Below, one piece after another: positions 1-52,490 of a DNA stretch of 52,490 nt. Positions within the stretch are counted from its first letter, which is position 1. Each line of letters opens with the position of its first letter. A model generated the notes under the pieces. That model was not told the origin of the DNA. It searched no databases and saw nothing but the letters and a program-made list of their open reading frames with translations. The DNA is from Octopus bimaculoides (Eukaryota), in assembly GCF_001194135.2 (NCBI RefSeq), contig NC_068986.1:31256467-31308956 (forward strand), written 5' to 3'. A program made the position numbers and the translations under genes.

Positions 1-48
<48 letters not shown>
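1..48. repeat. (TA)n microsatellite
   Basis: Direct read. Confidence 0.95.
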
Positions 49-49
<1 letters not shown>

Positions 50-76
50 TAGCTGACGTTCCCGGTAATTCCCGGG
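49..76 (-). mobile_element. Helitron-type 3' terminus
   Basis: Minus strand CCCGG-GAATTA-CCGGG, 8 nt, CTAG|T; same geometry as 25598-25625. Confidence 0.55.
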
Positions 77-544
77 AAAGCAGGGCTTATCCCTTGGTTC
101 CGTTCTCTACTGCTAATCCAGTAACAACAATCCAAAGTATATAGTCCTTAAAATGGTTTTTATGCATTTACAGAGAATACCAAACTGTCTTACACTGGAT
201 CTTGTTTTTAGGAATTCTCAATAAGTTACGAATACCCAAACTGTGAAGTCAGTTATGTAATGACATGAAATTAGTTACCCGATAGTAAGAATTCAAATAA
301 AGTAGCCCCGAAAAGGGCTTTAATGAGTTCCCAGAGTATATAGAACATAGGAGGAAATACTTATAAGGTATGCATACTAAGATTGTGAAGCTAGTATGGG
401 TCAGACAAAATTTGTTGAGGCAGATATTTTAAGGCTGGATGCCCTTCATATTTCTAACTCTTACATGTTTCCACACACAGTAATATTTTCCCATAGCTAA
501 GCTAGTTTTCGCAGATGACTGGAAATGAACAGTCTTCTTGTATG

Positions 545-888
545 ATGATAATGCTTGTCTACGACCATTACATGGTATCTAGCCAAGGGTACACATAAAC
601 GCAATGGCTCCCGTAGGATTTTCGAGCGAGATCGTTGCCAGTGCCCCTGGACTGGCTTGTGCGGGTGGCACATAAAAGACACCATTTCGAGCATGGCCGT
701 TTTCGTGCGGGTGACACGTAAAAGCACCCACTACACTCTCTGAGTGGTTGGCGTTAGGAAGGGCATCCAGCTGTAGAAACTCTGACAAATCAGACTGGAG
801 CCTGGTGTTGCCATCCGGTTTCACCAGTCCTCAGTCAAATCGTCCAACCCATGCTAGCATGGAGAGCGGACGTTAAACGATGATGATG

Positions 889-889
<1 letters not shown>
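545..889 (+). mobile_element. RTE-like LINE 3' UTR fragment with (GAT)n tail
   Basis: GGAAGGGCATCCAGCTGTAGAAAC...GCATGG..GCGGACGTTAAACGATGATGATG; further copies at ~14545-14775(+), 15105-15255(-), 15440-15800(-), 35500-35923(+), 36190-36350(-), 43795-43930(+), 50345-50470(+). Confidence 0.6.
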
Positions 890-920
<31 letters not shown>

Positions 921-1089
921 GACTACTGGAAGACTTGATGGAGTGCCGTAGATTTTCCTGGAGAAGTCAGATGTAGGGGTTTTATTGGCACCTGACTGAG
1001 ACAGTGGCTGCTATTTTTATTACATGAAGTTCTGTCATAAAATAATTTGTGTTTAATTTCATTCAAGATTTCTAATGTTTTATTCTAAG

Positions 1090-1205
1090 GTATTACCAAA
1101 ACTGAGAAGAACGATGAGCTTTCCATTAAATTACAAAACTATGAATTAGAAGCGCATCCTTATGCAAAAGAATATTTCAAACCTGGCTTCCCACAATATT
1201 TGAAA
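1090..1205 (+). CDS. TEP/A2M exon 1 (in window), MG3/MG4 boundary
   Basis: ag|..|gtaag; (G)ITKTEKNDELSIKLQNYELEAHPYAKEYFKPGFPQYLK. Confidence 0.88.
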
Positions 1206-1964
1206 GTAAGTAAATTTTATGATTTTTATAATTTTGTTTTCAAGCAACTTGATTAGATGCAAATATAAAGCAGATGGTAGCTTCCCAATACTTTTTTCTC
1301 TTTGTATCTTTTCCAGTTTAAGAAATTTTTAAGAATAGGAAGTGCCCATGCTGTCTTCATTTATACAACTGCTGGTAAAAACCTAAACCACAAAACCATT
1401 ACATATCCTGATATGTTCACATGATAATATTCAGAGTTCACTCAGAATATAATGTATACAGAACTAATATCATGCAAAAACTAGCATCATATAGGTGAAT
1501 TGCTTTCTTCAGGGCTTATACAGAAATATTGTGTCAAAGTCGTTTTATGATTTGTTTTGTTTGTTATTTTTGTTTTTTTCTTAAATTTTTTTTTGTTCTT
1601 TTCTTCAGATCATTGTAACCACTCCAGATAAAAAGCCTGTACCTAACATTGACATTGAGGTTCAGATACAAGATACTAATGGAACTTTAAACAATTATAT
1701 CACTGATAACGATGGCATGATAAATGCTTTAATACCTGCTCAGAAGTCCAGTGTTAAGAGATTAAGAATCAAGGTTTGTATCAATTATCTTATACTTGTT
1801 TCAGTCATAGGACAGTAGCCATGTTGTGGTACTGCCTTGAAGGTGTTTAGTTGAATAAATCACCCTCAATACTTACTTTTTTTAAAGTTTGGTACTTTCG
1901 CTGAACCTCTATGTTATGGGGATGTAATCAAACCAACACTGGCTGTCAAGCAGAGGTATCAGGG

Positions 1965-1999
<35 letters not shown>

Positions 2000-4900
2000 C
2001 ATGGGCTTTATACATAGTTTCTGCCTACCAAATTCACTCACAAGGCTTTGGTAAGCCTGAAGCTATGCTAGAAGATATTTGTCTAAGGTGCTGTGCAGTG
2101 GGACTGAACCTGAAACCACGTGATTACAAAGTGAGCTTCTTAACCACATAGCCACGAGTAGTACATTTTAAGATGGGTGTGTGCATGTGTGTGACTTGCA
2201 AGCACCTTTAGGCAGAAAAGAAATTAATAACAAATTGCTCCTTATTTTCAACACATTTCTTAGCATTTAGGGTAGTTGGCTAACCACCACCAGGTCATGG
2301 ATTCAGTACCTGGACTGGGTAACACTTTGTGTACTTAAGGTACTTAATTTCACATTGCTCAGGTACACAAAAAATGAGTACCAGCAGCACTGCAATGAAC
2401 TGGCATCTTATTTGTGGAAGAGTCTTGTACTTGCAGCCTTTAAAGACTCCCTTCAGTCATGAATGACCATTGGATTACCTTCTGAGGCACAAAATTGGGC
2501 AAAGTTGTTTTATGGAAGACCAGCAGTCACTGATGCATACCAGCTTCCCCTCGACTCACCACCAATATTATTCAGGTGAAAGGCAAAGGCTGATACAGCT
2601 TGGCACCAGTGACATTGCAACTCATTTCTGCAGCTGAGTGAACAGGAGCAATGTGAAATAAAGTGTCTTGCCCAAGAGCACAACACACAGCTTGGTCCAG
2701 GAATTGAACTTACTACCTCATGATTGTGAGCCCAACGCCCTAACCACTGAACCATGCAGCTTATAGTGCTTTGAAAATCTACATAAGTTTTGGTTTAATG
2801 AGACTAGTTTATTTGATTTAATTTGTCTAGCTTTCACTCAAGGTAGAGTCTATAAGGGAGGGGTTTCATTTTATATATTTTGTCTGGGGTCCAGAGAATC
2901 ATGGAAAGAACCCTTGAATATCTGACAGGCTCCTCCCTAAAATAACTAAAATAGAAAAATAAAAAAATGAAAAGAAATCTCATGACCCCTTCCTGTCTTA
3001 GGGCCTGAAGGTAGCTTTGTTACACCTTGCAAAATTTTTTTCTTGGAGGCCCTTTGCTTTCTGATATTGTATATCTCAATATGGAACTCAAACAGGTGAC
3101 ATCAACACTAACAACATTCACAGTTCAAGGCATTGGTTAGTCTAGGTCTGTAGCAGAAGACATGAGCCCCAAGGTGCCATGCAGTGGGACTGAACAGTGG
3201 GACTCAACCACATAGTTGAGAAGCGAACTTCTTAACATAGCCATGCCTGCACCTATATTAATTTTAGCCATTTAATAGAGGTAATTTTGGGTGTTGAGAT
3301 GGTCAAATTCTAAGTTAGAGACCAATATCTGTTATCTTTTACCTGTTTCAGTCATTGAATTTCAGCAATGCTAGGATACCACCTTGAAGGAATTAGTTGG
3401 ATAAATCAACTAAAAATCAGTATTTAGATTATTAAGCTTGATACCTGTTCTGTCGGTATCTTTTCCAAAACTGCTAAGTTATGAAGACATCAACAAATCA
3501 ACAGCAGTTGTCAAGCAGTGCAGTAGGGCTATGTACACAAACACACACTCACACAAACATGGGTGTACACAATCACATGCATACACACACACATGTACGT
3601 GCACATACAAACACTCACACAGCCATATACATACACACAAATACACACACCTATATGACGAGCTTCCATACAGTTTCCATTGACTACATTCACTCATAAG
3701 ACATTGGTCCGCCTAGGACTGTAGTAAAAGATACTTACCTAAGGTGCCATACAGTGGGATTGACCCCTAAATCACCTGATTTCAAATTGAGCTTGTTAAT
3801 CACACAGCTATGCATACATCTATGCGTCAGAATGATGTTTATACATTTTAGAGAATACTAACTGAATACAAATTGAACAATGTTTGATATGAAAAAAATA
3901 ATACAGAAAACACCATATTTTCTTTCTCTTATATTTTCTCACTAGTTTCAGCTTGTCATTGGACTGTGGCCAAGCTGGAGCATCACTACCAATAATTATC
4001 CTTGATATGTTTTTAACATGTTCTTATCATTGGAAACATAGTTCAATAACAACTTTTGCTCTATATTTTCCAGGCAGTTCCTACTTCCGACAAAATGAAA
4101 CTGGATGAAATGAAACTAGATTCAAGTGCAGCTTTCATGTACAGTACCGAGGAAACATTTGTCCTATATCAGTGGTACTCACTAAGTAACAGTTTTATTT
4201 CTATTGAACCAATATACAACAAACTACCATGTACCAATGAAACTAAATTGGCTTTTTATTATAATTATGATAAAACACAAGAACCTATGACTATATATTA
4301 CCAGGTGAAGCAGTTTTCTTATTTTAGTATGCAATTGTTACTTTTATTATCAGTGTTAATGGTGATATCTTAAATTAGAGCTGATTAGGTGGTGCAGTTA
4401 GGAGAGAATTGAACCAGGCACTTTACATGTAGTTGCATCTTAGCACCATGCCAGTCCTAATAAAGCAGTTCAGATAATATATAGTGACGGCTCTGATTAT
4501 ATACAGAAGATTTTATCATATTCTGAAAGAGAGAGACCCATGATGAAAAGTGTTCCTGCTGTAACGATCTGTTTATGTAAGAATAAATGGTTGCTTTCTT
4601 TTTTAACCTTTAGCATTTAAATTGGCCATTTCTGGTCTCTCTCACCTACTCTACAATGTCATTTTAGAAATAAATAACCATATCATCAAAAATTCAAAAC
4701 TTCAAGACAATGTATGATTAATTTAAAGCAATATGAATAAATAAGCATTAAATTTGATAGAGCAATATGAATGCTAATGGGTTAAAGATGCTTGGGAAGA
4801 TGAGGAAATTTGGCTGCTATTTCAAGAATGTCAAAGACGGTATAGTGATCCCTTTGCTGGCTTGATACTTTACTTCACTTCATTTTTACATACAAAGGTG

Positions 4901-7900
4901 GGCTGACTACGAAGGAGTGATACTAGATCTGTGAAATCTTGCATGCATTAATTTCAGTTCTTCTTATTAATAACTGCATTGTTTCTTTCCCAGTAAACTG
5001 ATATCTGACTATTCAAAGAAGACTTCAAATGTAACTTGTAGCAACTTCTCTAGAAAATGGACAAAATTTGGCATAGTAGTGTTATCAAGTACCTGCATAA
5101 AAAGGGTTTAGCCCCCAAGGTCATTCGTACTGACAAGGTTGCTGCATTAAGGGATGACACTGAGTTTAGGAGGGGAAGGGAGTCTTGAAAATGAACCACG
5201 GTCTAGATGTCCTGCAACTGCCACCACCAAGGAAGATATTGATTGTGTTCACCACATAGTGATGGATGGCAGGCTATTGACTATGAATCCAATAGCCAAT
5301 GTCTGTAGACAAGGTCAGAATAGTACTGGAGGAGTATTTTTCGTGATGCACAAGTGAATTTTGGAAGAGGTGTCTTGCAAGTCTACCAGATAGATGGAAG
5401 AGCATTGTAGAAAATGAAGGAGAGTATATTTTAGATTAAAAAAGAACTTTGTTTATCTTCATTTTGAAAAATAAAAGAAGTATAAAATTTTGTCTGCCAA
5501 ATGGAACTCACAAGATGTAGGCCAGTCTGAGGATCTATATCAAAAGATAATTATCAAAGAGCTGTGCAGTGGGTTGAAACCTAGACCTATTTCTTTTATT
5601 AAAACAAGCTTTTTTTAACCGAACACTTAAAACATGGAAAAAATTTAAACACTAAAAAAGCAATTATTTCTTTTTTTTTTTTTATCATTTGCTAAATAGA
5701 TAATTAAAATTTCTATAATAATTTTTCTCTTCTGTCGTTCTAGGTCTTATCTTATGGAAAAACTTTGGTATCAAATTCTACAAATCATAATCATTCTACT
5801 CTGCATCATGTTTCATTCAAGGAACCAGATCTGAAAGTTGCTTCTTTAGATATAAAAAATAATTCAAAGATGAATGAAAAAAATCAAGATGAGGAAACAG
5901 GTTTAAATGTTATATTTTTCTTTTTCCATAGTTTTTTTTCCCAGTTATATTATAAGTATTATGCAGAGCATTTCAGAATTGGCAGGAGAGGCAGATAAAA
6001 TGCCTCTTTGCAACTTTGAATGTCTTGTGTTTGAATCTTGCCGAGATAATTTCTGTTGTTCATTCTTTGGAGATTGATAAAATAATTACTAGTTTTAATT
6101 AAATAGGCACAGGTGTGGCTGTGTGCTTAAGCACAGGGATGGCTGTGTTGCTTTCCAACCACATGGTTCTGAGTTCAGTCCTACTATGTGGCATCTTGGG
6201 CAAGTGTCTTTTATTATAATCCCAGGCTGACCAAAGCCTTGTGAGTGGATTTGGTAGATGAAAACCGAAAGAACCCTGTTCTATAGTGAAAGACATTTGT
6301 CCAAGGTGCCATGCAGTGGACCATGTGGTTGAGAAGTGAGATTACAATTAAAACTGCTTTCAAATTTTATCAAAATAATCATATCCTACACCCTTGAAAA
6401 TGTATCTCCAGAAAATGTCATGAAAAAAATATACTTATTTAAGAAAATTATGAAAAAACAAAGTTGAGGAACACATTGTTGTACAGAAATATACTTCACT
6501 GACTTTGTTTACCAAGAAAAAGTTTACATCAAATTTTGTTATGATAATTGTAATCTGCACCCCTGAAAATGTATCTTGGAAAAATTTCTTTAAAATACAT
6601 GCATTTAACAAGGTCCTGTTGGGTGGAAGGAATGAGTCTCAAAAAAATAAACATTTTTCAATTTTTTTCTACTTAATCAAATACTACACTATATAAAAAT
6701 CATCTCCAGAAAAATTTCACTAAAAAAAATGAAAAGTAAGTTATGTGGAAACAAAGTTTGTGAGTGGTGGGATTGAGCAAATTTCTTTTTTTTTTCTAAG
6801 GTGGTAGGGTGTGGTTTGAGGTTGATTTAGTTGCTATTCTTTGGCGGTTGAATTATATTATAGAGATATGGTTCCCAAGCTTTTCTAAGCTCTGGCACCA
6901 GTAAGGATTAAAAATTTAAAAAAAATTAAAATCAAAAAAATTAAAATTAAAAAAAAAAAAGCAGAAATGTATACATAATCATTTGACTTTTTGAAAATTT
7001 TCTTCCCATGTTTTATCATTCTGCAGATGAAAAGGAGGAAAGTTCTGAAAAGCCAAAACCTATTTACAAACAAACTCTAACTATTCCTTATCAACTTGGA
7101 CCTGACTCAACCCTCATTGTGTATTACATCAGATCAGATAATGAAATTATTTCTGACAGTATCAAAATACCAGTTAAAAATTGTTTCCCAAATCCGGTAA
7201 GCAAAAAAAAAAAAAGTTATTCCTATTTCTTTCAATTCTTTGAATTTTCTTGCTTTTGTTAGATTTAATCCGTAACTGACAATATTTTAAAACAAATATA
7301 CAGTTTGAAATTAATTTTTAAAGAAGTCAAGAATTTGCACCTGAGCAATGTATACAGTTGTTGTTGGCACTCTGTTGCTTACGACGTCAAGGGTTCTAAT
7401 CGATCCAATCAACGGAACAGCCTGCTCGTGAAATTAACGTGCAAGTGGCTGAGCACTCCACAGACACGTGTACCCTTAACGTAGTTCTCGGGGATATTCA
7501 GTGTGACACAGTATGACAAGGCTGACCCTTTGAATTACAGGCACAACAGAAACAGGTAGTAAGAGTGAGAGAAAGTTGTGGTGAAAGAGTACAGCAGGGT
7601 TCGCCACCATCCCCTGCTGGAGCCTCGTGGAGCTTTAGGTGTTTTTGCTCAATAAACACTCACAACGCCCGGTCTGGGAATCGAAACCGCGAGTCCGCTG
7701 CCCTAACCACTGAGCCATTGCGCCTCCACAATGTATACAGTAAGCTTATTATTATTACAAGTTTTTCTGCTTTCAGTATTGTTTCCATTTTTTGCTGAGT
7801 ATCTTCTTGACACTTAGAGCAAAGAATTTCACTGTATACATTGATAAGACATTAAAATAAATTCAGCAGATTGTTCATTTACAAAATCAGATAAAATTAT

Positions 7901-10900
7901 GCAGACATGACAAAAAAAAAAAAGATTGGATGATTTCATGTTTTTAACTTTTATTCTTAGGTCAGCATGATGTTCAATAAAGATTCTGCTCAACCGAAAA
8001 TTGATGTCAAACTGAGTGTTAAAGCTACAGCAAAGTCTCTATGTGCAATTTCAATGGTTGATAAAAGTGTACACATACTTGGTGGAAACAATCAGATAAG
8101 TCCAGAAAATGTAAGATTTTTCAGAATTGATTTTCTTTTCTTTTATAAATTTTTTCCTTTTCAAAGATCGTAATAAATATTTTTGCAGATGTTGTAGTTC
8201 TTTAGCCTTTGTTTATAATATAATGAGAATGATAACAAATAAAAAAGGACTCTTTTACTTGTTTCAGTCATTTGACTGCGGCCATGCTGGAGCACCGCCT
8301 TTAGTCGAATCAAATCGACCCCAGGACTTATTCTTTGTAAGCCTAGTACTTATTCTATCGGTCTCTTTTTGCCGAACCGCTAAGTTACGGGGACCTAAAC
8401 ACACCAGCATCGGTTGTCAAGTGATGTTGGGGGACAAACACAGATACACAACATACACACGCGCATACACATACATATATATATATACACACATATATAC
8501 GACGTGCTTCTTTCAGTTTCCGTCTACCAAATCCACTCACAAGGCTTTGGTCGGCCTGAGGCTATAGTAGAAGACACTTGCCCATACAGTGGAATTGAAC
8601 CCGGAACCATGTGGTTGGTAAGCAAGCTACTTACCACACAGCCACTCCTGCGTTTATTTTTTTGTTCCTTTCCTCTACTTTGGTGGATATAGCCTTGATC
8701 AAATGGAATTGACATCATCAGTGCTTCTCAACACTATTTGGCCAAGAAGTCATTTAGAATCATTAAAAATTCAGTTTATAGCCATAATTTTTTTTTTTGT
8801 TATACCTTTATCCGTTAAATTAGATTTTCATTATTTTTGTTCCATTTTAATCTGCTTAATATATTCCTTTGGGTAGGTTTTTGAGAAGATGTCAGCCTAC
8901 AATCTTCTCCGAGTTGGTCAAAGAAGAAAGGTACATCACTGTAATTATATGAATTTCCCAGGTAATACTCCTTTTCCATATTTATTTATATAGCCATAAC
9001 TATTTTTATTCAGCTGATAAGTTCACCCATCACTCCCCTCTGTTATTCTTTCCAACTTCTGTCATTCATATGAACTCCAGTGTCTTACTTTTTTGCTTTG
9101 CTTTTAATTAGGTGGTGAACCCTGCTGTACTCTTTCACCACAACTTTCTCTCACTCTTACTTCCTGTTTTCTGTTGTGCCTGTAATTCAAAGGGTCAGCC
9201 TTGTCACACTGTGTCACGCTGAATATCCCCGAGAACTACGTTATGGGTACACGTGTCTGTGGAGTGCTCAGCCACTTGCATGTTAATTTCACGAGCAGGC
9301 TGTTCCGTTGATCGGATCAACTGGAACCCTTGACGTCGTAAGCGACAGAGTGCCAACAACAACAAATATTTTCTGAATACTCTCCTCCACAATATTAGTT
9401 AATTATTTAAATTACCTAAGTTGGTGACTGGCAGAATTGTTAGCAACATAATACAAAATGCTTCCGGTTCATTACATTCTGAGTTTAAACCCTGCTAAAG
9501 TCTACTTTCACGGTCAATAAAATAAAGTATCAATCAGTCAAGTACTGGGGTCAATGTAATAAGCTTGTCACCTCCCTTCAAAATTACCAACCTTGAATCC
9601 TGCAATGGGCCGGTGTCCCATTCAGGGGAATGTTGTGATCTCAGTCCCTTATATGCCATGGAAACTGGGTAACTGGTCTTATAAATCCAAGAACATAAAA
9701 GACAAAAGAACAAAAAGAATAATATTATTTAAACCATTCCAGTGAGGTATAAAAATACAGGCAATAATGACTAGATATGTTCTCATCTAGGTTAGTTGTT
9801 CTCGACTGGGGTCCATATGGCCAATGAGGATCCATATAAGGCTTTTGGGGTCGACACAATAAAATAGTAAATTGGGGATCCACAATAGGCGTAGGAGTGG
9901 CTGTGTGGTAAGTAGCTTGCTTACCAACCACATGGTTCCGGGTTCAGTCCCACTGCGTGGCACCTTGGGCAAGTGTCTTCTACTATAGCCTCAAGCCAAC
10001 CAAAACCTTGTGAGTGGATTTGGTAGACGGAAACTGAAAGAAGCCTGTCATATATATGTATATATATATGTATGTATGAGTATGTTTGTGTGTCTGTGTT
10101 TGTTCCTCCCCCCCCCAACATCGCTTGACAACCGATGCTGGTGTGTTTAGGTCCCCGTAACTTAGCGGTTCAGCAAAAAGAGACTGATAGAATAAGTACT
10201 AGGCTTACAAAGAATAAGTCCTGGGGTCGATTTGCTCTACTAAAAGCGGTGCTCCAGCATGGCCACAGTCAAATGACTGAAACAAGTAAAAGAGTAATAA
10301 AATTTTAAAGGCCCCTGTTAAAATTTTGCTTTAGCTGTATGTATTGGTATTTATGGCAAAAAAAACACTAGGTTTCTTTCTCTAACATTTTACATGGTTC
10401 AACTTACACGAGTTAATGTGTGAAAAACGAAATAGTTATTTTGAAAGAAGTTTCTATAAGATTTGTTTTTAAACATAGAATGGCTATGGGGGGTCCATGA
10501 GGATAAAATGGTAATCAAAGGGGTCCATAGATAAAAAAATGTTTGAGAACCCCTGATCTAGGTCTTAATTAATTTTTAATTATAATCAATATTTTCCATG
10601 TTCCCCACCAAAAAATATTTAAAATAGTTCTATAAATTAGTCAGTGCAATATATCTTTTACCTTTTGTCTTTTACTTGTTTCAGTCATTGGACTGCGGCC
10701 ATGCTGGGGCACTGCGTTGAGGAATTTTAGTCTAATTGACCCCCAGTACTTATTTTCCTTTTTCAAGTTTGATACTTATTTGGTTGGTCTTTTTTGCTGA
10801 ACCGCTAAGTTACAAAGACATAAACACACCAACCCTGGTTGTCAAGTGGTGGAGTGAGAAACACAGCCTCAAAGACAGGTAGACAGACACATATTCACAC

Positions 10901-12732
10901 ACACAACAGGCTTCTTTCAGTCTCCATCTACCAAATCCTCTTACAAAGTTTTGGTCAGTTTGAGGCTATAATAGAAGATACTTGCTCAAGAGTAGGAGTA
11001 AACCCAAGACCATGTGGTTGGGAAGCAAACTTCTTATTTCTTTATTGCCCACAAGGGGCTAAACATAGAGGGGACAAACAAAGACAGACAAAGGGATTAA
11101 GTCGATTACATCGACCCCAGTGCATAACTGGTACTTAATTTATCGACCTCGAAAGGATGAAAGGCAAAGTCAACCTCGGCGGAATTTGAACTCAGAACGT
11201 AACGGCAGACGAAATACTGCTAGGTATTTCGCCTGGCGTGCTAACGTTTCTGCCAGCTCTTACCACACAGCCAATTAGTTATTTATTTATTTATTCATTT
11301 ATTTTTCCAGATTTCTTTGGACCTCCTTCACCACCCTCAGAGCCGATAAGGCCACCTGTTATTGCTGATAATCAAGATTTGACTAGAGAGACAAATAAAT
11401 CTGATAAACCTCAAGTTAAGCAAAGCAGAAAAAAGAAAAAAGAAAGCAAACAGGTTAAGAATAAAGCAAGACGCAAAAACAGAAAGGAAAAACTTAGAAA
11501 AAAAGATGTTTTAAGCCGGCAAAGGAGGTCTTATATATTACCTTCATATACGTATGTTGATGCTGCAGAAGCGTTTGAGGTAAACCTTTTCTTATAACCT
11601 TTATTTGTTTTCTTCATTAAATTATGGCCATTCTGGGACACCACTTTGTAGGGTGTTGTTATGGGAGAATCTTGAACACCCACATGTGACTGAAGGTGGA
11701 CTATCCATTTACAATAAATGAGAACTGAGTGAACTGTCAGTGGAGGTAGTTAATGGTGTTGGCCCGACTGTGTTGGTTTATCGTGTTAGTTCAACATATG
11801 TTGGTTTAACAGTCAGTAGCTGAACAATGAGAGACGCAATGGCCCAACGGTTATGGCAGTGGACTCGTGGTCGGAGGATCGTGGTTTCAATTCCCAGACC
11901 GGGCGTTGTGTGTGTTTATTAAGCACAAACACCTAAAAGCTCCACGAGGCTCCAGCAGGGGGTGGTGGCGACCCCTGTTGTACTCTTTCGCCCCAACTTT
12001 CTCTCACTCTTTCTTCCTGTTTCTTGAGTAATGCTGCGATGGACTGGCGTCCCATCCAGCTGGGGGGAACACATACGCTATAGAAACCAGGAAACCGGGC
12101 CCATGAGCCTGGCTAGGCTTTAAAAGGGTGCATAATAAATAAGTTGAACAGTGAATACTGAGTATTGTACCTACATTCAAGTAGTACAGAGTACGTTCCT
12201 GTTTCTGTTGTACCTGTAATTCAAAGGGTCAGCCTTGTCACACTGTGTCATGCTGAATATTCCTGAGAACTACGTTAAGGGTACACGTGTCTGTGGAGTG
12301 CTCAGCCACTTGCACATTAATTTCACGAGCAGGCTGTTCCGTTGATCAAATCAACTGGAACGCTCGACGTCGTAAGTGACAGAGTGCCAACAACAACAAT
12401 AAAACAGCTAATTAATTTTGGTTAATTTCTTCTTTTTCACATTTGAGATTCTTACGTGAAAAGTTGTAGTAAATCATTTTAAGAGGATTATCAGATAAAT
12501 TTAATCCAACTTAAGACCCAGTGTAAATAAAGAATTATGTGATGTTAGATATAAGTAAAAGTTTAACCCTTTTGTTACCATATTTCTGTTGAAATGCACT
12601 GCTTTTGTATCAGTTAAGTTTGAAAATAGTGAAGAATTCAGTAAAATAATTTTTGTGTTTGGTATGTAAATTAACATGAAATTTCAATGAAAGGTTTTAT
12701 TTTAGATCACTCTAAAACTGAAAGTTTATAGC

Positions 12733-12769
<37 letters not shown>

Positions 12770-14315
12770 AAGACAACAAAGTGGATCAGTTTTTAGCAGG
12801 TTGGTATCAAAAACATTAATTTAATTTTCATGTTGAGGTTTTCTAAACTAGCTTATTTCTATAAAAATAAATATTTACTATATAATCAATTACTCTTCTT
12901 TCTTTTTGTTTTAAAATCTAGGCCACAGGTTTGGCAGTACTTACTGATTTGAATTTAGAAACCAAGCCTTGTGATTTTAATTATTTTCGAAATAGAGGCG
13001 TTATCGGTGCGCCTGGTATGTACTTCATGATCTTTTCAGTTCCATTTTTCTAACTAAATTTTAGATTTAAACTTACTTTGACAATTTTACATTTCAACTA
13101 GTCTTCAACTATCCTTTCCATCATTGTCAAAAGGTTCACTCAAATGATAGTTCCTATCATTACCATACTCTTCAGTCTCTATCTAATTATTGTTATCTAA
13201 TCTACTCCAAGGAAACCTGCTTCAGTGTAGCCTATCTCGATGAAGGGTAACCTTTCTTGTCCTTCATAACCTCTGATCTCTTGCTCTCATTTCCAAAAAC
13301 TTTAAAAAAAACTAGAAACAGTTGTAAAATAATTATCCCCTTCAGCACTTTGGATTTTTTTCTTTCTTTAGTGGCTATTGTAATGTAGAGTGGAGGTGCA
13401 ATGGCCCAGTGGTTAGGGCAGCGGACTCGCGGTCATAGGATCACGGTTTCGATTCCCAGACTGGGCGTTATGAGTGTTTATTGAGCGAAAACACCTAAAG
13501 CTCCATGAGGCTCCGGCAGGGAGTGGTGGCGAACCCTGCTGTACTCTTTCACCACAACTTTCTCTCACTCTTACTTCCTGTTTCTGTTGTGCCTGTAATT
13601 CAAAGGGTCAGCCTTGTCACACTGTGTCACACTGAATATCTCCCGAGAATTACGTTAATGGTACACGTGTCTCTGGAGTGCTCAGCCACTTGCACGTTAA
13701 TTTCACGAGCAGGCTGTTCCGTTGATCAGATCAACTGGAACCCTCAACATCGTAAGTGACAGAGTGCCAACAAAAAATTGTAATGTAGAATAGATTGGTT
13801 TACAATTGTAGCAGAAGTGTTAAATAAAAGGACTGCTAGGCCTAAATAAAAATCCCTTTAATGTGTCCTGTTTCTTTGTCTTTTTATTCAGCACAATCAG
13901 AGAACTATTTTGTGTATGTTTTTTCATGCCCTGAGAAACACTACAACCACCATAGAACTAAATCTATCAGCGACTTACTCTCATATGACACACACCAGTG
14001 GTGTCTCACTCTTGAGATCTTTGGTGAAAGTAATACTGGTGCACTTGATAATTTCCGATGGTGTCTAGCAAGAAAATATCAGTTGCCACTACACCAGATA
14101 AAACTTATAGATTACACTTACTGTTTGCAAAAATTTCTTACTGAATATTTTTACATGGCTGTAATGGATAGAAAGTTCACTTCAAAATATTGGGGTTTTG
14201 AATCAGTTCCATGACACTGCACCTTGTACAAGTACCTTCTAATATTAGCACTAGGCCAACCAATGCTTTATTTGGAATTGAGAATTTGAAATGGAGAATG
14301 CAGAATTTGGAAGCC

Positions 14316-14401
<86 letters not shown>

Positions 14402-17400
14402 ATGCCTATGCGTGCAAATGTTAACAATTCTTGGCTTTGCTTGTCTCTGTCTGAGTGCAATGTTGTTGATATGATGTTTATATTCCTTGTTGACATTACA
14501 AATGGTTGCACTGCAATGCTAACTCTCTTCAACTGAGCATCCCTAATCTCACGGGCTCATAGGTGCTGGTGCCATGTAGAGAGCACTGGTGCTGGTGTTG
14601 CGTTAAAGCACTCAATACACTCTGTAAAGTGGTTGGCATTAGGAAGGGCATCCAGCCGTAGAAACCATGCCAAAACCGACAGGGGGCCTGAACAGCCCTT
14701 CAGCTGATCAGCACCTGTCAAACTGTTCAACCCATGCCAGCATGGAAAACAGATGTTAAATGATGATGATGATGAGTGGAGTAAAAAAAAATCTTTCACT
14801 TCTGAAACAGGTAAGGGCATCTCACTGTGAAATGCTGCTTCGATTAAGTTCTTGACCAACCCATGGTGAAATAGAAATGAAACATATGAATGAATGAACT
14901 GTTTTATGTAGATAACACTGGTGGCATGGAGACGGGAGGCTGGTATGCATGGGCGACTGCTTGCCTTCCATTGAACATCCATGCCCAGACTTGTGCCTAA
15001 GAGGGTAACTTTCTAGGTGCAATCCCATGGTCAGTCATAACCGAAGGGGGCCTCAGAGATGTATGTATATGTGTGTGTGTGTCTGTATGTATCATCATCA
15101 TTATCATCATTATTATTATCATTATTGTCCATGCTGGCATGGGTTGGACGGTTTGACCAGAACTAACAAGCTGGAGACCTGCATCAGACTCCAATCTGAT
15201 TTGGCATGGTTTCTATGGCTGGATGTCCTTCCTAACACTAACCACTTTGCAGAATGTGCTGAGGGCTTTTATGTAGCACCATCTCATGTGCTTTTCACCA
15301 CCAAAAGGGCTGGTCTTCACACTTCTACTGCATAGTGACCTGTAGCTATAGTAGAAGACACTTGCCCAAGCTGTCACGTGGTGGGACTGAACCCAGAACC
15401 ATGTGGTGAGGAAGCAAACCATTTACCATGCAGCTACACCTGTTTCGTCATTCGTTGTTGAACGTCCGCTTTCCATGCTAGCATGGGTTGGATGATTTGA
15501 CTGAGGGCTGGTGAACCAGATGGCTACACCAGGCTCTAATCTGATCTGGCAGAGTTTCTACAGCTGGATGCCCTTCCTCACGCCAACCACTCAGAGAATG
15601 TAGTGGGTGTCTTTACATGCCACCGGCACGAAGGCCAGTCAGGCAGTACTGGCAATGGCCATGCTCAAAATGGTGTATTTTATGTGCCACCCGCACAAGA
15701 GCCAGTCCAGGGGCACTGGGCAATGGGCACTGGCAACAATCTCGCTCAAAAATCCTTACACATGTCACGGGAACAAGTGCCAGAAAGGCGACGCTGGGCA
15801 CAGGTGCCATCCCGATTTCGCTTTCGCTTGCCCCAATAAGTCTTCGCAAGCTGAGTTTCGTGTTTGTGTATTAAAAAATATGAAATGCATTGTTTTGTTT
15901 GTACTGTTTCATAAGTGAAGAAATCCATTGGGAATTTAATTGCTGCTTATTTTTCTTTTCTCTCTTAGGACCAATGTATTACGCCGCCCCTCTTGCAGAA
16001 ATCACCAAAGATAGAAAACCAGTTCCTGCGAAAGTTCAGGTGAAGCAACCAACACATGACTCAACAGAAACCCGTTCTTTCTTCCCAGAAACCTGGCTAT
16101 GGGATATTGAAGTTGTTGGGTAATCCTCCTCTTCTGTCATCATCGCTGTTGTTGTCATCATCATTACCATCATACCTAACATTGCTGCTAGTGGTGGTAG
16201 CAGCTGCAATAGCATCATTGTTTCACCATTTTTTCTTTTTTTTTGTTCTTTTTTATATTTTTGCCATGACTATATAGGTTAGATTGATTTGCTCTACAAT
16301 GTATGAGGTATATATATTTTTTTTTAAATTTCCATGTTTTTTTAATTTTCAACATTTTCAACTCTTACTCTCTGCAGAAACATATAATATTTTCATCTTT
16401 TCTCTTGGATGCACAAATGCATGTTATATTTTCACCTCGTCAGTCCTTTCTGTAAAAGAGAAGTCAAACAAAAATGAGTAGAGGAAGGAATACTCTTGAG
16501 GTACTGATGCTGAGTATATTAATGTTTCTGAAATATGGGATCATTTTTCAGAGTGTGACAAATTTAGTGAGTAGGAAATAAAATTTGCCAGCCAGTTGGT
16601 AGGTGGAAATTCTTAAGTAAATATCAATGGAAGTGTCTGCAAGAAGTCGTCAATTTAGATATCTTTTTCAAAACAGCAGAAAGCTACAATTGACTGCCAT
16701 ACTCCAAGAGACAGAGATTACTTTCTGAAGCCAGTGATATAAAGAGATATGTATCCTTTAATGGACCTATAAATCATATAATTGTTATTTCTTATCATTA
16801 TCCTTTAGACTCCAGATATATTTGGAGAGTGAAGTGGCAAAGCACATTCCTGAGTGAATAAATGCTGTAAGAAATCTTTTTTAAAAGAATTTTCAATGAG
16901 TTCTATTGTAGTTTCTTTTAAAAGTTCACTGCCAAATGTATGCTTTAGAAATACACATATTGGAGTTGTTACAATAATGCTGAGTAGAAGAGTTCTGCAT
17001 GTTCATAATGGAGAGGTTTCTTCCCTTTATGCTTTTGAAGCAGTGAGGTTTTTAGTGCAAGTATAACTCACCTTAACATTAGTTTTATTAAGGATCTAAT
17101 GACATATACTGATAATATTAGAATGAAAATATAAAACTTCAGAGAGAATTGTGCAATATTGAAAATCCTCTTCCATTTTTGTATTTATGAATATTAATGT
17201 TACTATATATGTAATGCATTCGAGCTTTGAAGTCATTGACTTTTAATATGTCATTTCAATAATGAACAGTATGATTAATAAAGGTTCTTTGCCATAAGAT
17301 AAACTGGACATGTAGGTATTGAAGCTATTAAGTTTTTTTGTTATGCTTGGGGATGGGTGGAATCTATAGTAATAAACTGTAATTTCTCATTAGGGTATCA

Positions 17401-20400
17401 CACCATCTTTTATCAATGATTTATATATCAAGATGTGTTGAAATGAGCTTTGAAGCTATTGATTTTTAATATGCCATTTTAACAATAAACAGTATGATTA
17501 AAAAATGGTTCTTTACCATGAGATAAACTGGACATGTGCAGATTGATTTAAAAAGTTTCTTTACCATAAGATAAACTGGACATGTATATATTGATGCTAT
17601 TAAGTTTTTTTTTAATGTTTGAGGGTAGGTGGAATTTATATTAATGAACTGTAATTTCTCACTAGGGTAATATACCATCTTTTGCTAACAATTTATGAAT
17701 GTCGAGACAGGAAAAAAGAGTATTCAGTACATGCAACAGAAGTTATATTTCTTGTTCAGAGTTGATTGTCACCATCACTACTCATGAAAGAAAGACACAC
17801 ATATGAAAAAATTCCGAGTTGTGATAAAGTGTATTATGAACTTTATAAAAATGCATATGTCCATTGATGGCATGTACTATGCTTTCGCTAATTGATCTAG
17901 GTGCCTATGTAGTCAGGAGCAGACATAAGAACCGTCTCTGCCACCATGATCTTTGAGCCAGTATAACAATGATAGTGTGACAGCTGGAAGGAAGAAGAGC
18001 TGTACCAGCACTCAGATGGTACACAGTTTCATTTGAGAAGACAAGTGAAAAATGAAATAAAGTGGTCCTGCTCAATAACATAATATACTACCAGGTCCAA
18101 GAATTGAACTCATGCTCTTATGACCTTGAGCTTACTGTCTTAACCAATTGACCACTTGCCTTCACACACACACACACACACACTGTCCACTAAATCTATA
18201 TACAAGGCACTTGTCAGGCTGGAGCTATAGCAGAAGATAATGGCCCAAGGTGCTCACAGTGAGACAGAACTTAAAACCATCCAATTTCAAAGTAGACTTC
18301 TTAAATTTACACCTCTGTCTGCTCCTACATATACTAGTAACTAGATAATGATTCAGTTATTTCTCTTCTTGATTACTTTATTTTATTTTAAATGGACCAA
18401 GATATTCTTTCCTAACTCTGATGGATAAAACTAAGACAAATCATGCTTTTGGTTGTCAACTGCAGATCTGATGGAATGTTTACTACAAATAAGAAAGTTC
18501 CAGATACTATTACAACTTGGATTGGAAATGCAATTTGTACCAATAAAGAAGCTGGCATTGGGGTTTCAGAGCAAGTCAGTTTTAATGTTTTCAAACCATT
18601 TTTTGTATCATACACTTTACCATATTCTGCAGTCCGTGGGGAAAAAGTACCATTGATTATATCAGTGTTCAACTACCTGACTTCATGTTTAACTGTAAGT
18701 ATACACACTATAATTACCTTTTCTTTTATTTATTTACTGTTTTCTTTTTTTTTTTTTACTGGTTTTAGTTTTTATACTGTTGCCATACTGGAGCACGATC
18801 TTTGGTATGGAGTGGGGTGGTTAATTAAATTCATTGTCCCCCAAAACATTGTTTGGTACTTATTTAGTCCTACTTGATATAACAGCACCTTTATTGCATG
18901 GAAAAAATGCCATAAAGTAGTTTTGTTTAACCCTTTAGCAAGATCATAACTTCAGAGAAAGGAAAAATCAAAGTGGTTGATCAAGAAAATTATGCATACA
19001 CAAAAAAATAAACAGAATGCAGATGGATTGAGGATATACTGGAGGTGCAAAAATCATGTGTGCAAGGCGAGACTTTATGCAGATGAAAATTATAAAGAGC
19101 TTAAGAAGACTGGGATCCATAATCACACTTCAGCTGCTGCAGAGGTAAATGCAAGGATAATAGTTTCAAATATTAAAGTAAAGTCTATTTCATATTGTGA
19201 TGCTCCTCACTCATCGCTAGTGAAGTTCAGAATTTGAATGACTGTACATTGTCGCAAACACCTCTGTTTGCACAGCTTAATAGGAATATTAGACGTTGGA
19301 GGCAAGCTGATTCCAACTATCCTGCAACCCCTCTTACAAATGTTGGGTTTTCCATTCCAAATGAATACTCCTACTTTGACAATGATGAAACGTTTTTACA
19401 GTATGACAGCAAGATGGAAGATTCAAAACAAATACTAATATTTACAAGTGACGAAGCACTTTGACAGTTAAAACAGCACAAAAACTGGGTGGCAGATGGA
19501 ACATTAAAGTGCTGCTCTAGTATATTCTTCCAGTTATATATACTTCACATTCAAATTGATATAGTAGACATTTTGCCAAAATTAATGAATTACTGCAGAA
19601 TGAGGGACCTGATAATATAATTATGGATTTCAAAAAAGCAGCCCATAATGGATTTCTGGAATCGTTTCTTGGGTTGAATTTGGTGTGCTGCTTGTTTCAT
19701 TTAGAACAAAATATGTACAAGCATGTTGTGCAAGAAGGACTAAAATGCAGATATTATGAAGATTACAGTTTTTAGTCTAAAAAGGCAGTGTTTTGTTGCC
19801 CTTGCCTCCCTGCTTGTTGATGATGTTGTAGATGGATATGAACAACTTGTAGATGATGATGATATTCCACAGTCAATTGTATCCTATTTTGAAAATAATT
19901 ATATAGGACCACCTAAAGGAAGAGGACAGAGGAGGCGATGCCTTGAACCTCCATTTCTATTACTTATATGGAATGTTTGGGATTGATGTATGTCAGGGAT
20001 TGCTCATACTACAAATACTTTTGAAGCCTACCACAGCACGCTGAAAAACAGTGAATATTAGTCATCCAAATATTTGGAAACTTATTGATGTTATTAAATG
20101 TGAAGAAAGGTTTGCCAGTACCAAATTGCAGAAGTTTATGCAAGGAGAAAAACAAAGCCAAAATGAAGAATACAGAGATATGAACCAGCGTATAAACATG
20201 TCATGGATAAATATGGTGGTGGTGGTGGTTTTGGGGAGCTATGCAAGTCTTCTGGTTCAGAAGCAAGGCAGAGCCTTGTAGGAGTTTCCATATAAAAGGA
20301 GAGATTTCTGGTATAGGTAGTGAGGGTTGGAATGGGTGGGTGCATCACAGATAAGTAAATGGCCAGCTTCATTTCATATATATACATGTTACAGGTGAAG

Positions 20401-23400
20401 CTGCAATTGGTAACCTCCAAAGACTTTGTTATTCACAAACATCCTAATAAAACCAGCCTGTGTGTCTGCAGTGAAAAGTCTGAAGTTGTTGAGTATGTTA
20501 TCATTCCACAAGAAATTGGTGAAATTGACATCAATGTCACAGTGAGTATGTACTTTATACTTTATTTAGAATGTATTGAATTGCATCTATGTAATTCAAT
20601 AGGAGTGGGCATGGCTGTCTGGCCATTTTAAGCTTTATGTATCAACTCATTTTTGCCAGCTGAATGAACTGGAGTAATGTGAAATAAAGTATCTTGCTTA
20701 CAGATGCAACACACTGTCAGGAATCAAACTCATGCTCCTACGATCGTCAGCCAAATACCCTAACTTCTAAGCTACACACCTGATGGTGATGAATCTTTTA
20801 CAAAATATCAATTTGGAATTATAAATTATAAATGCTACAGAAAAAGAAAACAAATCAAATTAGTTTATTATTAGTAAAAAGATAAAGGCAGTGAGCTGGT
20901 AGAATCGTTAGCATGCCAGACTCGTTAGCATGCTTAGTGGCATTTTGTGTCTTAACATTCTGAGTTCAAATTCTGCTGAGATTGACCTTGTCTTTCTCCT
21001 TTTCAGTGGTCCATAAAATACCAGTTGAGTACTGGTGTCAATGTAATTGACAAGTCCCCGCCCCCAGATTTCAGGCTGTGTGCCTATAGCAGAAAGAATT
21101 ATTTGTAAAAGGATATGTTTAATATACAAATTGATTTTTGCCAAAACGGACCACAACTACTCTTCTCAAAATATTATAGTTAGAATTTGATTTAATATTA
21201 TTATAATTATTATTTATTCTTGATACAATTTTTCAGTTTTTCATAGTTTTATGACTTTCTTTTTTTAATTTTTCTTAGGCCAAAGCACTGAATAAGAGAA
21301 GTACATGTGATTCCAAAGGATTTCAAATCAAGCAGAGGTCTGAAGATAATTTATCAAGGAAACTTCTTATAACTGTAAGAGCCTCACCACTTGTCACCTA
21401 TTAGATCATTTTCTTGATAATATCATTTAGAATTATCCAAAAAAGCTTGTATATGTAATTGAATGTGTGCTAACATAATCAGTGAAGTGAGCCAAAAAAA
21501 AGGTACCTTATCAACTGAAATCATAATAATTCTGCTTGTTCCTTCGTTACTTAGCCCATCTGTAACACTTTCACACGATTAGCTGAAGAGGGGAGGGGAG
21601 GAGAGCGATGGGGACAGGAGGATGGGAAGAGAGGGATGGGAATGGGAAGGTAAAAGTGGTGGTAAGTGAAATGTGCAATTTGTTTTTAACTAAGTTGTTT
21701 TCCTCCGTTACTTAGCCCGTCTGTAATGCTTTCACATGATTAGTTGAAAGGAAGGTGAAGAGCAAAAGAAAAGGGGAGAGAAAAAGAAGGTAAGGTGCAG
21801 AGCGAGGGAGAAAGAGGGAGACGTGCTGTGTATGAAGTCTATAAAATTGTACATAAAGTATATAAAGTGTTATTCAGTGATAAGGATTTGGGTGTTCAAT
21901 CCACTGAATTACCTTCTCCTGAATTAAAAAATTAATGTGTAAATGACTGAGTAATCCACAGATACATGTACCCTAGGCATCATTCTCTGATAGAAACAGT
22001 GTGTAACAAGGCTGTAGCTTTTGAATTACAGTCACAATCCACTAGATGGTTTTCTATACTAGGTTATAGAAAAATGCCCTTTAGCTAAGATCCTATGCAG
22101 TGAGATTGAACATGGGCCCTTGCCTTTTGGAAGTTCACTTCTTGACCATTCTGCACTTATACACATACATTGACATTTAATGCTCATGTTCTGTACTGGC
22201 ATGAGTCGAACAATTTGATAGGATCCGATGGGCCCAGGGACTGGATTGTGCTCAAATGCCTGCTTTATGGCTGGATAGAATTTCTAGACCCAACTTCTTT
22301 ACAGCATTTACTGGGTAATTTGTTTTGTGCTGCCAGAACTAGTGGGGTCCCCATGCAGCTTGCAAGACAAGGAACCCCAAGAATGGAGCAACTTTATGTT
22401 AGGAGAATAAGGAGTAGAGAGGAGAAAAGGGCTGTAGAGGAGCTGTATGACCACTTACATTTTAGAAGACGTGATTGTAAAAGGCATTATTTATACAAGA
22501 TGCTATGTAGCAGGATCAAGCCTTTTACCATTTGGGCATGGTTGGATGGGGCTGGAAAGTGATATAGATAGTTGAAATGAGGACCATCAAAGTATGATGT
22601 TGGTAGAAATGAGTGGACAGAAGTGCCAGGAGTGAGTGGGTGAGCTGGGGATGTCTGATAATGTGGAACAGCAGAAGAGTAATGATGATACAGTAGATAG
22701 GAGAAGAATGAGAGATGATATGATGTTGGGTAGGTTGCAGGAGGGGATAGGGAAGAGAGAGAGGTAGGCATGTTGTATGGCGAGAGTGTGTCGTATGGTG
22801 ATGGGGAAGGAGAAATAATTTGGTGGCGCAGTAGGGCTGGGTGATCAATGAAAGTATGGTCAAAGAGAATGGTATCAATGAATGAAGGGTAGATACTAAG
22901 TGAGGTTGCTCTAGGTAATTTATGCATCCCTTTGTGAATTATTTTGTCTGATTTTTAAACAAGAGAGTAAAGTCATTTTAAGCAATTTTCTTTGAAGTAT
23001 TTCTGTCTAATATAATTTCACTTGTTTTTATCCCTCCAAATATAAATATTAAGACTTTCAAATTTAACGGTTTTGCTGGTTTAAAAATTAAAAAAAAACT
23101 TTCTTTTTAGGCTGAAGGACTTCTCAGAGAATATACGTATAATTCTTTCTTTTGTTTAGAAGGTAAGTTTTCTATTTTTGTTCTTGTTTTCCTGTCATCT
23201 TTGCAATTATTTCACTCTGGGTTTGATTCCACTGTATTGCACATTGTGCAAAGGTCTTCTAAATCTGTGTTGACCCAAACACTGTGAGTAAAATTGGGCA
23301 GATGGAAACTGTGCAGAAGCTCTGTGGCTGAACTGTACTTGTTCCTGGAAACCTTTCATGTATGCATTTATGTATATATATATATATATATATATATTTA

Positions 23401-24374
23401 TACATCATCATCATCATTGTCATTTAATGTCTGCTGGCATGGGTTGGACGGTTTGACTGAGCACTGGCAAGCTAGAAAGCTGCACCAGGGTCCAGTCTGA
23501 TCTAGCAAGTTTCTACAACTGAGTGCTCTTCCTAACGCCAAACACTCCGAGAGTGTAGTGGGTGCTTTTTACGTGCCACCAGCACACAGGCCAGTCAGGT
23601 GGTACTGGCATCGACCATGTTTGGATGGTGCTTTTTATGTGCCAATGACACAGGAGCCAGTCAGGCAGCACTGGTATCGACCACACTCGAATGGTACTTT
23701 TATACACCACCGGCACAGGTGCCAATCAGGCGGTACGGTCATCAGTCACGACAATAACTTCACTTACTTCAGCAGGTCTTTGCAATCACAGTTTATTGCC
23801 CAACAATTGAAGGATACTCTTAAATGGGCTGGTTATGCTTCACTGGCAGAGGTCATGTTTAAAGTCTCACTTGGCTTGCCGGATCTTCTCAAGCACAGTA
23901 TATTTCTAAAGGTCTTGGTTTAATTATCATCGCCTTGTTGAGGGCCAATGTTCAAAGGTCATACTTCACCACCTCATCTCGGGTCTTCTTGGGTTTACCC
24001 CTTCCACAGGTTCCCTCTATTGCTAATAATAAGGATTCAGATAGAATCAGGTACTTGATGCATAAGAAACAGCTGACAATTATTCATAAAGGGTTAATTG
24101 TTTAAATTTTTGTATATTTTATCATTTAGAATAAATGTTTATCTCTATAACTATAAAACAGGGGATGTTTGTGTGTGTGTGTGTGTACGTGAATGTGGTT
24201 TATGCACGTCCACAAATTAGCACGCATGTTGTTCCAATTTTAGGAGAAGATTCGGAATGACCCTATGTGCATTTTAGTGAACTTTCTCTCTCAGAGGTAC
24301 CCGCGTATACCTGTAAAAATCGATAAACTCTCTCTCTATCTCTCCCTCCCTTACATACACATGCCAGTTATCTC

Positions 24375-24413
<39 letters not shown>

Positions 24414-27400
24414 CACACACACACACAGCAATATTACACACAAAACACATGTTGCCAAAAAGAAATAGACGCTATNNNNNNNNNNNNNNNNNNNNNNNNN
24501 NNNNNNNNNNNNNNNNNNNNNNNNNNNNNNNNNNNNNNNNNNNNNNNNNNNNNNNNNNNNNNNNNNNNNNNNNNNNNNNNNNNNNNNNNNNNNNNNNNNN
24601 NNNNNNNNNNNNNNNNNNNNNNNNNNNNNNNNNNNNNNNNNNNNNNNNNNNNNNNNNNNNNNNNNNNNNNNNNNNNNNNNNNNNNNNNNNNNNNNNNNNN
24701 NNNNNNNNNNNNNNNNNNNNNNNNNNNNNNNNNNNNNNNNNNNNNNNNNNNNNNNNNNNNNNNNNNNNNNNNNNNNNNNNNNNNNNNNNNNNNNNNNNNN
24801 NNNNNNNNNNNNNNNNNNNNNNNNNNNNNNNNNNNNNNNNNNNNNNNNNNNNNNNNNNNNNNNNNNNNNNNNNNNNNNNNNNNNNNNNNNNNNNNNNNNN
24901 NNNNNNNNNNNNNNNNNNNNNNNNNNNNNNNNNNNNNNNNNNNNNNNNNNNNNNNNNNNNNNNNNNNNNNNNNNNNNNNNNNNNNNNNNNNNNNNNNNNN
25001 NNNNNNNNNNNNNNNNNNNNNNNNNNNNNNNNNNNNNNNNNNNNNNNNNNNNNNNNNNNNNNNNNNNNNNNNNNNNNNNNNNNNNNNNNNNNNNNNNNNN
25101 NNNNNNNNNNNNNNNNNNNNNNNNNNNNNNNNNNNNNNNNNNNNNNNNNNNNNNNNNNNNNNNNNNNNNNNNNNNNNNNNNNNNNNNNNNNNNNNNNNNN
25201 NNNNNNNNNNNNNNNNNNNNNNNNNNNNNNNNNNNNNNNNNNNNNNNNNNNNNNNNNNNNNNNNNNNNNNNNNNNNNNNNNNNNNNNNNNNNNNNNNNNN
25301 NNNNNNNNNNNNNNNNNNNNNNNNNNNNNNNNNNNNNNNNNNNNNNNNNNNNNNNNNNNNNNNNNNNGTCATTCTATTTTCCTTGCTGGAAGGGTTCCTA
25401 ACCCATGAGCAAAGAGGGGTTAGATGATGGCGGTGGTGTTTTCAAAGGGATGGCATGTGTAACCTGATCACCTCTGCCGATCAAACTCTCAACCCATGCA
25501 CTCCAGTTGCAACACTGATTCTGCCCAAATTTGACGTCATGTTACTTAGTTTGGTTTGAAATAAAGAACTTGATTAGCTTAATAATCCCAACTTAATCCC
25601 GGGCAAAGCCGGGCTATACTGCTAGTAAGAAATAAATTTGTCTTTCTGCTAAAAAAAATTTTTTATATTTTAAAAAATTTATAAAATTTCAAAAAAGTAT
25701 TATTTCTTAAGGTTTTAGAATTGCTCAGGCAGCAAGGTAGCAGAATCATTACAGTACCAAAATAAATGCTTAGCAGTATTTCTTCTGTCTTCATGTTCTG
25801 AGCTCAAATGCCACTGGAACCAACGTTGCTTTCATTGTTTCAGAGTCAACAAAATAAGCATCAGTTGAACAGAAGAACTGATGTAATTGAGTTAACCCCT
25901 TCCCACGAACCTGCAGGCCTTGTGCCAGCATTTGAAACAACCCATATTTTAAAGTTGCTTTAAATCATTGTGCTATATTTGAAATTTAAATTGAGAAAAA
26001 GAAAAATGAACTGAATATCTAAATTTTTTATTTTTACCATTTTTTTTTTCTATGCAGCTGATGAAGACTCTGTTAAAGTGGATACTGTTAGGCTGGATCT
26101 TCCCAAAACTCATTTGGTTCCAGAGTCATCCAGAGCCTTTGTTTCAGTCATTGGTAAATTGCTATTTTCAATACATTTTTTAATACATTATATGGGTCGG
26201 TATTAAATATTATCTTCATTTCAACTGAGATTAACCTTTAGCACGCTGTAGGAGCATTATGTCACCATATGAGCTTTCTTCCCTGTAGTAACAGGGCAGC
26301 GGCAGAGGAGACAATTCTGGAGAAAATGCAGTGGGATAAAGGTTAAAGTCATTAAATAATTATATTATTTACATTATAGGTGCAGGAGTGGTTGTGTGGT
26401 AAAAAGCTATTGGTGCAAGGCTTGGCTGTGTGGTAAGAAGCTTCCTTCCCAACCACATGGTTCTAGGTTCAGTCCCACTGCATGGCACCTTGTCTTCTGC
26501 TATAGCCTCAGGCCAACCAAAGCCTTGTGAGTGGATTTGATAGGCAGATAGGAAGCCTGTCATATATATATTTATATAAAGGCATTATTATACATGAATG
26601 CCCTTATATAAATAAATATATTTTAGGAATAAATGATGGNNNNNNNNNNNNNNNNNNNNNNNNNNNNNNNNNNNNNNNNNNNNNNNNNNNNNNNNNNNNN
26701 NNNNNNNNNNNNNNNNNNNNNNNNNNNNNNNNNNNNNNNNNNNNNNNNNNNNNNNNNNNNNNNNNNNNNNNNNNNNNNNNNNNNNNNNNNNNNNNNNNNN
26801 NNNNNNNNNNNNNNNNNNNNNNNNNNNNNNNNNNNNNNNNNNNNNNNNNNNNNNNNNNNNNNNNNNNNGGCGACTCCGGCACTCAGGCTGTTCAGGCTTA
26901 GCCTGAGTATAAATTTAGTAAAGTGAATGTGTATTTGAAAGCTGATTGAATTTCTGCCAACACTGACTTCGAGTATATAATTGCAGCCAATAACTTGGGC
27001 TCCTTTTATTGAGCCTGGTTGCAGTTTATTTATTTCCATTCAGCATCTAGTGGTTGTCTTAGAGGTGCCCTGTGATGTCAAAAAATATCATTGGTAGCTG
27101 ATGTTTTCTCGATATCTTTCACACACGCCTGAATTGGGCTCAGAAGTTACAGCCCGAGTTATTGTCTATAATTGTAGAAATTAAAAGTAATTCAAATTCA
27201 ATGTTTTCTTGAAACAATAAATTTCTATAGAGATTAGGATTTAAATTTCAATCTACGAAAAGTTTCTATTCCACAATATTATTAAAGGAGTGAAAAATTA
27301 TCCAGCAATTTGGGCTAATACAAATGAGCCTAGTAGGTGTAAAAGACTAACTGGTATCTCTTGTCAAGAGTACAGGTGAGAGTCAGATCGTTGATGTTTG

Positions 27401-27607
27401 TTGTGCACTCTGCTGTCGTTATTTGATTGTCGTTATTCTGTGCGTCTGTGTGTAAAGAACTTAGAAATGGAGAAAGATATAGTGCTAGATGTAAAAAATA
27501 AGCCATTGGAGCAAGAAATAAAGCGGGAAAATATGAAATTCTTTGAGCAGGCATGTGTCTTCTGTGAAATCTGTGATAAGCCTGAGTAATGCTGATGACT
27601 TGGAGTC

Positions 27608-27664
<57 letters not shown>

Positions 27665-28534
27665 ATAAACTCTGTGTGTGTGTGTTTGTATCTGCGTTTG
27701 TTCCCCTCATCAAAAGGGTTGTGCTATTGTCATCATTTCCAAGATTTTTTTATAAACTAATATTATATAAAATATACTAAATTTCAATTAATTCATTAAG
27801 TTATTAGTTAAGTCCAGTTGAACTGATGAATTGATTGTTGCCATTATATTTGTAGGAGATCTTATGGGGCCAACTCTGTCTGGTCTGGAGAACCTTGTTA
27901 AAATGCCTTATGGATGTGGAGAACAAAATATGGTTGGATTTGTACCAAATATCTATGTTATGCAATATTTAAAAAATATTGACAAAAAAGAATCCCCATT
28001 GATTTCTTTAGCCACCAAATACATGGAGAAAGGTAATTTTGTGTAAAATTTATATAAAATTAAAACAAGATTTTATTTTTCAATATTGTATTTAGTTTAT
28101 AAAGTTGTTTTAAGTCCTTATATAGTTCATTTAAAATTTCAATGTATATTGAAGGAAAACAAAAAGAGTAATTTATTTCATAGTCTAATTGAATATAAAT
28201 ATTTGAATACACATATAAATAAACAGACAAAATATATACTCACACATAAAGGCTGTTACATAATGTGGAATGCATATATATGTACACACACATACATGTA
28301 CATATATATATTATACACACATACACATACACAGAGGCGTAGGAGTGGCTGTGTGGTAAGTAGCTTGCTTACCAACCACATGGTTCTGGGTTCAGTCCCA
28401 CTGCGTGGCATCTTGGGTAAGTGTCTTCTACTATAGCCTCAGGCCGACCAAAGCCTTGTGAGTGGATTTGGTAGATGGAAACTGAAAGAAGCCCGTCGTA
28501 TATATGTATGNNNNNNNNNNNNNNNNNNNNNNNN

Positions 28535-28569
<35 letters not shown>

Positions 28570-31500
28570 ATGTGTTTGTGTGTCTATATTTGTCCCTCCC
28601 CAACATCGCTTGACAACCGATGGTCGTGTGTTTATGTCCCCGTAACTTAGCAGTTCGGCAAAACACACCGATAGAATAAGTACTAGGCTTCCAAAGAATA
28701 AGTCCTGGGGTCGATTTGCTCAACTAAAGTCAAAAAGACTGAAACAAGTAAATGAGTAAGAGTATACATACATACACACACATACATACATACATACATA
28801 CATTCATCTATCCATTCATTCATTTGAGAAGACCCATCAAGCCAAGTGAAATCATAGTCATGGCTGATGCTGGTATCTATGTTATACAATATTTAAAAAA
28901 TACTGACAAAAAAAGATTCCCCTTTGATTCCTTTAGCCAGTGGCAGGTAAAAAGCACCTTTCAAGTGTTGGGCAATGTAAAAAATTACAATTCTTAGTCA
29001 TTACTTTAAGTTACAATATCAATATTAATTTGTCATTCCATATATTTAAAGATATTTAATTTAAAGATATTTAATTTAAAGATATTTAATTGTGAAATCA
29101 TTTCATTTAAAGGTTACCAAAGAGAATTACAGTATCAACATGGAGATGGAACTTTTAGTGCATTTGGTGAAAATGACAAACAGGGAAGCACTTGGCTCAC
29201 TGCATTTGTCTTGAAATCTTTTGCCCAGGCTAAAGACTTTATATTCATAGATGAATTGATAATTTCAAATATTATGTTCTGGTTTCATAGCAACCAAATG
29301 GAAAATGGTTGCTTTCATGAATTCGGTAAAGTCTGGAGTAGTTATCTGAAAGGTGGACTAGAGAGTAATGGTGATATTCCATTGACAGCATATTCTGTAA
29401 TTGCAATTCTCGCGACTAATGTTCCAAACCGTGTATGTATTTTAATGTTTCATAATAATTTGATTGGCTCTTTTGAGTTACATTTATGAATTTGTGTAGC
29501 AAGATTCTTGATGTTGAAACAGATATTGTAGTATTTCAGGATGTCATGTGTTGAAACAGATATTGTAGTATTTCAGGATGGTCATTTTTGTTTGCCAAAT
29601 AAACACACACACTATATATTCGTTCTTCACTCATTTATTACTGTTCTTATTCTAATTCATGTGCATCATCTGGAAATCCTTCGTCACAAATCTGTGACCT
29701 CCTCAGCGACACATTCCATCTTCATATGTGCTCTTGCTCTGCATATTCCATTCTATTCTTCTATGATGTGTTATAGAAGAACAGAATGGAATCGGCAGAG
29801 CAAGAGCACACACAAAGATGGAAAGTGTTGTTGAGGACAAGGGACATGAGTTAGAATAAATGAGTGAAGAATGACTATATAGTGCATGCGTTTATTTGGC
29901 ATTAAAAAAAATGACAATATTTTTTCAGTTGCTTGTCACAAATTTTGTATTTTTTTCAATTTTGTTCCAATTGTTTTCAAATTTGGTTATGCCAATTTAG
30001 TTTTGTATGCTAATTACAAAAGCCGACTCAAAAAAGTACCTTTGGATCATAGGGCGACATGCCGTGTTTGAGGAGACCTATTGAGTCAAGTACATCAACA
30101 TCTACATCAACATCAACATCAAAATCAAATCAAGCGACAATCAAATGGAAATTATAGTTGTGGATGATACCAGCGCCACCTGACTGGCTCCCCGTGCCTG
30201 TGGCACATAAAAAGCACCATCCAAATCTGGTTGATGCCAGCCTCCTCACCCCGACTAGCTCCTGTGCTGGTGGCATGTAAAAAGCACCATCCAAACATGG
30301 CCAATACCAGTGCTGCTTTGATGGATAGAACAAGCCTACAAGATCAGCTACTACAGTACCACTATAATTCACTATGGAGAATTTGAAGCCAATAGTTATG
30401 ATTAAAAAACATTTTCCTGGCATTCATCACTGTTCTGATTGCTAATCATTGTGAATTGTTACCAAAAATTCAAAGCTTTCATTAGAAGGAATTTTGATAA
30501 AGATAGACAGGATTCCACAATACCAAATTAGGTAAAGCTGCAGGTTATTTTATTTTCGATACCATCAAACTAGTAGATAACAGTGGTATTGCAGCTATTT
30601 TTATCTCATTTCATCATACTTCTAATCTTTAGGATAATGTTATCAAGAATGTACTTACTATCTATGCACAATTTGATTTTGGAGAGATTAATTAATCTCC
30701 ATTTGGAGCTGGTCCTTCAGAGTGATTTAAGGGAGCTGTGGGGGTAAGGTAATCCAAACAGTCTTCTGTTTTTAGTAGGGTCGCAAGTTTCTTCATAGAC
30801 ATATAATTAAGTGTGCAATGAAAGAAAATAAAACTTCTTAGATTTTGGGAGAGTTAATAGTATTTATTTACAGGTTGACTTAGCCCCTATATCATTCAGG
30901 TAACAGAAAGGGCATCAGCTAAAGAAAATATGCCTGAATTAATTTCATGTGACCTATACAAACATGAAAATGTAGGTGTTAGAACTATGATGATACAAAA
31001 AAATCTTCAAAATTCTACAGCTTTTGTGAATTTATTCTTTTTATATTTTTCTGACTTCGTGTTTGTTTTACAGAATTTTACTTCAATGGATCTTATAAAC
31101 AATGCTATGGCATGTTTATCAAAAGCTGAAGTGAATGATACATACACATTAGCTTTAATGCATTATGCTTTTGTGCTGTCTGGAAGTAATGAGGAAAAGA
31201 AGAACGCTTTAAGAGAAGAATTGATGAATCGAGTTATTCGTGACGGTAAGAAACAATATAAGATACCTTATATTATTATTATTTGAAAGAATTGTTAGAG
31301 AACTGAACAAGATGCCTTGTGGTGTTTATTCCAGTATTTTATGATCTGAGTCCAAATCCTGTTGATATCAATTTTGCTTGTATTATTTGGAGTTTCATAA
31401 AATAAATATCTCAGTCAAATATAACGGGGAGAGACATAGGGTCAATAAGATATCCAAAATTTCTTCTAATCCTTCTGTTCAAACTTTTCATTTTTCTCAG

Positions 31501-31660
31501 GTAGAGTATTAGTCCTAAAATGTCAGATTTTCCCTATCAGTGCATACAAGCTTATACAAATGCACACATTTTAACATTAGTTGCTTAGTTGAAAATAGTT
31601 ACCTCTCTCATTTGCAATGTCTGTTTATTATTTTTCATAAAGGATTAAAGGAAAAAAATT

Positions 31661-31695
<35 letters not shown>

Positions 31696-34286
31696 TAACT
31701 TTCTAATGGTGCCCTAACTGTATTTAATAGAAGTTCTGAAGGAAATAAAGCAAATTTCATTGCCAAAAGTATCTTTAGCAATCAAAAAAAGTGCTAGTAA
31801 TTCTAAGAAGCCTTTCCTAGCTCTGCTTTTATTTCATCTTCTTTTAATACAATTCTATATTTGTGAGATGAGGAATTTATATTATGTATAGTGTTTATAT
31901 TATTTGGGCTGGTGTCTTCATCTTGATTGTTGTTTTTATTATGTATTGGCTGTTGTCCACTCCAGCTCCTTTTCAGGTGTCTTGTGTTGAACTTGATTGT
32001 TGCATTGAGCATAGTGTAGTAGATAAAGATGTTGGTTAATGCAGTACAGACACCTAAAGGTTCTGAGTTCAGTCCCAGGCAACACACTAAGGTAATTCAC
32101 AAAAATCAACTGAAGCAGAAAATGTCATGAAACACAGGGAGTAGAATGAGAACAGTGTATCCCCTTGGATCAAATAAAGGGTTAGGTTTGAAATTCTGAT
32201 ACAACAGAATTTAATGCAAGACACCCGAAGAAGGCTGGAGCATACAACATCCAAAAAGTAGTGACGGTAACAATCAAGATGTGGACTCCAGTCCAACTAA
32301 TATAAACAGTATACATATCTTCTTCTTTTATCTTTTGAAATTTTTCCTTATTCAATTATTTTTTCCTAATTTAAACAATTTTTTTGTTGTTGTTTTCTTA
32401 TTTCATCATACTTCTACTACTAAAATAATTTCATAGATGGAAACATGTATTGGACCAGAGACAACAAAAAACTTGAACCCGAAGAAACTGATCCTTGGTT
32501 TTTCTATGGACAAGCTTCCTCTGCTGAAGTGGAGATCACATCATATGTTTTACTGGGTATTTTGCAAGATGAAGGTATGAGTGCAGTGGCCCAGACTTTA
32601 CCAGTTATACAGTGGCTTACAAAACAAAGGAATCCATATGGAGGTTTCACCTCAACACAAGTAAAGTCACATTTCATTTCTTCGTTATTTTGTTGTACCC
32701 AGGAAGGATCATTATATCAATAATAACACATGCATTGGTTCTATTTCACTTCTTATTTGTCAGTTTGCAAACTATTAAACCAATGAACTAATTGTTTGAT
32801 TAATCCTTCACTTCAGAACATTTTTATATCTACAATTCTTGTTACTACTGTTAACTAACATGAACTGTCTTCTTCCTTTTGCAGGACACAGTACTTGCAT
32901 TACAAGCTTTGGCACAATATGCCAAATTCACTTACAGAGATGGACTTAATATGCATATTGCAGTAAAAGGAGATGAATTTGAGAAGGAGTTCTTGATAGA
33001 TGATATCAACAGCTTGGTATTAAAGACAGAAGAGATCAAAATCTTGCCTAATGAAATAAAATTGAAGGCCAAAGGATCTGGATGTGCCTTAGTTCAGGTA
33101 AAATATGAAATTCAATTTATGCAAATTTTATATGATGGTGTTTTTGTCTGTCACTAGGCATTGGTCAGTTGAGGGCTAAAGTAAAAGACACTTGCCAAAG
33201 GTACTCTATAGTGGAACTGAATCAGAAGCCATGGGGTTGCAAAGCAGGCTTCTTAACCACAGCTGTGTCTGTGTTCAATGGGAGTCATGTATATAAATCA
33301 GCTGGATTTTCATATCTAAATAAGACATACAAGGTGCATCTAGTTTGTGTTTCTCTTATCACTGGCAAAGTTGATGCTCCAGTGTAATGGGAAACAGCTA
33401 CTGAATTGTCTCCCTTATTTGCTAAACTTGTAATAATATAATGTCGTTTTAATGTACTGATATGCTTGACTTTCTAAAATGGCTGGAAGTGTGTTCACAT
33501 TATATAAAAGCTGTAGTCAGTCAGTCTATAGCAAAACAGTGCTATTCTTGTATCACACCATTTTCATCATCACCATCATGACGAGAGCATTGAATTGACA
33601 GAATTGTTAGAGGTTGACTCCACCTTTCATTTTTCTGGTGTTGGTGGGGGTGGGGGGGTGTCAATAAAATAAAGTACAAGTCAACTACTGAAGTCATTTT
33701 AACCTTTTCTTCCCGTTCTCCTCCATATCTTTAGCCTGATGCTTATGTAAGAAACGATTATTATTATTGCATTCTTTATATTTTACTTAACGTGGATAAT
33801 ATGTAGAAACCCAGAAAAGTGTAGCATTCATCTCAAGAAAGTGCTAAGAAAGCATGTATGTACCTTTTTAGCACTGTAAATCTATACGAGATGCTCTTCT
33901 TGAAATTATTACTGCCAGCAGTTTTCTATCTTTCTATAGCATATCCACATTGAGTAAAATATACTGAATGTTATTTTGAACTAAGACTGCTTTCGTCATT
34001 AACAACAAATCCTCGTCAGTGTCATCGTTGTCATCGTCGTCATCATTACTACTACTGATGAGCACAATTGGCAAGGTTTTTAGAGTATCAGACAAAATGC
34101 TTTGTGGAGTTTGTAGCATTTACATTCTGAGTTCAAATCTCATCAAGATCAACTTTACCTTTTATCCTTCTGAGGCGGAGGGGGTTTGATAAAATAAAGT
34201 ACCAGTCAAGTACTGGTCTTGATTCACTAAACTGTTTCACCTGTCATCTCCAATTTCCAGCCTGTGACTAATTTTAAAATAATTAC

Positions 34287-34327
<41 letters not shown>

Positions 34328-34337
34328 NNNNNNNNNN

Positions 34338-34377
<40 letters not shown>

Positions 34378-35866
34378 CCATCATTACAGTGTTTCATTTT
34401 CATTACCATTATTATCATATAACGCATTTTGTTTGTCAATTCCTTTAATTTTTAGATGAATGTCAAGTACAATGTGTTTGAAATTATTGCCAATACATCA
34501 CCATTAAGACTAAAAGTGTTCCCTGTCTACACTGAAGGAAAATGTGACCGAGCTATACTACGTATTAGTGTTGGGTGAGTCTGCTTATAAAAGATATTTT
34601 TTATATTAGAATGTGTTCATTGTTATAATAATAATTATTATTATTATTATCATCAGGGTTAATAAAATGAGTACCAGTTGAACACTGAGGTTAATGTAAC
34701 TGACCCAATCTCTCCTCTGAAATTACTGAATATTTACAATGTTCAGGACAATTTGCTGTCTCAGAATGAAACCTGTTTTTTCCAATGTGTTCTATTATTC
34801 ATTTATCATTGAATCACCTGTGATAAACAAGGACAAATGTGCATCCACTTCTACAGTTAAATCTTTTAGATAGTTATATCACACAGACATTTTATTGTGA
34901 AGCAACTTGCTCTTGTTATTTACAAGCCTATTTCCTGTTGAGGTTAATTTTGCCTTTCACCCTGCTTTAGTCAATGAAATAAAGTACCAGTTAAATAAAT
35001 AAAATGTTTGTTTTTCAATTTTTTTTTTTTGCAGTGATTTGTCTAACAGCACCAATATGGCGGTTTCTGAGATCAAACTCCCAACAGGCTGGGTGGTATA
35101 TCGACCATCTTTGAAAGAAGTAAGTTATATCTGAATAATAAATCATTAAATTTTGGAATTAAATCTTTCCATTCATGTCTTAAGAAAAAACCTATTGAAG
35201 TTATCGAATAACTGAGATAGATCATTAGTAAATCATAAATCACTACTGCCCAAAAAACATATGTAAAAGCAATTTAAACCTACAAATTAGCAACAATTTC
35301 TCCATCTATAATTGATATTTTTGCCATGTGTGACCCTGCTAACATTTTTCTATTATTCATAGGTTTTTTTACCACACCTAATCTTATAACAATTACTGAT
35401 TTCTCTAAGTATTCTAATTTGTAGAATGCCTAATGATATTTGTTTTCAAAAATGGAAATAAAAATAAATCTTATCTGAATGATGAAGCTGTAATAACTTT
35501 CTACATTGTGTCAGTGCCATGTAAAAAACACCTGTGCTGGTGCCATATCAAGAGCCCTTGTGCCACTGCAATGTATAAAGCATCTGTGCTGGTGCCATAT
35601 CAAGAGCCCTTGTGCCACTGCAATGTATAAAGCATCTGTGCTGGTGCCATATATAGGGCACCCATGCTGATTTCACATATAAAGCACTGGTGTTAGCTTC
35701 ATATAAAAAGCACCCAGTACACTCTGTAGAGTGGTTGGTGTTAGGAAGAGCATCAAGCCATAGAAACAATGGCAAAACAGACAATTGGAGCCAAGTGTAA
35801 CTCTCCAGCTGGTCAGCTTCTGTCAAACCAGCTAACCCATGCCAGTTTGGAAAATAGACACTAAAG

Positions 35867-35924
<58 letters not shown>

Positions 35925-37879
35925 AAAGATGATTATCTTTTGGTCAAATGTAAAATATATATATATATATAACACTTGTTTGTACTGACAAAATTAAGTG
36001 AAACAAATTTGAAACAAATTAAGTGAAACATTTGTGGGGAGAAGTTAATTCCTTGGAAGAGCATCCAACCATAAAAACATTGGCCCAAAAATTCTTGTCC
36101 AACTCATGTCAGCATGGAAAAACAGATTAAGAATGAAGGTGGGGATGACAATACATACATGTGTGCATGTATATGTATACATATAGGTATCGTCATCATC
36201 ATCATCATCATTTAAAGTCCATTTTCCATGCTGGCATGGGTTGGACAGTTTGACCAGAGCTGGCAAGCAGGAGAGCTGCACCAGGTTCCAGTCTGACTTG
36301 GCATGGTTTCTATGATGGGACGCCCTTCCTAATGCCAAACACTCTTACATGGCTTAGGTCCCTACCACCCCTCCGCCCCTTTCTTTTCCAGAAAAATGTG
36401 GCTTGCGGCAGGTTTGGAGGTCAGATATGTTGAATGCACTCAAAAAACCTGTGGAAAAAATTATTTCACATTAAGGCCTGAACTGTTCCTTTATGAAATA
36501 TTTACCCTTATATTTTTGAAATTACATTCACTTAAAAATATTTCTAAACAGTTAAAATATTGTGTTTAACAAAAGCAAAAATAGAAACATTTACTGTAAA
36601 AACAACTTGTATCTTTTCATTGGCAAATTAACATCACTAACACATTTTCCCAGGTTGTGATGTTTGTTTTCAAAATGTAGAAGACATTGATCATAATGTC
36701 TCAAATTGAAAGGTTAGAGTTTCTTCCCTTTCAGAGTTATGTTATTTTCTGAGTATTTTCCCATTATGCCCCATTTTGGGTATTTATGAATACCTCAAAA
36801 ATGTCTTCTTGGATCTACCTCTACTACAGGTTCCCTCCACAGTTAGAGATCAGCACTTCTTTACCTCGTCCATACACATCACATGACCATACCAGCACAG
36901 TCATCTCTCTTGCAAACCACGTCTGATTCCTCTTATGCCTAACTTTTCTCTCAAGATGCTTACACTCTGTTTGAACATACACACTGACACTGCAGATCCA
37001 GCGAAGCATACTGGACTCTCCTCCTCCCACTCATTCTCCACATTCAGCAGTCTTTCATAATGGCATTTCCAAGCCTCTTTCTTTGCAGACTCATTAAAAG
37101 CAAGTGCACCATCATCCATGCAGACACATTTCTCTCCAGTGACATCACAATTTTCTCTCACACACTGTCTTGCAATCTGAAATACTTCAGAAGTTTTATT
37201 TTTTTAATTCATCTTTTATTCCCATTAACTATAAAACACATTATATGTGTCAAGCATTAAAAGGAGGTAAATATGCCATACCTTCTAAGTTTATTTTGTT
37301 TATATCTAAAAGTACAGTGTTGATTAAATGGCAGGATTTCAAAAGCATTTTTTGAAATTCTTTGCTTGTGTTTAATATATCAACATAATGTTTTCAAATC
37401 TACTAACTTACACCATGGTATTTCCATAGGTCCTGCTATTTGTTATTATTGTGATCGTGTGCCAAAATCTGAAACCATTATTATTATTATTATTATTATT
37501 ATTCAGTAGTTTTATTTTTATAGCGTGCTTTCACTTCACTACCGAGCGCAGCTCTGTGCGCCTTGGGTATGTGCTGTGGTTTGCTGTGGTGCTCTTATGT
37601 TTACTGTATTGAAAGTGTTTTGCGTAGAATGTGTGCGCTACCCAGTAGTGCAATTTTCTGTATGTTATATATATTTGTAAGTCCTGGTGTTTTTGTTATG
37701 TATTTGTCTGAATATTTTTTTATTATACCTAAGGCACCTACTATGATAGGAATTGTTTCTGTTTTTAGATTCCACATTCGAGTTATCTCTATTTCCAGGT
37801 CTTTGTATTTTGAAAGTTTTTCCATTTCTTTTAGAGAAACGTTGTCATCTGCTGGTATTGAAACATCAATTAGAAGGCA

Positions 37880-37913
<34 letters not shown>

Positions 37914-40623
37914 TTTAAGGTTGCAGCTGGCAGAATTGTTAGTGCGCTGGGTGAAATACTTAGTGATATTTCATCTGTCGCAATGTTCCGAGTTCAAATT
38001 CTGCTGAGGTCAACTTTGTCTTTCATCCTTTCGGGGGTCAATAAAATAAGTACCAGTTAAACACTGGGTCGATGTAATCGACTCATCCCCTCCCCCAAAA
38101 TTGCTGCCCTTGTGAAAAAATTTAAACCATTATCATCATCATCATCATCATCATCATCATTATTATTATTATTATTATTATTATTTTCATTAGCACCTTC
38201 TTTCAATTCTGTGTCCATTTCTTGCTGAGTGTCTTCTTGACACCTAGGGCAGAGAAACATACTGTATACATTGGTAGGCCATTAAAACAAACACACCAGA
38301 TTGTTCATTTACAGAGTCATGTGATAGAGAAAAAGGGGAAGACAGAGAGAAAAAAAAATTAAAAAATAGAAAAGTAAACAAATAAAATAAAGGGGGTGGG
38401 AAAAGGAAAGAAAATTTACAGTGACAATGCTCTTCTCAATACATGTGATGTACCAGTTAAAACAGTCTTTTGCACTTCCTGCATGGATGGTAAGCCAGGG
38501 ATCATTCTTAAATAATTTTCATTTCCTTTTTTGATCATTCCAAGTGCTCCTACAATCACTGGTATTGCAACCATCTTGAGATGCCACATCTTTTTGATTT
38601 CAATTAGCAAATCTTTACATTTTCTGAGCTTATCAAATTCTTTTGCCGAGATATTATGGTCACAAGGTATGCTCATGTCAATCAATAAACAGACTTTATT
38701 GCTTTTGTCTTTCACAACAACATCTGGTTTATTTGCCCTGATGGTCCGGATTGTACATATTATTGTCATTATTATTATTAAGTTTTTAAATATTGTATTA
38801 TTAAAATCTCATATGGAGAAAAGAAAAAAAAATTGTTTTACATATAGAAAAGTTGCACTTTGTTGATTGAATATAAACAAGTTATTTTTGATGAAACCAA
38901 GAATTTGGGCAACACCTTATATGATTGCTATCAGGGATGATTCTATATATCTTGAAAGAAGTTAAAGTATCTCAACTATACACATTTACATACATTCTTG
39001 CACTGTAATGCCAGTTTTTTTTTCCTCTAAATTCTTTTATCATTGAAGTGATTTTACACACAATGACTAATCTTGGTAAAACAGCATCAAAACATAATTT
39101 CTCACATTTTGTAAAATTTATTCCAGTGAGTTGGTAAAAATGTTAGAATGTAAGACAAAATTATTTTGCAGCATTTGTTACAGCTCTTTACATTCTGAGT
39201 TCAAATCTCACCAAGGTAAATTTTGCTTTCATCATTTCTGGTTTACTCTTTTACTCTTTTATTTGTTTCAGTCATTTGACTGTGGCCATGCTGGAGCACC
39301 GCCTTTAGTCGAGCAAATCGACCCCCAGGACTTATTCTTTGTAAGCCTAGTACTTATTCTAGCGGTCTCTTTTGCCAAACTGCTAAGTTACGGGGACGTA
39401 AACACACCACCATCGGTTGTCAAGCAATGTTGCGGGGACAAACACAGACACACAAACACACACACACATACACATATATATATACATATATACGACAGGC
39501 TTCTTTCAGTTTCCATCTACCAAATCCACTCACAAGGCTTTGGTCAGCCCGAGGCTACAGCAGAAGACACTTGCCCAAGGTGCCACGCAGTGGGACTGAA
39601 CCTGGAACCATCGGAACCATGTGGTTGGTAAGCAAGCTACTTACCACACAGCCACTCCGTGGTAAAAGAAAAAATACCAATCAAGGATGGTAAGCAAATA
39701 GCTTGCAATATTTGTCTTGGTACATTAGATTATGAGTTCAAATTCTGCCATGGCCAACTTAGGTTGTGAACTTAATTCATTCCTCACTTAACACCATCAT
39801 CTAGGACCTTGGGTACCTCTTGTAGAGTCCGCTATGTTGCAAGCATTTTGACGAGGTCTTCAGTTTGAGTATCCTTTCATTCCTCTCTTTCCCCCAATTC
39901 TCTGAGACTCTACCTTCCATTCTAAATAAAAAATTTAAAAAAAAAGCAAATTAACATGCAAAATGTGCAAGTTGGTTTATCAAGCCACCACTTCCAAGCA
40001 ATACAGACACACACACACACACACTATATGTTAATATGTATATGAATGTATATTTTTTTTGTCTTATTACCTCCTGTCACCAATTTTCAAATCTACTGAT
40101 GAAACCTGATTTCCTCATCACTTGGACCATTTCTCCCCACTATAGACATTCCCACAACCACTACCATTGCTGCGACTAACACTTGTTGCCTCTCTTTTCT
40201 TCTGTCATATTTTTCACTATTATATTTATTTTTATCATTCTCGCCACTCTCAAACCAGTATCACTAATAAACAAACTTATTTCTCTCCAACTAAGGGTTT
40301 TGTCTAAAACATGACCTCTCTTCTTACTCATGACATAAAACCTATTTCATAGTTTGAACATTTTGTTTTACTATTTGTTTATACAGAACATAGCTATTTT
40401 CTTTAATTCTATGCTGTTATGGAATGAAATATGGCTACCTCTGATGAGTGTAGGGTTATATAATTGGATTGTCACCTAACACTCCATCATATCCCTAGTG
40501 CAAGACGGATTGTTAAGTTCAGCTGTGATGGATATATATAATACACTTTGGATAATATACCCACTCTATTGACAGATATATGAGCATACCTTTTTCCTGA
40601 CTTATGGACTTTTAAATGACTCA

Positions 40624-40681
<58 letters not shown>

Positions 40682-43600
40682 TGTATGTACACACTCAAAT
40701 ACATATACTTACAAACATAATATACACTCTTTATGATTTAGAAATTTAGCTTTTGCAAAACATTATAGTTTGTAAATATATCTTTGTTCTTTTTTCTTTG
40801 TCTTTCTAGCTGGAATCATCTACCAATGGCTTAGTAAAACGAGCTGAAGTACAGGATGCTGATACTCAAGTGAACATCTACTTTGAACAGGTATACTTTT
40901 TAAATTGGCTTCATTCAACAATTTTTTCTGGCTAAGGGAAACCCTAAGTTGGGTGTAACATTTGTGTAATGTTTCTTTTAAGCAAACTCATGTATAGTAT
41001 CAGCATACAGATCAAATTTAACTGCATGCAAAGAATTAAATGTATATGTTCAAAGCAGGTACAGAGTTGGTTGACTCACAGTAAATAAATGACAAAATTT
41101 AGAGCTATGTTAATCATGCTGTTGTATGTAGGTAGTTGAGTTGATAAGGATATAATGCAAATGTTTGTGTTTGACAGATGGCAACATGTATTGAGTCATC
41201 ACAGCATTAGATTTAGTTCATATCTGGGACACATAACTCTCAAGAAGCTCAAATCCTCTAAATGTAAGCTGGTCATCTCACTAAAGTTGGCAAAGTCAGA
41301 AGAATAAATTTCATGAATGCTTATTAGCTTTTGGTGCTAAGTTTTCCCCAGAAATTATAACTTGGAGAAGAGTGATCTTTGCTAAGATGACTAGTTTTTA
41401 AAACACTACATGAATATGAAAAGCTTCAATGGAGCCTTTGTTGTTCAGTCAAGATGTGGGGTTCTTTCATCACAGTACCCATGCTCTTAGTTTCAGAATC
41501 AGTTCATTTGATTCCCTCAGACACATTGTGAAGGAAGTTAATGCTACTGATTTCTCTTGGCTTTAAGTTTCTACGCAACCAACCATATGATCTTGACCTC
41601 TTTCTTGTTACTTATGAATGTTCTGTGCCATGTAGTTTTAGATCTTTCTCTCTTTATTTTTTCCTCTAGTGCTGTCCATTATATTCTCAGAATCCTTCTC
41701 AAGCATGCTGCACCAATAAGAATAAAAAAAAAGGAATAATATAATACCATAAAATGTTCAATAGTATTATAGACAAAACTGTTAAAATGATGATTCACAT
41801 ATATATATACACACACACATGCATTTGATTAGGTGTATTAATGAAAGAAAGTAGCCCTTTGTACAATTAGTTGAAGTTGTAAGTATCTAATAACAAGCTG
41901 ACTCAGCTCCACATTACTTAAAGTTTCATAGCCAGAGGGATACATCTACATCCTCCAATGTACAGAGTCAGACTGAAGAGAACTTTTGAAAAATTGAAAA
42001 GAAGGCTACTAGAATATTCATGTCTCTATTGGTTTGTTCAGGTCATGTGGCTTTAATCTATGTGGCTTTAATATATGGCTTTAATCAATCCATTGCTACA
42101 ATAGAAGACTCTTGTCCAGGGTTCTGTGTTGTTCAATGAAAGCTAGAACCATATGGCTAAGAAGCAAACTTCTTAACTACACAACTATTTCTGCAACATG
42201 AAGTAAGTATTATTATGTAATTTAACTCAGAGAAGGGTAGATTAAAAACAAAAACAGTAAAAATAAAACAATTGTAAATAGAAGAAATTCTTAAATGAAA
42301 AATGTATGAGTTGGCAATCACTTCATTGATTGATTGTTGTATCTTTTGTTTTGAGAGAATTTTTATTTATTTGTAGCTACCAGCTAGAGAAGAGACATTT
42401 TCTTTCCAAATTGTCCAAAATATAGTTCTTGAAGAGACAAAGCCAGCGACCTCTGTACTGTATTATTATTATGAAAAACGTAAGTCATGGCTTATTCATT
42501 GAAACTTGTTTCTTGAACATCTATCATATTTTGTCATCAAATTTGAAATGTTCCTTGATTTTGAAAGCTTGTTTGTCTCTTTCCACACAGAGTTATGCAT
42601 GTGTGTGTGTGCATGCATTATATGACATTCAATGTAAAATCTATTATGGCAAGAGACTTCCTAACTCTTACAAACAAAAAGTTCCTTCTTTGCCATAGAT
42701 ATAGAAATATGTTTAACAGACATAACCTTAAAATCAGCTATAGTTGCATGAAAACATAATGCTCTCTTTTACTCTTTTACTTGTTTCAGTCATTTGACTG
42801 TGGCCATGCTGGAGTACCACCTTTAGTTGAGCAAATCAACCCTGGGACTTATTCTTTGTAAGCCTAGTACTTATTCTATCGGGCTCTTTTGCCGAACCAC
42901 TAAGTGACGGGGACATAAACACACCAGCATCGGTTGTCAAGCAATGCTAGGGGGACAAACACACACACATATATACATATATGTGACGGACTTCTTTCAG
43001 TTTCTGTCTACCAAATCCACTCACAAGGCTTTGGTCGGCCCGAGGCTATAGTAGAAGACACTTGCCCAAGATGCCACTCAGTGGGACTGAACCCAGAACC
43101 ATGTGGTTGGTAAGCAAGCTACTTACCACACAGTCACTCCTGCACCTAATAGGAAAATTTAAATAAAGATTTGGTGGTTATAGATCCCTTTTAAACACAC
43201 TGATGAAAAACAATAAAATTGGATAACTACATTTAGAAATTAAAAGGCTTCGGAATACACAGTGTCAATTGGAAAATTTTGGAGAGATTCAAACTGTACC
43301 AACTTGGAAGTAAACTATATGTATACACATATACATTCATACATCCATGTTATACCGGATATGTAGTTGTATTTGTGAGTATGTATGTGCACGTATCTAA
43401 TATTTTATTTATTTGTAAAATTAATTAGAAAATTAATTAAAATTTTGTTTTTTATTTCTTGTAGAAATTCGTACTGCTTATGTATTTAACCTGACAACAA
43501 GATGTGATAAGGATAAACCAACCAGTGGTCATGAAAGTAAGTTTATGAGGATATTGAAAGAATATTCTCTTGAAATACCTTTTGTCAATTTTATAAGAAT

Positions 43601-46600
43601 TTTCTTGTGCAAGAGGTCTTTGTACCTTCTCTTTATTTTAGTCACCTTCCTTTTTCTGTCAATGTTTCTATAGGACTATGTAAGAGTGCATGTTTGAATG
43701 TTTCCCCTCTTTCTCTTTTTTCCTTCCCTCCTGAGATTTCATGTCAAATATGTGTGTGTGTGTGTGTGTGTGTGTGTTTGTGCATATATGTAAGGCATTA
43801 GGAAGGGCATCCAGCTGTAGAAACCAAGCCAAATTTGATTGGAACTGCTGCAGCTCTTCAGCTTGCTAGCTTTGGTCAAACCGTCAAACTCATACCATCA
43901 TGGACAATGGATGATAAATGATGATGATGATATGTACAGAAGAAAGAAAGAATGGATAGGCAAACAATTGGTATCAATTAAGAGCATGGAGTTTATATAT
44001 TTAAGCATAATTGCAGAGCGGTTACAACAGAGTTGTTAGAATTGAGCGTATATAATTAGAAGGCGTGAAATAGTCTCTTACAGCTATTTCCAAAATAGAT
44101 GTGCCTTTGATGTGTTTCTAAGCCAACAAAGATAAGTCTTCCATATATTAGTGGATTATTCCATCTTGAGAGAGGGAAAAAGATGGAAGGAGGCTGAACT
44201 GGCTTACCTAAGCAGAAGTTTGGGGGAGAAGCAGGCTTCATACTGGCAAAAAACAACCATCACATATCAAATATTTCTTGATTTTTCAATCTATAGTATT
44301 TAGTTTTTTTTCTTCTTTTTTTTTTACTTTGATATTATATTATTTATAGAAATATTCTATATCATTATTTTAGAAATCTTTGAATAAAAATTGAGTAAAC
44401 TGATTGTGTTTAGGACAAGAGCTTCCTTTCATGCCATAATCTATTGAAGAGTTATGGCTAAAGGTCTGAATATGGAAGCTTAATCAAGTATCTGAAGGTG
44501 TAAAAGTATTAATCATGATGCTCATATTGATGATAATAATGATGTCAGTAACAAGAATCATATTTATGATTAATTAATTTTTCTCTTTTTTTCTCTTTTT
44601 TTGCATTTTCATAAACAGAAAATTCAACTGAAGAAATACAGAAGGTAAAAAATATTACCCAATTTTTAAAAGAAATTTGATTAAAAATAAGAATTTCAAT
44701 GTAACGTCAACCCCCACCCCTTAACCTAGTGCAGTGAAGAGTTAATTACTTGATCTTCTGTTACCTGTTCCTGACAACTGTATGAAACAAGGCAATGTTT
44801 TGAGTTGTCAGTTAAATTTTTTTCAGTTTTTAAAAAATCTATTTGGTACTCCGTTGTCATATGTGTAAAAAGTGTCATATGTGTAAAAAGTGTTAACATT
44901 TATTCAAATTTTAAAAACGATAAATAAAAGTTGTTGAGGAAGAAGAGAGCTACAAAAAAGCCATAAAACACCACAATAAAAATATTTTTTTGTGCTGATT
45001 CAAATAACATTGTTGGAAAGGATTAAAATAAATAGAAAATAAATAAACGAATAAACAAATTTATCAGACAACCCATTGGAAAAAATGGCCTTTTTATAGG
45101 TCAAATATGTCTCCAAAATATTTGAACTAATCTAAAAGTTTGCCAATTCTGAAATTTATGTATAAAGTTCCTCATTAAAAAAAAAAAGAAGTAGTTCTCA
45201 TAAATTATTTGTCTTCCTTTTCTTTCAGAGATGTCCAGTGTGTTATGATACAGTTCCTGAAAACTTCATGGATATTTTCTGTAAATCTGTTGCCAGTGAG
45301 TATCAAAGATTCTTATGCCCTTTTATTATTGTACAAATTGGCTGCTGTTTCTAGCAAGTTATGCAACCATATAGAGATTCCCTCACTGACTCCTACCACT
45401 AATGTTCAAGGGAAAGGTGTTAATGTCACAGCATCTTATTGATATCTCTGATTTTGTGTTCATGTAAAGCACTGATATTGCTTTATATTGACTAACAATA
45501 TGGATTCTCATTTGTTTGAAAGTGCTACCAAGAAGTTGTGGTATTCATGTTTTAACTCAAAGATATTTGCATTGAAAATGAAATGGCTCTTGTAGGAAAT
45601 TGAATAAATTACATATTTACCTTGCAATTTTGTGGGGAGCAAGTCAATTACATTGAACCCAGTATATGACTGGTACTTTAATTTATTGCTCGACCATCTC
45701 CCACCCGTTCCCAAGGATGACACAAAGTCAACATTGCCAGAAATTGAACTCAGAGCATAAAGAGCTGGGAGAAATGCCACTAAGTATTTTGTCCAATATG
45801 TTAATGAATCTTTTAGCTCACAATCTTCTTGCTAGCTCACCACTTCTTCTGAGCAAGTCTAACACATTTTGTCTGCTTTTTGACGGCTGAAATAGCTATT
45901 CTATCATATAATTACATTAGAAAGGTAAACACAACGAAATAAACATGACCATTTTTAAGCCCAGGTTTGTTAGAAGCTTATCACTATACTTGATATGTGT
46001 TCTGTGTATTATATAAAAACAGATTTCGCTTTATTAGGTTATGAAGGATCATTGAATAACTAAATATCTTTTACAGCTTATAAAGCTGGTTTGATGAATG
46101 CCCCTTCAAAATTGAAGATTTATTCAAATGAAAAAGCCAAGCCAAGAGAAATAATAAACTCAACAGTTAAGCTTGATATCGATAGCAATTGTAAATGTGA
46201 CAATTTGAAACATGAAGGTAAGTTTCTATCTTTCATTTTTTATCTTTTACTTATTTCAGTTAATAGATGGTGGCCTTACTAGGACACTGAAAGGTTTACT
46301 CTTTTACTTGTTTCAGTCATTTGACTGTGGCCATACTGGAGCACCGCCTTTAGTCGAGCAAATCGGCCCCAGGACTTATTCTTTGTAAGCCTAGTACTTA
46401 TTCTATCGGTTTCTTTTGCTGAACTGCTAAGTGACTGGGACATAAACACACCAGCATCGGTTGTCAAGCGGTGTTGGGGTGGACAAACACAGACACACAA
46501 ATACACATATATATATATACATATACATATATACGATGGGCTTCTTTCAGTTTCTGTCTACCAAATCCACTCATAAGGCTTTGGTTGGCCCAAGGCTATA

Positions 46601-46941
46601 GTAGAAGACACTTACCCAAGTTGCCACACAGTGGGACTGAACCCAGAACCATGTGATAGAGAAGCAAGCTTCTTACCACACAGCCATGCCTGTACGTTTA
46701 TACATGATGAAAATTTTAAACAATTTTCCAGATTATGGTATTCAAAATAATGTTATATATCATTATATATTTTTAATCTTTTCCAGTATCCACCATACTA
46801 GCAATTGTAACCAGGAAAAATCTCTATGATGATGCTGCCAAGAAGATTCAGCTGAATGAATTTTCTTCAATATTTCCAACTTCTATGATCAAAAATATTC
46901 GTAAGGAGTTGAAGACATCTCCATGTAAAATCGGTGCATAG
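1090..46941 (+). CDS. Thioester-containing protein, alpha-2-macroglobulin/TEP/CD109 family, with C-terminal NTR-like domain; 5'-partial, 29 exons in window (~1,386 aa)
   Basis: Manual splice reconstruction: all introns GT-AG, phases match, 4,163 coding nt ending in TAG. Family motifs: [96 protein letters not shown]. Confidence 0.95.
1609..1773 (+). CDS. TEP/A2M exon 2
   Basis: cag|..|gtttgt; IIVTTPDKKPVPNIDIEVQIQDTNGTLNNYITDNDGMINALIPAQKSSVKRLRIK. Confidence 0.88.
2418..2770 (-). mobile_element. SINE with CORE-like segment
   Basis: Minus strand TGGTTCAGTGGTTAGGGC..GAGTTCAATTCC head, then CTTGGGCAAGACACTTTATTTCACATTGCTC. Confidence 0.55.
4074..4304 (+). CDS. TEP/A2M exon 3
   Basis: cag|..|gtgaag; includes QWYSLSNSFISI (SPSNSF-like motif) and ends TIYYQ. 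Confidence 0.88.
4607..4781. mobile_element. TTAA-target MITE, same family as 47084-47296, opposite orientation
   Basis: TTAA|CCTTTAGCATT ... AATGCTAATGGG|TTAA. Confidence 0.65.
5060..5400 (+). mobile_element. Decayed Tc1/mariner transposase N-terminal fragment
   Basis: KGLAPKVI...; EPRSRCPATATTKEDIDCVHHIVMDGRLLTMNPIA resembles mariner PRSGRPSTA..NI..V...V..DRR.T; bounds approximate. Confidence 0.6.
5744..5900 (+). CDS. TEP/A2M exon 4
   Basis: tag|..|gtttaa; VLSYGKTLVSNSTNHNHSTLHHVSFKEP...NQDEET. Confidence 0.82.
7027..7196 (+). CDS. TEP/A2M exon 5
   Basis: cag|..|gtaag; ...LIVYYIRSDNEIISDSIKIPVKNCFPNP. Confidence 0.92.
7961..8110 (+). CDS. TEP/A2M exon 6
   Basis: tag|..|gtaag; VSMMFNKDSAQP...[25 protein letters not shown]. 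Confidence 0.93.
8250..8652 (-). mobile_element. tRNA-derived SINE family A (internal microsatellite)
   Basis: Head GGAGTGGCTGTGTGGTAAG..GGTTCAGTCCC (A/B-box-like), GGGCAAGTGTCTT body, GTAAAAGAG tail; copies at 9886-10296(+), 28334-28760(+), 39243-39660(-), 42766-43146(-), 46284-46690(-), 52128-52290(+) and older ones. Confidence 0.8.
8877..8961 (+). CDS. TEP/A2M exon 7
   Basis: tag|..|gtaat; VFEKMSAYNLLRVGQRRKVHHCNYMNFP; phase 0 in, phase 1 out, fits both neighbours. Confidence 0.8.
9793..10555. mobile_element. hAT-type MITE interrupted by a SINE
   Basis: Perfect 8-bp TSD ATCTAGGT (9785-9792, 10556-10563); imperfect TIRs TAGTTGTTCTCGACT / CAGGGGTTCTCAAAC. Confidence 0.75.
9886..10296 (+). 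mobile_element. SINE family A copy nested in the hAT MITE
   Basis: Near-identical to 8250-8652 in reverse orientation. Confidence 0.8.
11040..11260 (-). mobile_element. SINE-like family C
   Basis: GAGCTGGCAGAAACGTTAGCACGCC..GTTCTGAGTTCAAATTCCGCCGAGGT..AAGTACCAGT; copies at 20886-21110, 25725-25935, 37920-38130, 48402-48520, 50690-50850. Confidence 0.65.
11311..11579 (+). CDS. TEP/A2M exon 8 (Pro-rich + polybasic segment, furin-type site RQRR/S)
   Basis: cag|..|gtaaac; DFFGPPSPP...SRQRRSYILPSYTYVDAAEAFE. Confidence 0.88.
12922..13015 (+). CDS. TEP/A2M exon 9 (start of bait-like region)
   Basis: tag|..|gtatg; ATGLAVLTDLNLETKPCDFNYFRNRGVIGAP. Confidence 0.88.
13392..13772 (+). mobile_element. 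tRNA-derived SINE family B
   Basis: GGCCCAGTGGTTAGGGC..GGTTTCGATTCCC head; AGAGTGCCAACAA tail; copies at 7358-7730(-), 9110-9364(+, partial), 11831-12398(+, composite). Confidence 0.8.
14319..14400. repeat. (TG)n microsatellite
   Basis: Direct read. Confidence 0.95.
15969..16119 (+). CDS. TEP/A2M exon 10 (bait-like region, FPETW)
   Basis: tag|..|gtaatc; GPMYYAAPLAE...[16 protein letters not shown]. Confidence 0.93.
17222..17696 (+). repeat. Diverged ~223-bp tandem duplication
   Basis: GAGCTTTGAAG at 17222 and 17445, with colinear similarity following. Confidence 0.8.
18466..18694 (+). CDS. TEP/A2M exon 11
   Basis: cag|..|gtaag; [15 protein letters not shown]...[35 protein letters not shown]. 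Confidence 0.95.
18950..20200 (+). mobile_element. Decayed Mutator-like (MULE) transposase with N-terminal FLYWCH-type motif, in intron 11
   Basis: YWRCKNHVCKARL..HNH; WVADGTLK..FFQLYILH; MDFKKAAHNGF...CCLFHLEQ; YFENNYIG; TTNTFEAYH; several stops and frameshifts; ends approximate, no TIR identified. Confidence 0.85.
20395..20541 (+). CDS. TEP/A2M exon 12
   Basis: cag|..|gtgag; VKLQLVTSKDF...LCVCSEKSEVVEYVIIPQEIGEIDINVT. Confidence 0.92.
21279..21374 (+). CDS. TEP/A2M exon 13
   Basis: tag|..|gtaag; AKALNKRSTCDSKGFQIKQRSEDNLSRKLLIT. Confidence 0.88.
23111..23162 (+). CDS. TEP/A2M exon 14
   Basis: tag|..|gtaag; AEGLLREYTYNSFFCLE. Confidence 0.88.
23405..24020 (-). mobile_element. 5'-truncated RTE-like LINE: ORF end + 3' UTR + (GAT)n tail
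   Basis: Minus strand EGTCGRGKPKKTRDEVVKYDL (GRGRPRKTW-like ORF end) runs into the repeat also seen at 545-889, 15440-15800 and 35500-35923, ending in (GAT)n. Confidence 0.65.
24142..25625 (+). mobile_element. Putative non-autonomous Helitron-type element spanning an assembly gap
   Basis: 5' A|TCTCTATAACTATAAAAC followed by (GT)n; 3' hairpin CCCGG-GCAAAG-CCGGG, 8 nt, CTAG|T; linkage of the two ends across the gap is inferred. Confidence 0.55.
24476..25367. other. Assembly gap (N)
   Basis: N run; other gaps at 26640-26868, 28511-28534, 34328-34337. Confidence 0.98.
26058..26153 (+). CDS. TEP/A2M exon 15
   Basis: cag|..|gtaaat; ADEDSVKVDTVRLDLPKTHLVPESSRAFVSVI. Confidence 0.9.
26235..26342. 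mobile_element. Short TTAA-flanked MITE
   Basis: TTAA|CCTTTAGC ... GATAAAGG|TTAA. Confidence 0.5.
27856..28032 (+). CDS. TEP/A2M exon 16 (thioester GCGEQ at 27912-27926)
   Basis: tag|..|gtaat; [39 protein letters not shown]... Confidence 0.97.
29113..29432 (+). CDS. TEP/A2M exon 17 (TED domain)
   Basis: aag|..|gtatgt; [19 protein letters not shown]...[15 protein letters not shown]...GKVWSSYLKGG...LTAYSVIAIL. Confidence 0.96.
31074..31245 (+). CDS. TEP/A2M exon 18
   Basis: cag|..|gtaag; ...NNAMACL...DTYTLALMHYAFVLSG... Confidence 0.93.
32437..32660 (+). CDS. TEP/A2M exon 19
   Basis: tag|..|gtaaag; MYW...SAEVEITSYVLL...WLTKQRNPYGGFTSTQ. Confidence 0.96.
32885..33097 (+). CDS. TEP/A2M exon 20
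   Basis: cag|..|gtaaaa; [13 protein letters not shown]...KGSGCALVQ. Confidence 0.95.
34288..34377. repeat. (CAT)n microsatellite containing a 10-N gap
   Basis: Direct read. Confidence 0.9.
34456..34574 (+). CDS. TEP/A2M exon 21
   Basis: tag|..|gtgag; MNVKYNVFEI...EGKCDRAILRISV. Confidence 0.88.
35035..35119 (+). CDS. TEP/A2M exon 22 (receptor-binding/MG8 domain)
   Basis: cag|..|gtaag; [28 protein letters not shown]. Confidence 0.92.
35529..35652 (+). repeat. 52-bp tandem repeat, ~2.4 copies, inside LINE 3' UTR
   Basis: CTGTGCTGG at 35532, 35584, 35636. Confidence 0.85.
35868..35923. repeat. (GAT)n microsatellite (LINE tail)
   Basis: Direct read. Confidence 0.9.
36790..37195 (-). mobile_element. 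Decayed RTE-clade LINE ORF fragments
   Basis: KEAWKCHYERLLNVENEW and ...RKVRHKRNQTWF... segments resemble RTE ORF2; internally deleted; bounds approximate. Confidence 0.6.
37504..37880 (-). mobile_element. 5'-truncated RLE-type (R4/Dong-like) non-LTR retrotransposon 3' end, copy 1
   Basis: [51 protein letters not shown]...LLGSAHILRK; flanked on both sides by (ATT)n. Confidence 0.8.
38184..38760 (-). mobile_element. 5'-truncated RLE-type non-LTR retrotransposon 3' end, copy 2 (diverged subfamily)
   Basis: RANKPDVVVKDK...CLLIDMSIP...KLRKCKDL...IPVIVGALG...GTSHVLRRALSL*; PD..D endonuclease motif; (ATT)n at both ends. Confidence 0.8.
40810..40890 (+). CDS. TEP/A2M exon 23
   Basis: tag|..|gtatac; LESSTNGLVKRAEVQDADTQVNIYFEQ. 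Confidence 0.9.
42377..42479 (+). CDS. TEP/A2M exon 24
   Basis: tag|..|gtaag; LPAREETFSFQIVQNIVLEETKPATSVLYYYYEK. Confidence 0.9.
43465..43536 (+). CDS. TEP/A2M exon 25 (end of MG8, linker)
   Basis: tag|..|gtaag; QIRTAYVFNLTTRCDKDKPTSGHE. Confidence 0.82.
44619..44644 (+). CDS. TEP/A2M exon 26, 26-nt micro-exon (linker)
   Basis: long pyrimidine tract + cag|..|gtaaaa; KNSTEEIQK; needed to convert phase 1 (exon 25) to phase 0 (exon 27). Confidence 0.68.
45229..45295 (+). CDS. TEP/A2M exon 27 (NTR-like module start)
   Basis: tttctttcag|..|gtgag; RCPVCYDTVPENFMDIFCKSVA. Confidence 0.8.
46077..46217 (+). CDS. TEP/A2M exon 28 (NTR-like module)
   Basis: cag|..|gtaag; TYKAGLMNAPSKLKIY...DIDSNCKCDNLKHE. 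Confidence 0.8.
46787..46941 (+). CDS. TEP/A2M terminal coding exon 29
   Basis: ttttccag|; VSTILAIVTRKNLY...ELKTSPCKIGA* (TAG 46939-46941). Confidence 0.78.
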
Positions 46942-47083
46942 TCTGTTCTGCACTACTACTGGGCATTTAATGCTTTCATCCTCTTCACTAATATTAACTC
47001 AGTTTCCTGTACTTGAAAGTCAATGAATTTTCAATTTTTTTTATTTCTCTTTCTATCATATGCTTTTCATCCTTTACATTTAA

Positions 47084-47296
47084 CCCTTTAGTGTTCAGAT
47101 CAATATGTCAAAAGTAATCCTTATTCATTTACATTTTAAAAAATTAATCTGGTATCATCTTGTAGAGTTGAAAGATGTAATTGTTTATTTTTAGAATGAC
47201 ATGGCAAAGTAGGTGTGAGATACTGGTTCTGGCCAGTTTGAGCATAAAATGAGTAGAATATTTGGGCCGGATATAGCCGGTTTAAACACTAAAGGG
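47084..47296. mobile_element. TTAA-target (piggyBac-type) MITE downstream of the stop codon
   Basis: TTAA|CCCTTTAGTGTT ... AACACTAAAGGG|TTAA, perfect 12-bp TIR. Confidence 0.8.
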
Positions 47297-48274
47297 TTAA
47301 ACATATATAGATAAGGGAATTGTCTCAGAGTATTCTCTTTTACTCTTATATTACTACTCTCACCAATCTATATAGCTGATGCAATATACTTTTAGCTGAA
47401 TTTAAGTCTACTGGAGGATCTTACCATTCCAGAAAAAAATGTTTAGCAGTAGGTTATCCTGACTTTACATTCTGAATTCAAATGCTCCTGAGGTTGACTT
47501 TGCCTTTCATCCTTTTCAGGGTTGATAAAATAAGTACCAGTCAACATAGGGATCGATGTATCAATGTATTCAACTTGCACCCTCCCATCAAATTTTGGAC
47601 CTTGTACTTATAGTAGAAAGAATTGTATACTCTTGATATAAGATATTATATATTCAGTTATACCTACCACTGATATAAAAATATTCTATTTTCATGTATT
47701 TCTCCAATGTAGTTACAATTAAAAACCTCTTTTGTAAGAAATTTAGTTGACTTTAAATTTGTTTTACTGATATAATTACCACTATGTTAATACTACTATA
47801 TAAAGATTGTTTAACTCATTTTAGTTAAAATACCAATAGAGTTGGTATTTTAGTTAGTTTTAGTTAAAATACCAATACATACCAGTCAGATAAGATATCT
47901 TGATGTTAATTGTAGATCATCACTTAGCAACCATCACATATCTAATATCTCTTGATTTTTCACTCTATAGGACTTAGTTTACTCTTTCTTTTTTTTTTTT
48001 ACTTTAATATCATGTATAAAAACATTCTGCATCCTTATTTTAGAAGTCTTTGAATAAAAATTGAGTAAACTGATTGAATATATTTCTGTCTTTCTTCTGT
48101 GCTTTTGTTTGTTTCCCATTAAATTACATCAATAATGGTGGTGAGTTCCTTAAGATATGGCATTGTGTGGAATGAAAGATTGAGTGTGGTGGTTAGGATG
48201 CTGGCAATTTACCATTGCTGATTGGATATTGAATCTGTTCAGGCAAGAATGATTTTTTAAACTGGAGGTAAACT

Positions 48275-48308
<34 letters not shown>

Positions 48309-48519
48309 CACGCACACACACGCATGCACGCACACATGCACACACACACACATACATGCATGTGTGCAGAAATATACACAATACGGTGAAATGTACACAC
48401 AAGGCAGCAAGCTGGCAGAAGCGTTAGCACGCCGGGTGAAATGCTTAGTGGTATTTCATCTGCCGCTACGTTCTGAGTTCAAATTCTGCCGAGGTCGACT
48501 TTGCCTTTCATCCTTTCGG

Positions 48520-48830
48520 TTGCATTTGGATAATCCTTGGATGAAGAAAGTTTGGTAGAATGAAGGATAGTATTATCTTCGTAGGAGTGGGCTTGCCGGA
48601 GATGATGGGAAGTAAGTCGGTCTATTAGGAAGAGTGTAGGGGACAAAACTGAACACTGGGGTACACCAGCATTGATGGTGTTGGTCAGAGTGAACTCCAT
48701 CTAAATATACTGTAGTAGAATGGTCTAATATGAAATCACCAGTCTAAGAGATACACAGAGCCCATAGGTTGGCAGTTTTGACAGGATTGTGTGCCAGACA
48801 TGGTTGATGCATGGCTGATATCAAGAAAAA
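48520..48830 (-). mobile_element. Decayed CR1/L2/Jockey-type reverse transcriptase fragment
   Basis: INAGVPQCSVLSPTLFLI...HSYEDNT matches GVPQGSVLSP.LF...YADD; bounds approximate. Confidence 0.65.
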
Positions 48831-48876
48831 CAACACTGCTTTCATTAACTGAATGTGTTAAAGTAAGATGTAAATA

Positions 48877-50153
48877 TTGAGTTGGCAACTAAGTTCCCGC
48901 CGTTTTTTAAATTAAAAATTTAAAAAAGGTTTAATAAAAAATAACAACTAATTAATCAATAATGTAGTCACCCTTGTTGTTTACAACTTCTTCCTAATGT
49001 TCAACAAGATTTTCAATACCTCATTGGTAGAAATCACCCCGAAAAATTGATCCAACCAAGCTCTCAATTCTGCATCAGTAGTGAACGAAGCTCCATGCAT
49101 AGCATTTGAAAGAGATCGAAAGAGGTGGAAATCCGTTGGTGCCAAATCAGGAGAGTACAGCGGGTGTGGAAGCACTTCCCATCCATGCATTTGAATGGCT
49201 TCCTTGGTCATATTGGCAATATGAGGGCGGGCGTTGTCGTGCAGCTGCTGATTGGGTCTTTTCTCTTGAATAGTTGAATAACTGTGTTGAGTCGTTCCAT
49301 TTGTTGAACATAGAGTTCCACGTTAACAGTTTGGTTCTGTTCAAGCAATTCGTAATGGATAATCCCTTCCCAGTCCCACCATATGCACAACATCGTTTTA
49401 CACGGACGAAGATCTTGTTTCATGCGTGGTGTCACTTGTTTACCGGGGCTAAGCCATTCCTTACGCTGCTTCATATTGATGTACAGGCACCATTTTTTGT
49501 CACCAGTAATGATTTGATAAAGAAATCGTTGCTTGTGTCCATGAGTTGAACAGTGAAGAGCAAGCAAACCAGTGGAGATTGTGGCTCGCTGATTTTTATT
49601 GTTGCTGCTTAAAGCATGCAGAACCCATGTTCCATACTTCTGAACCTTTTCCATTGAGTGAAGATGCTTGTCTATAGCAGTGTGGGAGCATTCCATTTTC
49701 TCTGCTAGTTCCCTTGTCGTTTGATGAGAATTTTCGTGCAAAAATTGGGTTAATCTCTCTTCATGGAACTCAATTGGATAGCCGGAATGAGGTATGTCTT
49801 TGAGGTCAAAATTTCCATTTTTGAACTTGGCATACCAATCACGAGCAGTTCCTTCAGCTATGGCACTCTCTCCATACACAGCACAAATGTTGCGAGCAGC
49901 TTTTGTGGCCCTTTAGAACCTTGATTAAAAGCAAAAAGAAGGTGTCGAGAATGCTCGTTTTTCTTAACTTGACATTCCATTTTAATGATCTGAAAATAAA
50001 CAAAAATTAACTAAAATTAACTAGAGAAAAGAAACAAAATAGATTCCAAAATGATTCAAAAATAGAATTCTCAAAAAAAATAGATTTCAAAATTTAAAAA
50101 TGCGATAAATTTCAAACTTTAAAAAAACGGCAGGAACTTAGTTGCCAACCCAA
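48877..50153 (-). mobile_element. Full-length mariner (Tc1/mariner, D34D) element, 1,277 bp
   Basis: ~32-bp TIRs (TTGAGTTGGCAACTAAGTTCCCGCCGTTTTTT / TTGGGTTGGCAACTAAGTTCCTGCCGTTTTTT, 2 mismatches); TA flanks at 48875-76 and 50154-55. Confidence 0.95.
48952..49980 (-). pseudogene. Frameshifted mariner transposase
   Basis: MECQVKKNEH..., WYAKFKNG, WVLHAL, ITGDKKW, LHDNARPH, YSPDLAPTDFHLF; 34 residues between 2nd and 3rd Asp; at least two frameshifts. Confidence 0.93.
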
Positions 50154-50475
50154 TAGTTGTCTCTATCACCTATGAGAGTGCTATAGGATGATAATTGGTA
50201 CTGTGAAAGAAGTTGCCCTCCTTGCTAATAGGACTTACTAGTCACATGTTTTTATATGCCGTGGTAAGAGAGAGGAAGAGAGAGAAAGAGAAAAAGAGAG
50301 AGAGAGAGAGAGATGTCCATAGTACAAGAAAAGATATGTTCAGATTTGTTGGTGAAAACCATGCCAAATCAGACTGGAGCCTGGCACAGCCTTCCAATGT
50401 GCCAGCCCAGTCAAACGTCCAACTCATGCCAGCATGGACAACGGACATTAAATAATGATGATGATGGCGATGATA

Positions 50476-50545
<70 letters not shown>

Positions 50546-52294
50546 ATATAGTTCATATCCAGTTAAAAGAAGGAAAGAAAATGGAGAGTTGAAAGTTAAT
50601 AATTATTTATTATCAACAAATTGGTAATCTTTACTTCTTACAGCTGTTTTCATTAATACTCAATAATTAAATTACAAATTTGTGTACGATTAGATCGCCC
50701 CCAGTACACAACTGGTACTTAATTTATCAACCCCGAAAGGATGAAAGGCAAAGTCGACCTCAGTGGAATTTGAACTCAGAATGTAAAGACAGATGAAATA
50801 CCACTAAGCCTTTTGCTTGGCATGCTAACGTTTCTGCTAGCTCAACGCCTTTGAAGAATAAAATAATAAAAATATTATCTACTGCTGCTCCTTTGTGCCA
50901 AAAGCATGGAATTCTTATGTTGATTTAAAGGGGTAAATGCTATATTTTAAATAGGTTTTTTGTGAATGTATTCTACATTCTAATTTCAATAAAGAAGAGA
51001 TTTCCTGAGATGCAAGACATAACTCATAACAAGTATGAATTTAAAAGCTGCTGAAGTTTACTCAACCAGTTGACCTGACCCTATTTCTGTTTAGAATTGG
51101 CAACTTGTGTTTTCTCTAGCTTATTATTAAGCTTTCAGATTTCACTAGACCATTGTTTTCTTCCTAAGGAATTTTAACAAACAGCAACATAACCGATATT
51201 AGACTGGAAGAGTCTAAGCATATTTGAAGTTAAAATTCACAAGACCACATGTTATTTTACTTTGTTTGAAATGTATGAGAAGATGAAATCTGCAGCAGCA
51301 TTATGAAGCATGCTACTTTTGTAATCTTTGTTAACAGATAGCCCACACGAGTTCTAGAAATGGAAGTCATGGGAGATATAGCTCATCCTGTTTACAAACA
51401 AGTAGTTCAAACAGTGAAATGAATTTTATGCCATGAGTCTAATGTTTCACTCTAATGTTTCGTTGGTGAGAGATGAAATGTCAACTAGTGTGCAGGATAA
51501 ATAAATTTGAATTGAGATATCCATATATTTAAACTGCTCTAGTAACAAAGTTTAACACTTGTAAACACTTTATGAATGTAGAAGATTACCATGTTTAAGA
51601 GGGTAAGATATTGAAATGAATAAAAGCAAAAATCATAACACGCAAAAAGGAAAATATTAGTTTCTAGTATAATCTTTTCTTTTTTGTCTTTTACTTACTT
51701 CAGTCATTGGATTGCGACCATGCTGGGGCATCACCTTGAGGGGTTTAGTTGAACAGATTGAACCTAATACTAATTGTTTTTAAAGTCTGATACTTTGTTG
51801 GTGTTTTTCGCAAAACTGTTAAGGTGCAGGGATGTAAACAAACCTACACTGGTTGTCAAGCAGTGGTAGAACACCCCCACTTCACTCCCACCCTCAGAAG
51901 GGGCTTCTACACCGTTTCCATTTACCAAATTCACTCACTGTACACACAAACACATACAGACACTCAGAATAGGTTTCTAGACAGCTTCCATCTACCAAAT
52001 TCACTCATCACATGCACACACACATGCACACACACACACACACACATGCACACATACAGGATCGGCTTCTACACAGTTTCCATTCAAACTTTTAAAAAAT
52101 CTAAAAAATAATGATAAAATAATTTGGGCATTAGGCTGTGTGGTAAGAAGCTTGTTTACCAACCACATGGTTCCGGGTTCAGTCCCACTGCGTGGCACCT
52201 CAGGCAAGTGTCTTCTGCTATAGCCTCAGGCCGACCAAAGCCTTGTGAGTGGATTTGGTAGACAGAAACTGAAAAGAAGCCCATCATGTATATG

Positions 52295-52321
52295 CATATA
52301 TATATATATATAAAATGAGAA

Positions 52322-52360
<39 letters not shown>

Positions 52361-52490
52361 GTGAATCCCTAAGACTCGAGAACTACACAACCAATTTCAT
52401 TCAAATTTTACAGATGCCTTACTTAGGGTTCCAGTTGTGTTTTAGTCAAAAAACATTTTAACTTCTTGCAGAGTTCGAGCCCACAGCAAC
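52295..52490 (+). mobile_element. Probable 5' part of a microsatellite-bearing non-autonomous Helitron/DINE-like element
   Basis: TATATATAAAATGAGAATG-(TCTG)n-...ACCAATTTCATTCAAATTTT layout; runs off the window end. Confidence 0.45.

Follow-up and report, generated by a model that had tools for sequence, protein, structure and literature searches.

The NTR module (PF01759, UNC-6/NTR/C345C), reportedly described by Banyai and Patthy in 1999, is said to span about 110-140 residues and to carry the cysteine framework C-x2-3-C...C...C-x-C...C. Its disulfides connect C1/C2 to C4/C5 and C3 to C6. The NTR modules of netrin, sFRP and PCOLCE bind heparin, the C345C domain docks partners on C3b, and CD109 and the insect TEPs carry a short C-terminal cysteine signature and/or a hydrophobic GPI signal after the receptor-binding domain. 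The catalytic position of the A2M class is occupied by Asn in vertebrates and by Ser in protostomes. When thioester proteins are being sorted, the complement and A2M groups have been told apart by the anaphylatoxin and C345C domains, taken as markers of complement (PMC7016707), and genome screens for C3 rely on an "A2M...A2M_recep-C345C" architecture (PMC11312191).

The window analyzed here, a stretch of 52,490 nucleotides of Octopus bimaculoides DNA (contig NC_068986.1), very probably holds, at positions 43465-46941, the 3' end of an octopod A2M/PZP-like thioester-protein gene furnished with a divergent NTR tail. The protein sequence encoded in the window begins near residue 320, as mapped on the orthologue from Argonauta hians, annotated as "pregnancy zone protein-like" (GAB1609825.1, P0121, 1682 aa), in which MG2 and MG3 are present. 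The exons of the gene body upstream of the tail were mapped with the Argonauta protein, and the limits given for 11292-11579 and 15947-16120 are those of tblastn matches:

11292-11579, + strand: bait-region exon, lysine-rich, with an RQRR/S motif (tblastn of Argonauta P0121 residues 664-747)
about 12920-13017, + strand: bait exon, aligns with the Argonauta bait
15947-16120, + strand: end of the bait region and beginning of MG6b, the latter with the conserved motif FPETWLWD (tblastn)
27912-27926, + strand: thioester motif GCGEQ (in ..VKMPYGCGEQNMV..), within a TED exon of approximately 27840-28034
29112-29429, + strand: TED exon with the catalytic-residue position, Ser in KVWSSYLKGG, no His
32885-33097, + strand: last TED/CUB-return exon (..GSGCALVQ)
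34456-34574, + strand: MG8/receptor-binding-domain exon (MNVKYNVFE..EGKCDRAILRISVG)
35035-35119, + strand: receptor-binding-domain exon (DLSNSTNMAVSEIKLPTGWVVYRPSLKE)
40810-40890, + strand: receptor-binding-domain exon (LESSTNGLVKRAEVQDADTQVNIYFEQ)
42377-42479, + strand: receptor-binding-domain exon (LPAREETFSFQIVQNIVLEETKPATSVLYYYYEK), 87% DNA identity to Argonauta

The thioester is intact (PYGCGEQNMV, aligned to the thioester site of human A2M), and both the TED scores and the domain content support the view that this is a thioester protein of the A2M type and not a C3. In phmmer searches against PDB sequences, the TED scored 281.8 bits with A2M, 265.5 with A2ML1 and 240 with CD109, followed by 149 with TEP1, 106-110 with C3 and 86 with C5, and the top database matches of the TED, CUB and receptor-binding regions were A2M, A2ML1 and PZP. 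The catalytic His that C3/C4/C5 carry after the thioester is replaced in the window by a Ser (KVWSSYLKGG), which aligns with the Asn of human A2M (SLLNNAIKGG) and suggests an A2M-like rather than a C3-like reactivity; Ser is the usual residue at this position in mollusc A2M (PMC7016707). No cysteine-rich anaphylatoxin-like (ANATO) exon was found between 8113 and 16034, and the full-length orthologues show, by Pfam, MG2-4, A2M_BRD, A2M, TED and A2M_recep, with ANATO absent. The A2M-like body of the original prediction (a bait region, no catalytic His and no anaphylatoxin domain) is borne out by these results, and its test of whether the TED groups within C3 comes out, by the same scores, in favor of A2M, the tail for its part favoring sFRP1 over C345C (see below).

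Past the receptor-binding domain, the frame continues through five exons, for which the secondary structure given is as predicted:

43465-43536, + strand: tail exon 1, 72 nt, final receptor-binding-domain strand (IRTAYVFNLTTRC) and start of the linker (DKDKPTSGHE)
44619-44644, + strand: tail exon 2, 26-nt linker microexon encoding KNSTEEIQK
45229-45295, + strand: NTR exon 1, 67 nt, C1-P-x-C2, N-terminal helix and C3 (RCPVCYDTVPENFMDIFCKSVA)
46077-46217, + strand: NTR exon 2, 141 nt, beta-strands and the C4-x-C5 motif (..DSNCKCDNLKHE)
46787-46941, + strand: NTR exon 3, 155 nt, strand ILAIVTRK, more strands, basic C-terminal helix, C6 and stop (..KELKTSPCKIGA, stop)

Canonical AG/GT splice sites border all five tail exons, the last of which ends in TAG, and in-frame splicing yields ...TTRCDKDKPTSGHE / KNSTEEIQK / RCPVC..IFCKSVAT / YKAG..NCKCDNLKHE / VSTIL..SPCKIGA (stop), a tail of 129 aa whose six cysteines are arranged as C-x2-C-x12-C-x42-C-x-C-x52-C (a seventh cysteine, in TTRC, is part of the receptor-binding domain and lies outside this set). 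Together with five upstream exons, the tail forms a single unbroken ORF of 353 aa, residues 115-204 of which match Pfam A2M_recep at 71.6 bits. For each tail exon, the coding log-likelihood is higher in the proposed frame than in the other two, the tail scoring +0.16 per codon versus -0.12 +/- 0.18 in stop-free intronic ORFs, and the 26-nt microexon, which is required for the reading frame to be kept across the tail exons, ranks first among the 74 frame-compatible AG..GT candidates. Tail exon 1 is closed by a strong donor (A/GTAAGT), about where vertebrate A2M stops; read-through of this donor at 43536 would give a 46-aa hydrophobic, GPI-signal-like ORF, and was rejected because this ORF fails to align with the Argonauta protein. 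The C-terminus encoded in the window (..KELKTSPCKIGA) is hydrophilic, with no hydrophobic GPI signal of the CD109/insect TEP type, and the tail cysteines, unlike those of the short CD109/iTEP-type ends, are spread over what is predicted to be a folded domain of 115 residues.

The Argonauta gene has the same five tail exons in the same order and phases (72/23/67/150/152 nt), the differences in length from Octopus all being multiples of 3, and its product is 84% identical to that of the window in the TED exon and 61% identical in the tail. Its microexon, 23 nt long and bordered by AG/GT, encodes KSLAAEPK, a peptide that is found in the annotated protein GAB1609825.1. DNA similarity between Octopus and Argonauta is limited to the exons and their immediate flanks, and the dN/dS of the tail exons in this pair (0.32-0.35) shows, as judged from the two sequences, a tail under purifying selection. 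In a Sepia pharaonis cluster, a 6.1-kb Logan contig carries a 1739-aa ORF in which body and tail follow each other uninterrupted. At the level of sequence comparison, the tail exons are confirmed as real coding sequence joined to an A2M-type gene: coordinates, splice sites, coding scores and Argonauta exons agree with the five-exon continuation of the frame that had been predicted, the spacing of 2/12/42/1/52 agrees with the predicted CxxC / C / CxC / C layout of six cysteines, and the linkage of tail and body, which the original prediction had named as a point to be checked, is seen in other cephalopods (GAB1609825.1 and the Sepia pharaonis cluster contig).

Full-length relatives were reached by using a contiguous 106-aa TED exon as the query, and the same tail was found on A2M-like proteins of molluscs, insects, arachnids, horseshoe crab and amphioxus, the fusion of an A2M body with the tail being present in at least 12 representative proteins from several phyla. 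The carriers comprise Lottia gigantea V4BC80 (whose UniRef name is "NTR domain-containing protein"), the Branchiostoma lanceolatum PZP/A2M-like XP_066273833.1, and proteins of Haliotis, Bulinus, Argopecten, Ischnura, Bacillus rossius, Timema, Uloborus, Ixodes and Tachypleus. The cysteine spacing of the tail is 2/11-15/41-47/1/50-65 in 17/17 family members, the only invariant tail columns being the six cysteines and the Pro of CPxC, and an HMM built from the non-octopod tails gives the window tail 77.2 bits (the maximum for 1000 Cys-fixed shuffles being 24.8).

At E<=10, PF01759 matched neither the window tail nor a query that also included the receptor-binding domain, in searches where the sFRP1 NTR used as a control reached 64.6 bits against a curated cut-off of 21.9 bits; among family members, the amphioxus tail scored 35.1 bits (model positions 3-101 of 106), Ixodes 20.7 and a horseshoe-crab-cluster member 13, the cut-off being passed only by the amphioxus one. 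HHalign of the tail family with the genuine sFRP1 NTR alignment gave a probability of 94.4% (E 8.5e-8) over 81 columns, with the cysteines in register through C5 and the next strand, and with the C-terminal third, including C6, outside the aligned region; its score of 43.6 compares with 12.6 +/- 2.9 (max 25.2) for 200 Cys-fixed shuffles. Where sFRP1 and the human C3 C345C were compared, the probabilities for the tail family were 93% and 1.4%, respectively, the sFRP1 query being 100% identical to database entries and the C345C query scoring 335 bits with human C3, whereas comparisons with provisional netrin-1, PCOLCE and TIMP-2 sequences serve as leads only. When the window tail, the profile of the family or the amphioxus tail was the query, PDB sequence searches matched no NTR protein, and a pairwise BLAST of the window tail with sFRP1 was not significant (E 0.47), such searches seemingly failing because NTR modules are too divergent, as even the genuine NTRs of sFRP1 and Sizzled reach only E 0.1 pairwise. 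As the window tail has no PF01759 or PDB match of its own, its NTR identity comes from transitive and profile evidence, which supports a divergent NTR module with the netrin/sFRP cysteine framework.

The Argonauta tail (61% identical to that of the window), as modelled by AlphaFold2 (pLDDT 85.5, pTM 0.80), consists of one helix, six strands and one helix, and supports, by way of the orthologue, a predicted OB-type beta-barrel with a helix at its N-terminal and its C-terminal side. Foldseek matched this model to the C345C of C4/C3/C5, the PCOLCE NTR, AceES-2, TIMP-1 and agrin NtA, with 49 of the best 50 matches being NTR/TIMP-fold domains (rank 47 is another OB-fold protein) and with TM scores of up to 0.70, although the E-values are modest (7e-4 to 1e-2). 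The sFRP/netrin-type NTR module of the original prediction is upheld by the 94.4% of the family against sFRP1 and the 35.1 bits of amphioxus; the Pfam and structure check that it suggested came out NTR-like for the family and for the Argonauta model, with the window tail itself missing PF01759. Its opposition of C345C to NTR holds as regards the different cysteine pattern and fails as regards classification, C345C being an NTR subtype under the Pfam heading "UNC-6/NTR/C345C".

Might the tail exons nevertheless form a small gene of their own or a string of ORFs that arose by chance, and might the 26-nt microexon be an artefact of forcing the frame? The frame does hang on this microexon, and leaving the 43536 donor unused opens the 46-aa read-through ORF; however, 43537-45228 offers no credible ATG exon that combines a signal-peptide-like sequence with a good donor, the microexon outranks its competitors (first of 74) and has its 23-nt Argonauta counterpart in an annotated protein, body and tail are one ORF in the Sepia pharaonis cluster transcript contig, and the fusion recurs in several phyla (at least 12 representative proteins), which leaves this explanation barely credible. 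It is just as hard to believe that the gene product is a C3-like complement factor whose C345C is ordinary and whose anaphylatoxin domain is lost or hidden. An NTR-type C-terminal domain behind MG8 is, admittedly, the architecture of C3/C4/C5, RQRR lies at the position of the C3 beta-alpha processing site, and BgC3-1 and BgC3-3 of Biomphalaria also go without ANATO (PMC7016707), but the TED (281 bits with A2M, 106-110 with C3), the Ser in place of His, the orthologues with the Pfam bait-region domain A2M_BRD and without ANATO, and the HHalign result for the tail family (93% for the sFRP1 NTR, 1.4% for the C3 C345C) all argue against it. Very improbable, too, is a non-homologous, independent cysteine-rich domain that only mimics the NTR spacing: what speaks for it are the missing PF01759 match of the window tail, the missing PDB match of the family profile, the BLAST E of 0.47 with sFRP1 and the Foldseek E-values of 7e-4 to 1e-2, and these have to be set against an amphioxus member above the Pfam NTR gathering score, an HHalign score (43.6) well over the Cys-fixed shuffles (max 25.2), 49/50 best Foldseek matches of NTR/TIMP fold and the fact that genuine NTRs such as sFRP1 and Sizzled scarcely match each other pairwise (E 0.1).

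For this A2M-type protein with its NTR tail, a working scheme can be proposed. The body would be a bait-and-trap protease inhibitor, in which cleavage of the bait by a protease would trigger a conformational change, after which the GCGEQ thioester would react with the protease. Behind the receptor-binding domain there follow a linker of ~20 residues, part-encoded by the 26-nt microexon, and then a module of ~115 residues, encoded by three exons and held by three presumed disulfides. This NTR tail might serve as a non-catalytic docking module on a flexible tether, whose docking on glycosaminoglycans, cell or microbial surfaces or a clearance receptor would see the inhibitor localized or cleared. 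As the mollusc tails are strongly basic (net charge +5 to +21 in 9/9), polyanions would be the most likely ligands, a proposal that we put forward tentatively and that would parallel the heparin binding of the netrin, sFRP and PCOLCE NTRs and the docking of partners on C3b by C345C; the tails of amphioxus (-1), tick (-1) and the horseshoe-crab-cluster member (-3) are non-basic, and the tail surface has, across the family, no invariant residue besides the cysteines and one proline.

Two other roles for the tail deserve weighing against polyanion docking. It could be a second inhibitory head, i.e., a TIMP-/PCOLCE-like metalloprotease binder, possibly released at the KR before C1, given that TIMP N-domains have the NTR fold, that TIMP-1 is among the Foldseek matches, that K-R stands directly before C1 in both Octopus and Argonauta, and that A2M-family proteins with an added C-terminal inhibitor domain are known (CPAMD8, with its extra C-terminal Kazal domain). 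In canonical TIMP inhibition, however, the catalytic zinc is chelated by an N-terminal Cys1 in C-x-C whose alpha-amino group has to be free, and C1 of the tail is internal, behind the whole A2M body and in a C-P-x-C; KR is not conserved (KT in Sepia, AG in Haliotis, QG in amphioxus), and HHalign with TIMP-2 gives 2.3% (a lead only). TIMP-like inhibition by the tail is unlikely, and the second-head explanation in its entirety seems quite improbable. A C345C-like role, in which the tail would, after activation, recruit a specific protease or adaptor (factor B-like) and not non-specific polyanions, can appeal to the same position in the domain order and the same fold as C345C and to the flexible linker that carries the tail, but sequence similarity between the tail family and C345C is not detectable, the family lacks any conserved surface position, and the body is of the protease-trap type, so that this role, too, appears unlikely.

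The architecture of an A2M body with an NTR tail is real but not new, as it already sits in public protein sets; with the tail being common in invertebrate A2M-like proteins, it is best described as under-described. The statement in the original prediction that classical A2M has no such domain is right for vertebrate A2M and has to be confined to it, because many invertebrate A2M-like proteins carry the tail, and the survey of molluscs that it called for recovered the same tail in Lottia, Haliotis, Bulinus, Argopecten and cephalopods. A literature search, with the spider, tick and Limulus A2M cloning papers outside its coverage, returned no account of an A2M-type protein with an NTR tail. The window locus itself is ordinary, being one more member of this architecture; what matters is that an NTR module, usually overlooked by standard domain searches, also closes proteins of cephalopods, gastropods, bivalves, several arthropod groups and amphioxus whose TED similarity and domain content are of the A2M type, and that such tailed genes are at risk of being mislabelled as C3 or truncated during annotation. 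As for function, attention is drawn to an unstudied module on the thioester protein that, at least in snails, has the highest expression (PMC7016707).

The tail also bears on a more global question: when was a C-terminal NTR module gained or lost in the thioester-protein family? It is possible, though we consider it rather doubtful, that the module is ancestral to the whole A2M/C3 superfamily and was not a complement-specific invention. Protostome and amphioxus A2M-type proteins would then have kept the six-Cys netrin/sFRP form and C3/C4/C5 a derived C345C, with vertebrate A2M/PZP/A2ML1, CD109 and insect TEPs having lost the module; the presence of a C345C/NTR would no longer justify naming an invertebrate gene complement C3, and an old docking function would be common to the trap-type and the complement-type proteins.

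Compared with the systems already described, vertebrate A2M, PZP and A2ML1 resemble the window protein in having a thioester, a bait region and a residue other than His at the catalytic position, but end 12-45 residues past the YDYYE motif, with no NTR tail. The TIMP N-terminal domain shares the OB-type NTR fold (TIMP-1 being among the Foldseek matches) and differs in its free N-terminal Cys in C-x-C, the first Cys of the window tail being internal. The C345C of C3/C4/C5 has the NTR fold, occupies the same place directly after the MG8 of a thioester protein and makes up most of the best Foldseek matches, beside the PCOLCE NTR and AceES-2, yet its cysteine pattern differs from that of the tail, and HHalign gives 1.4% with the human C3 C345C as the comparator. 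With the sFRP/netrin NTR, the tail shares the six-Cys framework and a hydrophobic strand past C-x-C (ILAIV in the window, FLIMG in sFRP1), whereas the two stand on entirely different host proteins and share ~16% sequence identity; the Wnt-related function of sFRP lies mainly in its CRD, which is absent from the window protein. The tailed A2M-like proteins of other invertebrates have, as in the window, MG domains, bait, TED, receptor-binding domain, linker and six-Cys tail, and differ in tail identity (15-32% to the window), linker length (~20 to >100 residues) and tail charge (-3 to +21). Argonauta P0121 shares with the window gene the RQRR-containing bait exon and the Pfam domain set, and differs in coming from another octopod lineage, in having a 23-nt and not a 26-nt microexon, and in small in-frame changes in NTR exons 2 and 3.

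The tail that follows the A2M receptor-binding domain is encoded, as the original prediction had proposed, by five plus-strand exons within 43465-46941 (72, 26, 67, 141 and 155 nt), each of which was found in place with AG/GT bounds, and the frame does continue from the receptor-binding domain into the tail, the five tail exons and the five preceding ones forming an uninterrupted 353-residue ORF in which the Pfam A2M receptor-binding domain occupies residues 115-204 (71.6 bits). The first tail exon still encodes the final strand of that domain (..IRTAYVFNLTTRC) and then reaches a strong donor site, whereas vertebrate A2M ends a few residues past the equivalent cysteine; the six cysteines of the tail proper (KNSTEEIQK RCPVC...SPCKIGA) follow a 2/12/42/1/52 spacing. 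When codon usage in the remaining exons of the gene was used to train a log-likelihood score, all five tail exons were positive solely in the proposed frame, with an overall tail coding score of +0.16 per codon vs -0.12 +/- 0.18 in stop-free intronic ORFs. The weak point of the gene model was the 26-nt microexon, on which the reading frame of the tail depends; its splice signals are the best among the 74 AG..GT segments able to link the frames.

A search upstream of the cysteine-rich exons for a different first exon, one that would supply a start codon and signal peptide, found none. If the donor at 43536 is left unused, the frame runs 46 residues further (43537-43670, plus strand) into a hydrophobic, GPI/TM-signal-like ..SLYLLFILVTFLFLSMFL*, and a tail-less isoform may be produced by such read-through; the Argonauta protein has nothing that aligns with the read-through product, which is probably AT-rich intron translated by chance.

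The link of the spliced tail to the upstream gene was borne out by relatives, which were found by an exhaustive protein search using the contiguous 106-residue exon of the thioester domain (TED) as the query. The best match (the “pregnancy zone protein-like” protein of Argonauta hians, 1682 aa, 84% identity in that exon) and the second one (from the Sepia pharaonis cluster, 1739 aa) both terminate in an octopus-type tail, which is also seen in proteins of abalones, Bulinus, Lottia, scallop, damselfly, stick insects, spider, tick, horseshoe crab and amphioxus; among 47 near-full-length representatives, 12 have it, and the others stop soon past the receptor-binding domain or have CD109/insect-TEP-type ends. 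The Argonauta genomic locus contains five tail exons (72/23/67/150/152 nt) with conserved order, AG/GT boundaries and equal phases, its 23-nt microexon yielding KSLAAEPK, which is found in the annotated protein. DNA similarity between octopus and Argonauta is lost within ~20 nt of the exon edges, except at the microexon, whose flanking pyrimidine tract aligns too, and dN/dS between them is 0.32 over 150 aligned codons and 0.35 over the NTR part (dS ~0.7). For the Sepia pharaonis cluster, a 6107-nt Logan contig (SRR20545810) carries the 1739-residue ORF without interruption and, as the A2M-type gene extends over >86 kb in octopods, this contig must derive from mRNA, which puts body and tail on one transcript in that cluster. 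Among the public models of A2M-like genes with the tail, some end in the wrong place: one (P0185, 1766 aa) passes from the linker into integrase-like sequence, and two from Sepia pharaonis (P0266/P0267, 1842/1855 aa) miss the NTR stop and add ~100 hydrophobic junk residues.

As to what the tail is, PF01759 gave no match to the octopus sequence itself even at E<=10 (control: sFRP1 NTR, 64.6 bits). Against an HMM of 15 non-octopod tails it scored 77.2 bits, 1000 of its shuffles with the cysteines fixed giving a mean of 2.8 and a maximum of 24.8 bits, and judged by these scores its membership in the A2M-tail family is clear. Over the cephalopod, gastropod, bivalve, insect, chelicerate and amphioxus members of the family, no column other than those of the six cysteines and the C-P-x-C proline is invariant. 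The amphioxus tail passes PF01759 (35.1 bits, cut-off 21.9) over nearly the entire model, the tick tail and a horseshoe-crab-cluster member score 20.7 and 13 bits against the same cut-off, and the tail-bearing Lottia protein has the UniRef name “NTR domain-containing protein”. Profile-profile comparison of the tail family with a genuine sFRP1 NTR alignment gave 94.4% probability (E 8.5e-8), the register of the cysteines being kept over C-P-x-C, C-x-C and the next hydrophobic strand, a span that excludes the C-terminal third of the module and C6. With single sequences, the family gave 93% for sFRP1 and 1.4% for the human C3 C345C (both database-verified) and, as provisional leads, 56% for netrin-1, 11% for PCOLCE and 2% for TIMP-2; real sFRP1 scored 43.6 against the family vs 12.6 +/- 2.9 (maximum 25.2) for 200 cysteine-fixed sFRP1 shuffles. 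AlphaFold2, given the Argonauta tail and a 16-sequence family alignment, predicted six strands between an N- and a C-terminal helix (pLDDT 85.5, pTM 0.80), and the top 50 Foldseek matches of this model in the PDB were almost exclusively NTR-fold domains (TM-scores up to 0.70), including the C345C of C4, C3, C5 and cobra venom factor, the PCOLCE NTR, hookworm AceES-2, TIMP-1 and agrin NtA. The PF01759 scores of the family, the sFRP1 profile and the fold evidence thus support an NTR module with netrin/sFRP-type cysteines and not an ordinary C345C; of the contrast originally drawn between the two, the cysteine type stands, whereas the opposition itself has to be softened, C345C being a branch of the NTR family.

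The body, in turn, is A2M-type, as had been claimed, given its A2M-like TED scores, catalytic-position residue, bait exons and lack of ANATO (anaphylatoxin) in relatives. The TED-to-CUB region scored 281.8 bits with human A2M, 265.5 with A2ML1, 240 with CD109 and 149 with mosquito TEP1, vs 106-110 with C3 and C4 and 86 with C5. The catalytic position in this alignment is Ser (KVWSSYLKGG vs human SLLNNAIKGG), a residue reported there for A2Ms of molluscs and most protostomes (PMC7016707). Bait-region exons alignable to the Argonauta bait lie in the interval from MG6a to the FPETWLWD motif, where no cysteine-rich anaphylatoxin-like exon was found; Pfam finds MG2-4, A2M_BRD, A2M, TED and A2M_recep in full-length relatives, ANATO being absent. 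One bait-region exon (11292-11579, plus strand) is extremely lysine-rich and includes an RQRR|S motif also present in Argonauta (ASRRQRRSFAFPDY vs LSRQRRSYILPSY); if this is a furin-type site, the mature protein would consist of two chains like C3/C4, an unusual state for an A2M-type trap.

The window DNA is AT-rich and eukaryotic, with assembly gaps and numerous interspersed repeats, and this one large plus-strand gene begins upstream of window position 1 and has its stop codon at 46941. Exons were mapped (tblastn, Argonauta orthologue as the query) from residue ~320 to the C-terminus, and the window is therefore without the signal peptide and MG1-MG3. The mapped exons are contiguous over the gaps, with a possible exception at ~residues 1002-1010, so that a small exon could be concealed in the gap at 24476-25367.

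27912, plus strand: thioester motif PYGCGEQ in the translated gene
24476-25367: N run (assembly gap), intronic
26640-26868: N run, intronic
28511-28534: N run, intronic
34328-34337: N run, intronic
1788-2154: SINE-like repeat copy
8249-8656: SINE-like repeat copy
9898-10297, minus strand: SINE-like repeat copy
10668-11036: SINE-like repeat copy
28346-28729, minus strand: SINE-like repeat copy
39250-39654: SINE-like repeat copy
42768-43145: SINE-like repeat copy
46290-46700: SINE-like repeat copy
18950-19234 and 19560-19772, plus strand: ORF fragments with FLYWCH zinc finger (20.2 bits) and MULE transposase (20.5 bits) matches, just below Pfam cut-offs
49208-49876, minus strand: mariner-like element, 222-residue ORF, Transposase_1 (mariner/Mos1-type, 73 bits) and HTH_48

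The SINE-like repeat (~400 bp, enclosing a dinucleotide microsatellite) has at least eight copies in both orientations at 67-89% identity, with fragments elsewhere; two copies lie in introns adjoining tail exons, and all are clearly intronic except the one at 10668-11036, which stops shortly before the bait-region ORF or possibly overlaps with it. The FLYWCH and MULE fragments, in the intron that follows an exon with its end near 18700, represent a decayed DNA transposon, their matches being slightly under the cut-offs, and the mariner-like ORF lies ~2.3 kb beyond the A2M-type gene's stop codon.

Many public gene models have the A2M plus NTR-tail architecture, at least one of them with an automatic flag for it, which makes the window one more example of a known architecture; no mention of an NTR tail of A2M-type proteins was found in the literature searched. 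In that literature C345C marks the complement branch and serves to screen for invertebrate C3 (PMC7016707, PMC11312191, PMC9363628), and in A2M evolution reviews Octopus A2M is modelled on human A2ML1, no extra domain being noted (PMC12939704). The ancestor of the whole thioester-protein superfamily may already have had a C-terminal NTR, which vertebrate A2M would then have lost; that the tail profile is nearer sFRP/netrin than human C345C neither favours this nor rules it out.

The body has the complete set of bait-and-trap inhibitor features, and would be expected to work by the trap mechanism of established A2M biology. The linker before the tail is hydrophilic and ~20 residues long (far longer in other phyla), and the tail surface has no residue conserved across the family; the tail is basic in 9/9 mollusc sequences (net charge between +5 and +21, the C-terminal helix being basic in most) and not basic in amphioxus, tick and a horseshoe-crab-cluster member. 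TIMP-like metalloprotease inhibition, one of the functions originally envisaged, is unlikely, as the tail has an internal first cysteine and the octopod K-R before it is not conserved. With rather less than even confidence, we suggest that the tail could be a docking module on a tether, binding polyanionic or receptor ligands and thereby influencing the location or clearance of the inhibitor, a role akin to the heparin binding of other NTRs and to the partner docking of C345C.
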